Program-made: the position numbers and the translations under genes | Assembly (NCBI GenBank): GCA_038882955.1 | Contig: JAVZNC010000001.1 | Coordinates: forward strand, 224,001-288,000 | From: Candidatus Bathyarchaeia archaeon | GTDB taxonomy: Archaea > Thermoproteota > Bathyarchaeia > Bathyarchaeales > Bathycorpusculaceae | Reading direction: 5' to 3' | Length of the DNA: 64,000 nucleotides | The notes under the pieces: generated by a model | Told to the model about the DNA's origin: nothing | What the model saw: the letters and a program-made list of their open reading frames with translations, nothing else | Databases searched by the model: none | Shown: positions 1-64,000 of the stretch, piece after piece | Layout: every line of letters begins with the position of its first letter | Numbering within the stretch: position 1 is the stretch's first letter

Positions 1-123
1 TTTGCAAGAATAAGCCGCATAAGGGAGGATAAATCTCCAGAAGAAGCGGACACCATACAGAGGGTTAAAGAGATATATGAAAGGCAGTTTTTGAAAAAAG
101 GTAGATATAGCGTAGCTGACTAA
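1..123 (+). CDS. lig: ATP-dependent DNA ligase, C-terminal end (partial)
   Basis: Frame 1 reads FARISRIREDKSPEEADTIQRVKEIYERQ...*, matching ligase motif VI (R-x-R-x-D-K); stop at 121-123. Confidence 0.8.
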   Translation, partial: FARISRIREDKSPEEADTIQRVKEIYERQFLKKGRYSVAD

Positions 124-145
124 ATACTGGAAGTGGCGAACGTTC

Positions 146-1183
146 ATGCCTAAAAAACTAAACAAATCATTTTACGACGAATTTTACAGCCGCCAAATAG
201 TGATGCGCGAACTTGGCAGAAAAGGACAAAGAAAGCTTACAAACTCAAAAGTTGCGGTTGTTGGACTTGGCGGATTGGGAACAGCATCATCCCTATACTT
301 GGCTTTAGCGGGAGTTGGACACTTACGTCTCATAGATCAAGACACGGTTGAGCTGCACAACTTGCACAGACAAGTCTTGTACAGCAAAGATGACCTGCGT
401 TATCCAAAAGCAGAAGTCTCAGCAAAAAGACTAAAGAAAGTCAACCCTTTGGTGGAAGTTGAACCCATCTCCGAAAACTTGAATGCAGAAAACGCTGAAA
501 AGCTAATCTCTGGAGTTGACTGCGTTGTTGACGGTTTGGACAACATAAGAACACGCTATCTTGTCAACCGCGCATGCACAAAACTTAAAATTCCATATGT
601 TTTCGGAGCGGCAATAGGAATAGAAGGAAACCTCTCGGTTTTCGCCCCGCCAGAAACTCCATGCTTGGAATGCGTGTTCCCAGACATAGATGACAGAAAC
701 ATTTTAACATGCGACGTACGCGGGGTCCTTGGAGCAACACCTGGAATAATTGGAACAATGCAGGCAATGGAAACCATAAAAGTTTTGACTGGAATCGGCT
801 ACACGTTGAAAGGCAAACTCATGATCTGCGATTTCAGCGACATGTACTTCACAGTAATAGACATATTCAAAAGAGAAAACTGCCCAACATGTCAAGGCAC
901 GGCGGCCCAGCTAAAACAAGAAAAACTCGTGTGGCTGTGTGGAAGAAACACGGTGAACATAAACCCAGAAAAGCCATTAAAACAAGACCTAAACCAAATC
1001 TACGAAAAAATCAAGCGGCATTTTAAAGTGCGCATAAAATCCCAACTCGCAATAATGTTCAACCACAAAAACTACGAAATAAGCCTATTCAAAGGCGGAC
1101 GCATGCTAATAAAAAACGTCGAAAACGAAGAAAAAGCCCTAAAAATCTACAAAGAAATAACCAAAAAACTCACAGCCAACTAG
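146..1183 (+). CDS. moeB: ThiF/MoeB/E1-like adenylyltransferase (UbaA-like)
   Basis: GLGGLG, DQDTVELHNLHRQ, CLEC and CPTC zinc motifs. Confidence 0.88.
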   Translation: MPKKLNKSFYDEFYSRQIVMRELGRKGQRKLTNSKVAVVGLGGLGTASSLYLALAGVGHLRLIDQDTVELHNLHRQVLYSKDDLRYPKAEVSAKRLKKVNPLVEVEPISENLNAENAEKLISGVDCVVDGLDNIRTRYLVNRACTKLKIPYVFGAAIGIEGNLSVFAPPETPCLECVFPDIDDRNILTCDVRGVLGATPGIIGTMQAMETIKVLTGIGYTLKGKLMICDFSDMYFTVIDIFKRENCPTCQGTAAQLKQEKLVWLCGRNTVNINPEKPLKQDLNQIYEKIKRHFKVRIKSQLAIMFNHKNYEISLFKGGRMLIKNVENEEKALKIYKEITKKLTAN

Positions 1184-1216
1184 CCTAAATACATTTATCC
1201 AAGTTCAAAATACCTT

Positions 1217-1528
1217 TTAAATTGCCGGGGTGGCCGAACGGTTCAGGCGGCTGCCTGCAGAGCAGCTATATGTGGGTTCAACTCCCACCCCCGGCTTATC
1301 AACCATGAATGGCGCATTTACGTCTTTTCTGTTCCCAGTTACTGTTCCCATTGTTCCCTTCTCTGTTCCCTCTCCTAGCGTTTGTGCGTTTGTGTTGAGT
1401 TTTTCAGTTACCGTATGCTTCATGAACACTCGTTTTCCATTCTGCCACGTGTAATGCACCACTCTTTGACTTTTGCCTCTAACTTCAAGAACACCTATCT
1501 GACCGCAAACTGGACACGTTACCTTCAT
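1217..1528 (-). CDS. Integrase N-terminal fragment (CPVC zinc-ribbon-like start), running through attL
   Basis: Ends ...PGVGVEPTYSCS, the same peptide in the same frame that begins the C-terminal fragment at attR. Confidence 0.85.
   Translation of the reverse strand: MKVTCPVCGQIGVLEVRGKSQRVVHYTWQNGKRVFMKHTVTEKLNTNAQTLGEGTEKGTMGTVTGNRKDVNAPFMVDKPGVGVEPTYSCSAGSRLNRSATPAI
1224..1296 (+). tRNA. tRNA-Cys(GCA), intact; integration target
   Basis: Acceptor GCCGGGG/CCCCGGC; anticodon stem GCTGC/GCAGC with loop CT-GCA-GA; T-arm GTGGG-TTCAACT-CCCAC; discriminator U; no encoded CCA. Confidence 0.96.
1260..1296 (+). repeat. attL, 37-bp direct repeat (3' half of tRNA-Cys)
   Basis: GAGCAGCTATATGTGGGTTCAACTCCCACCCCCGGCT, identical to 7537-7573. 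Confidence 0.96.
1369..1399. repeat. 31-bp direct repeat, copy 1 (identical copy at 4111-4141; degenerate copy at 1539-1569)
   Basis: CCTCTCCTAGCGTTTGTGCGTTTGTGTTGAG; encodes LNTNAQTLGE on the minus strand. Confidence 0.92.
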
Positions 1529-2238
1529 GAATTAATCACCCCCTCAAGGCGTTGTACGTTAGTGTTGAGCTTTTCGCTTTTCTTTTTCTCTAATTCCGTC
1601 AGCACCTTTAACATTAACGGCTTGAAAAACGTTCTTCTCCACGTTTCATATTCTGGCTTCTTGTTTGCACATTCACTGCTCACTTCATACCAGAAACGCA
1701 GTCCTCTACCACGTCTTCTTCCCTCAACCGTATGCATGTCAAAAGCCTCATTCGGTATCTCCTCAAGATTCACCATGATATTTCTCAACTCCATGTTCTC
1801 TGGATATTTCCGCGCTGTATCAATCAGCTCTAAGAACTCATCTGCACGCCTATCCTTCGGCGCTTCCGCCAAGATTAATGCTGCCAGACAAATGCAACGT
1901 TTACAGTCCCAACTCAGTTCTTTCTCGCCTCGACCTTTAAATTCCAAGAATTTTCTGTAAAGCGTCTCAACAGCGTTAATCGCCCACGGCTGACCGACAT
2001 CTTCATCGGCTATTACTCTTAATCTTCTCCATGCCATGTACCAGTTCTGTTCCGCCAGCTTTAACGCGTAATACATCGCCTTCGCCGACAACCCTTTTCT
2101 TATGCTTTTTTGCAACGCACTTTTCAACAATGATTGCTCTTCGGTTTCTTTCTGGCTTTTCAGCTTCTCTATCTCTTGACCGAACAAGTCGACTTGTTTT
2201 CCTTTAGCGTTTCCACTAACCTCTTTTTCTTTTATCAT
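1525..2238 (-). CDS. Stand-alone MgsA/RarA C-terminal-domain-like protein (no AAA+ domain)
   Basis: KSALQKSIRKG..AMYYA..WRRLRVIADEDVG resembles MgsA SAxxKSIR..RRLxxxAxEDIG; IPxxAxDxHTxxGRxxGRG motif; no Walker A. Confidence 0.72.
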   Translation of the reverse strand: MIKEKEVSGNAKGKQVDLFGQEIEKLKSQKETEEQSLLKSALQKSIRKGLSAKAMYYALKLAEQNWYMAWRRLRVIADEDVGQPWAINAVETLYRKFLEFKGRGEKELSWDCKRCICLAALILAEAPKDRRADEFLELIDTARKYPENMELRNIMVNLEEIPNEAFDMHTVEGRRRGRGLRFWYEVSSECANKKPEYETWRRTFFKPLMLKVLTELEKKKSEKLNTNVQRLEGVINS

Positions 2239-2287
2239 AACTTAACCCCCTTTCTTGTTTTTTACGATATGAGATATGCTTCTGTTC

Positions 2288-2303
2288 TTTTATAAGACTT
2301 TCG
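2288..2303 (-). promoter_or_regulatory. Putative BRE-TATA promoter for the MgsA-like gene and integrase
   Basis: Minus strand CGAAAGTCTTATAAAA about 50 nt upstream of the ATG at 2238. Confidence 0.55.
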
Positions 2304-2381
2304 ACCTATTTCTGAGTCCCATTTCACTTTTCCGCCGAGAAAAAAGGAGGAACTGAAGCGTTCTCTTCTGCTCTCTCTTTC

Positions 2382-2852
2382 TCACGGCTCATAGACGTTG
2401 AACACCAACGTAAAGCTGTACGGCGTTCCACATGTCGCACCGTTCTCTGTTAGCGTAATGTTCACTGGTACTTGATTGTTTGAACTCACATATAGACCGT
2501 ACGCTGTTTCATCCCACTTTTCCCACTGATTGCCGACGTACCGCCAAATCTCAAGAATCCAGACGCCTGGAAAGTCTTCAGTCGTCCATTTCACGTAGCC
2601 ATTCATCGTTCCCGTATACACAAGAAGCGCCTCTAACGTTTTGTTCTGCCCTCTTGAAACGTATTCGCCCCAATCGTAGCTCAAAATCCTAGTGCTATTT
2701 TCTCTGAAGCGTAGCTCAATCTGATAACTCGCCTTTAACGTCATCTGGTTCGGTATCTTCTCTTGATACATCAAATTGCCAACCGCGTAAACAACTCCAA
2801 CCACCAAGACGAGCAGAAGCGCAGCCGTTTTCAAACTAATCGTTTTCGCCAT
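2382..2852 (-). CDS. Secreted or membrane-anchored beta-rich protein
   Basis: N-terminal hydrophobic helix (AALLLVLVVGVVYA), alternating beta pattern, NxS/T sequons, GGAGG SD upstream. Confidence 0.75.
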   Translation of the reverse strand: MAKTISLKTAALLLVLVVGVVYAVGNLMYQEKIPNQMTLKASYQIELRFRENSTRILSYDWGEYVSRGQNKTLEALLVYTGTMNGYVKWTTEDFPGVWILEIWRYVGNQWEKWDETAYGLYVSSNNQVPVNITLTENGATCGTPYSFTLVFNVYEP

Positions 2853-3390
2853 CTTCCTCCTTCCTTTTTGTTAGAAGTTGAATTTTCTCTTTGCCTTTTA
2901 TATGTCTTCTTTTCGGCTTCTTTCGGCAAACTCTCCTCTAAAAACGCTCTATTCTACCTTACACCGCCAAGAAAGGCTCAACTGAGCTTTTCTCCTCTGC
3001 CTCGTACAGCTCGAAACAGTTAACTGCAAACCGCCTCGACATAAAACGGTATAAATCCCCTATCGGCTCTCTGTCTCGTGTAATCTGGTTGCTCCCATGA
3101 ACAAACATCGCTTATCCCAGCTTTTCTGTTCCCATCTGGACTGCAGATTCTATGTCTCCAGCCGTTCCCATCTTTAAACGTCAACACCTCTCTTTAAACA
3201 CTTCATTTCATGATGTTCAACGCCAAAGCAACTGCACCAATCTCTGTACTGCTGAAGTGGTTTCACCGTGTGTTTTTCGTGTTCGTAGGCGTTTAAAACG
3301 GGCTTTTTTTCTGTATTTTTTCTCCATGAACCGCGCTTTTCTTAACCCTCAAAAACCGCATTTTCATACATAAAATTTATCGGCTCATAT

Positions 3391-3702
3391 TTACTCTGCT
3401 GGAATCCACTCATCACTGCGATATTCTGTGTCTGTGAGCAGTTTCCTCATGAATCGTTCGGCTAATAGTTTTCCTTTATCGGCGGACTCACGTTTTAACT
3501 GTTCTTCACGTTTCCTCATCTCTTCCTTCTTCGCTTCTTCACCAAGATGTTTTTTCAGCAACCACTCAATTAGCCTCGACAAATTAGTTCCCTCCTTCTT
3601 CGCCTGCTCTTTCGCTTCTTCATGAAGCAAAGCGTCTAACGTAATCGACACCAGCTTTCTCCTTCTCTGTTCTTCTAAACTGACGGTGCCTTCTGGACAC
3701 AT
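3391..3702 (-). CDS. Ribbon-helix-helix DNA-binding protein with coiled-coil tail
   Basis: RKLVSITLD..LHEEAKEQAKKEGTNLSRLIEWLL is a CopG/RHH pattern. Confidence 0.75.
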   Translation of the reverse strand: MCPEGTVSLEEQRRRKLVSITLDALLHEEAKEQAKKEGTNLSRLIEWLLKKHLGEEAKKEEMRKREEQLKRESADKGKLLAERFMRKLLTDTEYRSDEWIPAE

Positions 3703-4103
3703 CGTTCTCCAACCTCATACAAAACTTCCAAGAACTGCTCCATAAACCTTTCTTTAGCCCGCTCAATTTCCCGCTGCCTATCTACGCTGCCCACTACTAT
3801 TGTTTTTACGCCATGCCATCTTAACATAGCTTCGCTCATTGCATCCCAACAGTCTTTTGTAACAACCAAGATTTTCATCGGACAGTTTGAACTAAATCTT
3901 TCTATCACGTTTTCATGCAGCCATTTTGCGCTTACAAACTTTGTTCTTCTTAATCGCTTGGCTTCTAGCTCGAAAAGTCCATCAAAGAAATCTATTCTAC
4001 CGCAAGTGTCCCATGTTAAATCTTTTACTCCAAACTCTTTAAGCCACTCAAGAATCAACAGCTCCAGTTTTAGCCCGACTTTCCGCCAAATCCACTTCTT
4101 CAT
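3675..4103 (-). CDS. Putative PD-(D/E)xK nuclease
   Basis: Upstream helical E, then GRIDF...ELEAKR (D...ExK spacing). Confidence 0.6.
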   Translation of the reverse strand: MKKWIWRKVGLKLELLILEWLKEFGVKDLTWDTCGRIDFFDGLFELEAKRLRRTKFVSAKWLHENVIERFSSNCPMKILVVTKDCWDAMSEAMLRWHGVKTIVVGSVDRQREIERAKERFMEQFLEVLYEVGERCVQKAPSV

Positions 4104-4897
4104 TCTTCATCCTCTCCTAGCGTTTGTGCGTTTGTGTTGAGGTGTTGCAGTTTTTTCCACAGCCATCGGTAATATCGTACCAGCTCTGGGTTGCACTTTA
4201 ACTCCGTTGCGATTTCACTGTTGCTGCATCCTTTCGAGAAAAGTTCAAAGGCTTTTTGGCGCTTACTGTCTTTATCAATCGCTTTTCCTCTCCGCCCCAT
4301 CTCTTCACCTTTCACACCATCAAGAACAAATTTATCAACGTCAAGATGTGCCGCATTTGTCCAGTTAAACCATGCAGTCGCTCTTCTCTCCTCTAGGGCT
4401 CTGTAAAAGTATTCACCTTCCTTTTTCGTCAGTTCAAACGTCAAACTTGTCGGCAGCGCTTGTGGTTTCTGCGAAACAATCACGGCTAACGTATCGTTAG
4501 CTCTTCCGTAACTGCTAACCAGACATTCCATTGCATTCTTGCTCTTTGTCGACAACCAAGAAGGGGCATCTTCAATTACGACAATACTGTGCTTCAGCTT
4601 CTCCAAATGAGGCGGTATCAAATTGGACGTTCTAACATGAAAGTTTCCAGCGCCTAACTGTTTTTCGTAAATCTGAAGCGTGTCTTCAAGCTTGAACTGT
4701 CTAATCCAGATGTAGACTGGTCTCTTTTCAATCTGCAGCAACTCTTTAACCATAATCGCCGTAAACGTTGACTTTCCACTACCCATAACACCACGGACAG
4801 AAATCGTTAATCTACACGGCTCAAACGCAACATTTTTAAGCAAAAAACAACTCAACTTTAACACGGGCGTCCTTTCCGACATCTTAATCAACTCCAA
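4100..4897 (-). CDS. P-loop ATPase (FtsK/HerA/A32/Zot-like) with C-terminal HTH
   Basis: Walker A GVMGSGKST, Walker B IVVIED, GR...LAVIVSQ (Arg finger/sensor); HTH GCSNSEIATELKCNPELVRYY. Confidence 0.75.
   Translation of the reverse strand: MELIKMSERTPVLKLSCFLLKNVAFEPCRLTISVRGVMGSGKSTFTAIMVKELLQIEKRPVYIWIRQFKLEDTLQIYEKQLGAGNFHVRTSNLIPPHLEKLKHSIVVIEDAPSWLSTKSKNAMECLVSSYGRANDTLAVIVSQKPQALPTSLTFELTKKEGEYFYRALEERRATAWFNWTNAAHLDVDKFVLDGVKGEEMGRRGKAIDKDSKRQKAFELFSKGCSNSEIATELKCNPELVRYYRWLWKKLQHLNTNAQTLGEDEE
4111..4141. repeat. 31-bp direct repeat, copy 2
   Basis: Identical to 1369-1399. Confidence 0.92.
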
Positions 4898-4927
4898 TCC
4901 CGCCTTCTTCCATACGCCCCAACCCCC

Positions 4928-5125
4928 TTAGTTTGTTTTTAGCTCTCGTACGCACTGTAAAATTTCATCTTTGCTAAGTGTTTTTAGCTTCTCCAGCCCA
5001 AATCGGAAAATTAAATCTGTAAACTTCATCCAGCCTATTTCTCGGTAAAATTTTTCATGAAAAATACGCCTAGCCTCATAATACGCCGATAGGCAAACCT
5101 TTACTGATTTACTTGCGAACATCAC
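4928..5125 (-). CDS. Small hypothetical protein, possibly RHH-like
   Basis: Overlaps the upstream gene in the element's operon; beta-alpha-alpha pattern. Confidence 0.55.
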   Translation of the reverse strand: MMFASKSVKVCLSAYYEARRIFHEKFYREIGWMKFTDLIFRFGLEKLKTLSKDEILQCVRELKTN

Positions 5126-5561
5126 GCATCGCCTCTTCCTTAAGCCACTTAACCAGATACCTGCTTTTTTCAGCGTATGGCACGCGCGGGTCTCCCATGA
5201 TTACAGTCCAAAACGGCTTTTGCGCTTCCTTCTTCCTTTGAGGTTTCAGTTTCTTGGGCGGATACTTACCCGTACGCGCAGCTTCAAGCGCTGGCTCTAA
5301 AAACTTCACTTCTTCCTTAGCGCATTCGTCGAGATAATTCAAAAACTTAATCAGTTCTCGCCATTCATCGTCTGTTTTATCAATCTGCTCCATCGTGACA
5401 AAAGGCTGCTTCTTAGGTCTATTAGGCTTAACAGACTCACGCTTCTCTAAAGACTTAGGTTTTTCGATTTTTGCCAGCTCCCACACGCCCGTCAACGGAT
5501 TGCGACATAAATGAACTTCTCCGTTTTCCGTCTGAACTTTAACAATAAGCGCCTCCTTCAT
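5109..5561 (-). CDS. Hypothetical basic protein
   Basis: ATGA overlap with the upstream ORF, GGAGG SD. Confidence 0.7.
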   Translation of the reverse strand: MKEALIVKVQTENGEVHLCRNPLTGVWELAKIEKPKSLEKRESVKPNRPKKQPFVTMEQIDKTDDEWRELIKFLNYLDECAKEEVKFLEPALEAARTGKYPPKKLKPQRKKEAQKPFWTVIMGDPRVPYAEKSRYLVKWLKEEAMRDVRK

Positions 5562-6013
5562 CTACACGCCTCCAGCAGTTTTTTCGGTTTCCAATCTCCG
5601 CAGCGCACTCCTCTTTCAAAATCACGCATATTGCCGAAAAACCCATGAATCTCACAATAGGGCTGAAGTCCGTAATTCACAATCGCTCCGCTTGGCATCT
5701 TATAACTGTGCTCTTTCTCTGAAAAGCGTTTGCATCCTTCACATGAAAAAACTCCATCGCACACAATTGCCAGAACTCTTTTAACGTGACTCACTGCATC
5801 CGAATCTGAAACCAACCTTATCAGTCCTTGACTTTCAAGAATTTTTGCCAGCGGAAGCTCCTGCTCCTTAACGTAATACCCGTAAGGATTACCTTTCACA
5901 GCTTTCAAGAAGCAAACAGCTTCACCAAAAGTCGGTTTATAGGATTCGGCTTGCTCCACAACTTCCGCTTTTTCACTCTTTCTTCGCAGAAACTTGAACA
6001 ACCTCAACATCAC
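5558..6013 (-). CDS. Hypothetical protein, possible winged helix plus Cys/His zinc site
   Basis: LESQGLIRL wing-like motif; CEGC...CEIH...C; GAGGTG SD. Confidence 0.68.
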   Translation of the reverse strand: MMLRLFKFLRRKSEKAEVVEQAESYKPTFGEAVCFLKAVKGNPYGYYVKEQELPLAKILESQGLIRLVSDSDAVSHVKRVLAIVCDGVFSCEGCKRFSEKEHSYKMPSGAIVNYGLQPYCEIHGFFGNMRDFERGVRCGDWKPKKLLEACR

Positions 6014-6179
6014 CTCTTAAAGCAGCCTCCATGAACGCCATCATAAACTCGACAGCGAACTCGACAAATCGGCTTTTATTCGCGAATCCATACTTTTTAC
6101 AGAATTCATCCAGCCTTACTTGAACGCCCTCGTCAATCGTGAAAGTTGAAAGTTTCCTAACTCTAAACGGCGGCGTCAC
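5973..6179 (-). CDS. CopG-like ribbon-helix-helix protein
   Basis: STFTID..VRLDEFCKKYG..NKSRFVEFAV. Confidence 0.72.
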   Translation of the reverse strand: MTPPFRVRKLSTFTIDEGVQVRLDEFCKKYGFANKSRFVEFAVEFMMAFMEAALRGDVEVVQVSAKKE

Positions 6180-6427
6180 CGAGACCTCCCTCGCCTAGTT
6201 ATTAGAAAAACTGCACCGTACAATTCTTGACCTTTAACCTTACCCGCTAAAACTTCCTTGATGAGTTTGTCTGATTGGTCTAAACCTTTCGTTTGAATCC
6301 GCCGTAAAACCGTCTTGAAGTCATCTCCAACATCGCAAATAACCTCGTTTGATACCTTCGGCTGCTCGGCTTTAGGAACATTGCTAACCATTCGCCGTAC
6401 ACGTTTATAATCTTCGCCGTATGTCAT
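6176..6427 (-). CDS. Hypothetical protein, first gene of the element's main operon
   Basis: GGTGA SD and BRE-TATA upstream; GTGA overlap with the next gene. Confidence 0.7.
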   Translation of the reverse strand: MTYGEDYKRVRRMVSNVPKAEQPKVSNEVICDVGDDFKTVLRRIQTKGLDQSDKLIKEVLAGKVKGQELYGAVFLITRRGRSR

Positions 6428-6458
6428 TTTTTCACCATATTATTTAAATACATTTGTC

Positions 6459-6474
6459 TTTAATAAAGTTTTCG
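6459..6474 (-). promoter_or_regulatory. Putative BRE-TATA promoter of the element's main operon
   Basis: Minus strand CGAAAAC-TTTATTAAA. Confidence 0.6.
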
Positions 6475-6518
6475 TTTCGCTTCGTTCTTAGCTATGGTCT
6501 TTTGATGATACCTCGTAT

Positions 6519-7573
6519 TTACTCGAAAATGCGTAACCACCTCTCCTCATAAGGTTTTAGAACTTCCAAGATTTTGCTGAACCATTTCTTTAGGTCTGCC
6601 GAGAAATAGTGTTTGCCGAAAATGCTGCTCGGTGCTCTTCCTTGCGTTAAGTCAACTATTTCACTCGGTATTCCTTTTTCCGCCAAGATTGTCCCGTGCA
6701 TTTTTCTCAGTCGATAAGTCCAGCACGGCAACCCTTTGCATCTTAACCGTGAACGAATCAAATCCCAGCTTATGCGCTCCTTTCGCCTATGCCACTCATC
6801 GAGAAACTGCAGCATCCTCTCTGAAACAGGTGTCACATAACATTTTTTCGTCATCCTCATGAAATGCTTATCCGTCGCATGAACCAAACAGCCTAAATCT
6901 GGGCTATAATATCCTTCTAAACCTTCTCGGCTAATTTTATTCAACGCGTAAATCCACTCACCCGTTCTCAAACCACTCAAGAAACCAAACGCCAAACCGT
7001 TCCAAACGTTCCAACCAAGATTTGCGCTCTTACATCGCTCCATCCACGCTTCCGTCTCCGCCACTAAACTCGAACGATTCAACAGCCAACCGAAAACGTC
7101 ACATCCGTTCCAATGATTCCACTTAACACCAGCCTCTTCCAACCAACGCTTCATCTCACTGTAACAACCAAGAAACTTGCTCAGCAGAATTAGCAGCGCC
7201 TTCCCGTTATTACCCTTCACCGCCACATCCAAGAAACGCCCAGTCTGAAGCAGCGCCCAATCATTACGCAAACGCTTCAACATCTCACGCCGATAACTCT
7301 CCGCATAACCCCTCTGCTCAAGCCACCAAGAAAAACGCAGCACAAACGCATCGTCAATATGCTCACGGTATGCCTCAATATGCCTATTTTCCCGCCCCGA
7401 CCAAAAACCGCACTGAAAAGACGGCAAAACTGAAGCGGAAACAGCTAAAGACGACACAACAGAAACGGAATCACAGTTATATAAACGATAACTGCTTTGT
7501 TCATGAAGGGAAGGAACGGAAACCGTAGGTGTCTGTGAGCAGCTATATGTGGGTTCAACTCCCACCCCCGGCT
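6519..7573 (-). CDS. Tyrosine integrase C-terminal (catalytic) fragment, SSV1/pTN3-like
   Basis: SGLRTGE (R), TKK (K), YRLRK, QGR, KHYF (Y); reading frame passes through attR. Confidence 0.9.
7537..7573 (+). repeat. attR, duplicated 3' half of tRNA-Cys
   Basis: Identical to 1260-1296. Confidence 0.96.
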
Positions 7574-7645
7574 CTACCTTCTATTCACAGAAATCTTGGT
7601 TCTGAGTATGACATTGAAAAAGGAAAAGAGCGTCTACATTTCTAA

Positions 7646-8044
7646 GTGAATGCAAATTTTGGATATGAATCTTGGATTCATAACCCTAATTACTTGTTCA
7701 ATCTTTTAAGTATTCGAAGTGAGTGTGAGAATTTGCCTTTATGGCATGAAATTGAGGATTTGCAGAAGAAAAAGGCTGAGTTGGAGTTTCAGCTTCATTC
7801 GATTGAAGAGAAAGAGAAAACCCTCGAAGAGAGAGCGAGGCTACTGGAGGAGAAATTTGCGATTCAGCAGTTGGAAGAGAAACTTAAAATTAAGATGGAA
7901 ACTGTGGAGAAGCTTGAGGCTCGGATAAGCGAGTTGGAGCAGAAACTTAAACGCGAAACAGAAACCGCTGTAACGATGAGAATTGAGCCGCAGGCGCAGC
8001 AAAACACGAATGAATCTCCGCTGCGAAGACTCTTTGAAGAATAA
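7646..8044 (+). CDS. Coiled-coil hypothetical protein (true start probably near 7732)
   Basis: Long E/K/L heptad pattern; lies outside attR. Confidence 0.7.
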   Translation: MNANFGYESWIHNPNYLFNLLSIRSECENLPLWHEIEDLQKKKAELEFQLHSIEEKEKTLEERARLLEEKFAIQQLEEKLKIKMETVEKLEARISELEQKLKRETETAVTMRIEPQAQQNTNESPLRRLFEE

Positions 8045-8140
8045 CAAAAAGCTCTAAGTCTCATAGCGCTAGTTGCCTTCACGAGAGATAGGGTGATTAT
8101 TGCACTTTATAGAACAAATCTCTATAATAATGTTCTATAA

Positions 8141-8719
8141 TTAAACAAGTGACCCAAAAATTTCTTGTGCCGCCTTTTTATAAATTTCAAAATCCTGCTT
8201 CGAAAACAGAACGAGTACAACCTCTTCGAGTTTATCCTCCCTTTCGACAAACTCCTTTATAGTCGCCAACGCTACTTTACACGCCTTCTCTATAGGATAT
8301 CCGTATGCACCCGTGCTTATTGATGGAAAGGCTATTGTCTTCAATCCTTTTGAAACAGCTAACATTAGCGAGTTGCGGTAGGCTTCAGCCAAAAGTTCTG
8401 GTTCGCCGTGGGTTCCACCGCGCCAAATAGGGCCAACGGTGTGGATGATGTATTTAGCTTTTAGGTTTCCTCCAGAGGTTATAACCGCCTTTCCCGTCGG
8501 AAGTCCGTTTGGCCATTCTGTTGCCCTTATGCGTTTGCATTCTTCTAGGATTTTTGGTCCGCCTTTGCGGTGTATTGCGCCGTCGACGCCTCCGCCCCCC
8601 ATGAGTGTCGTGTTTGCCGCGTTTACTATTGCATCTGTGTCCATCTCTGTTATGTCGCCTTGAACAAGGCAGATTTTTGTCTTACCAATTTTGAAAGATA
8701 CAGACATTGTTATCCACAA
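8141..8719 (-). CDS. Macro-domain O-acetyl-ADP-ribose deacetylase (YmdB-like)
   Basis: GDIT, NAAN..LMGGGGVDGAIH, FPSISTGAYGYP. Confidence 0.92.
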   Translation of the reverse strand: MWITMSVSFKIGKTKICLVQGDITEMDTDAIVNAANTTLMGGGGVDGAIHRKGGPKILEECKRIRATEWPNGLPTGKAVITSGGNLKAKYIIHTVGPIWRGGTHGEPELLAEAYRNSLMLAVSKGLKTIAFPSISTGAYGYPIEKACKVALATIKEFVEREDKLEEVVLVLFSKQDFEIYKKAAQEIFGSLV

Positions 8720-8858
8720 TATCTTTTCATCAAAAATTTGCTTAAAATTTTAATCCTAAACCCAGAGAATAAAGGACTGTCATAAGACTCATAAGACTTT
8801 GGTTTTTAAGTTTAAATATGCCTTTTACTGAAAACTACATAGGAGTGGTTATAGAATC

Positions 8859-9159
8859 TTGAAACGCGATCTGCTGAAAAGTTACTTCTGGGGATTTGTT
8901 ACAGGTTCAGGAATTACAAGTTTAATTCTTCTTATATACTTAAGAGCTGTATTCCAAATCCAAATAATTGGACCCGCCCACTCCGATTACGGTTGGGTAA
9001 CTTTTATTCTTGGAATAGAGCATCCTAATGGTTACTGGTATAACAGTATGGTTGGATAATACAACTACCTTTATAGTTTTAGCAGTCTTTGTGATTTTCT
9101 TTAGCATACTCCTCAGCATAATAACATTTAAAGAGAGTAAGCCGCGGGAAATTAATTAA
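8859..9159 (+). pseudogene. Small membrane protein with an apparent +1 frameshift near 9018
   Basis: Hydrophobic frame continues in +1 as SILMVTGITVWLDNTTTFIVLAVFVIFFSILLSIITFKESKPREIN* to 9159. Confidence 0.55.
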
Positions 9160-9219
9160 AAAAGTTGAGTAAACATCTATTCTGTGGTGGTTTTTAAAGA
9201 TTGTTTGGGTTAAAAATTT

Positions 9220-9984
9220 TTAGTATGTATATTTGTCTCCTCCAGCGAGTATGCGCTCCAAAGCCATGTTAAAGTTTATCATTCCATCATTTGTTTTGGC
9301 GGAAATTGGAATTAAGAGGAATTTTAGGCCAAGTTGGTGTATTGCACGCATCATGTTTCTGCTCAACAGACGCTTCGTACCCTCAAGTTTTTGTTCAATT
9401 GCGTCTTCCAGCGCAGCAGGATTGGCGGACCAGTCGACAATTTTGTCAACTTCGTCCTTTGGAAGTATGTCGCATTTTGAGAGTAAATGGACTTGTGGTA
9501 AGAGAAAACGGTTGTAAACGGCTGCTGAAAGGAAAAGATTGGACACGTAGTTGAGTGGGGTAGCGCAGAAGGCGGCATCAAAAAGGTATACTATGGCTTT
9601 TGGCTGTTCCCGTAATAACTCATTGGCAATGAAAGGCCCGCTTGCCCTAAAAGCGAAAAGCTCCATTTGCCCAGGCGTGTCAACAACGACGACGTCGGAT
9701 TTCAAGTCTTCAATTTCGCTTGAAATCTTTTCAATTTCATCCGCGATTAGGTCTGCGGCCATTATCAAGGCTCCATTTGGGCCTAACTCGTATTGTTCCA
9801 TGAGGCTTTCTATGCTTATGTAGTCGCGTACGTCAACATCAGGCGTGTATGGAAGCGTCAACGCTCCTGGGTCAAGGTTTACTATTGCAACGTCTTGTTT
9901 TGCCATTCTTAGCCATTCGCTGAATGATGCGGTAAGCATGGATTTTCCAGAGCCGGCTGTTCCAATAATGAAAACTGTAAACAT
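9220..9984 (-). CDS. GPN-loop GTPase
   Basis: GTAGSGKS, NLDPG, LGPNG, DTPGQMELF. Confidence 0.92.
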   Translation of the reverse strand: MFTVFIIGTAGSGKSMLTASFSEWLRMAKQDVAIVNLDPGALTLPYTPDVDVRDYISIESLMEQYELGPNGALIMAADLIADEIEKISSEIEDLKSDVVVVDTPGQMELFAFRASGPFIANELLREQPKAIVYLFDAAFCATPLNYVSNLFLSAAVYNRFLLPQVHLLSKCDILPKDEVDKIVDWSANPAALEDAIEQKLEGTKRLLSRNMMRAIHQLGLKFLLIPISAKTNDGMINFNMALERILAGGDKYTY

Positions 9985-10056
9985 GCTGCTGTGCCTCTTT
10001 TTAGCGTGTGTCTTGTTGATTTAGCATTATCAGATTTACTTTGGACTGTAAAAGTT

Positions 10057-11193
10057 TTATGTTGGAACTTCTGGTGGCGGCGGTGGTATTGGCTCTTGAG
10101 GTGCGGGCGTTGTTCGCCGTGATATCAAGAAAATCGCACAGCCGACCACCGTTAATGTTATTGTGAAAGCCAGCAGTACAAAGAAGAATGGCGACAGAAC
10201 TGTGATGGCTATCGTTGGGCTGTCTGCTCCGCCATAATCATTGTCTCCAAACCAGCTTGCGCGGACAAAACATACACCCGTCGTGTTCGCGGTCCAAACG
10301 TATGAAAATTCACCGTTGGCGTTTGTTGTAGCCGTTCCCAAAACAAGCCATTGTAAGCCGCCAACCCGCAAGTAAATCGTTACTGTTTCGCCCGAAAGGC
10401 TTGGAGATAATCTTCCAGAAATTGTAACAGTGCTTCCTTCTATAGCGAATGGTGATGAGACTGCCAGTGAAAGGGCTGACGATTCTAACGGCTTGTAACT
10501 TGCTGAAACTTGCCCAAACTTTGTTTGGTCACAGTTCTCAAGTGTGATAACTTTTGTCGTGTTTAACGTTGGAATTAGGTCTGGAGGGCATTCGCCGACA
10601 CGCCAGCTATCGAATAAGGAGCCTCCTGTGCATTCTGCTATGTAATATCTTTTATCGTTTAATGTAACGTAGCAAACTGTGCCTCTGGCGTCACGTGGCA
10701 CATGAGAGAGGCTTACGCCCACGTTCATGTGAAATTGATTTTCATAGTAGAGCAGGACGACGTCTAATCCGCCAGCCATCATGATTGACGCTGCCATATA
10801 AGAGAAGACGTCGCAGTCTCCAATGTTTTCAACAATTGTTTCTACTGGGTATTTTGCGCCGCTTTCGTTATATGGTATTTGATGCACAATCATAAGCACG
10901 CCGTTAGCGAAATCTTCATCGTCACCGTAAATGTCCCAGAGGCGTTCGGCAATTGGTGCCACTGGGTATGGTGTTACAAATTTTGGAAAATCGCTTATCG
11001 AAGTTAGTTGGTGGCTCTGCGACTTGTAAAAATCATAGAGGGACTGCTGGACAGTGACCGTTAAAAGGTAATGCGTGGAACCGTTTGGGTGATTTAAGAT
11101 TTGATATGTTCTAGCTGTTTGGGAGAAGGAATAAGGTGTTAAATAGGAAATTACGATTAAAACTGTGAGCGCGATTATGGCAAGTTTTTTCAT
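10057..11193 (-). CDS. Membrane-anchored transglutaminase-like cysteine protease with Ig-like domain
   Basis: Signal peptide; YPVET..GDCD, HMNVGV, YYIAECT (C-H-E); C-terminal TM and Pro-rich tail. Confidence 0.75.
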   Translation of the reverse strand: MKKLAIIALTVLIVISYLTPYSFSQTARTYQILNHPNGSTHYLLTVTVQQSLYDFYKSQSHQLTSISDFPKFVTPYPVAPIAERLWDIYGDDEDFANGVLMIVHQIPYNESGAKYPVETIVENIGDCDVFSYMAASIMMAGGLDVVLLYYENQFHMNVGVSLSHVPRDARGTVCYVTLNDKRYYIAECTGGSLFDSWRVGECPPDLIPTLNTTKVITLENCDQTKFGQVSASYKPLESSALSLAVSSPFAIEGSTVTISGRLSPSLSGETVTIYLRVGGLQWLVLGTATTNANGEFSYVWTANTTGVCFVRASWFGDNDYGGADSPTIAITVLSPFFFVLLAFTITLTVVGCAIFLISRRTTPAPQEPIPPPPPEVPT

Positions 11194-11250
11194 AGGAGAT
11201 TTTGTTGCAAAACAGATTTAAGGGATTTATGAACTGCCAATCAACAATTA

Positions 11251-12036
11251 TTAAATCTCTACTAATGTTTTCTGTCTCTTACTGAAAATGCATGCATAAG
11301 CGTAACCAGTTCTTTTTGCAAGAACTAGCGCCTCTTTGAAATTTCTACCTAAATCTTCTGGGTTGTGCGCGTCCGAACCGAAAACTATTGGCACATCATA
11401 AGCGTGAAGTATTTTCAGTAATTCCTCGCTTGGATAGATTTCTGCGCATGGTCTCCTTAATCCAGCAGTGTTAATCTCCACACACATTTTTGATTTTGCG
11501 ATTGCCTCCGATGTTTCAATTAAAATATCAGAGAAATCGCAGTTCGGCTTAAATCCGAAAATTTTAATGAGGTCTAAATGTGCCACAACATCAAAGAGGC
11601 GGGAACCACACATTTCTTTAATTAGGCTAAAGTACGCTCTATAGGTTTGCAGAATATCTCTTTTCAAGTATTCATGTTTTTGATGTGGGTTGTCAATTCC
11701 CCAACTGCCAATAAAGTGAACTGCGCCGATAACATAGTCAAAAGGGTATTTCTGGATAAACTCTTTGATTCTGTCTTTGTCTTCTGGGAAAAAATCAATT
11801 TCAACGCCCAGTTTTATTGATGTTTCGTCCCTTTGTTTTAGCGCTAGAAAATTTTCGATGTAAGCTGGCATTTGCTGCTGACGCATACGTGAATAATTGC
11901 CTATTTCATGTAGCGATATGTGGTCTGAAAAGCCTATTTCGTCTATTCCCTTTTCCACTGCTTTCTTAACATAATCCTTAATTGTGCCCACCGCATCTGG
12001 CGAAGCTTCTGTGTGCACATGATAATCCATAATCAT
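11251..12036 (-). CDS. Histidinol-phosphatase, HisJ/PHP family
   Basis: DYHVHT, FSDH, EINTAGLR, GSDAH. Confidence 0.88.
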   Translation of the reverse strand: MIMDYHVHTEASPDAVGTIKDYVKKAVEKGIDEIGFSDHISLHEIGNYSRMRQQQMPAYIENFLALKQRDETSIKLGVEIDFFPEDKDRIKEFIQKYPFDYVIGAVHFIGSWGIDNPHQKHEYLKRDILQTYRAYFSLIKEMCGSRLFDVVAHLDLIKIFGFKPNCDFSDILIETSEAIAKSKMCVEINTAGLRRPCAEIYPSEELLKILHAYDVPIVFGSDAHNPEDLGRNFKEALVLAKRTGYAYACIFSKRQKTLVEI

Positions 12037-12863
12037 TGTTTTGCCAGCTTTTGCGTTAAAACCACTTTTCCGCCTTCTTTCTTCACGAGTTCGGACAGCT
12101 GAATTAATGCTTTTCCAACACGGTCTTTGGCTGTTTTGGAATCCTTCGCTGTTGTTGAGAAGTGAAGTTCAATTTGCGGTTTTTTCTCCTCGCCCTTCGG
12201 ATGAGACTTGATGTAGACGTGGGGATTATCATGCATGGTTCTGTCAATTAAAGGTGCCAAAGCTGACTCCATAATACCACTCACATAAATGCTCGCCTCG
12301 TAAAAAGTAACTTCTCCAGCCTTCTTCCTCAGCAATGGCATAACAGAATCTTCAAAAATAGCCTCCATCTCCGAGGGAACCCCCGGCAAGGCTATAAGGA
12401 CCGTCTCATTAACCTCCAAAATTACGCCAGGGGCTGTTCCAACGGGATTCGGCAGCGGCTGCGACTTTTCTGGGAGCCTAGCCATTTTAACCCTTGCTGG
12501 TGTGAGCTCCACTTTTTCGATTTTTCCAGTTTTCATGTACGCCTCATACTTTTCCCTAACCATTTCCAAGGCTTTCTCGTTAATTTCCAACTTTAGATTT
12601 AGCGCTTCAGCTATTCCTTCGAGAGTTTTGTCGTCAAATGTTGGTCCTAAACCACCAGTCGTTATTATGAATATTGGTTTGCGTTGTAAGGCTTCACGTA
12701 TGACGCCTGCAATGGCTGCCACGTCATCTTCAACAACTGTTATGCGTTTAACTGTGAATCCAGCTGTAGTTGCGCGCTTGGCAAGCCATTGAGCGTTTGT
12801 GTTTAACGTTTTACCGATAAGCAACTCATTGCCTACGCAGATTATCTCCATCTCATTGCCCAT
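12033..12863 (-). CDS. CinA-like molybdopterin-binding-domain protein
   Basis: VGNELLIG, TGGLGPTFDDKT, LPGVPSEM. Confidence 0.88.
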   Translation of the reverse strand: MGNEMEIICVGNELLIGKTLNTNAQWLAKRATTAGFTVKRITVVEDDVAAIAGVIREALQRKPIFIITTGGLGPTFDDKTLEGIAEALNLKLEINEKALEMVREKYEAYMKTGKIEKVELTPARVKMARLPEKSQPLPNPVGTAPGVILEVNETVLIALPGVPSEMEAIFEDSVMPLLRKKAGEVTFYEASIYVSGIMESALAPLIDRTMHDNPHVYIKSHPKGEEKKPQIELHFSTTAKDSKTAKDRVGKALIQLSELVKKEGGKVVLTQKLAKQ

Positions 12864-12959
12864 CTTCTCACTTTCTAGAAACTAAAAGTTGCTGAAAAAT
12901 AAAACTTGCTCGCCATATTAACGGCTAACTTATCACTCCTAAAAGCCGCGGTTTTAGGG

Positions 12960-13169
12960 CTACTTTTTCTTGCTACTAAGCCACCACTTCAAATATTCCT
13001 TTCTGCGCTTTTCCTGCTCCTCTTCCTTGCTTTCAAAGGATGGTCTCAGCTTGTCTCTAAGCTCTATAAGCTCTTGTTGTGTTACCGAAAGCCCGCAGCT
13101 TTTGCAAACGTAATGTTTTGTGGCTATTATGTATTGCATTTCGCCACCGCATTCTGGGCAGTATGGCAT
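12960..13169 (-). CDS. Small zinc-ribbon protein
   Basis: CPECGG...CKSCG; C-terminal EYLKWWL. Confidence 0.8.
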   Translation of the reverse strand: MPYCPECGGEMQYIIATKHYVCKSCGLSVTQQELIELRDKLRPSFESKEEEQEKRRKEYLKWWLSSKKK

Positions 13170-13259
13170 TTCAACACCATTTTAACACATATCTTAAGAA
13201 TGGAATGCGCGTTGCTGGATAAAAGGGTTTTTAAACCAAAAAGAAAACCTAACCTAAAA

Positions 13260-13432
13260 TCATGTTAAGATTTCTATTAGCTTGCATGCAGTATGAATGC
13301 AGTTGGCGCAATACCATTTGTCAAGTTGCAGTATGTAAATGGCGTATGCTTCATTTCTACAGATGTCACATTTATGCCAACTAACAATCGCTTTTGTTCT
13401 ATGAGTCGTTTTAAGCGTTCTGTATCCCTCAT
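13260..13432 (-). pseudogene. Small zinc-finger gene with an apparent frameshift (not in the ORF track)
   Basis: MRDTERLKRLIEQK in one frame joins AIVSWHKCDIC...WYCANC...ILT* in the -1 frame at an A4 run near 13395. Confidence 0.5.
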
Positions 13433-13507
13433 CAAAGGCTGCGGAGAGTGGAATGCAAAGGGCATCTATAAAATATACCTTTCGTAAAATTCTACTTACA
13501 AAATGTT

Positions 13508-14611
13508 TTATGTAATAAAGTTTACAAGTTTTGCTTTATTGGCAAAATGCAACGCCTTATCCATCTCTTCCCTCGTGAGTCGTCTGCACAGTTCTGGAAT
13601 TTCATAAGCCCGCCATTCTGGTCTATACTGAAACATTAGATTCACTCGGGTTTCAACGCCAAGGTTTTCAGCTATCCAGTTTATGATGGGCTTTGCGCAA
13701 CATTCAAGATGCCCTGGTAAGACGAGTATGCGAATTATGAGTTCGCCATACTTTTTCGCTTCTAAATGGTTAGATGTGCAGACTTGCCAATAATTCGGGG
13801 CATCTGAAATTCTTTTAGCACATTCGCCTGGTCCATACTTGAAATCCAGTAGGTAAACGTCTGTAAAGCCAACCAGCAACTGTGCTGTTTCTGGACTGTA
13901 GTATGTGTTTGAGTTCCAAACAACTGGTATGTTAGCGTTTACATGTTTGAATGTTTCAAGCCACTGTTCAAGCCATGGTGTTGGTTCTCCGCCCACAAGG
14001 TTTGCGTTTCTGCATCCGCTGTTTCGGAGCTGTTCAACTTCTTCTGCCAGTTCTTGTGGCGTGTAAACTTCGCCATTTTCAATCCATTGAGAAATTGTCC
14101 AGTTTTGACAGTGTTTGCAACGCATTGTACAGCCCATTGTAAAGATTGTTCCAGATGGCACAAGCTCTGGTTCTTCTCCAACATGCTCAAAAATGCTTGA
14201 AACGGTTATTTCTTTGCCGCACCTACAATAGCCAAGCTCGCCCTCTGCCCTGTTGACTCCACATCTGCGAGTGCAAAAGTGGCATTCAAAAAGGATTTTC
14301 TTTGCAATTTCGATTTTCAAGTCCAAATAAGATTTTTCAGGAGTCGGCATTTTCTGCAAAGAGATACGCCCAGCGTCAATTTTCCTTTCCAACTCATAGA
14401 ACTCTCTTGTAAGCTTCTCGTGTTCTTGCCAAAGCGCCTCTAAAGAATCATTACTAAAATCTGCTGGGACTCTTTTCGCGATGAGGAACCTTGCTGGCTT
14501 CTCATTTTGCATGACGGCAATGTATCTGCCTAGGCTTTTCCTAACGGCTTCTTCACCGAGCACAAATGTGGCGTCTGGACGCAGAATTCTCCACATTTCA
14601 TCTTCAACCAT
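13508..14611 (-). CDS. Radical SAM protein, PflX-like
   Basis: CHFCTRRCGVNR, GEEPELVPSGTIF, CTMRCKHCQNWTISQ. Confidence 0.88.
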   Translation of the reverse strand: MVEDEMWRILRPDATFVLGEEAVRKSLGRYIAVMQNEKPARFLIAKRVPADFSNDSLEALWQEHEKLTREFYELERKIDAGRISLQKMPTPEKSYLDLKIEIAKKILFECHFCTRRCGVNRAEGELGYCRCGKEITVSSIFEHVGEEPELVPSGTIFTMGCTMRCKHCQNWTISQWIENGEVYTPQELAEEVEQLRNSGCRNANLVGGEPTPWLEQWLETFKHVNANIPVVWNSNTYYSPETAQLLVGFTDVYLLDFKYGPGECAKRISDAPNYWQVCTSNHLEAKKYGELIIRILVLPGHLECCAKPIINWIAENLGVETRVNLMFQYRPEWRAYEIPELCRRLTREEMDKALHFANKAKLVNFIT

Positions 14612-14613
14612 GA

Positions 14614-15669
14614 TTAAAACAAAGCGTATGGATAAGCGTACCCGCTTGCATGCAACTTACCCTTAATTGGAATTTCTTTACCACAAACTGGACAGCGCAT
14701 GTCCTTCGTAAGGTTCCACTTTGTAATCTCAAAGCTGAACCGTTTTATTAGAAGCTCATTACAGTTTGGACAGTAAGTGTTCTCGCTGGGATGCCCCGGC
14801 ACATTTCCAATGTAAACGTAGTTTAGTCCAGCATCCTTGGCGGTTATGTAGGCTTTCTCCAAAGTTTCAATAGGCGTTGAAGGAATATTCGTAAGCTGGT
14901 AATCTGGATGGAAACGTAAAAGATGCAGTGGCGTGTCCCTCCCAAGATTCTCCCTAATCCATGCAGCGAGTTCCTTAATTCTTTCAAGCGAATCACCAAT
15001 CTTCGGAACAACCAAATTCGTTATTTCAATATGTATTCCGTTTCGCCGCATCTCCTTCAAAGACTCAAAAATAGGCTCGACGGACGGCACAGACGAGAAG
15101 GATTTATAAAACGCTGGGTCTCCGCCACCCTTAAAATCCACAGTTGCAGCATCCAAGTAGGGCGCTATTGTTTTTACGGCTTCTGGCGTCATATAACCAT
15201 TCGTGACAAAAGTGTTGAAAAAACCGACTTGGTGGGCAAGTTTCGCAGTATCATATGCATATTCGAAGAAAATTGTTGGTTCAGTGTAGGTGTAACTTAT
15301 GCCTTGGCATCCATTGTCCCTTGTTGCTTTAACAACTTCTTCTGGCGGAAAATGTTTACCTTCAATGTTCTCTTCTTGACTTATCATCCAATTGTCGCAG
15401 AACTGGCACCTAAAATTGCAGCCCACCGTGGCAATTGACATAACTGAAGCACCAGGATTAAAGTGAGAGAGGGGTTTCTTCCCTATAGGGTCCACGCATG
15501 CAGATATAGCCTTTGCATAAACAAGCGAATAAAGCGTTCCGCCCTCATTTTTTCTTACAAGGCAGAATCCAATTTTGCCATCGTTTATGAGGCATCTTCT
15601 CCCGCAAAGATTGCATCTAACCTTTTTGTCTCCGATTTTCTCGTAGAGCATTGCCTCATGAAGCGACAT
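14614..15669 (-). CDS. amrS: AmmeMemoRadiSam system radical SAM enzyme
   Basis: DPIGKKPLSHF, GCNFRCQFCDNW, YTYTEPT, LRFHPDY, YVYIGNV. Confidence 0.88.
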   Translation of the reverse strand: MSLHEAMLYEKIGDKKVRCNLCGRRCLINDGKIGFCLVRKNEGGTLYSLVYAKAISACVDPIGKKPLSHFNPGASVMSIATVGCNFRCQFCDNWMISQEENIEGKHFPPEEVVKATRDNGCQGISYTYTEPTIFFEYAYDTAKLAHQVGFFNTFVTNGYMTPEAVKTIAPYLDAATVDFKGGGDPAFYKSFSSVPSVEPIFESLKEMRRNGIHIEITNLVVPKIGDSLERIKELAAWIRENLGRDTPLHLLRFHPDYQLTNIPSTPIETLEKAYITAKDAGLNYVYIGNVPGHPSENTYCPNCNELLIKRFSFEITKWNLTKDMRCPVCGKEIPIKGKLHASGYAYPYALF

Positions 15670-15733
15670 CTAATTCTCCTTAAACATTGAAGGCGAAACC
15701 ACACTTGTAAACTTTTTTCCTTCGCGAAGCAAT

Positions 15734-16330
15734 TCACTTATCCTTTTTGGAAGCGGCTTTTTCCATGAGTTCAAAGACAAGTGGCGGCGTCAAGGTTTTA
15801 ACATCCAACTTCACGCCTAAAAGTCCCTCGAGGAAGCCAGCCCAGATTTCTGGTTCTGTTATGAAGGGCGTTTTGATGAGGATATACTTATCCTTTAAAA
15901 AGAAGTCGCCGAACCCTTGAACCCTTAAACGTTTAAAAATTTCAGTCCATTTTTCGCTGTTTGAGGCTTGTATGCCGAGCGTCGCCTCCATGGAAACTTT
16001 TGTTGCTTCGCCCATTTTTCTGCCTATTTCTCGCCACCTTTCCCTCGGAATTTCGCTTATGAGGATGTTGAGTAATTCAACGTTTATGAAGGCTATTCGG
16101 CTTATGCCACAATAATATTCACCTGGAAAACGCCAATCATAAATCATCATGCTCCTATAAACATCAAGCATCTTAGAAATAAGCGGCTTTATGCCAGGCT
16201 CCTTTCCCTCGCGAATGAGCGAATCAATAAACTCCCGCTCTTCCTTTTCAAGGATAATCGTTGTTCTTTTAGCTGCCTCCTCGTTTTTCCTCATAATTTC
16301 TTCAAGTTTTTTCTCTTTTTCGTTTTGCAT
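15734..16330 (-). CDS. Putative regulator: RHH-like N-terminus plus V4R-like domain
   Basis: KRTTIILE..EREFIDSLI..GIKPLISKML; LRVQGFG and GFLEGLLG. Confidence 0.6.
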   Translation of the reverse strand: MQNEKEKKLEEIMRKNEEAAKRTTIILEKEEREFIDSLIREGKEPGIKPLISKMLDVYRSMMIYDWRFPGEYYCGISRIAFINVELLNILISEIPRERWREIGRKMGEATKVSMEATLGIQASNSEKWTEIFKRLRVQGFGDFFLKDKYILIKTPFITEPEIWAGFLEGLLGVKLDVKTLTPPLVFELMEKAASKKDK

Positions 16331-16333
16331 AAC

Positions 16334-16363
16334 TGCTATATCTTATAGCATATCTTATATGCT
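16334..16363. promoter_or_regulatory. Two overlapping palindromes (putative operator)
   Basis: TGCTATA-tct-TATAGCA (16334-16350) and AGCATAT-ctt-ATATGCT (16347-16363). Confidence 0.5.
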
Positions 16364-16423
16364 TTGCTAACCCCACATCAACAAACCGAACAATTTTTAA
16401 CAAAGCATAAAAATTTAATATTC

Positions 16424-16478
16424 GCCGATGAAGAGCTTACCTGTCTGAAGCGGTGATGCACCCTGGGGTATCTGAGGC
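16424..16478 (+). ncRNA. Box C/D guide sRNA
   Basis: GCC/GGC termini; C box (cc)GATGA, D' CTGA 16445-48, C' GTGATGC 16453-59, D CTGA 16472-75; 12-13-nt guides; TATA-like TTTTAA about 25 nt upstream. Confidence 0.8.
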
Positions 16479-16490
16479 AAAAAGCAGATT

Positions 16491-16739
16491 TCAAGAGACA
16501 AACTTGTTCTTAATCAGGTACCAAAACAAAGCCAAACCAGCAATGAACAAAACAAAGCCGCATGCCACTGAAATAGCAAAGCCTATGTCAAGAAGCCTCT
16601 GAAGCACATAAACCACATATGTTGGACCAGCAAATGTTAGGAAAGCAGCCAAAACGACAAGAAAGGTTCTCCAGAGTTTCGAGTTTAAACCGCCAATTCT
16701 CGCTGAAGACCTTTTTACCTTCTGTTCCTCTTCGGTCAT
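16491..16739 (-). CDS. Small two-TM membrane protein
   Basis: Two hydrophobic helices; GGTGA SD. Confidence 0.72.
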   Translation of the reverse strand: MTEEEQKVKRSSARIGGLNSKLWRTFLVVLAAFLTFAGPTYVVYVLQRLLDIGFAISVACGFVLFIAGLALFWYLIKNKFVS

Positions 16740-16798
16740 GCACGTTCACCGTCCATTAAACACTTTTCATGCTATGCGTTAGTTTTTGGCGTTTCCTC

Positions 16799-17443
16799 TT
16801 ATAACCCTTCCTTTACCTCGTTTCCAAAAGCTTTCATAAGAAACTTGAAGACCGCGAAGGCTGCGCCGCGATCCGCCCTAAAACCAGTGGTTGCACCTAA
16901 TAGGCATACGCCGTCTATATTGCGTTCCTTTGCAAGCGCAAGCGTCAAACCGGCAGCACCGACAATTCTTCCCTTACTATAGATTACAGCGCCCTTCTCC
17001 ATAAATTCCGCCGCTAGCCTAGGCGAAGTTGCAGCCACGTAAACTTGCGTCTTCTCCTCTGTGAGAGGCACACCGCCTATGGTGACAACAAAACTGCATC
17101 CGAGTTTCTCTACAAAATCCAATATTTCACTGCATATCTCATAATGCGCCACAACATCCTCGAAGGAAGGTTGCGTGTCCCCAGTCATTATGACAAAATC
17201 AGTCTTTTCCATGGGCGCAGCATAAAACTCGTACCTGGGCAGGCGGCAAATCCCCTTCGTGCTAACAGACACATAATCGGGAAAAGAAGGCGAATAAAAC
17301 TCTGCAAAGGGTTTAGCGCCACAAAACTTTATCAACAAATCAGCTGCAATCTTCCCAACATTACCCAAACCAGGAAGACCTTGAACAAAAACAGGCTTAT
17401 CCAGAGATGGAGCAAATAAGCAGTTGAAGTAGGGCTTATCCAT
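16799..17443 (-). CDS. PAC2-family proteasome assembly chaperone-like protein
   Basis: GLPGLGNVGKIAA, TGDTQP, IVGAAGL; start set at MDKPYF. Confidence 0.85.
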   Translation of the reverse strand: MDKPYFNCLFAPSLDKPVFVQGLPGLGNVGKIAADLLIKFCGAKPFAEFYSPSFPDYVSVSTKGICRLPRYEFYAAPMEKTDFVIMTGDTQPSFEDVVAHYEICSEILDFVEKLGCSFVVTIGGVPLTEEKTQVYVAATSPRLAAEFMEKGAVIYSKGRIVGAAGLTLALAKERNIDGVCLLGATTGFRADRGAAFAVFKFLMKAFGNEVKEGL

Positions 17444-17545
17444 GCACGCTTCACGCCAAACCCAATAAACAACAAGCAAACTAAAAAATATTTTCAAAAG
17501 CGTTTCCCAAAAAGATTTAAGAAACCACACGTTCAGCATACAAAT

Positions 17546-17624
17546 AGCGGGGTGGGGTAGCCAGGATTAACCCGCTGGGCTCATAACCCAGAGATCGGTC
17601 GTTCAAATCGACCCCCCGCTACCA
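17546..17624 (+). tRNA. Initiator tRNA-Met(CAT)
   Basis: A1:U72 acceptor AGCGGGG/CCCCGCT, three G-C pairs in the anticodon stem, anticodon CAT 17582-84, encoded CCA. Confidence 0.96.
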
Positions 17625-17678
17625 AAAATTGTTTAATTTAATTTGGTTTGTCAAGAAAGAAGGGAGGTTACGTGTGCT

Positions 17679-17903
17679 TTAAAACTCGTTTAGGGTAAAT
17701 CCCTTTAAGTCCATGCTTTTCCATTGGATTGTTTCGCCGTTTATCGTTATGCTTTCCGCATTTACAAAGGATTGCCAAAGTTTTGCCTCAACGACTCTTT
17801 GTCGAAGGTTTTGTTTAATTTCTCTCATCAACTTAATTTTTTCTGCGTCTGAAACTTCTAGTAGGTTAATTTTCTTTTGGTTTTTCTTGTTTTTTGTGCC
17901 CAT
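17679..17903 (-). CDS. Small hypothetical protein
   Basis: AGGAGG SD before the ATG; divergent from the radical SAM gene. Confidence 0.6.
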   Translation of the reverse strand: MGTKNKKNQKKINLLEVSDAEKIKLMREIKQNLRQRVVEAKLWQSFVNAESITINGETIQWKSMDLKGFTLNEF

Positions 17904-18055
17904 GTTTGCTGTCCTCCTTTAACTTGACTTGTCGCATCTCTTAATAAATCAGTTCTTTCAGCGCTCGACATGTATCATTTACCGATACATACACGTATGC
18001 GCTTGGGAAAAATTATAAAGAGCTGCAGCTTGGATACATAGTTTAGTGGTTAAAA

Positions 18056-19573
18056 ATGCAGCTTGACCCCGTAGAAAACGCACTATTTTCGGCGACGATA
18101 AATCCGTTGCTTAGGGGTTTGATTAGCCGATTTGATAGAGAATGCCCAGAAGATGGTAGTCTCCTTCTAAACTCTTTGAAGGATTTTATTGGCGAAAACG
18201 TTTCCCTATGCCCCACATGCAGCCACATAAGCCGTACAATCGCAAAGCCCGTTTATGAGCTTGGAAGCCGTTTTCTGCGCGTGGACAAGGAGTTCATGAG
18301 AAAACAGTTCTTGGACAGCCAGTATGGCGAAGCTTGGTTCAGGGGCTTCGGGTTAATGATGAAGGGCATAGAAAAGTATGGTGTACGCGTACCATTCACT
18401 CCAGCCGGACCGTTTGAGATCGTCTGGAATTTCACGAGTATATGTAATTTAAGGTGTAAGCACTGTTATGAGGATGCAGGTAAAAAACGCGCCGAACTGA
18501 CAACGGAAGAGGCAAAAGAGGTTTTGGATATCCTCTCAAGGATTGCGGGGATAGGATTACCAGCGCTTTCCTTCAGCGGAGGCGAACCCCTCGCAAGAAA
18601 GGACTTCTTTGAACTTGCAGCTTACGCGAAGAAACGCGTGGGCTACGTAAGCATAGCCTCAAATGGAACATTGATCACAAAGGATGCTGCCAAAAAGATT
18701 AAGGATGCGGGAGTGGACTATGTGGAAATAAGCATAGACGGTGCAACCCCACAAGTGCATGACGACTTTAGAGGAATACCTGGAGCCTTTGAAAGAGCCA
18801 TAGAAGGCGTAAAGAACGCCATTGATGAAGGAATAGACACGTGCATAGCAACAGTTCTGCACAGAGATAACATCAAAGAACTTGACAAGCTCATAAACCT
18901 GGCAAAAGAATTAGATGTGCGCTTTATGCATTTCAATTACATACCAACTGGAAGGGCAAAAGCTTATGCCGAATTGGATTTAACGCCAGACGAGCGTCTC
19001 CACGTTTTAGAGGCAATCGGAAAGGAGATAATCAACCTATACTTGCAAGCAAAAGAAGAAGAACTAACGCATGGAAAGTCAAATGTGAAAGTTGACCGTT
19101 TCTTCAGCACATGCCCACAATACGCAAGCGTAACAAAGGAACTATCGCAAAAGGCTGGCGAAAAATTCGTTGTTGAGGCACATTATGCAGCGAAAAAGGG
19201 CGTGGAAAACGTTGCAAACTTTTTGGGCGGTTGCGGGGCTGGACGATTATATTGTTGTTTGGAGCCTAACGGCGACATTAAACCGTGCGTTTTCTTTCCA
19301 ACAAACAAAGAAACCATTTTGGGTAACATATTGAGGGATGACTTCGAAGAAATCTGGGATAAACATCCGCTTTTATGGGACTTACGCGTGAGAGAAAAAC
19401 TCGAAGACTACATAGTGGATGGAAAAAGGGTTGGATGTGGAAACTGCCCAGACAAATACATTTGTGGAGGGTGCCGTGCAAGAGCCCACAGCTACTTCAA
19501 TGGAAACGTGAAAGCTCCAGACATAGGATGCATTCACAATAAGCCCTTATGGGAAAAAATGGTTAGGAGATAA
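18056..19573 (+). CDS. Radical SAM/SPASM protein (candidate GMGT-synthase-like family)
   Basis: CNLRCKHC, FSGGEPL, GCGAGRLYC..PNGDIKPC, CGNC..CGGCRARA..D..C; extra N-terminal Cys domain. Confidence 0.85.
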   Translation: MQLDPVENALFSATINPLLRGLISRFDRECPEDGSLLLNSLKDFIGENVSLCPTCSHISRTIAKPVYELGSRFLRVDKEFMRKQFLDSQYGEAWFRGFGLMMKGIEKYGVRVPFTPAGPFEIVWNFTSICNLRCKHCYEDAGKKRAELTTEEAKEVLDILSRIAGIGLPALSFSGGEPLARKDFFELAAYAKKRVGYVSIASNGTLITKDAAKKIKDAGVDYVEISIDGATPQVHDDFRGIPGAFERAIEGVKNAIDEGIDTCIATVLHRDNIKELDKLINLAKELDVRFMHFNYIPTGRAKAYAELDLTPDERLHVLEAIGKEIINLYLQAKEEELTHGKSNVKVDRFFSTCPQYASVTKELSQKAGEKFVVEAHYAAKKGVENVANFLGGCGAGRLYCCLEPNGDIKPCVFFPTNKETILGNILRDDFEEIWDKHPLLWDLRVREKLEDYIVDGKRVGCGNCPDKYICGGCRARAHSYFNGNVKAPDIGCIHNKPLWEKMVRR

Positions 19574-19583
19574 ATGAGCGTGC

Positions 19584-19787
19584 CTATGCTTTTCCTTTTT
19601 CTTCCTTTCCAAAGTATACTGTCCACTTGAGCTTTCGCGCGTCCCTTTTAAGTTTTAAAGAACTCTTTCTACATTTGCTTGAGCAGAACCAGAATATTGT
19701 CCCGTCATTTTTAACGTACATTAACCCAGTGCCAGCTGGAAACTCACTTCCACAGAAAGAACATTTCCTCGGTCTAGGCAACGTCAA
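19584..19787 (-). CDS. rpl24e: 50S ribosomal protein L24e
   Basis: CSFCG..PAGTG.MYVKNDG..FCSSKC. Confidence 0.95.
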   Translation of the reverse strand: MTLPRPRKCSFCGSEFPAGTGLMYVKNDGTIFWFCSSKCRKSSLKLKRDARKLKWTVYFGKEEKGKA

Positions 19788-19814
19788 CCGCTCCCTTCAA
19801 TTCTAGCCCTTTTT

Positions 19815-20045
19815 CTACCTTGTTATCTTCTTCGCCTCTCTTTCAGTTTCCCTGAGCATCAGTATGTCTTGAACTCTCACTGGACCCTTAACGTTGCGCG
19901 TTATGATTCGCCCCTTATCCTTTCCCTCTAATATGCGGACTCTCACCTGTGTGATTTCGCCAGTAACGCCCGTACGCCCAATAACTTGAATTACCTCTGC
20001 AGGGGTAAGTTCTTCCTCAACAGCCTTCTTCTCTTCCTTGCTCAT
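19815..20045 (-). CDS. rps28e: 30S ribosomal protein S28e
   Basis: [23 protein letters not shown]. Confidence 0.95.
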
Positions 20046-20050
20046 TGCGT

Positions 20051-20425
20051 TTATCCTCTCTTAAGCTGCTCCACTTTGGCGACTATCTCTTTGACAAGAC
20101 CAGCAGCGTCTCCTTCCTTTACAATGCAAGCGGAGGCGGCGGGAACATCAATGCCGATGGCGTTGCCCAGTTTCTCTTTGCTTGGAACGTAAACGTATGG
20201 AATTTTTCTTTCCTCGCATAGTAGGGGCAAATGCGCCACAACCTCTGGCGGGTCAACATCCTCGGCGATCACTACAAGTTTGGCTTGAGCCCTTTCTATT
20301 GCTTTTGTAGTTTCGTTTGTGCCCTTCCTAACAGCCCCTGTTTTCGCGGCTATTTGTAGGGCTTCATAGGCTGCATCTGCGAGTTCCTTTGGAACTTCGA
20401 ACTTGACATAAAACGGTTTTGACAT
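20051..20425 (-). CDS. rpl7ae: 50S ribosomal protein L7Ae
   Basis: [32 protein letters not shown]; start set at MSKPFY. Confidence 0.95.
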
Positions 20426-20727
20426 GAGCCTCACCCAAATGCACAGTCTTATCAACAATTCTCATTTATTTAAGTTTCGTCTGGTAAGGAGAAAACATAT
20501 GTTCGCCAAAGTGAAATGTGACCATAAGAGGCGTTTACAAAAGAACGGTTTTAACACAATTATATAAAAGACGGAAAAAAGTTGAAAGGCGCAATCGTTT
20601 AAACTTGCTTATAAACCAGTTTCCACAAAAATTGCGTTTTGAGAAATCATTCACAAAATAATGTAGAAATGTTTAAATAAAATGATTCGTTGAAACCTTT
20701 TACTTTTCGTGAGGGGAAAATGAAAGC

Positions 20728-20985
20728 TTGCAGAGATTAGGCAGAGTCCTCCACATAACTCCAAACCACAACATCGTTGTGAAGGTTGAAAATACTCCGA
20801 AGGTTGGAGAAAAGGTCGTTGATGAAAACATGAAACCAGTAGGAAAAGTTTTCGACATAATAGGGCCTGTACACGCGCCCTATGCAATAATAAAACCAAA
20901 TATTAAAGAGGAAAAAAGCCTTACAGACAAAACGTTGTACACGCTTCCCCTCGAGAGGAGAAAGGAGAAGATGATAAATGAGTGA
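20728..20985 (+). CDS. gar1: H/ACA RNP protein Gar1
   Basis: [19 protein letters not shown]; sits upstream of tfb. Confidence 0.85.
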
Positions 20986-21952
20986 CGATCTGGAAGGATC
21001 CGAGGGGGCAGATTCTTCATCACCGACACCCACGCTTGAACATGCAAAGATTCAACGCTGCCCAGAATGCGGCAGCACCAGGCTCATGCGAGATTACGAA
21101 TGCGCCGAAATAGTTTGTATGGACTGCGGCGTGGTTATAGCCGCAAAAATAGCAGATAGGGGCCCAGAGTGGAGGGCATTTGATGACGAGCAAAGAAGCA
21201 AAAGAACGAGGGTTGGCGCACCATTAACCTACACGATTCATGATAAGGGCCTTTCAACAATGATTGACTGGCATGACAGAGACATTTACGGAAAAAGCCT
21301 ATCCCCTGGGCAGAAAGCGCAAGTTTATCGACTCAGAAAGTGGCAGCGCCGCATAAGAGTTTCAGACGCGACGGAGCGAAACCTCGCTTTCGCTTTGTCA
21401 GAAATAACGAAAATTGCTACTAACTTAAGCTTGCCAAAAAATATCCTTGAAACAGCCTCTGTCATTTATAGAAAAGCCGTGAAGGAAAGGCTAATCCGTG
21501 GAAGGTCAATTCAAGGCGTAACAGCCGCAGCAATTTATTTGGCTTGCAGACAATGCGGATTGGCAAGGACACTGGAGGAAATAGCTCAAGCTTCAAGCGT
21601 CAACAAAAAAGAGGTTGGACGCAGCTACCGCTTCTTAATAAAGGAACTGGAATATTCCATACCACCCTTGAAACCAAGCCAATACATTACGAAATTTTCA
21701 AACCAGCTAACAATGCAAGGAAAAGTTGAGGAAATCGCCCACAAAATATTAGCAGCAGCAAAAGAGCTAAAACTAACATCTGGACGCGGCCCAACCGGAA
21801 TAGCGGCTGCAGCAAGCTACATAGCTTCCGTCTTGACTGGTGAGAGGAAGACTCAGAGGGAAATTGCCGAGATTGCGCAGGTCACGGAGGTTACTATTCG
21901 AAATAGGTATAAGGAACTCGTTGAAAGGTTGATGTTTCAAATAAGCATCTGA
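20978..21952 (+). CDS. tfb: Transcription initiation factor IIB
   Basis: CPECGS zinc ribbon, GPEWRAF, two cyclin repeats, [13 protein letters not shown]. Confidence 0.97.
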
Positions 21953-21995
21953 CGCGAAGCATCACTTTCCCATTTATTTTTTTGTTCTGAAATTT

Positions 21996-22316
21996 CTATA
22001 GTAGTTCTTCTTCCTCATTGCAGCTTTGGCACTCTTCTTGTTTTTCCTCTTCCTCTTCTTCGCTGAGGAGAGTTGACGCCACTTCACGAAGTTCTTGAAG
22101 AAACTCTCTTGGAATTTTACCCTTTAAGGTTTTAACTTCCTCCCTCAACTTGTCAACTTCACTTTCTAAACTCTTCGCTTTTTCGCTTAGCTCTACAACC
22201 TCTTTAAGCTGTTTAACCTCCTCCAGAAGCATCGCCTTCTCCTTCTCCAACATCCTAATTTTATCTTCAAGCTTGCTCTTCATCTCACCGACTTGCATAA
22301 ATTTCGCACATCCCAA
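21996..22316 (-). CDS. Coiled-coil protein with acidic CxxC tail (start possibly at MKSKLE)
   Basis: Heptad repeat similar to the C-terminus of 22424-22855. Confidence 0.75.
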   Translation of the reverse strand: MGCAKFMQVGEMKSKLEDKIRMLEKEKAMLLEEVKQLKEVVELSEKAKSLESEVDKLREEVKTLKGKIPREFLQELREVASTLLSEEEEEEKQEECQSCNEEEELL

Positions 22317-22423
22317 ACATTCTATATTTTGGCTCTCGAAATTAATAATTTACCACACACTGTTGTTTCAAAACACATTTTAGACAAAAGTTAAATAATT
22401 ATCTATGAGGGGGGGAGAGTTGC

Positions 22424-22855
22424 TTGGTTAAATGCCCAAAGTGCGGAGCAGAAGTACTGCATCCCGTTAAAACTTGGCCTATTCCTTCTCGAAGAGCAGC
22501 AGAGAAAGCAGGAGAATCAAAACTTTCTGTAGGGATATTTGATTGTCCAAAGTGTGGAGCTAGGTTTAGAGCGGCTTTAGAAGTTGAAACCAAGCTTGAA
22601 GAGACAGTAAGTATTAAAAACATGGTGGAAAGAATTAAAGGGATAAGGGAAGAGCTTATGCAGACGCTGAAGAACCTGCGTGAAAAAATTAAGACTTTAG
22701 AAACTGAAAGAGCAAACTTGATGATTGAAATTGAAAAGTTGAGGAAAGCCGCTGAATCGAAAGCAAGCGCGTTGGAAAGCGAAGTAAACATGCTGCGAGA
22801 AGAAGTGCGATCTTTAAGGGAACTTCTGGGGTACACGGAAGAAAAAGAGAAATAA
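22424..22855 (+). CDS. Cren7-like zinc-ribbon domain fused to a long coiled coil
   Basis: PVKTW.I...VGIFDCPKCGARFRAAL resembles Cren7 PEKVWAL...IGLFKDPETGKYFRHKL. Confidence 0.7.
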   Translation: MVKCPKCGAEVLHPVKTWPIPSRRAAEKAGESKLSVGIFDCPKCGARFRAALEVETKLEETVSIKNMVERIKGIREELMQTLKNLREKIKTLETERANLMIEIEKLRKAAESKASALESEVNMLREEVRSLRELLGYTEEKEK

Positions 22856-22863
22856 TGAATTGA

Positions 22864-23256
22864 CTATTCCTTCAAAAATTTCTTATAATATTCTTGAGCC
22901 AATGCTACCGCTTTTTCTGGATTCTTTAGTATTGGATAAGAAACTCCTGAAATCTTTTGACATTCGCTGAAATATTCAACAACCTTTTTTACATTGCCTT
23001 CATATATTGCTAAGCCACCAGCAATTCTATACCATAAATTCGCCTTAACAAGGTCTTTTTCTTTCTCGGCTTTCTTCGCGTTTTCAGCAGCCTCCTTCAT
23101 TGTAACCCCGAGTTTTTTGGGGTTAAGATACATCGTGTTCAGCAAGGCTTCGTATGTTTCTTTGTCATCCCCGCAAAGTTGTTCAAGCTCCGTTAACTGC
23201 CTCGGTTTCTCATCACTTTTTTTCTCCTTTCTTCTAAATCTGCCAAGCAAACCCAA
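22864..23256 (-). CDS. Hypothetical helical protein
   Basis: 130-aa ORF with GAGGAGG SD. Confidence 0.75.
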   Translation of the reverse strand: MGLLGRFRRKEKKSDEKPRQLTELEQLCGDDKETYEALLNTMYLNPKKLGVTMKEAAENAKKAEKEKDLVKANLWYRIAGGLAIYEGNVKKVVEYFSECQKISGVSYPILKNPEKAVALAQEYYKKFLKE

Positions 23257-23339
23257 AGTTAAGCCTCCTCAAACAGCCTCGATTTGGATTAAAATAAAAC
23301 ATAGTTAACTTTAAAAGTTTGTCCTTCTTTTCATTGGTT

Positions 23340-23954
23340 ATGCCATATAAGTTCACGTTTGACCTTTCGAGTATTCCACGCTTGTTTTTCAATGAAATAG
23401 CTAAGGTTAGTTACCGGAAGAGTTTACATAAAAAAGTTGGGAAGACGATGCTTGGAATAATAGAGAAGTTTAAACTTCAAGAGATAACTGGTCTTAACTT
23501 GTCTGATATTGTTGTTCTCTTGCAGGATCTTGTCGAGATTCAAGCGAAAAATCTTTCGGAAAGGGAGAAGTTTGTGCAAACGCAGAGGAGAGCCCTATTC
23601 TTGCCGCATTGCTCAAGAAAATACATGGATAGTAGGTGTAAGGCAACTTTTAATCCGGACTTGCCAACTTATGTTTGTGCGCATTGTTCTCCAGACTGCC
23701 TGATTAATAAAACTGTGACCTTCGCTGAAAAGAAAGGTTATGACGTTTACATATTGCCTGGCGGTTCATGTGTCGCTAAAATTTTGAGTTCTAAACATTA
23801 CGATGGTGTTGTTGGGGTTGCCTGCGGTGAGGAAATCAAAATTAGTAGTGAAGCATTGAAGAATTTGGATGTTGCTGGTCAAGCTGTGCCTTTAATTAAG
23901 AATGGATGTGCAAACACGGTTTTTAACGTTGAAGCTTTGTTTAAAACTCTTTAG
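23340..23954 (+). CDS. DUF116-family protein
   Basis: LFLPHC, CAHCSPDC, YILPGGS, GVAC, GCANT. Confidence 0.82.
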   Translation: MPYKFTFDLSSIPRLFFNEIAKVSYRKSLHKKVGKTMLGIIEKFKLQEITGLNLSDIVVLLQDLVEIQAKNLSEREKFVQTQRRALFLPHCSRKYMDSRCKATFNPDLPTYVCAHCSPDCLINKTVTFAEKKGYDVYILPGGSCVAKILSSKHYDGVVGVACGEEIKISSEALKNLDVAGQAVPLIKNGCANTVFNVEALFKTL

Positions 23955-23965
23955 AACGCCGTAAT

Positions 23966-24127
23966 CTACTTTATTATTTCTCTTTTCTTCCAACGTAGGT
24001 TCCTGCTCCGGCAACGCCTACACTTGACAGCGCTTTCCGCGTTTCTGGCACCGCATTCTCTGCATATTTTCATGTAGAGCCTATGTTTTTGGGCAAGCGT
24101 CTTTTTGAGCGGATCCATTATCGGCAT
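23966..24127 (-). CDS. rpl40e: 50S ribosomal protein L40e (not in the ORF track)
   Basis: Manual translation: MPIMDPLKKTLAQKHRLYMKICRECGARNAESAVKCRRCRSRNLRWKKREIIK*. Confidence 0.93.
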   Translation of the reverse strand: MPIMDPLKKTLAQKHRLYMKICRECGARNAESAVKCRRCRSRNLRWKKREIIK

Positions 24128-24190
24128 TTTCTTAACCTCTCACGTGGCTAAGACTCAAATGCTTAACAGTTAGATATACTTTACGCGCAG

Positions 24191-25054
24191 TTATTGGCTG
24201 ATAAGTTTGGTTACGTCGTTTGGTTTTTCGGCAACTTTTATTCCTGCCCTCTTAAGTGCTTCAATTTTAGTTTCTGCTGTTCCAGCTTTACCCATTATTA
24301 TCGCGCCAGCATGTCCCATGCGTTTTCCGGGTGGAGCGGAACGTCCGGCTATGTATGCCACTATGGGTTTTGGATAGCTTGTCTTTGCCACGTATTCAGC
24401 CGCTAATTCTTCGAGGTTTCCACCTATTTCACCTATTAAAACAACAGCCTTTGTCTGCTCGTCTTTCTCGAACATCTTTAGAACATCAATGAAGTTTAAA
24501 CCTGTTATTGGGTCTCCGCCAACACCTAGGCATGTGGATTGCCCAAGATTTTTTGCGGTTAAGCCAGCGGCTATTTCATACGTAAGTGTTCCGCTTCTTG
24601 AAACAATCCCGACGTTTCCAGGCTTAAAAATGTGTGACGGCATTATTCCAAGCTTGCTTTCCCTAGGGGTTATTATACCAGGCGTGTTTGGTCCAATTAT
24701 TGTGGCGTTTAACTGTTTTGCGCGTGCCACCATGTTGATTGCGTCTTTTATTGGGATGTGCTCGGTTATTACTACAACTGTTTTTATTCCGTTTTCTAGG
24801 GCTTCCAGAACCGCGTCCGCCGCGAATGGCGCGGGCACAAAGATTATGGCTGCGTTTGCATTATGCTTTTCTTGGGCTTCTTCTCCGCTGTCGTACACTG
24901 GGACTCCATGAATTGTTGTTCCACCTTTTCCTGGAGTAACCCCAGCAAAGATTTTTGTTCCATATTCCAGCATTAGTTTTGTATGAAAGCTTCCTTGCGT
25001 GCCGGTTATTCCCCAAACAACCGCTTTTGTGTCTTTTCCAATTAGTATTCCCAT
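24191..25054 (-). CDS. sucD: Succinyl-CoA synthetase alpha subunit
   Basis: GVTPGKGG, IGPNTPG, SRSGTLTYE, RMGHAGA. Confidence 0.94.
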   Translation of the reverse strand: MGILIGKDTKAVVWGITGTQGSFHTKLMLEYGTKIFAGVTPGKGGTTIHGVPVYDSGEEAQEKHNANAAIIFVPAPFAADAVLEALENGIKTVVVITEHIPIKDAINMVARAKQLNATIIGPNTPGIITPRESKLGIMPSHIFKPGNVGIVSRSGTLTYEIAAGLTAKNLGQSTCLGVGGDPITGLNFIDVLKMFEKDEQTKAVVLIGEIGGNLEELAAEYVAKTSYPKPIVAYIAGRSAPPGKRMGHAGAIIMGKAGTAETKIEALKRAGIKVAEKPNDVTKLISQ

Positions 25055-25055
25055 G

Positions 25056-26204
25056 CTATTTGCCTCCGCTTTTGGCGATTTCAACTACCCTTTGTGCGGC
25101 TTTTTCCATGCTTTCGAGCACGTCTATTCCTGCTTCTGTGAGGATTTTTTTGCCTTCTTCCTCGTTTGTGCCAACAAGCCTAATGACCATGGGTTTTGTG
25201 ACGCTGACCTTTTCTTTTGCTTCTAGGATTCCCTTTGCAACGTCGTCGCAGCGTGTGATTCCGCCGAGTATGTTTATGAAAAGTGCTTTGATGTTTTTGT
25301 CTGATAAGACTATTTGTAGAGCTGCGGCGATTTTTTCTGGTGGTGCTCCGCCGCCAACATCTAGAAAGTTTGCCGGTTTTCCACCATAAACTTGTATTGT
25401 GTCCAATGTTGCCATTACTAAGCCAGCTCCGTTTCCTATTACGCCTATGTCCCCGTCCAATTTGACGTATGCCAAATCGTTTTTCATAGCCTCAATTTCC
25501 TGTGGTGTTAGCTCACCTTCGCCTTCCATGAGCCTCCTTTTGTATTCTGGGTGGCGGAACAACGCATTATCATCAATTATGATTCTTGCGTCTGCTGCAA
25601 CAAATTTTCCGTCAACAGTTTCTATAAGCGGGTTCATCTCGATTAATTCCGCATCGTAATCCATTCCTACGCGATAAAGTTTTTCGAAGAGCCTGCCAAG
25701 CCCTGAAAGTGCACTGCCGCTGTAGCCTATTCTTTTCGCGATTTGGCGGGCTTGAAAGGGATGAAAGCCACGTATTGGGTCTATTGGAAATTTTATGACT
25801 TTTTCGGGTGATTTTTGGGCAACCTCTTCTATTTCCATTCCGCCGACGGCAGACGCAATTGCAACATAGCTTCGAGCGAAACGGTCTATCGTTATGCCAA
25901 AGTAAAGTTCCTTTTTCGTTTGGATTTTTTCCTCAATCCAAACGCTTTTGACTGGTATGCCCTTTATCTGCATACTTAAAAGTTTATCCGTTGCCCGTTC
26001 CGCCTCGTCTACAGAATCGGCGAATAATATTCCGCCGGCTTTTCCTCTTCCAGCAACAAGAACTTGCGCTTTAACAGCGAGTGGTGGTTTTAGTTTGGAT
26101 GCTACTTCGTGGGCTTGGTTCACGCTTGTTGCCAATCCGCCTTGCGGCGTGGGTATTCCAAATTTTGCAAGTATAGCTTTTGCTTCGTACTCGAACAGTT
26201 TCAT
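25056..26204 (-). CDS. sucC: Succinyl-CoA synthetase beta subunit
   Basis: LFEYEAK, GRGKAGG, GNGAGLVMATLD, PANFLDVGGG. Confidence 0.94.
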   Translation of the reverse strand: MKLFEYEAKAILAKFGIPTPQGGLATSVNQAHEVASKLKPPLAVKAQVLVAGRGKAGGILFADSVDEAERATDKLLSMQIKGIPVKSVWIEEKIQTKKELYFGITIDRFARSYVAIASAVGGMEIEEVAQKSPEKVIKFPIDPIRGFHPFQARQIAKRIGYSGSALSGLGRLFEKLYRVGMDYDAELIEMNPLIETVDGKFVAADARIIIDDNALFRHPEYKRRLMEGEGELTPQEIEAMKNDLAYVKLDGDIGVIGNGAGLVMATLDTIQVYGGKPANFLDVGGGAPPEKIAAALQIVLSDKNIKALFINILGGITRCDDVAKGILEAKEKVSVTKPMVIRLVGTNEEEGKKILTEAGIDVLESMEKAAQRVVEIAKSGGK

Positions 26205-26217
26205 TGCGTTGAACCCC

Positions 26218-26676
26218 TCACTTTATTGTTTCTATTGTAACGTACGATTTTGTATCTTGTATCCCATCAATGGCAGATAATTTTTTCAGCACTTCGTCGA
26301 GTTTTTCACCATCAACCATTAAGAGGGCGTCGACATCGCCAGCTATTCTAAAGGCTCTCTGAACAGCTAACTCCTTAACTTTCTCGTAAGCGAGCGTTCT
26401 TTTGTGCGGCAGCACTTTGAGAAGCACGAAGGCTGGGTTAACGGATAAGCCAAGTGCATTTAGTCCCTTCTCTGTTATGTCTATGAAACCTCTCCCAGTG
26501 CGAATATAGTTTAGGTCTCTTAGCTTTCTTAAATGTACGTTTAATGCTTGTCTGCTTATGCCCATCTGTTTCGCTAATGCTTCTTGTTTTACGGAAAGCG
26601 TGTAAGTGCTTGTGGCTTTACCCTTTTCATAAATCATCTTCAACAATTGCAATGAGCGTCTTGTAAGAGCTTCCAT
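26218..26676 (-). CDS. Lrp/AsnC-type transcriptional regulator
   Basis: HTH QEALAKQMGISRQALNVHLRKL plus RAM-like domain. Confidence 0.85.
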   Translation of the reverse strand: MEALTRRSLQLLKMIYEKGKATSTYTLSVKQEALAKQMGISRQALNVHLRKLRDLNYIRTGRGFIDITEKGLNALGLSVNPAFVLLKVLPHKRTLAYEKVKELAVQRAFRIAGDVDALLMVDGEKLDEVLKKLSAIDGIQDTKSYVTIETIK

Positions 26677-26884
26677 CTTCTTGCCTCTTACCTTTGTTAA
26701 ATAGAACTTTTACAATAGTTATCAATTATTTAAGAATTTAGCAATGATGAGGGCCGATAAAACGTCTACTTTTAAACATCGATTCTGTTTCAAGTAGAAG
26801 ATAGTACCGCAATGTATTTATTTAACGATAAAAATGGTTATGAAGCCATAGAAAAAGTGAAAACTAGGAGTGAGGCGGTACAAA

Positions 26885-27163
26885 ATGTCAGAGAGCAACT
26901 CAGTGCTCATCGGGAATAAGCCAGTAATGAACTATGTACTGGCTTGCATAACCCTCTTTCACGGCGGAGCGAAAGAAGTAAACGTGAAGGCTAGAGGGCG
27001 ATCAATAAGCCGTGCAGTAGACGTCGTTGAAGTCGTGAGGCGCAGGTTCCTTCCAGACGTTAAAGTCAAGAAAGTTGGCATCGGAACTCAGTCAATGGCC
27101 CCCAGAGAAGAGGGTGGCACGCCAACAAACGTCAGCACAATCGAGATAACTCTTGAGCGATAG
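26885..27163 (+). CDS. albA: Chromatin protein Alba
   Basis: [31 protein letters not shown]. Confidence 0.95.
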
Positions 27164-27213
27164 AACAGCGTATTTCGGTACGCTTTCAATGCTCCGCCGC
27201 CCCTCCTTTATTT

Positions 27214-27747
27214 GTGTGGAGGGCGCTTTTCAAGGTGAAAACAGCGTTATGTAGTTTCTGTCTTAAGAGTGGGATACTGTGTCCAAAGTGTTCAGCTAGG
27301 GTTAAGTCTGGCGAAGTAACTGAGCTTGATTTGAAAATTGCCCGTTTGCTGTTGCCCCTAGAAGAAAAGTATCCTTCACTTCAGAATGTGCATTTTCACG
27401 GGGCAGTTGAGGCTGACAACACCTTAGCAATTATTGTTGGACCTGGCGACGTTGCGCGTATTTTGGGTTATGGCGGCAAAATTATTAAAGCCTTAAGTGA
27501 GGAAACTGGCAAGAATATCCGCGTCTTGGAGCATGGTGTTGATAACAGAAAGTTTTTGGAGGATTTGTTCGCTCCGTTAAGCATCGTCACCATCAACACT
27601 ATTTGGCTGCCTGATGGCACAACTGAAACACGTGTTATTCTACGAAAGCGAAGGCGCGATTCTCGTTTGCCTTTCAATGTAAAGGCTTTAAAGGAAATTG
27701 CGCGTAAAGTTCGCAGTATGACGTTGCGCGTGGAGTTTGCAGATTAA
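27214..27747 (+). CDS. Archaeal NusA-like KH/zinc-finger protein
   Basis: CSFCLKSGILCPKC, LGYGGKIIK, NTIWLPDG. Confidence 0.8.
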   Translation: MWRALFKVKTALCSFCLKSGILCPKCSARVKSGEVTELDLKIARLLLPLEEKYPSLQNVHFHGAVEADNTLAIIVGPGDVARILGYGGKIIKALSEETGKNIRVLEHGVDNRKFLEDLFAPLSIVTINTIWLPDGTTETRVILRKRRRDSRLPFNVKALKEIARKVRSMTLRVEFAD

Positions 27748-27766
27748 AGGCGGATGGTGAACAGCC

Positions 27767-29086
27767 GTGAAGTTAGATTCTATTGGCGATTGGCGTAGAA
27801 CGCATTATTCCGTGGACGTTAAACCTGAACTGCACGGTTTAGACGTTATTCTTTTTGGGTGGGTTCAGGAGATTAGGGATTTAGGTGGAATTCGTTTTAT
27901 AATATTGCAGGACAGAGAAGGCACCATTCAAATTACGGTTCCAAAGAAAAAGGTTAGCGGCGAAGTGCTGTCGAAGTCTCAAATGCTTCAGAAACGCTAC
28001 AGCATAGGCGTTTTAGGAACAGTGCAGAAAACAGAAATTACGCCCCGCGGCGTCGAAGTAATACCGAAGGAAATTAGGATTTTCAGCACAGCAGCGCCGC
28101 AACTGCCACTGGACATTACGGGTAAAACGCCAGCGAAGCTTGATGTGAGGCTCGACGCTAGAGCGTTGGACTTGTGCAGCGAAGAAAACGTGGCGGTTTT
28201 TAAAATTCAACATGCAGCCGTAGAGGCAATACGGGATTTCCTTTTTGAGAGAGGCTTCATAGAAGTTCACACTCCACGGATTATTGCTTCAGCCACGGAA
28301 GGCGGTGCGGCGCTCTTTTCGGTTGATTATTTTGGCAGGAGAGCCTTCCTAGCCCAAAGCCCACAGTTGTATAAGGAACAGCTTGTCATGAGCCTAGAGA
28401 AGGTTTTTGAAGTGGGTCCATTTTTTAGGGCTGAGGAATCGCATACGCGAATGCACACAAGCGAGTTCGTTTCAATAGACATTGAGCAGGCGTTCGCTGA
28501 CGCTGAGGATGTTATGCAGTTGTTGGAGCAGTTGATTCAGCATGTCTGTAAAGTTGTAAACGAAAAATGTCAGCGCGAATTGGCGACGTTGAAACACAAG
28601 GTTCATGTTCCAGAAGTTCCATTCAAAAGGCTAACCTACAACGACGTTCTTGAAGACTTGAAAAGCGAAGGCGTAGAAATTCCTTGGGGAGAAGACATAC
28701 CAACGCCAGCGCTGCGAACGCTCGGCAAGATTCACCCAACATTCTATTTCATAACAGATTGGCCTACGCATTCAAAGGCTTTCTACATAAAGCCACGTGA
28801 CGAAAAACCAGAGATATGTGATGGTTTCGACTTGATGTGGCGATGGTTGGAACTTGTTTCTGGCGGAACAAGAATTGCAGATAAGGAATTGCTTATAAAG
28901 CGCTTGAAGGAGAAGGGGCTAAACCCAGAATCTTTCAAGCATCACTTGCAAGCTTTTGATTATGGTATGCCGCCACATGCTGGTTGGGCAATCGGTTTGG
29001 AACGCTTAACAATGATGCTGACTGGAAAAAGAAACATTAGGGAAGTTACGCTTTATCCAAGAGACAAGTTTAGGGTAACCCCATAA
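27767..29086 (+). CDS. aspS: Aspartyl-tRNA synthetase
   Basis: OB fold GWV..IRDLG, LAQSPQLYK, FRAE, GMPPHAGWAIGLER. Confidence 0.95.
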   Translation: MKLDSIGDWRRTHYSVDVKPELHGLDVILFGWVQEIRDLGGIRFIILQDREGTIQITVPKKKVSGEVLSKSQMLQKRYSIGVLGTVQKTEITPRGVEVIPKEIRIFSTAAPQLPLDITGKTPAKLDVRLDARALDLCSEENVAVFKIQHAAVEAIRDFLFERGFIEVHTPRIIASATEGGAALFSVDYFGRRAFLAQSPQLYKEQLVMSLEKVFEVGPFFRAEESHTRMHTSEFVSIDIEQAFADAEDVMQLLEQLIQHVCKVVNEKCQRELATLKHKVHVPEVPFKRLTYNDVLEDLKSEGVEIPWGEDIPTPALRTLGKIHPTFYFITDWPTHSKAFYIKPRDEKPEICDGFDLMWRWLELVSGGTRIADKELLIKRLKEKGLNPESFKHHLQAFDYGMPPHAGWAIGLERLTMMLTGKRNIREVTLYPRDKFRVTP

Positions 29087-29225
29087 AATTTTCATAATTT
29101 TGGAGCTTTTCCACTGCAATGGTGACTCCCCCTCTAGGATTTTTCTGGTTTTATGTTATAGAGGGATATTACAGAATGGATAAAGAGGAGTCTGCGAATT
29201 ATTATTGTGGAGGAAGGAGAGCAGC

Positions 29226-29660
29226 ATGAAAAGATATTATGTTCTATCTATTGCTATAGCCATTTCACTTCTCACAATTAGCTTTTCAACCATACACTCG
29301 GAAGAAACACGATGGCTCTGTTTTGCATGCGAAGACGGCGGCGTTATTGACAAAACACCATGCGAAGCCTTCACTGTGCAGATAACTTTCAAAAACACTG
29401 GGAAATGCGAGGGCGCATGGTCTGTGAACATAGCCTTTGAAGGGGAAACTTGGAGTTGGAGCGGAGCACCGCAAACATTAACCCTCAAGCCACACAAAAC
29501 AAAAACTTTAACATGGAACGGCTCGGTTCCATGCGATGCGCCGATAAACTCCATAGCACGCCTAATAGTCTATTACAACGACTCTTTCACGCCTTTGAAC
29601 TGGTGGATTTACGTGGTTTCAGGCGCAGAGCTAACAGTAACATCAAGTCAAGTACGTTAA
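29226..29660 (+). CDS. Secreted Ig-like hypothetical protein
   Basis: Signal peptide; ITFKNTG...LTLKP..TKTLTW. Confidence 0.7.
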   Translation: MKRYYVLSIAIAISLLTISFSTIHSEETRWLCFACEDGGVIDKTPCEAFTVQITFKNTGKCEGAWSVNIAFEGETWSWSGAPQTLTLKPHKTKTLTWNGSVPCDAPINSIARLIVYYNDSFTPLNWWIYVVSGAELTVTSSQVR

Positions 29661-29769
29661 GGCTTTTGCCTACGCTTTCTAAATTTAACATGATTTTTAG
29701 TTAAAAATGTAATAAAAACTCATAAGCAACCAGTTTCTACTTTGCGCCCGTAAAGGGGAGGAACCAAAA

Positions 29770-31257
29770 ATAGGGTGCGGAGTGTTCGGGGCTGTAAACT
29801 TCGAAAAACAGCCCATATTCCCATACATTTACTGGGGCATGCGCGCCCAAAACCATAGAGGACATCAGTCACACGGTTTCCTCACATACTATAACGGAAA
29901 ATTCCACACTCACAGAAGCCTAGACCTTATACCAAAAATAAAGACAAGCGCCATACAAGAATGGTTTGGAAGACTGCCCGGACACGTGGGCATAGCAAAT
30001 GTTAGGTACACAACCTCTGGAAAGTCCGATGAAAAATCGCTGATAAAGGGCACACAGCCAGTTACAGCATCAAAAAATGGGTTGAAGTTGGCTATCTCTT
30101 TTAACGGCAACGTGGTGAACACGCTTCACTTGAAAAGGGAAATATGTGAAACATTCCCGAAATTTTCCTACGAATGCGACGCCGACCTAATTTGCCACAA
30201 GCTGCTAATTGAACTAATGAAAGGTAAAGAGTTGGAGTCAGCCGTCGAAAACTGCATGCATGAAGTTGAAGGCGCATTTTCAGTTGCTGGAATAACGAAA
30301 GATGGCAGGTTCTTCGCATTTAAAGACCCGTATGGGATAAGACCACTATGCGCAGGTCACAGCCAAGACAAAAAAACATACGCTTTCTCGTCTGAAACCG
30401 TTGGGTTGGACATAAACGGCTTCGAAAAAGACTTCGAAATTGAACCAGGAGAACTTGTAACCGTTTCGGAAAGCGGCTTTAACCGACAAAAGCTCGTGGA
30501 TGGAAAATGTAGGGCGCTATGCGCCTTTGAGTTTGCATATTTTGCGAGACCAGATTCATCCTTTGATGAAAAATACGTTTACGAAGTGCGCGAAGAGTTT
30601 GGAAGAAACCTTGTTAGGGAAAACCCGGATATAGTTAAGGATGCGGACATAATCATTTCAATGCCAGAAACAGGCGACGACGCAGCAATGGGAGTTCACG
30701 AAGCCTCTGGGTTAAGATGGGAAAGAGCCTCGCGCAGACACAGATACGTGACGGAAAGAGCATTCATACTGCTTAACAAGGAGCGCTATGAAACAATAGA
30801 CAAGAAAATCAACATTTTAGCATCAAAAGTTAGGGGAAAACGCATCATAATAACCGAAGACAGCATCGTAAGAGGCGACACAACAAGAGTTGTCATCGAA
30901 AAGCTTCGCAGAATGGGCGCCAAAAAAGTCTACTTGTTCGTGACTTTCCCACGAATAATTGGACCATGCTTTTACGGAATCGACATGGCAACATACGGAC
31001 AACTGATAGGCTCAAAACACACGGCTGAAGAAATCGCGAAAATTATAGGCGCGGACGCCGTGCGCTATCAGTCGATGGAAAATTTTGTAAAAGCCACAGG
31101 CTTTTCAAGAGACCAGTTATGTTTAGGATGCGTGACTGGAAAATATCCAACGCCACTAGCGCAGAAGATAGCTGATGAGATGAGGAAGAGGTTCTTGGAG
31201 GGCTACGAGGAGACTGGAAGGCTCTACGAGATAATTGAAGCCCTAGAAGGAACGTAA
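29770..31257 (+). CDS. purF: Amidophosphoribosyltransferase (probable ATA start)
   Basis: QNHRG, NVRYTTSG, CAFEFAYFARPDS, EDSIVRGDT, CFYGID; N-terminal GCGVFG lies upstream of the GTG at 29782. Confidence 0.92.
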   Translation: MGCGVFGAVNFEKQPIFPYIYWGMRAQNHRGHQSHGFLTYYNGKFHTHRSLDLIPKIKTSAIQEWFGRLPGHVGIANVRYTTSGKSDEKSLIKGTQPVTASKNGLKLAISFNGNVVNTLHLKREICETFPKFSYECDADLICHKLLIELMKGKELESAVENCMHEVEGAFSVAGITKDGRFFAFKDPYGIRPLCAGHSQDKKTYAFSSETVGLDINGFEKDFEIEPGELVTVSESGFNRQKLVDGKCRALCAFEFAYFARPDSSFDEKYVYEVREEFGRNLVRENPDIVKDADIIISMPETGDDAAMGVHEASGLRWERASRRHRYVTERAFILLNKERYETIDKKINILASKVRGKRIIITEDSIVRGDTTRVVIEKLRRMGAKKVYLFVTFPRIIGPCFYGIDMATYGQLIGSKHTAEEIAKIIGADAVRYQSMENFVKATGFSRDQLCLGCVTGKYPTPLAQKIADEMRKRFLEGYEETGRLYEIIEALEGT

Positions 31258-31309
31258 CAACAAAATATGATTTTAAGCCAAATCTTATACATTAAGTGAA
31301 GGGAACATT

Positions 31310-32719
31310 ATGGAAAAGGTTGGCGTGCTCGCTGTCTCCTACGGCGCGAGAGAGACATCCATAATCGACGCCTTTGCGCGCAGCCTAAAATACAAAGTGG
31401 AAATTTATGTGGCTGACAAACAGAAAAACCCCTTTAACATTGAAAGGGCGAAAGAACACGTTGTCATACCAGACTTGAACGTGGAGGAAATCTGCAAATT
31501 TGCAGAGAAAAACAAAGACAAGATAGACTTTGGAATTGTGGGTCCGGAAAAGCCAATAATAGATGGTGTCCGCGACATGGTTGAGAAGCGAACTGGCATA
31601 CCGATGATTTGTCCAACAAAGGAATGCGCAATTGAAGCAAGCAAAGTTAAACAGCGCCTACTATTCGACGAAATTGCGCCAGAGGTGAACCCACGCTTCA
31701 AAATTTTCAACCCAAAAGATTATGGGAGCCAAGAAGAAGCCAAAAAAGAACTTTACAAGTGGCTTGACGAGCTTGATAATATGGCAGTTGTGAAGCCAGA
31801 TTTGCCAGCTGCTGGAAAAGGCGTAGGCGTGTGGGGCGACCACTTCACAAGCCGCGAGCAGCTCCTAGAACACTTTTTTGCGAACTTTCAGCATGGCGCA
31901 GTAATAGTTGAAGAAAAAATTGATGGCGAAGAATCAAGCTTTCAGGCTTTCTGTGACGGAAAACATCTCGTGCCCCTGCCAGACACTAGGGATTACAAAC
32001 GTGCTTTCGACGGGGATAAGGGACCAAACACTGGCGGGATGGGCTCATACAAGGACAAGGACGAAAAGTTGCCGTTTATGACAACAGCAGAGCGGAAAAG
32101 AGAAATTGAAACTGTAAAAAGGATTTTTGAAGGATGGAAGGTGAAGGATAAAACGGCTTTGAGGGGAATACCATTCTACGTTGCTTTCATGCACACCGGC
32201 AAAGGCTTGAAGATTCTCGAAAACAACAGCAGACCAGGAGACCCAGAAATAATCAACATCATGCCGATAATTAAAGAGGATTTCGTGGACGTCTGCCTCA
32301 AAATTTTGGACGGCAACCTAACAAGCGTCGCGCTGGATGAAGCTGCAACAGTTGTCACCTACAAGGTTCCGCCAAACTACGGCGGCTACGCGGACGCATT
32401 TCCAAAAAATGTAAAAAAGGATGAAATTGACACGCCCGTTGACTTAACAGAAGCGTATAGGCTAAGAGAAAAGTATGGGGAGCAAATCCGCATTTATCCA
32501 GCCTCTGTGGAACTTCGTGGAGGCAAAATTTACGCTCTTAAATCTAGGGCTGTTGCCGTTGTTGGCATAGGCGAAAACATTGAAGAGGCTAGGAAAATTT
32601 CAATAGAGGGAATTAATGCGATAAAGGGCGGAGCGCTTTGGCATAGAAGAGACATAGCCTCAAAAGAGCATATTGGAAAAAGTGTTAGGCATATGGAGGA
32701 GTTGAGGAGCAAACGGTGA
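31310..32719 (+). CDS. purD: Phosphoribosylamine-glycine ligase
   Basis: YGARE, VGPE, AAGKGV, DYKRAFDGDKGPNTGGMGSY, RPGDPE. Confidence 0.92.
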   Translation: MEKVGVLAVSYGARETSIIDAFARSLKYKVEIYVADKQKNPFNIERAKEHVVIPDLNVEEICKFAEKNKDKIDFGIVGPEKPIIDGVRDMVEKRTGIPMICPTKECAIEASKVKQRLLFDEIAPEVNPRFKIFNPKDYGSQEEAKKELYKWLDELDNMAVVKPDLPAAGKGVGVWGDHFTSREQLLEHFFANFQHGAVIVEEKIDGEESSFQAFCDGKHLVPLPDTRDYKRAFDGDKGPNTGGMGSYKDKDEKLPFMTTAERKREIETVKRIFEGWKVKDKTALRGIPFYVAFMHTGKGLKILENNSRPGDPEIINIMPIIKEDFVDVCLKILDGNLTSVALDEAATVVTYKVPPNYGGYADAFPKNVKKDEIDTPVDLTEAYRLREKYGEQIRIYPASVELRGGKIYALKSRAVAVVGIGENIEEARKISIEGINAIKGGALWHRRDIASKEHIGKSVRHMEELRSKR

Positions 32720-33789
32720 AAAGAGTTTTTGTGTCTGACTGCGAAGGACCCATATCAAAAAATGATAATGCTTTTGAAATAACAGCCCATTACGTGCCAA
32801 ACGGAGAACACTTTTTTACTGTTATAAGCCGTTATGACGACGTTTTGGCATACGTCTTGAAAAGGAGAGGCTACAAGGCTGGAGACACTTTAAAGCTTAT
32901 TTTGCCATTCCTTAGGGCTTACGGCGTAACGGATAGGAAAATGCACGAATTTTCAGCAAGAAGTTTAGTTTTAATTCCAAAAGCAAGAGAAATGCTACGC
33001 CATGCAAGAGGGCTAGCCCACGCTTTCATCGTGAGCACAAGCTACGAGCATTACGTAAGGGCGCTGTGCAAAGCCGTTGAATTTCCGTTCAGAAACACAT
33101 ATTGTACAAGGCTGAAAATCAGCAAATACCACATAGTAAAGAATGAGAAAAAGCGGCTTATAGAGTTGGCAAAGGAAATCGCACAGATGCCAATAATCGA
33201 GATTCCAGAATACGCCAAATCGCTGGAAGATTTCCCAATGGAACATCGCGAAACTGTTTTGCGTTTGGATGAAATCTTTTGGAAAGAAATAGCGCGTATG
33301 GAGTCTGGAAGATTTCTTCACGAGGTTAATCCAGTTGGCGGCGTGGAGAAAGCAGAAGCAATAAGAGATGCTGTGAAAAGGGTTGGCGCGAGATTGTCAG
33401 ATGTAATGTATGTGGGCGACAGCATAACAGACATGGAAGCCTTCAAACTTGTGAAAGAAAATGGCGGTTTAACCATTTCATTTAACGGCAACAGGTACGC
33501 CGTGGAAAACGCTGAAATTGCAATTCTATCCAACCACTGTACGCCAACAGCAATAATCGCCGAATTATTCACTCGCTTCGGAAAGGAACAAACGTTAAAA
33601 ATTGTGGAGCATTGGAGTTTCGAATCCTTGAAACAAGCAGGAATAAGTTCAACCCTAATCGAAAACCTCCTAAAGCTTGATTTGCCCAAAGTTAAAATAA
33701 TGACAGAAGAAAATATTGAGGCTCTAGCGAGAGAAAGCAGCCAATTTAGGAAAAAAGTTAGGGGAGAAGCCATAGGAAGGTTGGGTTAG
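32716..33789 (+). CDS. HAD-superfamily protein (COG4030/EhaR-like)
   Basis: SDCEGPISKNDNAFE, VSTSY, K, YVGDSITD, SFNGN. Confidence 0.8.
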   Translation: MKRVFVSDCEGPISKNDNAFEITAHYVPNGEHFFTVISRYDDVLAYVLKRRGYKAGDTLKLILPFLRAYGVTDRKMHEFSARSLVLIPKAREMLRHARGLAHAFIVSTSYEHYVRALCKAVEFPFRNTYCTRLKISKYHIVKNEKKRLIELAKEIAQMPIIEIPEYAKSLEDFPMEHRETVLRLDEIFWKEIARMESGRFLHEVNPVGGVEKAEAIRDAVKRVGARLSDVMYVGDSITDMEAFKLVKENGGLTISFNGNRYAVENAEIAILSNHCTPTAIIAELFTRFGKEQTLKIVEHWSFESLKQAGISSTLIENLLKLDLPKVKIMTEENIEALARESSQFRKKVRGEAIGRLG

Positions 33790-33792
33790 AAA

Positions 33793-34704
33793 ATGACTGT
33801 AAAAACTAAAATTGAAGATACGTATGCAGAGGCTTTCGCGGGTATATACACAAGATTAATCGTCACGGCGGATGATGCGGAAATACTGCGGAAGGCAGCG
33901 GAAGACGCAACTGCGACACCGTCCATTGTTATTGGGCGGGTTGAGGGCGGAATAGAAAAGTGGCTAAACGAAAAAGAAACGCCAGACAAACGCAAAGGAG
34001 CGCTACTTCAGTTTTGGGGCGGAATAGACCCTAAAAAGCCCTTTTCAGACTCCCTAAAGAAGTTTGAAGTTGAGCTTTCCTATAGAATTAGGCAGGACAT
34101 CCTCGTTAAGCCATTCACCGCAATTTTTGACGCAACGCCGAACGCAGAAGGAAAAATCGACATGATGGAACGCGTCGGACACTGCGGAGACGGATATGAA
34201 TGGGTTGAGAAGCGTTATGGACGTGAAGTAATAGTTGTGCCAATAATGGTTCCAGACTTCATAATTGAACGCCAAATTGGATACGCCAAAGGTGTCATGG
34301 GAGCAAACTTCTGGATAATGTGCAAAACAAAAGAGGCGCTAAAGGAGGCTTCTGAAAAGGCTTTAGAAGCAATAAGCACTGTGGAAGGCGTTATAACGCC
34401 ATTCGACGTTTGTTCTGCTGGCTCAAAACCAGAGACGCGTTTTCCATGGATAGGACCAACAACAAACCATCCTTACTGCCCATCACTAAAAGAAAAAATT
34501 GGAAGAGAATCGAAAGTGCCGGAAGGCGTCAACTACATTCCAGAAATAGTGATTAACGGCATAATGATGGAGGCTGTTAAAAAGGCGATGAAGGCTGGAA
34601 TAGAAGCGGTTCTTAACGTTGATGGTGTTGTTAAGGTTTCGGCTGGAAATTATGGCGGAAAGCTTGGCGAATACAAGATTTATTTGCGTGAGTTGTTTAA
34701 ATGA
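33793..34704 (+). CDS. ftr: Formylmethanofuran-H4MPT N-formyltransferase family protein
   Basis: [49 protein letters not shown]. Confidence 0.88.
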
Positions 34705-35615
34705 GTCGCTTTGACGTTGTGGGCTTCGGAGCCCTAAACGTTGACAAACTTTTCAGAGTCAACAAAATAGCTGGTGCAGAAGAAGAAGGCTTCATAAAAG
34801 ACTGCGAAGAAACATGCGGAGGCTCAGCAGCAAACACTATTGTTGGTTTGGCGAGACTTGGATGCAAAACTGGCTTTGTCGGAAAAGTTGCTGACGATAG
34901 GGAGGGTAGAATGCTAATCGAAGACTTTCATAGAGAAGGCGTGGATACGAACGGTATAATACATGCGAAAGGTGGAAGAAGCGGGGCAGTGATGGGATTC
35001 GTCGACGAAAAGGGCGAAAGAGCCTTATACGTTGACCCAGGCGTGAACGACACAATAGAGTTTAGCGAAGTAAACAAGGAATACGCGTTCAACACACAAT
35101 TCTTGCATTTAACATCCTTTGTCGGCAAAAAATCCTTCCAAACCCAAAAAAGGCTAACCGAAATCTTGCCAGAAAACATTAAAGTGAGCTTCGACCCTGG
35201 AGAACTCTATGCAAGAAAAGGTTTAGTCGCGCTCGAACCGATAATAAGACGAACCTTTGTTTTGATGCCGAACCAGAGAGAAATCGAACTCTTAACTAAG
35301 GCGAAAGATTACAAAAAAGGCGCTGAAATTCTGTTGGAGAAAGGCGTTAAAATAGTTGCTGTTAAGCTTGGCAGCAACGGTTGCTATGTAACTGATGGAA
35401 AAGAAAATCACCATGTAGACAGATTTAACGTTAAGGTTGTGGACACAACTGGTGCTGGAGACGCTTTCTGCGCGGGGTTCCTATACGGCTTGATTAATGG
35501 AAAAAGCCTATACGAGTGCGGAAGACTCGGCAATTTTGTGGCTTCAAGATGCATAATAAAAATGGGCGCAAGAACGGGGCTTCCACGCGTTAAGGATTTA
35601 GAAGTTCTTGGTTAG
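34701..35615 (+). CDS. PfkB-family carbohydrate/nucleoside kinase
   Basis: [16 protein letters not shown]. Confidence 0.92.
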
Positions 35616-36416
35616 GTATTCAATTAAGCCTTCAAAGATTAGTTTTCCATCGCCATATTGCGGCATCTGCCTTTGCCTAGTCCAGTCTGGATGCTGCCAC
35701 CAGTAGAAGGCTCTTTCTGGGTGCGGCATCAAACCAAATATTGTTCCTTCCGGGTTGCATATCCCAGCAATATCGTGAAAAGAGCCGTTTGGGTTTGTTG
35801 GAAAACGTCCATCAGCATATTCGCCGCCTTCGTCGCAGTAGCGGAAAACAAGTTGGTCATTCTCGCAAAGTTTCTCCAAGAAACGCTTCTCTTTTTCTTT
35901 CGGGAATAGGAAACGCCCTTCAGAATGTGCAACTGGCATACGCAAGACTTTGCCATGTGGAATTTTTTGCGTAAATATGCATTTGCCCTTTCCTTCGTGT
36001 TTAAGGTAAATCCACCGACAATTATAACCAGGCGGAAGGTTAGTTGCCAAAGAAGCCTCTGGGTATTGACTTATTCCATTAAAGCCTGGCAGCAATCCAG
36101 CCTCAACGAGGACTTGGAAGCCATTGCATATTCCCAAAATTGGACGATTTTCCTTAACAAACTCCCTTAACTCCCTATCGAGCTTTGCTATCAACCACTT
36201 AGCCCAAATGGCGCCAGCCCTCACATAATCACCATAAGAAAAACCACCGGGAAAAACCAACGCGTGATAATCGAGTAGACTTTTGCGCTTTATAACTTCG
36301 TTCGCGTGAACCACTTCGGCTCTAACGCCTAAATCTTCAAAGGCTCTTTTGGTTTCAGCGTCGCAGTTTGTTCCGCCAACACGTAAAACGCAAACGCGAA
36401 TCTTTTCCCTTTTCAT
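35598..36416 (-). CDS. purQ: FGAM synthase subunit PurQ
   Basis: GTNCD, GGFSYGDY, GICNGFQ, MPHPER. Confidence 0.95.
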   Translation of the reverse strand: MKREKIRVCVLRVGGTNCDAETKRAFEDLGVRAEVVHANEVIKRKSLLDYHALVFPGGFSYGDYVRAGAIWAKWLIAKLDRELREFVKENRPILGICNGFQVLVEAGLLPGFNGISQYPEASLATNLPPGYNCRWIYLKHEGKGKCIFTQKIPHGKVLRMPVAHSEGRFLFPKEKEKRFLEKLCENDQLVFRYCDEGGEYADGRFPTNPNGSFHDIAGICNPEGTIFGLMPHPERAFYWWQHPDWTRQRQMPQYGDGKLIFEGLIEYLTKNF

Positions 36417-36417
36417 T

Positions 36418-38799
36418 TTAGGCACCACTGCTCAGCGGGCTTTTCCAGCTTGCCAACAAATCCTTAAGCGACGCATCAACAACGACATCGCCGTCCAAAC
36501 CATAAATGCACAGTCGCGGAGTCTTTGTGACCTTGCCGATTTCCGCAAAAACTTTTCCATGCATAAGCTTTTCAAATTCCTTTTTAGCTTCTTGCGAAAC
36601 CTCAACCAAGAAGCGACTGTTAGACTCCGAAAAAAGTATGAAATCATTACGGCTGATACCTTCAACTGGAACTTTACGCAAATGCAACTCCATTCCATAA
36701 CCGCCTGAAAAAGCCATCTCCACAGCTGCAACAGCCAAACCGCCCTCTGAAAGGTCATGACAAGACCTTATCAATCCCAAATCAATAGCCCTAGAAATCG
36801 CTCTGAAAGTCTTTCTGGCTTGAGAAGCCCTAACCTTCGGCACGTTTTTCCCAGTGAAGCCTTTAAGCCTATAATATTCCGAACCGCCCAACTCCCTGAA
36901 GGTTCTGCCAACAATGTAGATTACGTTGTTAGGCTCCTTAACATCCATCGAAACTGCAAGACGTATGTCAGGAATAATACCCAAAGCAGTTATCAAAAGC
37001 GTAGGCGTTACAGGTCCAAGAGGTGACTCGTTATAGAGGCTGTCCTTTCCAGAAATAAAAGGCGTTCTAAAAGCCTTGGCAAAATCGTAACACGCCTCAC
37101 AAGCCCTAACGAGGCTGCCAAGCCTTTCGGGTTTTTCTGGGCTCCCCCAGGTGAAATTGTCAAGCAACGCTATGCGCCTTCCGCCAACAGCAACATTATT
37201 TCTTACTGCTTCGTCTATCGCTGAGGCTGCCATCCAATAAGTGTCAATCTTACCATAATTCGGATTCATCCCACATGAAATTACCAAACCCTTCCAAGAA
37301 TTTTCCAAAGGTTTTATTATCGAAGCATCACTTGGTCCGCCATACTTGCCATGCAACGGCTTAAGCACAGTATTTCCTTTCACTTCATGGTCATAAGTTC
37401 GGATTACGCTTTCTTTGCTTGCAATGTTGGGCGAGGACAAAAGTTGTAGAAGTGTTTCTGTTAGGCCCTTTGGTTCTGGAAATTTTGGCTCTTCGCCTTC
37501 TATGGGCTTGTATTCAGCGGTTCGCACAACCATCGGCGGCTCGAATAGGAATGGAATGTCTATTTCAGCCACTTTCTTGCCTTTATAATAAATTCGTAAA
37601 ATCTTGTCATCAGTGTATTTCCCAATAGCCGTAGCTTCAACATCCTCGCTTCCGAAAATCTCCATAACCTTTTCAAGGTTCTCAGGAGGAACAATCAAAA
37701 GCATTCTTTCCTGCGACTCAGAAATGTAGATTTCCCAAGGTGCCAAACCTGCATACTTAAGCGGAACCTTATCAAGCTCGACAACTGCTCCGCAGCCAAA
37801 CCTCTTCGCGGTTTCGCCAACAGCAGAAGATAAGCCGCCACCGCCCAAATCCGTTATTGCAGAGGCAAGCTCAAAATCCCTTATTTGAATTATAGCCCTC
37901 TTAAGCTTCTCCTCTTCAATTGGATTTGCAATTTGAACCGCTGGTCTAGAAATTTCCTCGGACTTCTCAGTTAACTCAGTAGAAGCAAAAGTGACACCGT
38001 GAATACCGTCGCGACCAGTTTTGCCGCCAGCCAAAACAATAATGTCGTTAGGCTTGGCATTCCGCTTAAACTTCCTCAGCGGAAGCAAACCGACGCATCC
38101 ACAATAGACAACGACGTTTCCAACGTAACTCTCATCAAAGTAAATAGCCCCGTTAACCGTGGGAATACCCATGTTATTCCCATAACATCCGATACCAGCA
38201 ACAACACCCAAATACACATATTTTGGATGCTTAACCCCTTGAGGAAGCCGCCTATAATCAAAATCTAGTGGACCAAAGCCTAATACATCAGTGCATGCAA
38301 TTGGGTCAGCCCAAACACCCAAAATATCGCGGATTACACCGCCAACACCAGTGGCGGCGCCACCAAAAGGCTCAATAGCAGAGGGGTGGTTATGTGTTTC
38401 AACTTTTACGGCTATGCCGTAGCCCTTGTCAAAATGGACTATGCCCGCGTTATCCTCAAAGACGGAAAAACACCAGCGCGGCTTTAATTCTTCAGTGGCT
38501 TTCGCAATGTATGTTTTAAAGAGACTGTTGATTTCTTTCCCGTTGAATATTATTTTACCCTTAAAAGTTTTGTGAAAACAATGTTCAGACCATGTTTGCC
38601 CTATGGTTTGAAGCTCAACATCCGTCGGGTTCCGTCCCTTACGCCTAAAATATTCCTGAACTGTTCGCATCTCCTGCAGATTTAATCCTATTCCAAGCTC
38701 TTGGCTTATGCTTAAAAGCTGCTGGTCGCTAGCCTCAAGAATATTTATTTCAAAAAGTGAAAAGGCTGTTTCTCTGCGAATATAGAGATTCGCCTTCAT
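36418..38799 (-). CDS. purL: FGAM synthase subunit PurL
   Basis: WSEHCFHK, ETHNHPS, DLGGGGL, SESQERM, HDLSEGGL. Confidence 0.96.
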   Translation of the reverse strand: MKANLYIRRETAFSLFEINILEASDQQLLSISQELGIGLNLQEMRTVQEYFRRKGRNPTDVELQTIGQTWSEHCFHKTFKGKIIFNGKEINSLFKTYIAKATEELKPRWCFSVFEDNAGIVHFDKGYGIAVKVETHNHPSAIEPFGGAATGVGGVIRDILGVWADPIACTDVLGFGPLDFDYRRLPQGVKHPKYVYLGVVAGIGCYGNNMGIPTVNGAIYFDESYVGNVVVYCGCVGLLPLRKFKRNAKPNDIIVLAGGKTGRDGIHGVTFASTELTEKSEEISRPAVQIANPIEEEKLKRAIIQIRDFELASAITDLGGGGLSSAVGETAKRFGCGAVVELDKVPLKYAGLAPWEIYISESQERMLLIVPPENLEKVMEIFGSEDVEATAIGKYTDDKILRIYYKGKKVAEIDIPFLFEPPMVVRTAEYKPIEGEEPKFPEPKGLTETLLQLLSSPNIASKESVIRTYDHEVKGNTVLKPLHGKYGGPSDASIIKPLENSWKGLVISCGMNPNYGKIDTYWMAASAIDEAVRNNVAVGGRRIALLDNFTWGSPEKPERLGSLVRACEACYDFAKAFRTPFISGKDSLYNESPLGPVTPTLLITALGIIPDIRLAVSMDVKEPNNVIYIVGRTFRELGGSEYYRLKGFTGKNVPKVRASQARKTFRAISRAIDLGLIRSCHDLSEGGLAVAAVEMAFSGGYGMELHLRKVPVEGISRNDFILFSESNSRFLVEVSQEAKKEFEKLMHGKVFAEIGKVTKTPRLCIYGLDGDVVVDASLKDLLASWKSPLSSGA

Positions 38800-39047
38800 T
38801 TTTCCTCCTCAACATGAATTATGTAATTATCCTTTGTTGGATTCGCCAAAAGCCGCTTACACATCTCCTCTGCCCTTAACATAGCGTCTCGCTTCGAGTC
38901 AGCATCAAGAATTACAGTATAAACTTTGCTTACGCCTACGCTTCCAACGTTAAAGCCAAGCTCCCTTAACAAACGCGCTGTGGTTTCGCCTTCGGGGTCA
39001 CTGTGGCCAGGTTTTAGGCATACCTCGATTCTTAAACAGTATTTCAT
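38796..39047 (-). CDS. purS: FGAM synthase subunit PurS
   Basis: LKPGHSDPEG, LLANP. Confidence 0.92.
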   Translation of the reverse strand: MKYCLRIEVCLKPGHSDPEGETTARLLRELGFNVGSVGVSKVYTVILDADSKRDAMLRAEEMCKRLLANPTKDNYIIHVEEEK

Positions 39048-39103
39048 AGGCTAACTTTCGAGGTTAAGGGATTTAAACACTTTTATCACGAGCAAAGCAA
39101 ATG

Positions 39104-40183
39104 TTACTTCAAGACTATCTTCTTACTCTTATAGTGAACTTTTATGCCGCCAGAACCCGTTATAAAACCAATTTGCTCGCTTTCAACACCAGCCCGCTCC
39201 AAGATGCCTATTGCCTTATCCAAGTCTGTTTTATCCACAATTATTGCGAAACCCCAACCCATGTTGAAGGTCTTGAACATTTCATCATCAGCTATTTTGC
39301 CGCCCAACACAACAGCAGTTTTCTGAATAAGCTCGAAAATCGGTTGAGGCTTAAAATTGGTAAACTCGAAACCTATACCTTTAGAAAACTTCTGCAGATT
39401 GCCAAATTTTAGGTAGGCGTCTCCCGTGATGTGAACAGCAGCCTTAACCCTAACATTTTCAGCAACCCTAAGTAAAGGCTTAACATAAATCTTCATTGGC
39501 TCCAAAACCTCGTAAACGATTTCCCTCTCGAAGCCATCAGGAACATCAAAGGGCTCATATTTTCCACCCCAACACTTAAAGAGAATTTTCCTCGCCAAAG
39601 TAACGCCATTGCTGTGAATGCCAGAACTGCGCATACCAACTATAGCGTCGCCAGGCTTTATGTCCCTGCCATAGATTATTTTATCATCAGCAACCTCGCC
39701 AACCGTCGCAACAACTAAATCAAAACCCTTACCCTCAACCAAACCCCTTATGACCTCAGCGACATCACCAATCTCACCACTAGGCACAACACACTCACTT
39801 TCCAAAGCGCCCCGAGTTATGCCCTTCAACAACTCACCAATCAACTCTGGGTCAGAAACCTGCGCATGAATATTATCCGCAATCGCCAAAGGCTTAGCAC
39901 CAGACCTTATGACGTCATTAACAGCCAATGCAACAGCATCAACCCCAATAGTATCATACTTCCCAGCCAACTGCGCAACAAGAACCTTCGAGCCAACACC
40001 CTCAACAACAAAATCCAAATAACGACCATCACCTATAGGAAAAATGTTCCCATAGGGAAGATGAACAACATTCCCATAACAACTAAACTTGTAAGTATCC
40101 CTCAAAAACCGCAGCATCCTCTTAGACCTAGCTCTAACCGCCCTATTAACACCAACCCTTGCGTAAGTAAACTCCCGAACCAT
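39104..40183 (-). CDS. purM: AIR synthetase
   Basis: YARVGV, EGVGSK, SSGIHSNG, HITG, TFNMGWG; start set at MVREF. Confidence 0.93.
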   Translation of the reverse strand: MVREFTYARVGVNRAVRARSKRMLRFLRDTYKFSCYGNVVHLPYGNIFPIGDGRYLDFVVEGVGSKVLVAQLAGKYDTIGVDAVALAVNDVIRSGAKPLAIADNIHAQVSDPELIGELLKGITRGALESECVVPSGEIGDVAEVIRGLVEGKGFDLVVATVGEVADDKIIYGRDIKPGDAIVGMRSSGIHSNGVTLARKILFKCWGGKYEPFDVPDGFEREIVYEVLEPMKIYVKPLLRVAENVRVKAAVHITGDAYLKFGNLQKFSKGIGFEFTNFKPQPIFELIQKTAVVLGGKIADDEMFKTFNMGWGFAIIVDKTDLDKAIGILERAGVESEQIGFITGSGGIKVHYKSKKIVLK

Positions 40184-40279
40184 CTTTAACAGTCCTCTCA
40201 AACGTAGATATATGAATAAACACTTGCAGTATATAGCAATTTCAACCCTAAACCAAAACCCTAGGCATAAAACAAGAGG

Positions 40280-40344
40280 GGGCAAGCGGAATCTATGGAG
40301 ACCGAAAGGAGAAGGGAGGAAAAACTTTGATGTCCCGCTTGCCC
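40280..40344. repeat. 10-bp inverted repeat with a 45-nt loop
   Basis: GGGCAAGCGG (40280-89) / CCGCTTGCCC (40335-44); U-rich tail on the minus strand. Confidence 0.6.
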
Positions 40345-40749
40345 TTACCTCCATTGACTTAACTTAGAATGTTGCGGATCTTGCTCTGTAATATAAGTAG
40401 CTGCAACATGCGCATCGTTCTTTATTTCTTTTAATCGCAAAATGATATTTAACAAAACACGATATTGTTTTAGAAAGTTAATTCCTTCGGCACTGGTTTT
40501 ATAAAAAACGCGTCCGTTAACTATGTGAACTTCGATTAAACGCATTTTGATAAGAACACGTAAATACTGTTTTAATTGAGTATAGTTAATATTCGCGTAA
40601 TTAGCAATTGAAAATCTGGTCACGTACTTATCGCGGGCATCCTCAAGAATTAGGGATACTATTTCAAAATGGCTTCTATGTTTTTTACCGAAATTCACAT
40701 GCTTAGATGCCGCATCTTTGCAAGCGAACATTACCAAACGCCACACCAT
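40345..40749 (-). CDS. Winged-helix DNA-binding protein (COG3432-like)
   Basis: RSHFEIVSLIL..ANINYTQLKQYL..YKTSAEG. Confidence 0.75.
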   Translation of the reverse strand: MVWRLVMFACKDAASKHVNFGKKHRSHFEIVSLILEDARDKYVTRFSIANYANINYTQLKQYLRVLIKMRLIEVHIVNGRVFYKTSAEGINFLKQYRVLLNIILRLKEIKNDAHVAATYITEQDPQHSKLSQWR

Positions 40750-40899
40750 ATAAATTTGCTTTTTTGAATAAATTACGGCTTTTTTCTGCAGATATAATTG
40801 AAAGACAGGCTGTTAAAATTGAAAGAATTGAAGAGAAACGAACAATTTAAGTAAGACGTATAACTAACTTTCAATTGAAATTATTGAAAGGGGTTAAAC

Positions 40900-41532
40900 T
40901 TGCAAGAACTATTAACACGCAATGAAATGAAATTTCTACAGGAAGTTTGTAACATGGATTTCAAGTCTGTTAGTGCCCGCTTAAGAGAAGGTGAGTACCA
41001 ATATGATCTAGCTAAAACAATAGCTTCCTTCCAGCTAGAACTTTACTTTCCAGACGTAAAAGACATAACGGCGAGGCTTTATGGTGAAGAGAAAGTTAAT
41101 GACATACGATTTATACGTAAGATTCAGACGATTCTAAAGAAAATGGAAAAAAGCGGCATTATTCAAATACTTCCAAAAGAAAGACCTTGGGACTTGCAAA
41201 GGTATGCAATTCTTAGCTATAAATTCCGAGATGCTGATAAAAGAGATGTTATTCTTGCATCAGATCAGCAAATAAAACAAGCCAAGGAGAAAATACATGA
41301 ACTGACCCAGCAAGAAAAAAGTGGATGGCATAAAAACGCTGTGCTGTTATTGATTCTAACAGCAATCATAAGCGGGTCTTACTTGTTAAGTATATGGGCT
41401 TTAACTCAACCAATAATAAATTTGCTGATCTTTATCCCAGCATTCTCTATAACAGTTGCTTTCTCAATGCTATTCGGAAAAGTGCTCTCTGAAAATTACA
41501 GTTTAAACAAATCTAACAATGGTTTGAGGTGA
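40900..41532 (+). CDS. Putative membrane-bound winged-helix regulator
   Basis: IQTILKKMEKSGII..Y wing motif; two C-terminal TM helices. Confidence 0.68.
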   Translation: MQELLTRNEMKFLQEVCNMDFKSVSARLREGEYQYDLAKTIASFQLELYFPDVKDITARLYGEEKVNDIRFIRKIQTILKKMEKSGIIQILPKERPWDLQRYAILSYKFRDADKRDVILASDQQIKQAKEKIHELTQQEKSGWHKNAVLLLILTAIISGSYLLSIWALTQPIINLLIFIPAFSITVAFSMLFGKVLSENYSLNKSNNGLR

Positions 41533-41539
41533 ATTAGAA

Positions 41540-43144
41540 TTGACTGAAAAAATATACGTCGTGTTTGAGATAGCACTGCTTGCTGCGATATTTTTAACAA
41601 ATATCGATTCGGTGACTTTTGCCAATCCTAAAACAAACACAAATACATGGATAGTAGCTAAAGACGGTACGGGAAATTTCAGCACAATTTACGAAGCTGT
41701 ATCAAATGACAACGTATCTACTGGTGATGTAATTTTTGTACGAACAGGATTATACGCTGAAAACCTAGTTATCAGCAAGAGCATATCTTTAATCGGAGAA
41801 GATCCAGACTCAACAATAATATGTGGTGATGGTGTCAAGAGTGTTATCCACATAAACGCTGACGATGTCAAAATCATAAACTTTACCATCACTGGAAGTG
41901 GTACACTGCTATCGCATAGCGCCATATATGTTAATAGTTCCAGTCGAATTACAATAAGCTACAATAAAATAACAGGTAACAACAATGGAATCAGTCTTTT
42001 TTCTTCGGTTGATGATCTGATTTTGGGTAACACTATTAAAAATAACAGTCTCTATGGTATTTTTTCCGCAGCTTTACGCAATAGTTCAATTATCAACAAC
42101 ACTATTATAAATAACGGAAAAGGCATCGTCTTTTATACATCAACAGACAATTACATTGTAAGCAACACTATTAAGAACAGTGCTTCAGAGGGAATTTATC
42201 TCTACACTTCTAGCGATAATGTTATTTACCATAATAATTTCCAGAATACGCAACAAGCGTGGAGTGATGCGCCAAATATTTGGGATTACGCTGGTGAGGG
42301 AAATTATTGGAGTAACTATAAAGGTTCAGACTTCTACAAAGGTTTATACCAGAATGAAACGGGTAGTGATGGTATAGGTGATGAACCATATATTATTGAT
42401 AAATACAATTATGATCACTTTCCGCTTATGGGTACATGTTTGCTTTACGATATTAACTTTGAAGCTGAAAATTATCAACTAATCTTAATCAGCAATTCAA
42501 CGATTTCGAATTTTAGTTTCAGAGTTAGCATGGAAACCGGAAACAAAGTGATAAGTTTTAATGTTGTTGGGGACGATGATAGCGTTGGTTTCTGTAGAGT
42601 CTCTATTCCGACACAGCTTATGAATTATACCATCATCATACTTGTGGACTATGAAGAAGTTGCTCCAGCATTATTGAGCTCCACAGAAACATATATGAAC
42701 ATCTATTTCGCCTATACTCAAAGCATTCATACCGTTACAATGATTTCTTCAAGAACTTTAGCTCTCTACAGCGCCCTTCTTGCTGAGCATATACAACTAC
42801 AAGAAAAATTTAGCAGCTTAAATGCATCTTATTATGAACTATTAAACAATACTTTGTCGCTGCTAACTCTTTACGACGCCCTTCTTGCTGAGCATATACA
42901 ACTACAAGAAAAATTTAGCAGCTTAAATGCATCTTATTATGAACTATTAAACAATACTTTGTCGCTGCTAAATGATTATCAACAGCTCAGGAATAACTAT
43001 ACAGAGTTATACAATTTTTACAGTGAACTTTTACGAAGACACAATGAGAATTCGCAGAATATCCAAGCTTTAGTATATGCTTTCATAACTGCGATAACAA
43101 TCTTTACGGCGGTCACCATTTATTTATCAAAACAACATGTGTAA
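41540..43144 (+). CDS. Surface protein: NosD/right-handed beta-helix, coiled-coil stalk, C-terminal TM
   Basis: Signal peptide, GIxLxxSxxNxIxxNxI repeats, GNYWSNY, DGIGDEPY..DHFPLM. Confidence 0.85.
   Translation: MTEKIYVVFEIALLAAIFLTNIDSVTFANPKTNTNTWIVAKDGTGNFSTIYEAVSNDNVSTGDVIFVRTGLYAENLVISKSISLIGEDPDSTIICGDGVKSVIHINADDVKIINFTITGSGTLLSHSAIYVNSSSRITISYNKITGNNNGISLFSSVDDLILGNTIKNNSLYGIFSAALRNSSIINNTIINNGKGIVFYTSTDNYIVSNTIKNSASEGIYLYTSSDNVIYHNNFQNTQQAWSDAPNIWDYAGEGNYWSNYKGSDFYKGLYQNETGSDGIGDEPYIIDKYNYDHFPLMGTCLLYDINFEAENYQLILISNSTISNFSFRVSMETGNKVISFNVVGDDDSVGFCRVSIPTQLMNYTIIILVDYEEVAPALLSSTETYMNIYFAYTQSIHTVTMISSRTLALYSALLAEHIQLQEKFSSLNASYYELLNNTLSLLTLYDALLAEHIQLQEKFSSLNASYYELLNNTLSLLNDYQQLRNNYTELYNFYSELLRRHNENSQNIQALVYAFITAITIFTAVTIYLSKQHV
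42762..42971 (+). repeat. 105-bp tandem duplication (35 aa, five heptads)
   Basis: 42772-42866 is identical to 42877-42971. Confidence 0.93.
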
Positions 43145-43188
43145 TACGCTGAGAGAAATATAAAGTGCTTAAACGGTTGTGTTTCGAT

Positions 43189-43719
43189 CTATTTGATAAA
43201 TTCTCTTCCTTTTTTGTAAGCTTGTTTGCTTGTCTCTGCATCTTCTTTTTTGATGCAGTCTTCGATTGCTTTTTCAACGGCATGTTCGCTTACGATGCCA
43301 GTTGCTTCTATCAATACTCCAAGCATAATCATGTTTGCGTAAATCTTCGCTCTAAACAGTTTCTCCGCGCTTTCCGTTGCTGGCACCTTAATTATTTTTG
43401 CACGTGCTTGTGGAATCTCTTTTACAACGCTGCTGTCGACAATTAATATACCATTCTCCTTCAAGTCTGCCATATTCTTTTCAACTGCCTCTTGGCTCAT
43501 CGCTATCAGTATATCGCATTTTCTAACAAACGGGAAGCCTATTTTTTCGTCTGAGATTATTATTTCGCTTTTTGCTGCACTTCCTCTTGCTTCTGCGCCG
43601 TAGCTTTGTGTTTGCACTACGTTTTTTTCCTCGTAGGCGGCTGCCTTGCCGAGAATTTGGCCTGCAAGTACGACGCCTTGCCCGCCTAATCCGCATATTC
43701 TTATTTCAGTTTTCCCCAT
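43189..43719 (-). CDS. korC: 2-oxoacid:ferredoxin oxidoreductase gamma subunit
   Basis: GLGGQGV, QSYGAEARGS, ANMIMLG. Confidence 0.88.
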   Translation of the reverse strand: MGKTEIRICGLGGQGVVLAGQILGKAAAYEEKNVVQTQSYGAEARGSAAKSEIIISDEKIGFPFVRKCDILIAMSQEAVEKNMADLKENGILIVDSSVVKEIPQARAKIIKVPATESAEKLFRAKIYANMIMLGVLIEATGIVSEHAVEKAIEDCIKKEDAETSKQAYKKGREFIK

Positions 43720-44548
43720 GCTGCTTTGCCTCCTCTATTGTTTTGTAAATGTTTTCGACGAGTGTTGGCTTTTTCCGCTGGATGAATTCGCCGACGACTA
43801 TTTTCCCGTTCAGTTCTTCTTCGTTTAGTTTTTCTGCCTCTTCGATTGAAATTGCGTTTTCTTTGAACCATTTTAGCATTTGCGCAGCGTCTTTGAAGCC
43901 GACTCTTCTGCCGTAGGCTGTTGGGCATTGGCTTATGGCTTCGATGAATCTGAAGCCTTTGATGTTTACGGCTTTTTTTATTGACTCTTTTAGTTGGTTT
44001 GGGTGGGCTGTTGTCCAGCGTGCAACGTAACATGCGCCCGCCGTTACGGCGAGTCTTGCAGAGTCCAGCGGGCTTTCGAAGCTTCCATACGGGGTTGTTG
44101 TTGTTCTGGCTTTTAGCGGTGTTGTCGGCGCAACTTGTCCGCCTGTCATCCCGTAAATCATGTTGTTAACCATTATAACTAGGATATCCATGTTTCTTCT
44201 GGCTGCGTGGATAAAGTGGCTTAAGCCTATCCCGACTATGTCGCCATCTCCGCCGAAAACGACAACATTGAGGTCTGGGCGCATGAGTTTTATTCCAGTA
44301 GCCACTGGTATGCTTCTTCCATGCAGCGTGTGAATGGAGTCCGCTTCAAAGTATGGTGATGGAATCCATGATGAACAACCAATTCCACTGCAGAAAACAA
44401 ACTTATCCATGTTTTCGTAGCCAAGTTCATGTATCGCTCTCAGAAATTCGCTCATAACCGTGAATGCGCCACATCCAGCGCAAAATGGCAGCGAGAGCGG
44501 TCTCAAATATTTTTTAATGGAGAATTGTCCGCTCATTTTTGGATGCAC
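43706..44548 (-). CDS. korB: 2-oxoacid:ferredoxin oxidoreductase beta subunit
   Basis: CAGCG, SGIGCS, GGDGD, NNMIYGMTGGQ. Confidence 0.9.
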   Translation of the reverse strand: MHPKMSGQFSIKKYLRPLSLPFCAGCGAFTVMSEFLRAIHELGYENMDKFVFCSGIGCSSWIPSPYFEADSIHTLHGRSIPVATGIKLMRPDLNVVVFGGDGDIVGIGLSHFIHAARRNMDILVIMVNNMIYGMTGGQVAPTTPLKARTTTTPYGSFESPLDSARLAVTAGACYVARWTTAHPNQLKESIKKAVNIKGFRFIEAISQCPTAYGRRVGFKDAAQMLKWFKENAISIEEAEKLNEEELNGKIVVGEFIQRKKPTLVENIYKTIEEAKQHGEN

Positions 44549-45660
44549 TCCTTAATTTTTTCGAAAATTTCTTCCGGCGTTATTGGTTCTCCACCGCCAA
44601 TTTTGTTTAGAGCGACAACTTTAGCTGAACAACCCGCAACTCTTTGAACTTCATAGTATATTTGGCTCAAGTTCATTTCTGGGACTATTATTGTTTTTGC
44701 TTTTTGTGCTAGTTTTTTGACGGGTTCTTCTGGGAAGGGCCATACAGTCTTTAGGCGAACGTATCCAACTTTTATTCCTTCGGATTCTGCGCATTCAACA
44801 GCTTCGTAAATTGCCCGTGAGGTACATCCAAACGCAACTATGCCAACCTTGCAGTCGCCAATTTTGTAGGTTTCAACGTCTGCAATTTCTTCTGCGTGCA
44901 ATTTTATCTTGTTGTTAATTCGTTCCACAAGGCGCTTATGCACTTGCGGATCTGCTGTAAAGCGTATTCCGTACTCGTTATGTGTTGAACCCGTAACAGC
45001 CACGTGAAATCCTTCGCCGACGGATGGCATTGGCGGAACTTCTTCTAGACCGAAAAATGCCTTTTCGTCTGGTCTTGGTTTTCTGCGGTTAACAATTTTT
45101 ATTTTTTCTGGTGACGGCACTTTAACTTGCTCCCTCATGTGGGCGACGATTTCATCTGCTAAAAGTATGACTGGGGTGCGATATTTTTCGGCTAGGTTAA
45201 AAGCTTCTATCGTTAGCTCAAACATTTCTTGCACGGAGTTCGGCGACAACGCTATTGCCGAATAGTCGCCGTGCGTTCCCCATCTGGCTTGCATAATGTC
45301 GCCTTGCCCGCACTTTGTTGCTTGTCCCGTGCTTGGCCCAAGCCTTTGAACATCCACTATTACGCATGGAGTCTCTGTCATAAAAGCCCAGCCGATGGTT
45401 TCCTGCATGAGGTCGAAGCCTGGTCCAGAGGTTGCCGTCATTGCTTTTGTTCCTGTCCAGCTTGCGCCTACAACCGCGCCTATTGAGGCTATTTCATCTT
45501 CCATTTGAATGGCTATTCCGCCCACTTTTGGAAGCTTCTTCGTCATGTGTTCTGCGATTTCGCTTGCTGGTGTTATTGGGTATCCAGCGAAAAACCTGCA
45601 TCCAGCGATTATTGCGGCTTCAACGCATGCTTCGTTTCCCTGCCAGAAATTAATTTCCAT
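44533..45660 (-). CDS. korA: 2-oxoacid:ferredoxin oxidoreductase alpha subunit
   Basis: GYPITPASE, QMEDEI, TATSGPG, QRLGPSTG. Confidence 0.9.
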   Translation of the reverse strand: MEINFWQGNEACVEAAIIAGCRFFAGYPITPASEIAEHMTKKLPKVGGIAIQMEDEIASIGAVVGASWTGTKAMTATSGPGFDLMQETIGWAFMTETPCVIVDVQRLGPSTGQATKCGQGDIMQARWGTHGDYSAIALSPNSVQEMFELTIEAFNLAEKYRTPVILLADEIVAHMREQVKVPSPEKIKIVNRRKPRPDEKAFFGLEEVPPMPSVGEGFHVAVTGSTHNEYGIRFTADPQVHKRLVERINNKIKLHAEEIADVETYKIGDCKVGIVAFGCTSRAIYEAVECAESEGIKVGYVRLKTVWPFPEEPVKKLAQKAKTIIVPEMNLSQIYYEVQRVAGCSAKVVALNKIGGGEPITPEEIFEKIKECIQK

Positions 45661-45734
45661 GAGGGATTTTCTCCTTGCATATATGCGCTAGCGGTTTTCG
45701 TCCCTAAAAGGTTTTATCTTGTAGCTTATGGATA

Positions 45735-47174
45735 GTGTTTGAAAGGCGGTTGAGAATGTTGGAGGATATGGCTGATTATGCCTTGAAGTATGCTGTGGAT
45801 AAAGGTGTTGAGTATGCAGAAGTGAGGGCTCAAAGGCAAGCTGAAGAGACGTTGATGTTGCGCAGCGGCATTTTGGAGGCTTATGTGTGGACTGTTGATA
45901 GTGGCTTTTGTGTTCGCGTGATAGCTGATGGTGGCATTGGGTTTACATCAACGAACAAGTGGACGAGGGACGAGGCAAGGGAGATGGTTGATTTGGCGAT
46001 TAAACATGCAAGAGCCGCAAGAAGAAGCGAAAAGATAGTTTTTGCAAAGGAGAAAAGTGTTGAAACGAAGTGGAGCGTTGAACAGAAACAGAAATTGGAG
46101 AACATTTCTCCAGAAGAAAAAATAGCGATGTTTGCTGAAGTCAACAAAGCCTTAACTTCTTGCGGCGTCAACATTGCTGCGACAATGTTCTCATGCACCG
46201 TGAACCTAATATCAAAGTATTATGTGAACTCCGAAGGTTCAAAAATAAGCTCCTTCAAACCGAGGATAGGCGCATACTCCTTCATCACCGTAATGGAGGA
46301 AGGAAAAACCGAGCAAGCATACCAGCAGTTTGGCTATAGCGGCGGATGGGAAGCCTTCAAGGAGTGGAAAATGGAAGAGAAAGCTATTCACGACGCGAAA
46401 GTTCTCAGAGAGGTTATAACAAAAGGTAAAGCCGTAAAGCCAGGCGTAATGGATTTGATTTGCGGTCCAAACGTTGCTGGAATAGCCGCTCATGAATCTT
46501 GTGGACACCCTATGGAAGCTGATAGAATTCTTGGGCGCGAAATGAGCCAGGCTGGAAGGTCCTTCATTTATAAAGGCGGACCGTACTGGATTGGCACCAG
46601 AATTGGGAGCAAAGTGGTCACAATAGTTGATGACCCGACCATAGAACACAGTTATGGCTATTATGCTTATGATGATGAAGGCGTGAAGGCTAGAAGACGC
46701 TACTTATACAAGGAAGGCGTGATCAACGAGTTTCTGCACAACCGCGAAAGCGCTGCAAAACTTGGAACTAGAAGCAATGGCTCTTCAAGGTCAATTAACT
46801 ATGATAGGGAAGCAATAGTGCGCATGGCAAACACCTTCGTTCTTCCAGGCGATTACACAGAAGAAGAGCTCATCGAGGATGTGAAATACGGCGTTTATAT
46901 GAAATCCTTCACGGAATGGAACATAGATGACAAACGCTTTAACCAGCGCTATGTGGGCAGAGAAGCCTACCTAATAGAAAATGGCGAAATAAAACATCCA
47001 TTGGCGAGACCAGTCATAGAAACAACAACTGAGAAGTTCTGGAAGGCTGTGGACGCTGTTTCAAAAAACGTGGAGTTTGAAGCAGCAACATGCGGCAAGG
47101 GAGACCCACCGCAGGGCGTTCCAGTGTTCACTGGTGGTCCACATATTAGGCTTAGGGGGGTGTACGTAAAATGA
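45735..47174 (+). CDS. tldD: TldD metalloprotease
   Basis: HESCGH, YDDEG, RMANT, CGKG. Confidence 0.9.
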   Translation: MFERRLRMLEDMADYALKYAVDKGVEYAEVRAQRQAEETLMLRSGILEAYVWTVDSGFCVRVIADGGIGFTSTNKWTRDEAREMVDLAIKHARAARRSEKIVFAKEKSVETKWSVEQKQKLENISPEEKIAMFAEVNKALTSCGVNIAATMFSCTVNLISKYYVNSEGSKISSFKPRIGAYSFITVMEEGKTEQAYQQFGYSGGWEAFKEWKMEEKAIHDAKVLREVITKGKAVKPGVMDLICGPNVAGIAAHESCGHPMEADRILGREMSQAGRSFIYKGGPYWIGTRIGSKVVTIVDDPTIEHSYGYYAYDDEGVKARRRYLYKEGVINEFLHNRESAAKLGTRSNGSSRSINYDREAIVRMANTFVLPGDYTEEELIEDVKYGVYMKSFTEWNIDDKRFNQRYVGREAYLIENGEIKHPLARPVIETTTEKFWKAVDAVSKNVEFEAATCGKGDPPQGVPVFTGGPHIRLRGVYVK

Positions 47175-48496
47175 GCGAAGTGCTTAACAAAACAGAGGAA
47201 ATTGTTAAGAAGGCAAAGGCGCTTGGCGCAGACGAAGTTTTGGCAAAAACAACCTTTGGAAGGTATAGGCAGATACGCTTCAGCAACAATCAAGTGGATA
47301 TTTCCGTCGCTTGGAATGATTATGTTACTGATGTGGCTTTGGCTTGGAAGAAAAGGGTTGTGGTAACGAAAATCTACAACTTTGCGGATGTCGATGGCAC
47401 TGTTAGGAGGCTTATGGATTTAGCCAAAATTTCACAGGAAAACCCAGCTTTCGGCGGTTTCGTCAAGGGCAAATTCAAATATGCCAAAAGCAAGGCTGAC
47501 GAGAAACTGCGTGAACTTGAAAATCCGACTGATTACGTTTTTGAAGCTATAAACGCAGCGGAAAAGGAGGCAGGCTCAAAAGTTGAGAGCGGGGGAATAC
47601 TCTTCACAAAATTCGAGGACGTCTACCTCGCGTCTTCGGAGGGACCAGTGGGCGTTGACAGTTGCTCAGCAATTGAACTCTCAATTAGGGCTTTCTCGGA
47701 GAGAGAAGCCTCTGGACATGGAGTAGAATGCAGCTCCATGCTGAAGAATTTTAAGCCTGAAAGGGCTGGACGGAAAGCAGGTGAGATTGCACGTTTAGCT
47801 AAGGGTCCAAAAGTTGGTGAGGAAGGTGTTTACGACGTTGTTTTTGACCCTTTGATTATGGGTTCGCTGCTTGCCACGTGGGCTTCTATGGCTTCAGCCT
47901 TCATGGTTATGGTAAGACTATCAGCATTCGTCGACAAACTTGGGCAGAGGGTAGCGCCTGAAATCATGACTTTGAAGGACAACGCAGCGCAGTATTCTTT
48001 GGCTAACCGCGCTTTTGACGATGAAGGCGCACCTACAAGGGAAAACGTGATTATTGACCATGGAATTCTCAAAACCTACTTGCATAACAATTCAACAGCA
48101 AAAATGTTTAAGACTGAAACCACTGGAAATGCGGGTTTGGTAATTCCAACAGCGTGGAATGTTGAAATGGAGCCTGGCGATGCGGAAAGAGAAGAGCTGT
48201 TTAAGGAAGTGAAGCGTGGATTGTATTTGACTAATACTTGGTATACGCGTTTCCAGAACTATGCGAAAGGCGATTTTTCAACAATTCCAAGAGACGGCAT
48301 ATTCCTAATCGAAAAAGGCGAAATCAAACAGTCTTTGAAGGACATACGCGTAAGCGACAACGTATTAAACTTGCTAAATAATATTGCGATGATTTCGAAA
48401 GAACGCCAGCACGTGCATTGGTGGGGAGAAGCAGACCCACCTTCACTTGCGCCGTATGTACTAATAAAAAACGTGCACATAACAAAATCAAGATAG
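47171..48496 (+). CDS. pmbA: PmbA/TldE partner subunit
   Basis: FDDEG, TGNA, GDFS; lacks HExxxH. Confidence 0.87.
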   Translation: MSEVLNKTEEIVKKAKALGADEVLAKTTFGRYRQIRFSNNQVDISVAWNDYVTDVALAWKKRVVVTKIYNFADVDGTVRRLMDLAKISQENPAFGGFVKGKFKYAKSKADEKLRELENPTDYVFEAINAAEKEAGSKVESGGILFTKFEDVYLASSEGPVGVDSCSAIELSIRAFSEREASGHGVECSSMLKNFKPERAGRKAGEIARLAKGPKVGEEGVYDVVFDPLIMGSLLATWASMASAFMVMVRLSAFVDKLGQRVAPEIMTLKDNAAQYSLANRAFDDEGAPTRENVIIDHGILKTYLHNNSTAKMFKTETTGNAGLVIPTAWNVEMEPGDAEREELFKEVKRGLYLTNTWYTRFQNYAKGDFSTIPRDGIFLIEKGEIKQSLKDIRVSDNVLNLLNNIAMISKERQHVHWWGEADPPSLAPYVLIKNVHITKSR

Positions 48497-48589
48497 AACA
48501 GCATCAACCCCCACTTTCTTTTTTACAACATAAAACACAAAATTTATGCCAATCACAAAACTATTCTAAAAACGCGGTTATGCAATTGT

Positions 48590-48666
48590 GCGGTCGTAGT
48601 CTAGCCTGGCTAGGACATCGGCCCCCCGCGCCGACGACCCGGGTTCAAATCCCGGCGACCGCACCA
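48590..48666 (+). tRNA. tRNA-Gly(CCC) with atypical C33
   Basis: Acceptor GCGGTCG/CGACCGC, anticodon stem TCGGC/GCCGA, loop CC-CCC-GC, T-arm CCGGG-TTCAAAT-CCCGG, encoded CCA. Confidence 0.9.
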
Positions 48667-48712
48667 ACAGTTAAGTACGCCTCAGCATGCGCTGTCATCA
48701 AACAACCGATTC

Positions 48713-49623
48713 CTACTCCAAGTATGCTTCTTCTATAATTGGTTTAATGCTGTTCCGTATCCAGTTTACTTGTTCGCAAGCTTGTTCAAGCATCCACTTG
48801 TCGACTCTGTTTAAGTAGACATACGCATTTAAGAAGTCTGTGCTAACTTCCTCTGGATAATTTTGAAGTTTATCGTAAAGCCTCTCCACAAGGAGAAAGG
48901 CTATTTCTGTCTTGTTTTCACTAAACAATCTGCTCAAGGAGTTTGTGAAATTTAAGAGGTCCAAGAATAATCCATCAATTGTCGTGTAGTATTCTTTGTT
49001 TTCTGGATCGATTTTCATCAGTTCCAGCAGGAAAACGTGACCTCGCCCAGCATGATAAAAGATGTGTCTGTAGCTAATATCTAGTATGCTGATGTTGGAG
49101 TATTCGCTCCTGAGAATCCAGAACACTAGCGGTGGTTCCCATCCTAGTGAAGTATGCATCCCCGATAAGCCAGACAGGGAACTGCTGACTTGTTCTGCAA
49201 ATCGGTATCTTGTGTCAAGGAATGTGGAGTAAAGTTGAGTGTTCAACGATTGGAAGTATATCGCGGCAACGATTGAAATAATAAGAATGGCAAGCATGAA
49301 AATGAAGAGCGGTTTAGGATGAATTCTTCTCAAAGCTTTTCTCATCGGTAAAACTGTTTTTTCTGGTCCTTCCACTTTCAACATTAGTGAGATCGCAGCA
49401 CGACCAAAATCTGAAAGAGAATATTTTGCATTTTCCTTTTTAACAAGCTCCTTAAGCTGTCGAGATGATAGCTGAGAGTGGAGCTGTCAACGCCAACTTC
49501 CTCAAATATTTCAGTGAATGTTTTTGGGTTCTCTGATAACAGACGCAAGATTTTCCTCCTTATCGGATGCTTCAAAGATGAGAAAATTAGCGAATATGTT
49601 TCTTCTTCATCTGACAAGTTCAC
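48713..49623 (-). pseudogene. ArsR-type wHTH-TM-extracellular protein split by a frameshift near 49455
   Basis: LKHPIRRKIL..LSYHLDS frame; the -1 frame continues LKELVKKENAKYSLSDFGRAAISL into the 223-aa ORF. Confidence 0.72.
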
Positions 49624-49757
49624 ATCCCATAGAAGAGTGACGCAAGCACGCTAAAATGACTTTTTCTAAACAACCGTTTAGTAAAGAAAAGTAAAGAAGG
49701 ATCCGCTGACATTCTGGTTATGTAAACGCCTAATTTAGCTCGACTCTTGAATTTTTG

Positions 49758-50369
49758 TTAGCGGGCTAGTGTTGCTATTGCTGTTATTGTGAATGGCGCC
49801 ATTAGCGTCAATGCGAACCCACTTGAGAACGCTGTTATTAGCGTGTCTTGTCCGCAGTAACGCACTATCACTGGTAGCGTTGTGTCCATGGCTGTGGCGC
49901 CGCCCATGGCTACTGGCGCGTACTTGTCAATCTTGCTTGTAAACGAAATCGTAAGTATTGTAACTATTTCTCTTAGGAAGTTTACTGTGAAGCCCAGAGC
50001 AGCCCATTCGATGCCAAAAAGCTGCCCGGCAAGCGGTCCAGTCAAAGTGTACCAGCCGTAGCCAGCGCAGACGCCCATGGAAGCAACCAGGTCCAGTTTT
50101 AGGATTAATCCGCCTACAAGTCCGCCTAATATGCTGCCTAATGCTATCGCAAATGGGAAAATGAGAACTTTTATTCCCGTCTTTTTTAGGTTAGCCACTG
50201 CTTTTTTGTCTGCGCCGAAGAGTAAGCCCATAAAGAAAAGCAGTGCGATTAGAGATATGGTAAATAAGTGTTCAGAGAATATTACGGTGACTGCTGTCAT
50301 TTCGAGGTTGTTGCTTACGTAGCCAGCAGCCACGCCGAACACAAGCGCCAATAAAATGTATTTTATCAT
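49758..50369 (-). CDS. LysO/DUF340-family exporter, large part
   Basis: GYGWYTLTG, NFLRE, GGATAMDTTLP. Confidence 0.87.
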   Translation of the reverse strand: MIKYILLALVFGVAAGYVSNNLEMTAVTVIFSEHLFTISLIALLFFMGLLFGADKKAVANLKKTGIKVLIFPFAIALGSILGGLVGGLILKLDLVASMGVCAGYGWYTLTGPLAGQLFGIEWAALGFTVNFLREIVTILTISFTSKIDKYAPVAMGGATAMDTTLPVIVRYCGQDTLITAFSSGFALTLMAPFTITAIATLAR

Positions 50370-50644
50370 ATTTTCATCAGCTTTCTTGCCACTTTAGCGA
50401 ATATTATACTGAAAAGTAGCGTTGTGGATAATAGCACTATGGCGCTTAATCCCACATGTGGCATTACCGCCAACAAATCGTTATTTGAGCCTATAGTGAA
50501 ACCTAGCGAGAATACCAGCACAAGTATTGTTCCAGAAACTACTTTATTTAGGTTTAGAATTTTCTTATTGCGTAAAAAGTAGCCTAGGACTATTCCAGCC
50601 ACCAGCGGGATGATGAGCCTAACGACGTCTAATGGATTTGGCAT
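50366..50644 (-). CDS. LysO-family exporter, small N-terminal part
   Basis: Three TM helices, LVFSLGFTIGSN; ATGA overlap. Confidence 0.8.
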   Translation of the reverse strand: MPNPLDVVRLIIPLVAGIVLGYFLRNKKILNLNKVVSGTILVLVFSLGFTIGSNNDLLAVMPHVGLSAIVLLSTTLLFSIIFAKVARKLMKI

Positions 50645-50687
50645 TCTTGAGCACCAACACGCTATGTGGAGTAAGTTAGCTTATTGT

Positions 50688-52907
50688 TTATGCTTCTTCG
50701 TAGAATTCCTCTGCTTTTGGCGGTGTTGGACTTAATCCTCTTCTTTCACGAATTTGCCTAATTATTTCCGCCTGCATTGATTCTGGAACTGGTGCCCAGC
50801 GGCTAAATTGTGTTGCCCAGAAGGCTCTGCCTTGGGTTGAGGAGCGCAGTTCATCAGCCAATCCGAAGGATTCCGCAACTGGCATTTCAGCCTTAACTAT
50901 GACCATGTCTTCCTCGTTAACCATGTCGACGATTCTTCCGCGGCGTTTCTGCACTATGGCGATTACGGAGCTTACAAACTCGTTTGGAACCTTGCATTCA
51001 AAGTTTAGTAGCGGCTCAAGGAGTTTTGGGTCGCTTAGGAGGAAGGCGCACCATATTGGACGCCAAGTCATTGGAAGTATCTGGGCTGGACCCCTATGCA
51101 CTGGGTCTTCGTGAATCATTATGTCCTCCAAGTTAACTTTTAAGCCGTAGGCGGGTTCTTTGGCTAGTACGCATGTGTGGACTGCCTCGCGGAAGCCAGA
51201 TTTCACGTGGTCTATGACTTCTTCGACGTACTGTCTTCCTTTGATTCTGTTTACGAGCACGTTTGTGTCCTCTATGGCTATGACGTTGCGTGCGTCGTCA
51301 GTTGACCAGCCAAACTCTTTTGCCAAAATCTTTTGGCGTTCATCCCGTGTTTGCATCTCAGAAATCTTTCCAGTCTTTATTGCCTCAATCACGTCGTCTG
51401 AAAGCTTCTCGATTGTAACCCAAAGCCTGTTGTGTTTGTTTGGGCTTTTGCCCATTATCGGCGGTCCCTTGTAGTCGCGGCTTATTGTTTCGCGGTAAAT
51501 GACTATTGGCTTGCTTATCTTCACTTTTAAGCCTGCTTCCTGCATCCTATAAGCCGTAACTTCCAAGTGCAGCTCGCCCATTCCGCTTAGGAGGTACTCG
51601 CCACTTTCTTTGTTTATGGTAAAGTGCAAGTTGGGGTCTTCTAGGGTTAACTTGTGTATAACCTTATCAAAAAGCGGCAAGTCCTTAATGTCTGCCGGTT
51701 CAACAGCAACTGTAACAACAGGGTCTGAAACGTATTTCAGCCCTTCGAATGGTTGTGTTTCAACACCTTCTTCCGCAACTGTTTCGCCCACGTGGATTGA
51801 TGGTAAACCAGAAAGTGCAGCGATATTTCCAGCTGGAATCTTGTCCACGATTACACGGTCAGCAGCCATACTCATGTAAACTTGCTGGATAGTCCCCTTC
51901 TGGCGACTGTTTATAAGCCTAACAACTTTTCCCTTCTCCACTGTACCACTGAAAACCCTTCCAATAGCAACAACACCACTATGCGGGTCAACCTCAATCG
52001 TGGTTATACACATAAGAAGCGGCCCGTTAGGATCAACCTTTGCCATAGCCTTGCCTACTGGACTGTTAACGTCTCCAGGCCAAATCTGCGTCTGCCTGTA
52101 TGGCTGCGCTTCCAACGGGTTTGGAAGGTGTTCGCAGAACATGTCCAGTATTGGCTCGTATAAAGGCGCTTTTTTGCTTAATGCCTCAACCTTTTTCGTG
52201 ATTTCCTCTGGCTCGCCAGAATAGGTGTCAATTATTTCTTGGAATGTTACCCCTTTTGCTTTCATGTGAGGGAGGTTTAAGCCCCACTTGTGGAGCGCTG
52301 AGCCGAAGGCTACGCGTCCATCTTCAACTTTAACCTGCCAGTCCTTCTTGTGTTCTGGCGGTGCATACTTTTCTATGAGGCTGTTGATTCTGACGATTAT
52401 TTTTGCGAATTTGCGTTGTATCTCTTCCGGGGTCAGTTTTATCTCTTTAATGAGTCTGTCAACCTTGTTGATGAAGAGAATTGGTTTTACCCTTTCGCGT
52501 AGTGCTTGCATCAGAACGGTTTCGGTTTGGGTCATTGGACCCTCAACAGCGTCAACAACTACTAATGCGCCGTCGACAGCGCGTAAACTTCGCGTCACTG
52601 CGCCGCTGAAGTCTATATGTCCAGGCGTGTCTATAAGGTTTATTAGGTGTTCTTTGCCCTTGTAGGTGTGGACCATGCTTATGTTTGAGGCGAAAACAGT
52701 CATTTGCCTCTTCTGCTCGAGCTCCCAAGAGTCCAGGAAAAGCTTTTGACCAGCAGTTTGTTCGCTTATGATGCCTGCCGCGGCTAGTAGGCTGTCTGAG
52801 AGTGTTGTTTTTCCATGGTCAACGTGGGCAATAATGCTTGTGTTTCTTATTATTTCTGGGCTGTTCATCAGTTTTACTATTTCTTCAATTTGTCGATAAC
52901 GTCCCAT
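50688..52907 (-). CDS. fusA: Translation elongation factor 2
   Basis: AHVDHGKTT, DTPGH, NKVD, GMGELHLE, diphthamide loop HEDPVHRGPAQ. Confidence 0.95.
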   Translation of the reverse strand: MGRYRQIEEIVKLMNSPEIIRNTSIIAHVDHGKTTLSDSLLAAAGIISEQTAGQKLFLDSWELEQKRQMTVFASNISMVHTYKGKEHLINLIDTPGHIDFSGAVTRSLRAVDGALVVVDAVEGPMTQTETVLMQALRERVKPILFINKVDRLIKEIKLTPEEIQRKFAKIIVRINSLIEKYAPPEHKKDWQVKVEDGRVAFGSALHKWGLNLPHMKAKGVTFQEIIDTYSGEPEEITKKVEALSKKAPLYEPILDMFCEHLPNPLEAQPYRQTQIWPGDVNSPVGKAMAKVDPNGPLLMCITTIEVDPHSGVVAIGRVFSGTVEKGKVVRLINSRQKGTIQQVYMSMAADRVIVDKIPAGNIAALSGLPSIHVGETVAEEGVETQPFEGLKYVSDPVVTVAVEPADIKDLPLFDKVIHKLTLEDPNLHFTINKESGEYLLSGMGELHLEVTAYRMQEAGLKVKISKPIVIYRETISRDYKGPPIMGKSPNKHNRLWVTIEKLSDDVIEAIKTGKISEMQTRDERQKILAKEFGWSTDDARNVIAIEDTNVLVNRIKGRQYVEEVIDHVKSGFREAVHTCVLAKEPAYGLKVNLEDIMIHEDPVHRGPAQILPMTWRPIWCAFLLSDPKLLEPLLNFECKVPNEFVSSVIAIVQKRRGRIVDMVNEEDMVIVKAEMPVAESFGLADELRSSTQGRAFWATQFSRWAPVPESMQAEIIRQIRERRGLSPTPPKAEEFYEEA

Positions 52908-53080
52908 AAACCTAAACCTTCTCTCGGCTAACTGATGGCGTTTTATTGAAGTGTACTGCTTTGTTTTTTGTCTTAAACAACATTCTGGCTCACTTAAGTT
53001 AGGCTACATGGAAAGTGAAAAAGTCGCCTATTAACTTTTTGTTGCAGTTAGAGCCTTAACACTAACAAATTGTAGGTATG

Positions 53081-53530
53081 TCACTCCATGATGGCGATAA
53101 ATTTTTCAGCCGTAGCCCTATCAACGTAAAATCCACGTCTCCCAAGCCTTTTAACACCCAAAAACATAAGCGCATTTTTCAGTGGAATCGGGTTGGCGGC
53201 TTCCCTAAGGTTTTTGAATCTTATGAAGGAAACTGGATTCTTGTCCTTGACGAATTGGAAGTACTGTTCAGCGGATTCCAAAACGGATTCGCTGCCGTGC
53301 TCCTTCCATAGGTCTCCAGCCTTGCCGACTTTGCGTTCGATGAATCCTGCATAGCCGGCGATTTCGCAGATGGGCTTTGTAACGTAAAAGAATAGTAGTG
53401 AAGCGTTTTTTGGTGGAGCAGAACCCCTTCGAACGTAGGATTGGATTTCTTTGCCTTTGCTGCGTAGGCGGAGGAACTCGCGCCACCACTTCTCCTTAAC
53501 CATCATGACGAAGGCATACTTCTCCTTCAT
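53081..53530 (-). CDS. ASCH/EVE/PUA-like domain protein
   Basis: LLFFYVTKP..EIAGYA..LW pattern. Confidence 0.62.
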   Translation of the reverse strand: MKEKYAFVMMVKEKWWREFLRLRSKGKEIQSYVRRGSAPPKNASLLFFYVTKPICEIAGYAGFIERKVGKAGDLWKEHGSESVLESAEQYFQFVKDKNPVSFIRFKNLREAANPIPLKNALMFLGVKRLGRRGFYVDRATAEKFIAIME

Positions 53531-53619
53531 AAGACCACGCTATTAGATGCTTTGGCTTTGGTCATTTAAAATTTGCCGAAAACTAAAGTTTATGAGCGAA
53601 GCCCTCCACTTAAGCATCG

Positions 53620-54498
53620 ATGTCGCGGAAAGAATTTTTCATAAAACGTTATAAGGAGCTCGGCTGGAAACACCGTGACGTTAAGCTAAAACAGGCAATA
53701 AGGATAAACACAATTAACGCTGGAGATTGGGATGTTGCCGAAAGGCTGGAGTTTCTAGGCATAGCGCTTGAAAAGATTCCGTTCCTTGAAAATGGCTATT
53801 GGGTTAAGAGAGCGAAATTTTCGCTTGGGGCGACAACAGAGTACCTTCTAGGCATGTATTCGATTCAAGAAGCGGCAGCCCAAATCCCAGCTACACTTTT
53901 CACAGATATAAGGGACAAAACTGTTTTAGACGCATGCGCAGCGCCTGGAGGAAAAACCATTCAATTGGCTGATTTAATGAGCAACACTGGCGTAATAGTC
54001 GCTTTGGATATTAATAAGCGAAGATTAACTGCTCTCACAAACCATCTTGAAAGGTGCAGCGTAAAAAACACGATTGTTTATTGTTTGGATGCACGGAAGG
54101 CTTCAAGGCTGAAAATGAAATTTGATAGGATTCTTTTGGATGTGCCGTGTTCTGGAAACTTTGTAACAGATGCGGAATGGTTTAAGCGCCGAACATTCAA
54201 GGATGTGCAGAGAAACGCGCGACTTCAGAGGGAAATATTGGCTGAAGCGGTTAACGTTTTGGCTGAAGATGGCGAAATCGTTTATTCCACATGCTCGCTG
54301 GAGCCAGAAGAAGATGAACTGAACATTGATTGGGCAGTGAAGACGCTTGAACTGAAGGTTGAAAAAATCAGTTGCTACGGTGAAAAATCTCCAACAAACG
54401 TTTTTGGCAAAGCGCTTGACAGACAAATAGAAAATTGCAGAAGGATATGGCCTGGAAAAACTCAAGGTTTCTTTGTTTGTAAACTTAAGAGAAGGTGA
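53620..54498 (+). CDS. RsmB/NOP2-family RNA m5C methyltransferase
   Basis: DACAAPGGKT, LLDVPCSG, YSTCSL. Confidence 0.92.
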   Translation: MSRKEFFIKRYKELGWKHRDVKLKQAIRINTINAGDWDVAERLEFLGIALEKIPFLENGYWVKRAKFSLGATTEYLLGMYSIQEAAAQIPATLFTDIRDKTVLDACAAPGGKTIQLADLMSNTGVIVALDINKRRLTALTNHLERCSVKNTIVYCLDARKASRLKMKFDRILLDVPCSGNFVTDAEWFKRRTFKDVQRNARLQREILAEAVNVLAEDGEIVYSTCSLEPEEDELNIDWAVKTLELKVEKISCYGEKSPTNVFGKALDRQIENCRRIWPGKTQGFFVCKLKRR

Positions 54499-54983
54499 AA
54501 GCTATGAACGTCATAAGTGATTTTGCGGCACGTTTTGGCGTAAAAGTCGAGTTTGACGAGAAAAATATTGTCAAGAAGGAGAACCGTTATTTCCTCTTAA
54601 GCGATAGGCTTAAGGGTTTGGTTGCGGCTGACTTCTTCTACGCTGGTGTTTATCTTGGAAGAGTTAAAGGCGACGTTTTACTTCCAAGCTTTAACTTGCT
54701 AAAAATTATTGCAGAAAAAGAAGGGGCGAACCAGGTTTTTGTGGATGAACGGTCTGCGTGGCTTTTCATATGCGGCAGAGACATATTTAAACGTGGAATA
54801 ACAAGGGTTGAAGGTTCTGGAAGGAAGGGCGATTACACTTTGGTTTTGAATCAGCATGGCGAATGTTTGGGTTTTGGGATAATCCTCAAAGATTTGGACG
54901 CTATCGAGAAAGGTGTTGCCGTGAAAAATGTTCTGGATATCGGAGATTTTTTGAGAAGGGAGAGAAAGCCACTAGAAGAATAA
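54495..54983 (+). CDS. NIP7-like PUA-domain protein
   Basis: LFICGRDIF, CLGFG, DIGDFLRRE; coupled to the NOP2-like gene. Confidence 0.8.
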   Translation: MKAMNVISDFAARFGVKVEFDEKNIVKKENRYFLLSDRLKGLVAADFFYAGVYLGRVKGDVLLPSFNLLKIIAEKEGANQVFVDERSAWLFICGRDIFKRGITRVEGSGRKGDYTLVLNQHGECLGFGIILKDLDAIEKGVAVKNVLDIGDFLRRERKPLEE

Positions 54984-54987
54984 TCCT

Positions 54988-56292
54988 TCAACTCTTTATT
55001 TTCTCTACTAGTTCTTCGATTTTCACGTTGTTCTGCTCCCTTTTCGCCAAGTTTCGCAAGACAACAGCACCTTCTTTTAGCTCTCTCTCACCGACTATAA
55101 TGGCATAATCCATCTTGCGCCTATCCGCATCCTCGAGAGCCTTACTTATCTTTCGCCCCATAACCTCAACTTCAACAGGTATAGCAGCGCCACGAAGTTT
55201 ATTGGCGATTTTTAGGGCTTCAGCCTTCAGCCCTTCCTTTGTCGGAATGACAATAACCTTTTTCGCTTCTGCAGCATCCACTTTTGCATTTTGCTTTTGC
55301 ATAGCCAACATCATGCGGTCTAACCCATGGGCTATTCCGACTGCGGGTGTGGGTTCGCCGCCAAAAAGTTCTATCAGTCTGTCATATCTGCCGCCCCCAG
55401 CCAAGGCTATGTCAAGTTCTGGAACGTTAACTTCGAAGATTGCGCCAGTATAATACTCAAGTCCCCTTGCAAAGCCAGCATCTATAGTTATTGCGATTTT
55501 GCTTTCGCTTTCCATGACAAGTTTCAAAATTTCCTTTAGGTTTTCTACAGCTTCCAAGGCTTTATCATAACCTTTAATGCATTCTTGCATTTTCCCAACC
55601 ATTTCGAAGGCGTTGCTTCCTTTGAGTTCAACAAGCCTTTGAACGGTTTCAACGCATTTTCTTGGAACCCCGATTTCTTCAACGCGCTTGACAGCTTCTG
55701 AATACAGTTTCTTGTCCATCAACTGCATAACTTCGTTCACGTTTTTCTCTTCAATGTTTTCTTGGCTGAATATTCCTCTCAAAACGCCAACATGTCCAAC
55801 CTTAAAAGCATAATTTTTAAGCCCAACACTGCGCATAAAATCGTTTGTTAACATGATTATTTCTGCGTCTGCTTCTGGCTTACTTGAGCCCATCAACTCA
55901 AAGTTTGACTGCCAAAACTCTCTGTATCTGCCCATCTGCGGCTCATCATAGCGGTATAGACTGCCAACACAGAAAAGTCTGAATGGACGCGGCTCATTTC
56001 GCAGAGTTGTCGCCACAAGCCTAGCAACGGAAGGCGTGAATTCTGGTCTTAGAGCCACCATGCGTCCGCCAAGGTCTTTGAAGGCGTACATTCGCAAGCG
56101 AACTTCCTCGCCAGCCTTAGCTGACAAAAGTTCGTATGATTCCACAACTGGCGTTATTATTTCCTTGTAACCGTAGAGTTCAGCTATTCTGCGCGCTTTG
56201 CCTTCGATGTAACGCATCATTTTGGCTTCTTCTGGCATGAAGTCGCGCATTCCACGAACAGTTTGGAAGGATGACATTTCAGCCACATCCAC
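54988..56292 (-). CDS. hisS: Histidyl-tRNA synthetase
   Basis: RGMRDF, LRPEFT, GRYREFWQ, RGLEYYTG, GGGRYD. Confidence 0.96.
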   Translation of the reverse strand: MDVAEMSSFQTVRGMRDFMPEEAKMMRYIEGKARRIAELYGYKEIITPVVESYELLSAKAGEEVRLRMYAFKDLGGRMVALRPEFTPSVARLVATTLRNEPRPFRLFCVGSLYRYDEPQMGRYREFWQSNFELMGSSKPEADAEIIMLTNDFMRSVGLKNYAFKVGHVGVLRGIFSQENIEEKNVNEVMQLMDKKLYSEAVKRVEEIGVPRKCVETVQRLVELKGSNAFEMVGKMQECIKGYDKALEAVENLKEILKLVMESESKIAITIDAGFARGLEYYTGAIFEVNVPELDIALAGGGRYDRLIELFGGEPTPAVGIAHGLDRMMLAMQKQNAKVDAAEAKKVIVIPTKEGLKAEALKIANKLRGAAIPVEVEVMGRKISKALEDADRRKMDYAIIVGERELKEGAVVLRNLAKREQNNVKIEELVEKIKS

Positions 56293-56295
56293 AAT

Positions 56296-56853
56296 TTATG
56301 GTAGGGTTAATTGTGAAAGGGAATAGTAAACAGTTTCTCCTCTACGGTTCATAACGGCCAGAACGAGTTCTTTCTTGAGGCTCTGGCATTGCCTCATGAT
56401 GCGAGTTAAATCCTCAACTGAAATGGGCTTGCCTTCTTGAATGTTTAAAATTAGGTATTTGGCAGTGTCCTTACCATACTCGCCTCTTTCATAAACACGA
56501 AAATCAACACCCAAACCGAAGCCCTCGCGAACAACATAGCCCCTACTTCTCAAGTCACGATACACCAAGTATTTTGCCCACGCATTTTCATCAACACGTT
56601 CATAAAACTGCAAAAGCCTCTTAAAGTCAACAGCCTTGCCACTTTCATCTTCAACTTCGAGTGAACCTTTCTCCAGAAGATAAAGCGCCTCGTAAAAGGC
56701 TAGGATAAGCGACTTATCTTCAGCCACGCCGTAACCTTTCGAGGAAAGCTCGTCGGCGCTTTGCTTATCTGAAATTTTGACGCCTTCCTCCACTAGCAAA
56801 CCCTTAACTTTTGCTTCAGCCTTTTCGACGATTTTCTCCTTTTCCACAGTCAT
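56296..56853 (-). CDS. endA: tRNA splicing endonuclease subunit (probably structural)
   Basis: EALYL, YLVYRDLRSRGY, DFRVYERG; the catalytic His position reads Thr. Confidence 0.85.
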   Translation of the reverse strand: MTVEKEKIVEKAEAKVKGLLVEEGVKISDKQSADELSSKGYGVAEDKSLILAFYEALYLLEKGSLEVEDESGKAVDFKRLLQFYERVDENAWAKYLVYRDLRSRGYVVREGFGLGVDFRVYERGEYGKDTAKYLILNIQEGKPISVEDLTRIMRQCQSLKKELVLAVMNRRGETVYYSLSQLTLP

Positions 56854-56870
56854 CCCTATGCTAAGCCCGT

Positions 56871-57899
56871 TCAGCCTTTTAGTTTATCAAAGTCTTCCTT
56901 ATATAGGATGCCGCTTTCACAGATTACCGCAGTAACATAATCCATCGGCGTTATGTCAAAAGCTGGGTTCAAAACATCTATGCCTTCCACGGCTATGCGC
57001 TGGGAACAGAAATGCGTAACTTCGCTGGGACTTCGCTCCTCTATGAGGATTTCGGCTGAAGTGTGCTTTAGGTCAAATGTCGATTTTGGAGCCGCCACAT
57101 AGAAGGGAATTCCATGCGCCTTTGCCACAACCGCGATCGTGAATGTTCCAATCTTGTTTATCACAGCATCGCGAACTATTCTGTCAGCGCCAACAACAAC
57201 CTTGTTCACGAGATGCTTATACATCACGTAGCCAACCATACCATCAGTAATAAGCGTCACCGGGATGCCGTCATCCTTAAGCTCGTAGGTTGTTAACCTT
57301 GCACCTTGAAGCTTCGGACGAGTTTCAGTGGCAAAAACCCTAATCCGCTTGCCCTGCTCCCACGCTGCACGAATAACGCCTAAAGCCGTGCCATAACCGA
57401 CAGTAGCTAAGGCTCCAGCATTACAATGCGTTAAAATAGAGTCGCCATCAGCGATTAGCTCCGCGCCATACTTGCCAATCAAACGGTTTGCCTCAACGTC
57501 CTCGTCGGCTATTTTCTGGGCTTCCTCAACAACAAAAGAAGCAAGAGCCTTAACGTCGCCAGAAAAATTCTTCGCTTTTGCAAGAACCCTACCTAACGCC
57601 CAGAAAAGGTTTACAGCAGTCGGTCTCGTCGCCCTAACGATGCCAGCAGCCTCATCCAACTCCTTGAGAAGCACATCTTTACTTTTTGCTTTTGAATGGT
57701 AAGCTGTTAAAGCAAGAGCAAAAGCGGCAGCCGCACCCAAAAGAGGTGCACCCCTTATCTTCATACTTTTTATAGCCTCAGCCATCTCAACACAATTCTT
57801 AATTTCAAGAATCACAGTTTCATTTGGAAGCTTTGTCTGGTCTATTGTGAGAACTTTGCCATCACGCCACTCTATGGTTCGCTTCAGCATAATCTTCAA
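56871..57899 (-). CDS. mtnA: Methylthioribose-1-phosphate isomerase (eIF-2B-like)
   Basis: DQTKLP, IRGAP, RPTAVNL, THCNAG, ETRPKLQGARLT. Confidence 0.9.
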   Translation of the reverse strand: MKIMLKRTIEWRDGKVLTIDQTKLPNETVILEIKNCVEMAEAIKSMKIRGAPLLGAAAAFALALTAYHSKAKSKDVLLKELDEAAGIVRATRPTAVNLFWALGRVLAKAKNFSGDVKALASFVVEEAQKIADEDVEANRLIGKYGAELIADGDSILTHCNAGALATVGYGTALGVIRAAWEQGKRIRVFATETRPKLQGARLTTYELKDDGIPVTLITDGMVGYVMYKHLVNKVVVGADRIVRDAVINKIGTFTIAVVAKAHGIPFYVAAPKSTFDLKHTSAEILIEERSPSEVTHFCSQRIAVEGIDVLNPAFDITPMDYVTAVICESGILYKEDFDKLKG

Positions 57900-57957
57900 A
57901 CTCCAGTAAATCGTTTATGCGCTAGAAGCGTATTAAAAGTGTTGTAAGGAGAAAGCC

Positions 57958-58662
57958 ATGAAAAGCCAAAGCCTAAAACTCTTGATAGAAAATTTCGGGG
58001 AAAAATATTCTGAAATTTTGGGAATAAACCTTGCAGAAGGCAAAGAAAACGAAATTTTCAAGTGGTTTCTGGCAGCAATTTTGTTCGGTGCTCCAATAAC
58101 AGAGAAAGCAGCAATAAAAACCTACAAGTGCTTCGAAGGACATGACGTGTTAACGCCAAGAAAAATTTTGGACACGGGTTGGGATGGGCTTGTTCAAATT
58201 TTGGATGAAGGAAGCTATACGCGGTACGACTTCAAAACCGCAGACAAGCTTCTAGAAACAATGAAAAACCTTGTGAAAAACTATGACGGAAGCCTAATTC
58301 GCCTTTACAACGAGTCAAAGAACATGGAGGATTTGACAAATAAACTGAAAAGCCTCGGGAAGGGTATAGGCGACGTTACAGTAAACATTTTTCTAAGGGA
58401 ACTACGCGGAATATGGGAAAAAGCCGAACCAGAACCAACAGCCCTCGTTGTTCTAGCCGCCAAAAAACTTGGAATAATTGATGAAAAGACCAAAAATGTG
58501 ACGGAAACTCTAAAGAATTTTTGGCTCAGGAACAGCGTTGCTGGAAAGTCCTTTGTAAATTTTGAAACAGCACTACTTAGAATTGGCAAAGACTATTGTA
58601 GGAAAAGGAAATGCGCCGCCTGCAAATTTAAGGCTGAGTGCCTAAACCCTGAGGCGCCTTAA
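57958..58662 (+). CDS. HhH-GPD glycosylase-like protein with C-terminal Cys cluster
   Basis: KGIGDVTVNIFLRELR; CRKRKCAACKFKAEC. Confidence 0.75.
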   Translation: MKSQSLKLLIENFGEKYSEILGINLAEGKENEIFKWFLAAILFGAPITEKAAIKTYKCFEGHDVLTPRKILDTGWDGLVQILDEGSYTRYDFKTADKLLETMKNLVKNYDGSLIRLYNESKNMEDLTNKLKSLGKGIGDVTVNIFLRELRGIWEKAEPEPTALVVLAAKKLGIIDEKTKNVTETLKNFWLRNSVAGKSFVNFETALLRIGKDYCRKRKCAACKFKAECLNPEAP

Positions 58663-59383
58663 TGTAGGTTATAACTTCGATTGGACATTCTCCAGAAAGC
58701 TTCATCTTTTTCTTCCACTCCTCCCCAACCGCGATGAGTAGGAAAACCCCTGAAATTTCGGCTTTTGCCTTCCGAACCAAATTAACCAGTGCTGCTTGGG
58801 TTTCGCCAGTCTTAATCATGTCGTCAACTATTAGGACGCTGTCCCTCTTTTTTATGCTGTCCTTTGGAATGTAAAGCGTCATTGTTACGCCTGAATCCCT
58901 AAGCGCATAAGTCTCCTCAAGAAAGGCTTTTACGCCAACCTCCTTGCCCCTCTTGGCGATTACAAGGTTCACGCCCAAAGCATTTGCAACCATTGTTGCA
59001 AGTGGAATTCCATCTACAGCAGCAGTTAAAACCTTTGTTACACGTTTTCCAGCGAAATTTGCAAGCGCATGATTAGCCGCCTGCTGAAGAATAGTAAAAT
59101 CACCGATAATATCCGTATTGTCAAAATACCCTTCCTCATCAAACCTTATCCTATTACGAAGCTCGCTTTCTAAGCCAACAAGCTTTGTTAGAACTTTCCA
59201 AAGCTGCCTAGCCCGAGCGGTATTAGGCAGTACATGACCCTTCGCATAGCGGCTCAAAACAGTTACGGGTAAACCAGTTTTAGAGGCTAGTTCGCGGTAG
59301 GTTATGTTCCGCTTATACTTGGCTGTTCTAAGCATCTCAATAGTCATCAAACGAAACTTCAACTCGTCCACATGCGTATTCAT
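58628..59383 (-). CDS. HTH-phosphoribosyltransferase fusion (PurR-like regulator)
   Basis: YRELASKTGLPVTVLSRY; VLIVDDMIKTGET. Confidence 0.85.
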   Translation of the reverse strand: MNTHVDELKFRLMTIEMLRTAKYKRNITYRELASKTGLPVTVLSRYAKGHVLPNTARARQLWKVLTKLVGLESELRNRIRFDEEGYFDNTDIIGDFTILQQAANHALANFAGKRVTKVLTAAVDGIPLATMVANALGVNLVIAKRGKEVGVKAFLEETYALRDSGVTMTLYIPKDSIKKRDSVLIVDDMIKTGETQAALVNLVRKAKAEISGVFLLIAVGEEWKKKMKLSGECPIEVITYIKAPQGLGTQP

Positions 59384-59512
59384 AACAATCCCTTATACAC
59401 TGACCAGTTAAACATTAAAGCGCTTACCAATTATTATTGCACTACTAATTTAAAATTTCCGCTCAAAAACGAAACTTGAAACATAACATCGTTAGAATGG
59501 ATTCCATGGATA

Positions 59513-59923
59513 TTAACGCCAAAGCAACTTCGAATATTCAATGTATTTTTGTATAAGACCTGCACTTAACCGTCTTCCACGCCTATCTGATGGTTGGCGT
59601 GCACATAAGTGAAAAACTTGTACTTGATTGTCGCGAAAAACTTTGGAAATCTGCGCCCGTAAACCGACATATTTACTTTGAAGATAAGCAAGCTGTGTCG
59701 CAATTTCCTTTAATTCCGACGCCAGGATATTTTTCCGTTCCTCCAACTCCATAAGTTCCTGCATAAGCTGCTCTTCTCCACTATTGGTTTTCATTCCGAG
59801 ATCTATGAGTTTTTTGACAACTTCAGTATTAATTTGAATGTTTGCTTCTCTAATCAGCTCTGAAATTTCCCGGTTTCCATTTATTAAGATAACTTGCGGT
59901 TTTCTTCGCGATTTTGTTTTCAT
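59513..59923 (-). CDS. Coiled-coil hypothetical protein (operon gene 4)
   Basis: GGTGA SD before MKTKS; heptad repeat. Confidence 0.7.
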   Translation of the reverse strand: MKTKSRRKPQVILINGNREISELIREANIQINTEVVKKLIDLGMKTNSGEEQLMQELMELEERKNILASELKEIATQLAYLQSKYVGLRAQISKVFRDNQVQVFHLCARQPSDRRGRRLSAGLIQKYIEYSKLLWR

Positions 59924-59936
59924 AGTTTCACCTTTT

Positions 59937-60197
59937 TTAGCGAAGGAGAGTTTCAAGTACATTGTTATCTTTAATCATCTCGTCTAGAATTTTTTCCATC
60001 CTTTTGATTTCGTCAGGTAGCTCTGTTACTTGTTTTCTTAAATTTTCTATCTGTTTCGTAAGGGAGCGGATTTCCTGCTCGAGAACATGTATTCTAAAGG
60101 ATAGCAAGCCCTTTTTAACCAGATTCATGAGGGTCTCTTGATTCCCAATTTTCTCATATAGATACGCTGGAATTGGAAGTTTTTTGACTTCACTCAT
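59937..60197 (-). CDS. Small RHH-like/coiled-coil hypothetical protein (operon gene 3)
   Basis: 6-nt gap from the upstream gene; beta-alpha-alpha N-terminus then heptads. Confidence 0.68.
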   Translation of the reverse strand: MSEVKKLPIPAYLYEKIGNQETLMNLVKKGLLSFRIHVLEQEIRSLTKQIENLRKQVTELPDEIKRMEKILDEMIKDNNVLETLLR

Positions 60198-60203
60198 AAC
60201 TTA

Positions 60204-60914
60204 TCAGCCTTCACGAAGTCTTAATCCATGTCTCCCAACAAGTTTTCCAACACCCTTCAATGTAGTCTCTTTCACAGCTTTACGATCTTCTTCCGAAAAC
60301 TCATAGCTTTGTCTTCTTATATATTCAGCAAGTTCGGAATTCAATCGTCCGAGATTTTTCTTTTCCACTTCAATTACAGTTTTGATAATGTCCTGTGCTT
60401 GACTTTCCAATTTTTCTTCTATTGCACGAATTAACGCTGCAAAATGCGGAATACAGAGCCCCCTTGACTCTTTGAAAAGCTTCATAAACTCCTTATTCTG
60501 CAAAGAGAGAAGTTCCACAACTTTTTGAATATACATTTCCGTGAAGCTTGCCAAGTGAGTGCATGCTGGACATTTTTCTTCGCTTGGAAATATGTTGCGA
60601 TAAGCGTTTTTGTATCCACTTACTTTACTAATATCTAAGAGCAGTTGCTCAACAACGCTATGCATAGTTAAGGCTATTCCATGTCCGTCTGGACTTCCAG
60701 GCTTATTTGCTGCGATGAGCATTTTGTAGAAATGGTAATTGCAGAAACCTCTGCTCTCGATTATTTTCCGTCTTGACGAAGCATCCATTACTAATTCAGA
60801 AAGATACGTATCCATGAATTTGTTTTCAATCTCCTCCTCCAAAACGCATAGAAAGCATTCTTCTTCACATTCAATTGCTCTTTTAATACGAAGATAAGCT
60901 ACATCTAAACTCAT
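60204..60914 (-). CDS. DUF6062-like protein with duplicated CxxC...GxCxxH motif (operon gene 2)
   Basis: CFLC...SRGFCNYH and CPAC...SRGLCIPH. Confidence 0.78.
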   Translation of the reverse strand: MSLDVAYLRIKRAIECEEECFLCVLEEEIENKFMDTYLSELVMDASSRRKIIESRGFCNYHFYKMLIAANKPGSPDGHGIALTMHSVVEQLLLDISKVSGYKNAYRNIFPSEEKCPACTHLASFTEMYIQKVVELLSLQNKEFMKLFKESRGLCIPHFAALIRAIEEKLESQAQDIIKTVIEVEKKNLGRLNSELAEYIRRQSYEFSEEDRKAVKETTLKGVGKLVGRHGLRLREG

Positions 60915-60918
60915 GCAA

Positions 60919-61800
60919 TCACCATTGCTTGCTTATTATCTGTAGCACACTTACGGCGTAGAAGGTGTCCTCAAATGTTGATATCCCTAGGTCTGACCTC
61001 GCAAATCCGCCGTTTGCATTTTGGCATTTAAGGATAAATCTAATTGTGCCTTCAGGGTAAGCTGCATGTTCGCCGAGCAGATTCAGCGTCATTACCCCAT
61101 AGTAGACATGCTCCATGTACGGTGTAGAGCTGCTCGGTATAACTGTGAAGCCTCCAGAAGGCTTCTCGCATGATCTGACGTAGGTTAAGGTATTTTTGAG
61201 GGATTTAACTGGATAGCCGAGATTGTATAGTGTGGCTACTGCATGATAAGTTGCATTTAGATTGGAATATCCATAGGCGCCGAAGCCTCCATCAGCATTG
61301 TGATAGCCTAAAAGCCACTGTGCAATTTTTTCGCGGTTGATCTCTACATTGGCAATTTTGGCGAGTTCTGTCGCCATAAAAACAGTTTCAAACTCTGATG
61401 CAACTTCCACGTAAACATCCACTGCATTAAATTCCATTCGCGAAAACTGGGATAAAAGAAACTCTTTAAGCCTTTCATCCGGTTCTCGTCCACACAGCTT
61501 TAAGGCTTTAGCTACATAATAATGCGAATAAAGATCACCTGGGACAAAATTACGTAGCCAATTAACAGTCTGATCAAAGTTCGGGAAGGAAGCATTAAGC
61601 ATCTTCAAAATTGCTAATCCATAATAAGTGTCTTGCGCATTTGATTCTGTCCCACGGCAAAAAGTGTAACCTCCATCACTATTTTGCCTACAAACAACGT
61701 ATTTTACAATTTTTTCAGTCCTAAGCACTTTATTAAAATGCTCAATTTTCATATCTAAGGCTATCTTGCCACTCTGACTGAACCGCCCCACTTCATGCAA
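60919..61800 (-). CDS. Prenyltransferase-beta/terpene-cyclase-repeat protein (COG1689-like; operon gene 1)
   Basis: Repeats QNSDGGY, HNADGGF, EKPSGGF, QNANGGF each followed by a T/V-Y/F-x-A/G helix; start could be at MKIEH. Confidence 0.82.
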   Translation of the reverse strand: MHEVGRFSQSGKIALDMKIEHFNKVLRTEKIVKYVVCRQNSDGGYTFCRGTESNAQDTYYGLAILKMLNASFPNFDQTVNWLRNFVPGDLYSHYYVAKALKLCGREPDERLKEFLLSQFSRMEFNAVDVYVEVASEFETVFMATELAKIANVEINREKIAQWLLGYHNADGGFGAYGYSNLNATYHAVATLYNLGYPVKSLKNTLTYVRSCEKPSGGFTVIPSSSTPYMEHVYYGVMTLNLLGEHAAYPEGTIRFILKCQNANGGFARSDLGISTFEDTFYAVSVLQIISKQW

Positions 61801-61829
61801 CCTTACGCCACTCCATCTATTTTAATGCA

Positions 61830-61892
61830 GTAGAAGCTATCAGCCCCTGCGAATGCAGAAGCAAGGGCGGTTAAAGGCGAGCTTCATCGCCT
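61830..61892 (-). ncRNA. Fluoride riboswitch (crcB motif)
   Basis: Minus strand AGGCGATGAAGCTCGCCT-TTAACC-GCCCTTGC..GCAGGGGC-TGATAGCTTCTAC: P1 GGCGA/TCGCC, P2 8 bp, pseudoknot GAAGCT/AGCTTC, conserved GATG, AACCGC, GCTGAT and CTAC. Confidence 0.9.
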
Positions 61893-61956
61893 ATGTTTAG
61901 GCGAAATGCAAAACTAACAAATAAACGTTATGAAAAACAAATGAAAAATTGATTAA

Positions 61957-62050
61957 CGGGCCCGCCGGGATTTGAACCCGGGATCTCCGGCTTAGAAGGC
62001 CGACGCGCTTTGTGGAATTGGCTTTTCTATCCATGCTGCGCCACGGGCCC
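61957..62050 (-). tRNA. tRNA-Arg(TCT) with a non-canonical intron in the D-loop (about 62009-62027)
   Basis: Acceptor GGGCCCG/CGGGCCC, D-stem GCGC/GCGC interrupted by 17-19 extra nt, anticodon loop CT-TCT-AA, T-arm CCGGG-TTCAAAT-CCCGG. Confidence 0.92.
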
Positions 62051-62094
62051 CTATCCTGCGACTGAATAGAAAGGTTGGTGGGTGATATATTATT

Positions 62095-64000
62095 TTATTC
62101 TATGTAGATTGCTGGTCTGAAGGGTTTTGCTTGTTGCGCCCGCTTTTTAGGGTCGTAGCATTCCGGGCCTTCTTCGCTGTAAATGTATATTTCAGCTTTT
62201 AGTTCTTTTTTGAAGAATTTTTCAGCGCCTTTCAGCGTTTGGTATTCGTCTATTTTTTTGATTTGTATTAGCCTCTGTTTTCTTTCCTCTGGCAGGCGAT
62301 TGACGTCGTCCAGTATTTGGCTGAGGAACTTTGCAACTTTTTCTGCTTTGGCTTTTAGTTCAGTGTCCTCCATAAGCTCCTTCATTAAATCTTTCTGTGA
62401 AATCTTTGCTCCGACTGATTTTGCCAGAGCTCTTTGGTATATTCGCCATTTCCACGGGGCAGCAGCATAATAGTAAACTTTCGTTGGTGTTATGTTTGTA
62501 GCTTTTACAATGTTGAATGTGTCTTCTAGGACGCTCATGATTAGTGTTTCTTTTTCTTCTGCTTCGATGTCTATTTTGGACTCGTCTGGTGTCGGCCAGC
62601 TCGCCGTTGAAACGAAGTTTTCTCCGCCAAGCATTTCCCATAGTTCCTCACAAACGTGTGGGGCTACTGGTGCGAGCATTCTTATTTGGGCGTTTAGGAT
62701 TTCACTGATAACGTAGGATGCCGCACCATTGTTTGCTTCTGTCATCCGCCTCTGGTACCATTGAAAGTCTTGGTCTAGCTCGTATAGTATGGTTTGTATG
62801 GCTTTTCGCACTGCTAGTTTTTCCATGGCTTCCGTTGTCCTTTTAATGTGCCATTGCAGTCGGCTGAGCATCCACTTGTCCAAGGCTGATAGGCTTGTTT
62901 TTCTTTGCTCGTGCGTTTCTTTAGTGAAGTTTGCGATGAATTTGTGTATGCGCTCAAGTCTTTCGCGCATGGCTCTTGCAACAGCGGGGCTGAAATCTGC
63001 GTCTTGTAGCAGTTCAGCGGTTCCCAGAACGCTTAGTCTTATTGGGTCTGCCCCATATTTTTCGAGGCCTTCGCGTAGTGGTATTATGTTTCCGAAGGAT
63101 TTGCTCATTTTTGCGCCTTCCATTAGTACGTGGCCGTTTGTCACTATTTGGCGTGGCCAAAGGTTTTCTGGGAATATTGCTGTGTGGTTGAATATCATGA
63201 ATGTTAGGTGGTTTGGGATTAGCTCGTGCGCTGAATGGCGGCTGTCAAGCGGGTAGAAGTATAGGAACTCTTCTCGCATTTTCTCTAGCGTTTCTTGTTT
63301 TAGCCCTGTTTTTTCTGTGATTTCCTTGGCGTTTCCTTTTCCGAGAAAGACATAGTCAAAGACCTCGTTTGTTAGTTGTGCCGCGCCTACATTGCCTTCT
63401 TTTATGTGTCTTGCGATTGTGTAGTATGCCATATAGATAGTTGAGTCTGACAGGGACTCGATTATCCAGTCCTTGTCCCATGGAAGCCTTGTGCCCATGC
63501 CCGACTTTCTAGCGCATGCCTTTTCGTGTAGCCAGTCGATGACGTGCTCGTATTCTTTGCGCATTTCTTCTGGTAGGATTTCCATTTTTTCGAGGTTTTT
63601 GTGTGCTAGGACTTTCCATTGCGGGTTTCCGTAGTCTATGAACCATTGGTCTTCAAAGATTTTTACGATGCACTCTGTTCCGCATCGGCATTTCACTGGT
63701 CTATTCAGAAGCTCGTACATTGTTGTTGCTTTGCCCTCTGCCACAATGTCTTGTTTTACCTTGTCCTTTGCTTCGGCTACTGTTAAGCCGCAATATTTGC
63801 CAGTGTTGCTTTTCATCTTTCCATTGTGGAACTCGTGACGGTAAACCTCTTTTGTGGCATCCTCAAGCTTTGGATCTGTCTGGTCCTGGATGCCCATCTT
63901 CTTTACGACGTCGGCTGCTGGAATCTCCGAATAATCAGGCACTTCAATAAGTGAGACTGGTTTTATGGTTTCGACTTCTTCTGGTTTTATGTCGTACTCC
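62095..64000 (-). CDS. leuS: Leucyl-tRNA synthetase (partial; 5' end outside the window)
   Basis: IESLSDSTIYMAYYT, LIPNHLTF, KMSKS, PFRPAIYIE; frame stays open to the window edge. Confidence 0.95.
   Translation of the reverse strand, partial: EYDIKPEEVETIKPVSLIEVPDYSEIPAADVVKKMGIQDQTDPKLEDATKEVYRHEFHNGKMKSNTGKYCGLTVAEAKDKVKQDIVAEGKATTMYELLNRPVKCRCGTECIVKIFEDQWFIDYGNPQWKVLAHKNLEKMEILPEEMRKEYEHVIDWLHEKACARKSGMGTRLPWDKDWIIESLSDSTIYMAYYTIARHIKEGNVGAAQLTNEVFDYVFLGKGNAKEITEKTGLKQETLEKMREEFLYFYPLDSRHSAHELIPNHLTFMIFNHTAIFPENLWPRQIVTNGHVLMEGAKMSKSFGNIIPLREGLEKYGADPIRLSVLGTAELLQDADFSPAVARAMRERLERIHKFIANFTKETHEQRKTSLSALDKWMLSRLQWHIKRTTEAMEKLAVRKAIQTILYELDQDFQWYQRRMTEANNGAASYVISEILNAQIRMLAPVAPHVCEELWEMLGGENFVSTASWPTPDESKIDIEAEEKETLIMSVLEDTFNIVKATNITPTKVYYYAAAPWKWRIYQRALAKSVGAKISQKDLMKELMEDTELKAKAEKVAKFLSQILDDVNRLPEERKQRLIQIKKIDEYQTLKGAEKFFKKELKAEIYIYSEEGPECYDPKKRAQQAKPFRPAIYIE

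Follow-up and report, generated by a model that had tools for sequence, protein, structure and literature searches.

The known small Sulfolobus satellite plasmids of the pSSVx and pSSVi kind carry a pRN-type replicase. In Thaumarchaeota, small cryptic integrated elements with no identifiable Rep have already been described, as stated in the part of PMC6563490 available to us, and the available part of PMC8371274 describes suicidal integrases as incapable of excision without an intact copy in trans. The locus analysed here lies in a 64,000-nucleotide stretch of a Bathyarchaeia genome (hereafter the window), from a sequencing run that is a hot-springs metagenome. We are inclined to see in it a small mobile element of plasmid-like character, integrated and seemingly intact, which belongs to an undescribed family from hot-spring Bathyarchaeia found almost only in metagenomes. 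Its gene set appears to define a small family that was previously undescribed, the general kind of element being already known, and the best reading of this family is that its members are cryptic and integrative, either plasmid-like elements or satellites, and would replicate as episomes and be mobile. The preliminary description of this DNA had proposed a minimal integrated element with a split integrase, possibly of a new type. This overall reading is supported, since the ORFs map onto no described plasmid or virus family and relatives do not make the element a remnant of a larger known one.

The integration target is a tRNA-Cys(GCA) gene at 1224-1296 on the plus strand (ARAGORN; Rfam RF00005, 60.7 bits). 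Its 3′ 37 nt form attL (1260-1296, also within the Int(N) frame), the first copy of a direct repeat whose second copy (7537-7573) is found at the start of the Int(C) frame. The two copies show 100% identity at a spacing of 6277, and the tmRNA/tRNA-like fragment detected by Rfam in the region of the second one (7549-7565) is the leftover 3′ end of the tRNA. Every long ORF of the 6,277-bp unit between them is on the minus strand, as are all the genes discussed below, and 11 genes are present when the split integrase is counted once. This att-bounded unit had been predicted in the same terms and is confirmed by ARAGORN and by repeat and ORF searches; likewise, intergenic gaps of 538 nt (2853-3390), 143 nt (2239-2381) and 91 nt (6428-6518) would fit the proposed organization in about three transcription units. 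Int(N) (1260-1528), the N-terminal piece of the integrase, begins with a zinc-ribbon-like CxxC part, and its ORF (1217-1528) continues antisense through the tRNA. Int(C) (6519-7536; ORF 6519-7565) supplies the catalytic part of a tyrosine integrase of the SSV ("suicidal") type. Fused from 1528 to 1260 and from 7536 to 6519, both parts yield 1287 nt and 428 codons with a sole, terminal stop, and this rejoining as one open frame is strong internal evidence for correct element boundaries. Int(C) matches Phage_integr_3 (PF16795; 2.4e-7, 31.3 bits for a cut-off of 27) and the SSV1-type integrase structures 3uxu, 4dks and 3vcf, and its residues R200, K240, R287, R310 and Y320 are invariant among five aligned sequences. 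The sequence shows that attP is located inside the element's own integrase gene and that the 6,277-bp circle was inserted by recombination with the 3′ part of tRNA-Cys, which left the gene divided into Int(N) and Int(C); after excision, the 428-aa integrase gene would be whole again in a ring of 11 co-oriented genes. Since the integrase is split, excision of the window copy would need an intact related integrase in trans.

The same dependence could have turned the locus into a trapped relic, i.e. a single integration that cannot be excised and is passively carried as an inert, possibly decaying island, a fate that we consider quite unlikely. It would agree with the absence of a second PF16795 gene able to excise the element from the 95.6%-complete genome and with the single genomic copy; among the contigs of this only holder, neither an attP circle, nor an empty attB, nor a contig joining across the element was seen. 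The split integrase with no second PF16795 gene and the missing junctions also count against the plasmid-like reading. However, all 11 genes are open, with starts that overlap or are tightly spaced, the att copies have remained identical, and the integrase halves rejoin in frame and without a stop in the three other complete elements as well (391 aa in L017, 399 aa in L020 and 402 aa in L022). In addition, the element was not found in three same-genus genomes searched, two of which have a contig end at or near tRNA-Cys, with a different integrase at the end in G003; this suggests that traffic at the tRNA-Cys site is recent and still under way. Decay may be illustrated by L030, which corresponds to the same contig and place as G439, from a genome of the same family as the window's (its GPN GTPase and that of the window are 76% identical). 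L030 contains a p237 homologue, Int(N) and a tRNA-Gly, with host genes ∼4.7 kb upstream, and Int(C), the ATPase and an att repeat were not found in it; it looks like a decayed relative and, as such, lends something to the idea of a relic.

The search for syntenic elements that the preliminary description had suggested was productive, with 12 clusters related to the ATPase p265 (50-71% identity) and 14 metagenome loci carrying the same ATPase. Comparison of 12 window ORFs with these 14 loci by tblastn gave matches to the ATPase in 14, p103 in eight, p142 in seven, Int(C) in six, Int(N) in five, p237 in three and p83 in two of them. Gene order is the same in all matched loci and ORF clustering agrees, p103 being recovered in six of the eight clustered related loci. 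Three further elements of this common order are complete (11,885, 5,929 and 6,372 bp) and are bounded by att repeats of 41-44 nt, their targets being a tRNA with an insert, a tRNA-Glu and a tRNA-Thr, respectively; Int(N) homologues adjoin a tRNA in L017, L018, L020, L021 and L022. The fixed order runs from Int through F2, a small RHH-like protein, a wHTH-like/Cys-rich protein, F5, F6, the ATPase-HTH, a PD-(D/E)xK nuclease, a ribbon-helix-helix (RHH) protein, a cargo slot and an MgsA_C-domain protein to Int(N). The conserved core comprises the integrase, the ATPase-HTH, the nuclease, MgsA_C and small DNA-binding proteins, of which one is a clear RHH and another is wHTH-like with a Cys-rich tail. 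Two complete relatives are equally small, and the third (L017) is larger, with ∼6.3 kb in its cargo slot; on this comparative basis, the element is neither a one-off nor the remnant of a larger known element. Neither blastn with the whole element nor tblastn with p265 found a match in PLSDB or INPHARED; members of the ATPase family are likewise absent from IMG/VR and, by pattern scan, from GTDB species genomes. The family occurs in one of 401 genomes sampled from the class, the window's own, and success as a replicon is therefore unproven for so rare a family.

The hallmark gene of the element family encodes p265 (4100-4897, family F1), a P-loop ATPase with a C-terminal helix-turn-helix, whose Walker A (GSGKST) and Walker B (VVIED) motifs are both conserved in family alignments. 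Foldseek searches of the PDB with its AF2 model (pLDDT 76) are led by RecA, the T7 gp4 helicase domain, RadA and KaiC (E 3.5e-7 to 9e-6, TMq 0.36-0.45), and phage DNA primase/helicase, DnaB-like helicase and RecA-like proteins are near the top in BFVD. With TM values of only ∼0.4 and AAA matches in the family (seven of its 23 members match Pfam AAA, PF00004, best 5.4e-8, and not a RecA-type family), the fold class suggested by the model is tentative. Of the FtsK/HerA-like ATPase-HTH announced earlier, the P-loop and the HTH stand, but the FtsK/HerA likeness is poorly supported: it amounts to a DUF87 P-loop match at E 0.065, RecA, T7 gp4 and KaiC being closer. The HTH matches Terminase_5 (E 8e-4, just under the cut-off), HTH_38 and GerE, and phrog_1889 is matched at 0.011; a packaging or a regulatory role fits this small-terminase-like HTH equally well. 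Since its model is similar to the ATPase domains of phage SF4 and primase-helicase proteins, p265 is a credible candidate replication protein, and the earlier statement that there is no recognisable Rep is therefore true at the sequence level only. The accompanying statement about primase, MCM, rolling-circle Rep and capsid families holds in Pfam, PHROGs, NCBIfam and PADLOC, where conjugation and defence families were not found either. As for p265, its tie with replication is made of fold likeness and of the absence of another candidate, and of nothing else.

In the plasmid-like element that we favour, the excised circle would replicate as an episome, for which the ATPase-HTH might act as origin-binding initiator or helicase, or as helicase loader, given the likeness of its model to RecA-fold SF4 helicase domains. 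It would be assisted by the small DNA-binding proteins, while a connection to the host replisome may be provided by the MgsA_C-domain protein. Since capsid and conjugation genes are absent, spread from cell to cell would depend on a helper virus, on vesicles or on some other route.

The MgsA_C-domain protein p237 (1525-2238) is an orphan MgsA/RarA C-terminal domain without the ATPase module, as had been recognized from the outset. It matches PF12002 at 3.4e-3, a profile of 26 relatives matches the MgsA C-domain structures 2r9g (1.5e-8), 8g28 (6.5e-7) and 3pvs (5e-3), and many of its 41 related clusters are labelled RarA by JGI. Distant orphan MgsA_C proteins are also encoded by tailed viruses (10 IMG/VR loci, 28-35% identity; terminase or portal genes in both of the two loci examined) and by three Arthrobacter phages (five records). 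These viral homologues would be in line with a satellite or defective provirus with no replication autonomy of any importance, packaged and spread by the particles of a helper virus (e.g. spindle-shaped). The ATPase-HTH would then be a packaging or hijacking factor, and integration would offer a resting place, in a similar way to pSSVx and pSSVi. The integrase type is that of fuselloviruses, and the only named relatives of Int(C) are the integrases of Sulfolobus spindle-shaped viruses (six of 50,697 virus records in INPHARED, ∼30% identity over 36% of the length), with zero plasmid records matched in PLSDB; the lack of capsid genes and the terminase small-subunit type of the ATPase HTH also agree with a satellite. 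Nevertheless, we hold this scenario to be unlikely, albeit deserving some weight, because no helper virus is known, the two virus databases lack members of the ATPase family, the pRN-type replicase of such satellites is missing, and the host CRISPR array has 18 spacers, none with a match to the element or to a relative of it (the longest being 16 nt). Finally, the cargo slot of L017 holds a 75-aa protein with two hydrophobic helices, a layout given as the general shape of spindle-virus capsid proteins in the part of PMC10848311 available to us, but this protein is present in only one of the four complete elements.

Two further conserved genes are arranged in an operon with the ATPase. The start of p142 (3675-4103, family F3) overlaps the ATPase stop, and its early label as a PD-(D/E)xK nuclease (restriction-endonuclease fold) is borne out by Atlas structural neighbours (Mrr_cat, Card1_endonuc and related nuclease families, TM 0.59-0.68) and by a D...ExK motif conserved in five of six aligned sequences, the sixth (L017) being a different protein. 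The adjacent p103 (3391-3702, family F7) is an RHH DNA-binding protein with a conserved C-terminal tail, which matches DUF6364 (7e-6), CcdA (2e-3), CopG_antitoxin (5e-3) and the Arc-like phrog_3180 (5e-8), and whose family profile matches AvtR and CopG structures. The three genes are adjacent and overlapping, and their order is kept in all five distinct nuclease-bearing related elements (L019, L020, L022, L023 and L026). Together with the antitoxin-like RHH, this may evoke an anti-virus or toxin-antitoxin-like system as the main function of the element, in place of replication. The cargo of L017 includes a restriction-modification pair (an N6_Mtase/Eco57I-type methyltransferase and an HSDR_N-domain nuclease-like protein), so that defence genes do travel on this element family. 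A main role in defence or addiction seems to us very improbable, however: PADLOC gave no significant match for 10 proteins (the sole one being mad8, E 0.008, 13.7 bits), L017 retains the ATPase, the RHH and their order with another protein in the nuclease slot, and such a role would leave the four or five other small, conserved DNA-binding proteins unexplained. In a plasmid-like element, the nuclease-RHH pair could process replication intermediates or stabilize the element.

Among the two or three RHH proteins initially counted, p103 is clear, but p68 and p65 could not be confirmed. The possible RHH protein p68 (5973-6179) occupies the position of family F10 with weak matches (hhalign to F10 23%, E 8.7e-4; phrog_30638, 7.7e-3), and no similarity to F6 was detected for p65 (4928-5125), a small protein at the position of this family in relatives. 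At the position of F5, p150 (5109-5561) displays lysine-rich linkers, with no family match in Pfam, PHROGs, NCBIfam or PADLOC and a non-significant hhalign comparison to F5. By contrast in hhalign, p151 (5558-6013) is an F4 member (probability 95.6%, E 1.3e-8) with a Cys-rich C-terminal part and a winged-helix-like N-terminal part, for which MarR, HxlR and PadR wHTH proteins as Atlas neighbours (TM 0.36-0.47) are a lead only. ORF clustering makes p83 (6176-6427) a short member of F2, whose relatives have ∼135 aa and a coiled-coil N-terminus; its tblastn matches are in L026 and L029. The cargo slot is occupied by the ORFan p156 (2382-2852; no relatives among 70 candidates), which is preceded by its own AT-rich box and a GGAGG-like site and has a single hydrophobic segment at residues 1-19, in keeping with its previous designation as a secreted protein. 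Together with p150, p65 and p68, it makes up the four of 11 proteins with no demonstrable homologue in relatives.

The longest intergenic stretch (2853-3390, 538 nt), which separates the RHH gene from the cargo gene, contains ORFs of only 49 and 55 aa and weak repeats, with no Rfam match. No replication origin was identified in the element, and to place one here would be a guess. A 36-nt motif (4111-4146, minus strand; repeat family D1) is found in the 3′-terminal part of the ATPase gene, and its terminal GGAGAGG shortly precedes the start codon of the nuclease. Further minus-strand copies are located at 1369-1404, within Int(N) and downstream of its zinc-ribbon-like part, and, in a diverged form (72%), at 1539-1574, in the 3′-terminal part of p237 and shortly before Int(N) begins. 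Copies before the nuclease and integrase genes may represent a common, putative regulatory or binding site. The repeat includes an exact 23-mer, for which 0 occurrences are expected by chance, and the motif at the ATPase 3′ end is found at the same place in relatives.

The element is bounded by two identical 37-nt direct repeats, the att copies (1260-1296 and 7537-7573; 100% identity, start-to-start spacing 6277), the first of which is the 3' part of a plus-strand tRNA-Cys(GCA) gene (1224-1296; called by ARAGORN and, with 60.7 bits, by Rfam). Between the att copies, every long ORF lies on the minus strand. Read in the direction of transcription, the ORF calls comprise the C-terminal integrase half Int(C) (6519-7565), p83 (6176-6427), p68 (5973-6179), p151 (5558-6013), p150 (5109-5561), p65 (4928-5125), the ATPase-HTH protein p265 (4100-4897), the nuclease p142 (3675-4103), the ribbon-helix-helix (RHH) protein p103 (3391-3702), p156 (2382-2852), the MgsA_C protein p237 (1525-2238) and the N-terminal integrase half Int(N) (1217-1528), the numbers in the names being lengths in residues. 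The GC content of the element (0.42-0.47) is the same as that of its flanks, and GC skew is negative throughout, as expected when the coding strand is single. The tRNA, repeat and ORF calls, together with a rejoined integrase frame of 428 codons, bear out the coordinates, gene count, one-strand layout and reconstituted integrase of the preliminary description. The feature is real, and its overall reading as a minimal integrated element with a split integrase is supported.

By its sequence, the integrase belongs to the SSV-type ("suicidal") family and its recombination activity is predicted. Int(C) matches PF16795 (Phage_integr_3) with 31.3 bits and an E-value of 2.4e-7 against a curated cut-off of 27, and scores 32.5 bits, again above the cut-off, in a genome-wide scan with the same profile. 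Its C-terminal ...GR...HY block can be aligned to structure 3uxu, an integrase of the SSV1 type, and its only named sequence relatives are SSV integrases (6 of the 50,697 INPHARED virus records), with no match to any plasmid record of PLSDB. Five residues (R200, K240, R287, R310 and Y320) are invariant across the five aligned integrase sequences, and catalytic roles may be proposed for them individually. Both att copies fall within integrase frames, one in Int(N) and one in Int(C); since the att site is internal to the integrase ORF, the gene is cut by integration into two halves, which are left at the ends of the element. Joining Int(N) to what follows the second att copy yields 1287 nt with 428 open codons and a stop at the end only, and the halves can also be rejoined in frame in three further complete elements, L020, L022 and L017 (399, 402 and 391 aa, respectively).

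According to the accessible text of PMC8371274, a split suicidal integrase excises its element only when an intact copy is supplied in trans. As the host genome contains no second PF16795 gene, the present copy may be trapped. A single copy of the element is found in this genome (1.54 Mb, 31 contigs, 95.6% completeness), and no DNA-level relative occurs among the 60 nearest genomes. A trapped and solitary copy would suit an inert relic; the intact rejoined frame and the identical att copies point the other way, and we regard a relic as quite improbable. One of the three listed sequencing runs contains the window stretch; it is labelled as a hot-springs metagenome and may be the source, and none of the listed runs is an RNA dataset that contains the stretch. 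Among the assembled contigs of these runs, none bridges the element and neither the circle junction (attP) nor the empty site (attB) was seen. Loose contig ends just past the tRNA (place 1297/1298) differ from the right flank of the element in the window. Mean word depth is 31-33 for contigs of the element and 40-49 for those of the flanks, a contig depth that is no copy number.

No empty site could be demonstrated in the relatives either, as the contigs of two same-genus genomes break at or near tRNA-Cys: the G001 contig (L005, G001:C22) stops inside the tRNA gene and the G003 contig stops 563 nt beyond it, the G003 counterpart of the right flank being located in another context. The G003 contig (L012, G003:C4 1-636) continues past the tRNA-Cys into the 3' end (168 aa) of another tyrosine integrase, a classical one that is not split, and then ends. 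This tRNA gene seems to be a hot spot for unrelated elements, which breaks assemblies. The only CRISPR array found in the host genome (G000:C6:150-1354, at a contig end) is built of a 30-nt repeat with 18 spacers (36-38 nt each), and none of the spacers matches the element or any of the fetched loci over more than 16 nt. Two DNA matches of ~35 nt in G001 lie outside repeat arrays and were taken as chance.

The element belongs to a coherent new family with two unusual core proteins, within an already known general kind of element. Twelve protein clusters (50-71% identity) are related to the ATPase p265, all metagenomic and either unnamed or "hypothetical"; no member was found in IMG/VR or, by pattern scan, in 185,579 GTDB species genomes, and among 401 genomes sampled from the class, only that of the window carries it. 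A scan of JGI metagenome contigs for the ATPase recovered 14 loci. When the 12 ORFs of the window were compared with them by tblastn, the ATPase was matched in 14/14, p103 in eight, p142 in seven, Int(C) in six, Int(N) in five, p237 in three and p83 in two, and the matched genes keep one constant order throughout; p156, p65, p150, p151 and p68 had no tblastn match in these loci. Two pairs of loci, L018/L020 and L021/L022, have identical tblastn statistics, att repeats and spacing within the pair, and we take each pair to be probably one element sampled twice.

Besides the element of the window, three complete elements were obtained, each bounded by att repeats that overlap a tRNA gene: L020 (5,929 bp, 44-nt att, tRNA-Glu), L022 (6,372 bp, 44-nt att, tRNA-Thr(TGT)) and L017 (11,885 bp, 41-nt att, a 105-nt tRNA with a 31-nt insert). 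The target tRNA of L017 (11966-12070, +) was found by Rfam (42.5 bits) and missed by ARAGORN, and its 5' 41 nt constitute the att repeat; this tRNA is co-oriented with the integrase, differing in this from the other elements. Clustering of the plus-strand ORFs gives the family order Int(C), F2 (the p83 family), F10, F4 (the p151 family), F5, F6, F1 (ATPase), F3 (nuclease), F7 (RHH), a variable slot, F13, F12 (MgsA_C) and Int(N). The variable slot spans ~6.3 kb in L017, so that this larger relative appears as a cargo-carrying version of a base state of ~6 kb. With the 5,929- and 6,372-bp relatives and the cargo-bearing L017, the element is neither a singleton nor a remnant of something larger and known.

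The cargo slot of L017 (5196-10350, +) encodes a 395-aa HSDR_N-domain protein and a 951-aa N6_Mtase/Eco57I-type methyltransferase, which to judge by their domains are a restriction-modification pair; the 301-aa ORF between the two genes has no clear family. With such cargo in a relative and a restriction-fold nuclease next to an RHH gene in the element itself, one may ask whether the element is primarily the carrier of a defence or addiction operon. In a PADLOC search of 10 proteins, the only match was mad8 on the P-loop (E 0.008, 13.7 bits) and no defence system was called, and we give this account very little credence. In the same cargo region of L017 (4883-5110, +), a 75-aa ORF has two hydrophobic helices, the general shape of spindle-virus capsid proteins; an ORF of this type is present in one of the four complete elements.

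Among previously described elements, the fuselloviruses (SSV1, SSV2, SSV-RH) and the Thermococcales plasmids pTN3 and pT26-2 have in common with the family a PF16795 integrase and an attP within its gene. The att repeats measure 37 nt here and 41-44 nt in the relatives, compared with the 40-50 bp given for suicidal integrases in the available text of PMC8371274. The likeness to pTN3 and pT26-2 noted here is one of integrase type. As judged by blastn of the whole element and tblastn of the ATPase, no gene besides the integrase is shared with Fuselloviridae; neither search gave a match in INPHARED (50,697 virus records, SSVs included) or in PLSDB. The VP1/VP3-type capsid protein with two hydrophobic helices is absent from the element, as is any PHROG or Pfam structural family, and its 6.3 kb contrast with the 14.6-17.6 kb of the matching SSV records. 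Beyond the integrase, the element fits none of the described families with which it was compared.

The closest general counterparts are the cryptic integrated elements (CIE) of Thaumarchaeota, described in the accessible part of PMC6563490 as small, often integrated in tRNA genes and with abundant RHH and (w)HTH proteins; in a large number of them no replication protein can be identified, and the smallest is 2.6 kb long. On that description, the element is the same kind of object (integrase and att sites, small size, RHH/wHTH-rich content), whereas CIE are a catch-all without signature genes and the present family has a fixed gene order and a hallmark ATPase-HTH and MgsA_C. One CIE in that text, NitEve-E3, has a split SSV1-like integrase and encodes an MCM, which the element lacks. 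The accessible text of a 2021 review (PMC8371274) contains zero occurrences of Bathyarchaeia. The one study of Bathyarchaeia mobile elements in the literature covered (PMC10848311) deals with large viruses, head-tailed, filamentous and one spindle-shaped, and its available text presents nothing resembling the element. In the literature covered, no small plasmid-like or integrative element has been described for Bathyarchaeia, with the proviso that supplementary tables may list some. The family extends "suicidal" SSV-type integrases to Bathyarchaeia, and its syntenic core is compact, with a recognisable cargo slot that is occupied in one relative by the restriction-modification pair.

The first of the two unusual core proteins, p265, has a Walker A motif GSGKST (GxxGSGKST) and a Walker B motif VVIED, with an Arg and a Gln beyond it, all kept across the family, and a C-terminal three-helix HTH that matches Terminase_5, HTH_38 and GerE. 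Searching 1.84 billion representative proteins with its profile gave 129 matches at E <= 0.001, of which only some two dozen, 230-290 aa long, are related over the full length; the remaining ones cover the HTH part only, often as repeats. The AlphaFold model of p265, built from 13 sequences, has a mean pLDDT of 76, and its best PDB fold matches are RecA, the T7 gp4 helicase domain, RadA and KaiC (E 3.5e-7 to 9e-6, TMq 0.36-0.45), all of them contributed by the ATPase part (~residues 30-200). In the viral models of BFVD, a "DNA primase/helicase" ranks 2 and "DnaB-like helicase" entries rank 15 and 18, along with RecA-like proteins, while a DnaA fragment, Zot, and FtsK-like and packaging ATPases rank lower. 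Against such a helicase-like placing, Pfam AAA is matched by 7/23 family members (best 5.4e-8), and IstB or KaiC by single members. On the strength of the model, we call p265 an ASCE P-loop ATPase whose shape is probably closest to SF4/RecA-type helicase cores. Of the earlier designation as an FtsK/HerA-like ATPase-HTH, the P-loop ATPase and the HTH stand, whereas the FtsK/HerA affiliation is not clear, the modelled shape being nearer RecA/SF4.

The best structural matches of the p265 core are SF4/RepA-like phage helicase domains (T7 gp4, primase-helicases) and the RecA/RadA/KaiC fold. Compared with SF4 helicases, the core is much smaller (~170 residues), without a primase or N-terminal helicase domain, and is fused to a C-terminal HTH; the TM values reach only 0.36-0.45. 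A ParA-type partition system (type Ib, a ParA with an RHH ParG-like partner) was considered and rejected: the Walker A is GxxGSGKST and not the deviant form of ParA/MinD-type ATPases, and the ATPase has no CbiA, ParA or MinD match. The RHH profile reaches ParG with an E-value of 0.23 only. The public gene call for this ORF, P0001 (228 aa), lacks the N-terminal 37 residues of the 265-aa ORF (4100-4897, -) and by arithmetic starts at a Met inside the Walker A region. As relatives align upstream of that position, translation more likely begins with the longer ORF or at an ATG at its residue 6.

The second unusual core protein, p237, is a stand-alone MgsA/RarA C-terminal domain. Its residues 54-150 match positions 7-97 of PF12002, and a profile of 26 relatives matches five MgsA-type structures (1.5e-8 to 5e-3) with both conserved blocks covered. 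There are 41 related clusters, many of which bear the JGI name RarA, and two NCBI entries come from "Candidatus Bathyarchaeia archaeon". The protein shares its C-domain with RarA/MgsA/WRNIP1 and lacks the AAA+ module that defines RarA (237 aa, no P-loop). PF12002 finds p237 alone in the host genome, with no full-length RarA. A RarA split into two genes was also discarded, since the ATPase of the element is not adjacent to p237 and has no RFC/RarA-type match. In the family of the host, 9/151 genomes contain a match to the p237 profile, that of the window included.

Stand-alone proteins of this type recur on viruses and plasmids of both domains. Similar ones (28-35% identity to p237) are found on 10 IMG/VR contigs of tailed viruses (L049-L058), the two inspected having terminase or portal genes. 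Three Arthrobacter phages (KellEzio, Kitkat and BeatusComedenti; five records) also encode one, as do three bacterial megaplasmid records (Bradyrhizobium). These viral and plasmid C-domains (~160-200 aa) are annotated as "AAA-ATPase" or "ATPase" though the ATPase part is missing. Their presence beside terminase or portal genes would agree with the element being a satellite of an unknown virus, which might then supply particles. The hallmark ATPase family has no member among the IMG/VR viruses, however, and we consider a satellite unlikely.

The remaining proteins are smaller or less distinctive. A restriction-endonuclease fold is indicated for p142 by its structural neighbours in the Atlas (Mrr_cat, Card1 and related families; TM 0.59-0.68); the D...ExK motif is retained in five of the six aligned sequences at the p142 position, and the L017 protein there is unrelated. 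p103 is an RHH protein. p151 is a genuine F4 member (hhalign 95.6%, E 1.3e-8) and, as a lead only, may consist of a winged helix and a Cys-rich tail. p68, p150 and p65 occupy the F10, F5 and F6 positions with similar sizes; hhalign gave a weak match of p68 to F10 and no significant match of p150 to F5 or p65 to F6. The AF2 model of F5 (8 sequences) was unusable (pLDDT 57, pTM 0.20), and the F10, F6 and F4 profiles found nothing meaningful in the PDB, their matches being designed repeat proteins or having E > 0.2. p156, an ORFan, has a hydrophobic segment at its N-terminus, the single such segment in a scan of the 16 plus-oriented element ORFs of at least 45 aa.

The earlier observation that the element has no recognisable Rep or capsid holds in Pfam, PHROGs and NCBIfam. 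Across these collections and PADLOC, families of capsid, primase, MCM, Orc1, rolling-circle Rep, conjugation and defence proteins gave no match; in the first three, neither AEP primase nor MCM nor Orc1/Cdc6 was found, an MCM6_C hit on the RHH protein (E 0.32) being noise. A rolling-circle replicon was rejected, with no HUH Rep, Rep_trans or Rep-Arvir/DUF7845 among the 12 ORFs at E <= 1 (Pfam, PHROG, NCBIfam). Rep-Arvir is presented in the available text of PMC13107129 as a new archaeal rolling-circle Rep family (DUF7845) with catalytic residues up to ~position 410; only the integrase reaches ~410 residues among the element ORFs, and there is no Rep-Arvir counterpart. A pleolipovirus-like element was likewise set aside, large spike or membrane proteins being absent. 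An origin hunt in the 538-nt gap returned short weak repeats only, and a sigma-70 promoter/terminator scan, a model that does not apply to archaea, did not exceed the shuffled expectation.

A 36-nt motif occurs in three copies, which are confined to the element and to its coding strand. The first (4111-4146, -) lies at the 3' end of the ATPase gene, directly before the nuclease start, the second (1539-1574, -) at the 3' end of p237, directly before the Int(N) start, and the third (1369-1404, -) inside Int(N). Two copies have an exact 23-mer in common, with 0 expected by chance, and each of the three ends in a purine-rich GGAGAGG or GGGGG a few bases 5' of a start codon. In the relatives (L017, L020, L022 and partial loci), the motif is found at the same places in two sequence variants, some elements carrying both. 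Its reading frame is constant (L-N-T/I-N); as two of its three frames are open, a shared frame alone proves little. We infer that the motif is a putative shared regulatory or protein-binding site before the nuclease-RHH and integrase genes, and it may also have a role at the peptide level.

Taken at sequence level, the element has an SSV-type integrase with internal attP, has inserted into the 3' portion of tRNA-Cys, and forms a compact, conserved ring of genes on one strand with a cargo slot. Small cryptic integrated elements as a class were already known, and we infer replication and mobility for this one. The excised circle would be a small episome, on which the ATPase-HTH would start replication with the aid of small DNA-binding proteins. 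The MgsA_C-domain protein may tether the element to host replication factors, the nuclease-RHH pair could resolve intermediates or stabilise the element, and transfer would rely on something external to it. It is possible, and we propose it tentatively, that this is the first complete example of a family of self-replicating integrative mini-plasmids of Bathyarchaeia with a replication module of a new type, made of an SF4-like ATPase-HTH, a RarA C-domain and a restriction-fold nuclease, with the motif as binding site. In such a replicon, a minimal RecA-fold, SF4-like ATPase would be fused to an origin-binding HTH, and the RarA C-domain would couple it to the host replisome.

In sediments and hot springs, Bathyarchaeia rank with the most abundant archaea. 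If the family does replicate in this way, it would represent a new replicon class for the archaeal mobilome, and its 6-kb backbone, in which the cargo slot is defined, could be used to build vectors for a major, genetically intractable archaeal class. In the same vein, the accessible text of PMC6563490 proposes that shuttle vectors be developed from small circular elements (3-12 kb). Two protein families merit biochemistry, the very rare ATPase-HTH and the stand-alone MgsA/RarA C-domain.

Finally, a p237 homologue is carried by a locus, L030, in a Bathyarchaeia genome; its contig position coincides with that of the match in G439, a genome of the "same family" as that of the window. The GPN-loop GTPase of the window is 76% identical to the copy of that genome, compared with 44-47% for the copies of two Nitrososphaeria-labelled MAGs. 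On these grounds, we assign the host to Bathyarchaeia. The locus retains p237, Int(N) and a tRNA-Gly, and Int(C), the ATPase and an att repeat were not found; it looks like a decayed relative of the element family. Beside its p237 homologue (6532-8291, +), it also has a coding region of at least six tandem copies with a 156-nt period and no Pfam match.

Follow-up and report, generated by a model that had tools for sequence, protein, structure and literature searches.

An Ftr paralogue encoded in an archaeal purine operon is a candidate third GAR formyltransferase

The purine locus in the window (the whole stretch of 64,000 nucleotides of Candidatus Bathyarchaeia archaeon DNA that was analyzed) contains a paralogue of the formylmethanofuran:H4MPT formyltransferase gene, designated Ftr2. 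We estimate at roughly two in three the probability that Ftr2 does the job of PurN and PurT in H4MPT-based archaea, that is, the conversion of GAR to FGAR in step 3 of purine synthesis. On the best reading of these comparisons, Ftr2 would be a third, non-homologous GAR formyltransferase. Archaeoglobi, Methanothermobacter and relatives, and Methanopyrus are described as having neither PurN nor PurT (as given by Brown 2011). A gene called "Ftr2" is recorded in Archaeoglobales, M. kandleri, Methanothermobacter, and ANME-1, and ANME-1 is listed there as having no PurN or PurT (Chadwick 2022). We found no paper tying Ftr2 to purine synthesis, and we suggest that it is the best candidate for a purine step that has been without an identified enzyme in several archaeal groups since 2011.

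Open reading frames and a domain search of the window confirmed the gene order that had been claimed from sequence alone, in which purF-purD-HAD-Ftr-PfkB on the plus strand converges with purQ-purL-purS-purM on the minus strand through tight junctions. The features are as follows.

29782-31257, plus strand: purF, amidophosphoribosyltransferase, step 1 (TIGR01134, 310 bits, below the cut-off of 350; GATase_6/7 domains)
31310-32719, plus strand: purD, GAR synthetase, step 2, divergent subtype (GARS_N, GARS_A, and GARS_C; TIGR00877, 269 bits, below the cut-off of 288)
32716-33789, plus strand: HAD-fold protein of the AF1437 / "EhaR" type, 357 aa, candidate phosphatase (HAD Pfam matches)
33793-34704, plus strand: Ftr2, paralogue of formylmethanofuran:H4MPT formyltransferase, proposed GAR formyltransferase (PF01913, PF02741)
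34701-35615, plus strand: PfkB-family (ribokinase-like) kinase of the "EhaT" type, 304 aa (PF00294, 189 bits)
35598-36428, minus strand: purQ, step 4, glutaminase subunit (NF002252, 319 bits, above cut-off)
36418-38799, minus strand: purL, step 4 (TIGR01736, 687 bits, above cut-off)
38796-39047, minus strand: purS, step 4 (TIGR00302, 67 bits, above cut-off)
39104-40354, minus strand: purM, step 5 (TIGR00878, 237 bits, at cut-off)
40345-40749, minus strand: winged-helix protein (Sso10a-like), overlapping the purM start (PF14947, NF053610)

The purD and HAD genes overlap by 4 nt (GTGA), HAD and Ftr2 are 3 nt apart, Ftr2 and PfkB overlap by 4 nt, and the convergent PfkB and purQ share 18 nt at their 3′ ends. 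Ftr2 is translationally coupled to its neighboring genes, which counts in favor of a role as GAR formyltransferase. The synteny is conserved: among 80 related loci, purD-HAD-Ftr2-PfkB occurs in that order in 60, PfkB follows Ftr2 in 73, and purF is present in 58. Because the HAD-Ftr-PfkB trio is found in 66 of these loci and at least one pur gene in 74, the arrangement is not due to chance. The winged-helix protein, which has a homologue (35-50% identity) in the corresponding position in 23 of the 80 loci, is a possible regulator. Outside the purF/purD and purQLSM flanks lie aminoacyl-tRNA synthetase, KH protein, and succinyl-CoA-ligase-like genes; the window has no Fhc or Fwd genes, and no hydrogenase genes near the trio. 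The divergence of purD is also shared, with scores of 175-270 bits in most Ftr2-linked genes versus 300-505 in most PurN/PurT genomes (genome G025 being an exception).

The search was extended to the whole genome (1.54 Mb, 31 contigs, 95.6% complete). There is no TIGR00639 (PurN) match in the genome and no PF00551 (Formyl_trans_N) match in any of the five operon proteins, and the genome yields only weak ATP-grasp matches for PurT (best, 36.6 bits versus a cut-off of 502). The lack of PurN and PurT noted in the window extends to the whole genome, and it recurs in 47 of 48 PurD-encoding relatives that carry Ftr2. A second, canonical ftr gene, for which a search near fwd or mch had been suggested, does exist on another contig (TIGR03119, 397 bits; 39% identity to the window's Ftr2) and adjoins aRF1 instead. 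FwdA was not found in the genome, of which the assembly is gappy. Likewise, purE, purC, and mch were not found in the assembly, though relatives have them; their absence is an assembly gap and not biology. Hence, while the genes for steps 1, 2, 4, and 5 are present as the sequence-only reading had listed them, the pathway is not a truncated one, its remainder being missing from the assembly only. That reading had named three findings that would refute it, namely, a purN or purT in the genome, this being the sole ftr, and unconserved synteny; none of them holds.

The anticorrelation with purN and purT, also anticipated, is strong in each of two phyla. The sample from the genome's own class comprises 121 genomes, each at least 85% complete, and was split by the presence of PurD; its 48 genomes with PurD and Ftr2 contain no PurN above the cut-off, one sub-threshold PurN-like gene, and no PurT-like gene, whereas 53 of the 56 genomes with PurD but without Ftr2 have a PurN-like or PurT-like gene. 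These class assignments are mostly sub-threshold, with 29 of the 43 PurN-like proteins below the TIGR00639 cut-off and the PurT-like proteins of families f11 and f12 also below theirs. In a second phylum (141 genomes, counted without a PurD split), 55 of the 57 Ftr2 carriers have neither PurN nor PurT, 2 (G133 and G144) have PurN, and none has PurT, while 82 of the 84 genomes without Ftr2 have PurN or a strong PurT. Counting against the pattern are three genomes in the class (G039, G048, and G089, all with PurD) and two in the second phylum (G230 and G253) that have none of Ftr2, PurN, and PurT. As in G133 and G144, Ftr2 and PurN are reported together in ANME-2a and -2b (Chadwick 2022). The coexistence of the two shows that exclusion by Ftr2 is not strict and that the paralogue may serve some additional function. 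The genomes are related and not independent, and the Fisher P values of both samples therefore overstate the case. Families f11 and f22 contain both states (with and without Ftr2), which implies more than one switch.

Displacement is also seen in situ. The operon of G027 reads purF-purD-Formyl_trans_N-HAD-PfkB-FolD, with a PurN-family gene and FolD in place of Ftr2 and with HAD and PfkB kept, and its Formyl_trans_N protein retains the catalytic Asn-x-His and Asp. In six further genomes (G002, G010, G032, G035, G085, and G109), a Formyl_trans_N gene lies immediately 3′ of purD. Counting against Ftr2 as the GAR formyltransferase, a pur gene is nearby in only 3 of 20 Ftr2 loci of the second phylum, the others lying among housekeeping genes.

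Ftr2 could instead act in purine synthesis without being the GAR formyltransferase itself, by formylating AICAR (step 9), by serving both steps, or, as in the donor-supplying option of the sequence-only reading, by handing a formyl group over to a carrier or partner that makes the transfer. We regard this as unlikely. Neither PurP nor PurH was found in the genome, but because relatives have the purE, purC, and mch genes that this assembly also lacks, that absence weighs little. The co-occurrence of HAD and PfkB with Ftr2, through which the module includes other catalysts, and the two genomes with both Ftr2 and PurN fit such a role; against it, the complementarity is specific to PurN and PurT, Ftr2 fills the post-purD slot held by a PurN-family gene in relatives, and ANME-1 is reported to have PurH2 but not PurN or PurT (Chadwick 2022).

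The HAD and PfkB proteins look catalytically intact, judging from their motifs. The HAD protein, of which the only solved relative is the hypothetical protein AF1437 (1y8a) and whose cluster of relatives in the Atlas carries the automatic name EhaR, has motifs I-IV with the Asp nucleophile D8. The position two residues after the nucleophile, usually Asp, is a conserved Glu (D8-x-E10). Across 33 sequences drawn from two phyla, conservation reaches 93% or more for D8, S107/T108, K212, and G234-D-S-x-x-D239. For PfkB, an alignment of 22 sequences shows conservation of N13, D15, G40-G41, E194, and T250-G-A-G-D254; from ribokinase structures, we take these to be the ribose-binding N-terminal Asn/Asp, the GG motif, the Glu of NxxE, and the catalytic Asp in TGAGD. 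Among NCBIfam models, those for ribokinase and ribose-1-phosphate kinase fit it best, led by the ribokinase model TIGR02152 (167.5 bits versus a cut-off of 299.65), and all 25 models among the matches listed are below cut-off. Gene order and intact motifs are compatible with the earlier suggestion that the HAD protein and the kinase might convert nucleotides to ribosides and back.

In the second phylum, HAD is present in 53 of the 57 Ftr2 carriers and in 5 of the 84 non-carriers. The partners can nevertheless part, since five second-phylum genomes have the HAD-PfkB pair without Ftr2, and one lineage (G130, G141, G152, and G162) has Ftr2 without HAD. These exceptions, the ribokinase-like and ribose-1-phosphate kinase-like character of PfkB, and the cotranscription of Ftr-like and ribokinase-like genes with a hydrogenase operon reported for Methanothermobacter (Kaster 2011) might be taken to mean that the trio acts on another ribosylated amine, in cofactor metabolism (e.g., methanopterin or methanofuran synthesis), or in salvage or repair of purine ribosides, the purine link being regulatory or indirect. 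We consider this improbable, because it leaves unexplained both the absence of PurN and PurT in the carriers and the replacement of Ftr2 by a PurN-family gene in the same operon.

Ftr2 has both Ftr lobes at full length (PF01913, 152 bits, residues 4 to 151; PF02741, 201 bits, residues 154 to 301). It scores above the cut-off of NF002554 (357 versus 297 bits) and below that of the Ftr/fhcD equivalog TIGR03119 (244.6 versus 292.6 bits). In a tree built without characterized sequences, the window's gene belongs to an old paralogue clade, Ftr2 (47 rows, SH-aLRT 95), sister to the canonical Ftr clade (33 rows, SH-aLRT 99), and does not group with Ftr copies that co-occur with Fwd. Alignments to solved Ftr enzymes give 37-40% identity. 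Three clade alignments show no variation at E251 of the EIVING motif, which both clades keep; from the motif and an alignment to 1m5s, we equate this residue with the catalytic Glu that stabilizes the oxyanion, reported as Glu252 of FhcD (Hemmann 2019). Another 35 positions are conserved in common by the two clades, while a 5-residue insert with an invariant W75, C131 (Phe in canonical Ftr), and P222 (Ala in canonical Ftr) form an Ftr2 signature.

Ftr2 is independent of Fwd. FwdA is present in 53 of the 57 Ftr2 carriers of the second phylum and missing in the other four (G137, G148, G158, and G202), all of which keep Ftr2 without a canonical Ftr; Ftr2 adjoins purM in G137 and is near purF in G158. 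M. thermophilum is described as having no Fwd or Mtr, with "Ftr," Mch, Mtd, and Mer in its proteome that were called unconnected (Ferrer 2018); we found that this "Ftr" carries the Ftr2 signature. The least probable of the alternatives is that Ftr2 is an ordinary second Ftr isoenzyme whose operon place and distribution mirror a methanopterin-only lifestyle, with another enzyme formylating GAR: although the shared fold, catalytic Glu, and 35 common positions, the NF002554 score, the prevalence of FwdA among carriers, and the location of most second-phylum Ftr2 genes away from pur genes agree with it, the clade-specific residues and insert, the in situ displacement, and the FwdA-negative carriers that lost the canonical copy do not, and ten second-phylum genomes have FwdA, canonical Ftr, and PurT yet no Ftr2, so that lifestyle alone fails to explain the pattern.

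For Ftr2 as GAR formyltransferase, we propose the canonical Ftr reaction run toward another primary amine. The sequence-only reading had left open whether the paralogue formylates GAR or supplies the donor, and from which carrier; comparison of genomes supports a role of this kind, and since Ftr2 persists without FwdA, the pterin (formyl-H4MPT) is favored over formyl-methanofuran. This points to N5-formyl-H4MPT as the probable donor, and we infer GAR as the acceptor. N5-formyl-H4MPT would come from Mch or, with formyl-methanofuran as the source, from canonical Ftr, and its formyl group would pass to the glycinamide amine of GAR via the conserved active-site Glu. Formyl transfer from formyl-H4MPT to a furfurylamine is reported to cost only +4.4 kJ/mol (Hemmann 2019); PurLQS, in using up FGAR with ATP, would draw the reaction forward. 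HAD and PfkB would be a conserved accessory pair in the Ftr2 module. The contrary statement that formyl-H4MPT is not believed to be a formyl donor (Brown 2011) concerns the N10 form.

Ftr2 shares with canonical Ftr (EC 2.3.1.101; 1ftr/2fhj/2fhk, 1m5h, and 1m5s) the two-lobe fold, both Pfam domains, and the catalytic Glu, but is set apart by its sister clade, equivalog score, insert, C131, and P222, as well as by its purine operon, its complementarity to PurN/PurT, and its persistence without Fwd. FhcD (6s6y) of the bacterial formyltransferase/hydrolase complex also has the Ftr fold, matches the window's Ftr2 at 109 bits, and is reported to run from formyl-H4MPT to a primary amine (Hemmann 2019), the direction proposed for Ftr2; FhcD, however, is a subunit with FhcABC and bound methylofuran, whereas the proposed acceptor of Ftr2 is GAR. 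With PurN (EC 2.1.2.2), Ftr2 has in common the proposed product, FGAR, and the post-purD operon slot, but PurN has the unrelated Formyl_trans_N fold and uses 10-formyl-tetrahydrofolate. PurT, reported to serve the same step in folate-free methanopterin archaea (Brown 2011), is complementary to Ftr2 in distribution and differs in its ATP-grasp fold and its use of free formate and ATP. The closest parallel to the trio is EhaR-EhaS-EhaT, encoded at the end of the Methanothermobacter eha operon, where adjacent Ftr-like and ribokinase-like genes are described as cotranscribed with eha (Kaster 2011), in an organism listed as having neither PurN nor PurT (Brown 2011). The putative membership of these genes in the Ftr2 clade is taken from the tree of Chadwick 2022. 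The trio in the window is flanked by purine genes, whereas EhaR-EhaS-EhaT stands at the end of a hydrogenase operon.

The + strand run of purF, purD, a HAD gene, ftr and pfkB, which the sequence-only reading described as converging on purQ, purL, purS and purM on the - strand, is correct as judged by both open reading frames and domains:

29782-31257, + strand: purF
31310-32719, + strand: purD, a divergent subtype under the TIGR00877 cut-off
32716-33789, + strand: HAD-fold protein, 357 aa
33793-34704, + strand: Ftr homologue (Ftr2), 303 aa
34701-35615, + strand: PfkB kinase, 304 aa

The purD and HAD genes overlap by 4 nt (GTGA), 3 nt separate the HAD gene from the Ftr homologue, and the latter overlaps the PfkB gene by 4 nt. 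All of the 120 matches listed in the protein search are at least 81% identical, and those that are named come from Bathyarchaeia. The purD genes linked to the HAD-Ftr2-PfkB trio score 175 to 270 bits and those of most genomes with PurN or PurT score 300 to 505 bits; in one genome (G025), the trio goes with a purD of canonical type. None of the flanking genes is tied to the trio:

24191-26204, - strand: succinyl-CoA-ligase-like alpha and beta subunits
26218-26676, - strand: Lrp/AsnC regulator
27767-29086, + strand: class II Asp/Asn/Lys-type aminoacyl-tRNA synthetase
41540-43144, + strand: NosD-like beta-helix protein

A winged-helix (Sso10a-like) gene at 40345-40749 on the - strand overlaps the purM start by 10 nt, has a counterpart at this position in 23 of the 80 related loci (counted from the printed table), and may regulate the purine genes. 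Elsewhere in the window lie a fluoride riboswitch (crcB motif; 61824-61900, - strand; 50 bits, above the gathering score) and a weak partial tRNA-like match (61965-62009).

On the Ftr/FhcD equivalog model, the window copy of Ftr reaches 244.6 bits, below the cut-off of 292.6. There are two Ftr genes in the genome. The sequence-only reading had proposed looking for a second ftr near fwd or mch; a second copy exists (contig 4, 397 bits, 39% identical to the window copy), but its neighbour is the aRF1 gene. In a tree of 84 sequences (50%-identity representatives, Bathyarchaeia loci and sequences from a second phylum; quick IQ-TREE search with SH-aLRT support only), the window copy and every "high-identity" copy of both phyla form a clade of 47 rows (support 95), for which we take the name Ftr2 from Chadwick et al. 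2022. The contig-4 copy and all 18 "low-identity" copies fall in the sister clade, which has 33 rows (support 99). The two clades conserve 35 positions in common. The active-site Glu, described as stabilising the oxyanion (Hemmann et al. 2019), is E251 in the window copy and is invariant across the Ftr2 clade. Specific to Ftr2 are a 5-residue insert with Trp75, Cys131 (Phe in the canonical clade) and Pro222 (canonical Ala), together with conserved Gly129, Trp174 and Gly221. The clades can be told apart by a short signature (QxW, GHCGDG, IGPT, PEIVING), which is present in 10 of 10 named proteins from Methanonatronarchaeum, Ca. Methanohalarchaeum, Methanocellales, Syntropharchaeia, Altiarchaeota and Hydrothermarchaeota; these are 49 to 59% identical to the window copy versus 31 to 39% to the canonical copy.

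Whole-genome searches returned no match to PurN, and for PurT the only matches were weak ATP-grasp ones, none of them above 37 bits (cut-off, 502), so that neither known GAR formyltransferase was found in the genome. PurE, PurC, PurP, PurH, PurO, ThiC, Mch and FwdA were likewise not found in whole-genome searches, and PurB was found. The assembly measures 1.54 Mb in 31 contigs and is 95.6% complete. PurE occurs in 111 of 121 genomes of the class, including all 14 other family members, and Mch in 100 of 121, including 13 of the 14. Because the two are near-universal among relatives, genes must have been lost from this assembly. A purine pathway that ends at AIR (for thiamine or cobamide) is ruled out, as the relatives possess PurE and Mch, and an organism with two Ftr copies but without Fwd or Mch is a product of the gappy assembly exposed by the relatives' genes, not biology. 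The absence of a single gene from this genome carries little meaning unless the relatives are considered as well.

The class sample comprises 121 genomes that are at least 85% complete and were searched for PurN, PurT and PurD: 51 carry Ftr2 (best match at least 50% identical; one carrier's copy is partial, at a contig end), 55 have the canonical type only, and 15 have neither. The second-phylum sample, which was reached via the closed chromosome behind one of the compared loci (L092), comprises 141 genomes that are at least 90% complete, 57 of which carry Ftr2 at 51 to 75% identity.

Known GAR formyltransferases in genomes with and without Ftr2 (class, restricted to the 104 PurD-positive genomes; second phylum, regardless of PurD)
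Class, carriers (n = 48): PurN over cut-off, 0; any PurN-like or PurT-like, 1 (G115, sub-threshold PurN-like); neither, 47
Class, non-carriers (n = 56): PurN over cut-off, 14; any PurN-like or PurT-like, 53; neither, 3 (G039, G048, G089)
Second phylum, carriers (n = 57): PurN, 2 (G133, G144); strong PurT, 0; neither, 55
Second phylum, non-carriers (n = 84): PurN, 72; strong PurT, 12 (10 without PurN); neither, 2 (G230, G253)

The anticipated anti-correlation is therefore present in both samples, with neither enzyme in 47 of 48 class carriers and 55 of 57 second-phylum carriers (Fisher's test, P = 9e-25 and P = 4e-34, respectively; these values are descriptive only, because related genomes are not independent). 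Both states, with and without Ftr2, occur inside families f11 and f22 of the class. Nine ATP-grasp matches from the two samples were classified by NCBIfam. The "PurT-like" match of G001 proved to be PurK and was dismissed as an exception, the match in G091 (family f17) is a true PurT, and families f11 and f12 contribute four divergent PurT-like proteins (246 to 271 bits, without a PurK match). The second-phylum genome G253 (loci L143 and L158) encodes HAD, FwdA and a canonical-type Ftr but lacks Ftr2, PurN and PurT, a pattern that may be due to incomplete assembly.

Some genomes document an exchange of the formyltransferase within the operon. G027 has no Ftr2, and its operon runs purF-purD-Formyl_trans_N (330 aa)-HAD-PfkB-FolD: the formyltransferase fold is exchanged, a folate-type cyclohydrolase is gained, and HAD and PfkB are retained. 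A Formyl_trans_N gene also immediately follows purD in G002, G010, G032, G035, G085 and G109. Directly after purD in Bathyarchaeia, we observed a divergent Formyl_trans_N subfamily of 270 to 330 aa that scores below the PurN cut-off and in which "NLHPA" or "NVHPA" replaces the usual end of the motif. G085 has such a gene in tandem with canonical PurN and FolD. Members of this subfamily include the following:

L093, 7799-8635: divergent Formyl_trans_N
L094, 7341-8333: divergent Formyl_trans_N
L095, 8928-9767: divergent Formyl_trans_N
L096, 6186-7001: divergent Formyl_trans_N

That these are dead enzymes is ruled out by the alignment, in which the catalytic Asn-x-His and Asp are intact.

The synteny of the module was compared across 80 loci from different species-level genomes, with Ftr2 identity of at least 74% (found with a five-sequence alignment); neighbours were counted by tblastn (E at most 1e-10, at least half of the query covered).

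Neighbours of Ftr2 in 80 loci
PfkB: 73
HAD: 68
purD: 62
At least one pur gene: 74
HAD-Ftr2-PfkB trio: 66
Trio and purD: 60

The arrangement, whose conservation the sequence-only reading had proposed to test, is thus conserved, and contig ends account for several of the missing neighbours. A few Bathyarchaeia (L028, L031 and L064) have no purF-purD-HAD upstream of Ftr2-PfkB; in L028 and L064 that region matches the purB region on contig 5 of our genome. In four loci (L086, L089, L090 and L092) Ftr2 stands alone, with neighbours only 25 to 38% identical to those of our genome, and in the tree their Ftr2 nests within Bathyarchaeia sequences. Because the neighbours are unrelated and the copies are nested, these loci fit transfer into another lineage, in which only Ftr2 appears to have moved horizontally. 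The second-phylum lineage in question also includes L105 to L108, and its Ftr2 copies are 70 to 75% identical to the Bathyarchaeia copies and nested inside them; the contig of L089 is labelled as a bacterium. A search for conserved neighbours of Ftr2 across the second phylum yielded housekeeping genes only.

The sequence-only reading had proposed that the Ftr paralogue formylates GAR or supplies the formyl donor, and independent comparative evidence supports this well. We suggest that Ftr2 is a GAR formyltransferase, a member of a known enzyme family in a new functional role.

The genomes without FwdA bear on the source of the formyl group. FwdA occurs in 114 of 141 second-phylum genomes, and the Ftr2 carriers that lack it (G137, G148, G158 and G202) are four of the five carriers with a single Ftr match, that is, without a canonical copy. 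Because these genomes keep Ftr2 only, canonical Ftr accompanies Fwd, and Ftr2 is independent of it. Ftr2 adjoins purM in G137 and lies near purF in G158, two genomes whose protein names are Methanonatronarchaeum sp. and Ca. Methanohalarchaeum. According to Ferrer et al. 2018, M. thermophilum is without Mtr and Fwd yet expresses Mer, Mtd, Mch and "Ftr", for which a metabolic link was not found; this "Ftr" has the Ftr2 signature. The simplest reading is an anabolic formyl line, in which methylene-H4MPT would be converted to methenyl-H4MPT and then to N5-formyl-H4MPT, and the formyl group passed to GAR. Transfer from formyl-H4MPT to furfurylamine is reported to cost only +4.4 kJ/mol (Hemmann 2019), and PurLQS, the ATP-dependent next step, could pull the formyl transfer forward. 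In the class sample, Mch is found in 45 or 46 of 51 Ftr2 carriers.

The roles of the HAD and PfkB proteins, which look catalytically competent from their sequences, are less certain. In the second phylum, a HAD orthologue (28 to 40% identity) is present in 53 of 57 Ftr2 carriers versus 5 of 84 non-carriers; four of these five have a lower-scoring PurN (179 to 198 bits), and the fifth is G253. HAD, PfkB and Ftr2 are contiguous in G154, HAD and PfkB are direct neighbours in 9 of 20 HAD loci (those of G137 and G158 among them), and HAD lies 0.6 to 3 kb from Ftr2 in seven genomes. The sole solved relative of the HAD protein, AF1437 of Archaeoglobus fulgidus, was deposited as a hypothetical protein, and an Atlas cluster of HAD relatives bears the automatic name EhaR. 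Kaster et al. 2011 describe an Ftr-like and a ribokinase-like gene that end the Methanothermobacter eha operon and are transcribed with it; they question the functions annotated for the two. One conceivable, though unlikely, scheme is a three-step ATP-driven bypass in the order of the genes: the HAD protein would take the 5'-phosphate off GAR, Ftr2 would formylate the neutral glycinamide riboside with N5-formyl-H4MPT as the donor, and the PfkB kinase would re-phosphorylate only the formylated riboside, yielding FGAR. At the cost of one ATP per turn, as for PurT, formyl transfer from the low-potential methanopterin carrier would become irreversible, where it would otherwise lie near equilibrium. 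Such a bypass would account for HAD and PfkB beside a divergent PurN-like gene and FolD in G027 and for the genome-wide tracking of Ftr2 by HAD; it would turn the "EhaR/S/T subunits" into purine enzymes and the "unconnected" Mer-Mtd-Mch-Ftr of methyl-reducing methanogens into an anabolic formyl supply line. It would also account for labelling results called inconsistent in Brown 2011, because the methanopterin C1 pool would supply C8 regardless of the source of that pool. An obligatory bypass is disfavoured, because Ftr2 occurs without detectable HAD in one lineage (G130, G141, G152 and G162) and HAD-PfkB pairs occur without Ftr2. Complex prediction for HAD, PfkB and Ftr2 (own alignments, 34 rows each) gave no verdict, with a score of 0.00 in two runs without controls.

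GAR formylation by Ftr2 would bring together observations that stand apart in the literature. Brown et al. 2011 report PurN and PurT as not found in two Archaeoglobi or Methanopyrus kandleri, nor in four Methanothermobacter, Methanosphaera and Methanobrevibacter species (termed Methanomicrobiales there). Chadwick et al. 2022 list Ftr2 in ANME-1, ANME-2a, ANME-2b, Archaeoglobales, M. kandleri and Methanothermobacter and, in a separate section, ANME-1, Archaeoglobales and Methanobacteriales as without PurN and PurT; the accessible text leaves the two unconnected. A full-text literature search, which covered few subscription journals and no supplements, found no paper tying Ftr2 to purine synthesis. 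If Ftr2 formylates GAR, the step-3 gap that dates from Brown et al. 2011 (Archaeoglobi, Methanothermobacter and relatives, Methanopyrus) and later extended to ANME-1 would be filled, genes annotated as a "second Ftr" or as Eha hydrogenase subunits would gain a function, and there would be a reason why methyl-reducing methanogens without Fwd and Mtr retain Mer, Mtd, Mch and "Ftr" and express them. Automatic annotation would also be corrected: among the source names listed, Ftr2 proteins of Bathyarchaeia, Altiarchaeota, Hydrothermarchaeota and other MAGs go under the name of canonical Ftr, and Wood-Ljungdahl or methanogenesis-type C1 metabolism is therefore over-inferred. Against the usual assumption, methanopterin-bound formyl groups would enter purine synthesis directly, and Ftr2 would join PurN and PurT as a third GAR formyltransferase class, related to neither and based on the Ftr fold.
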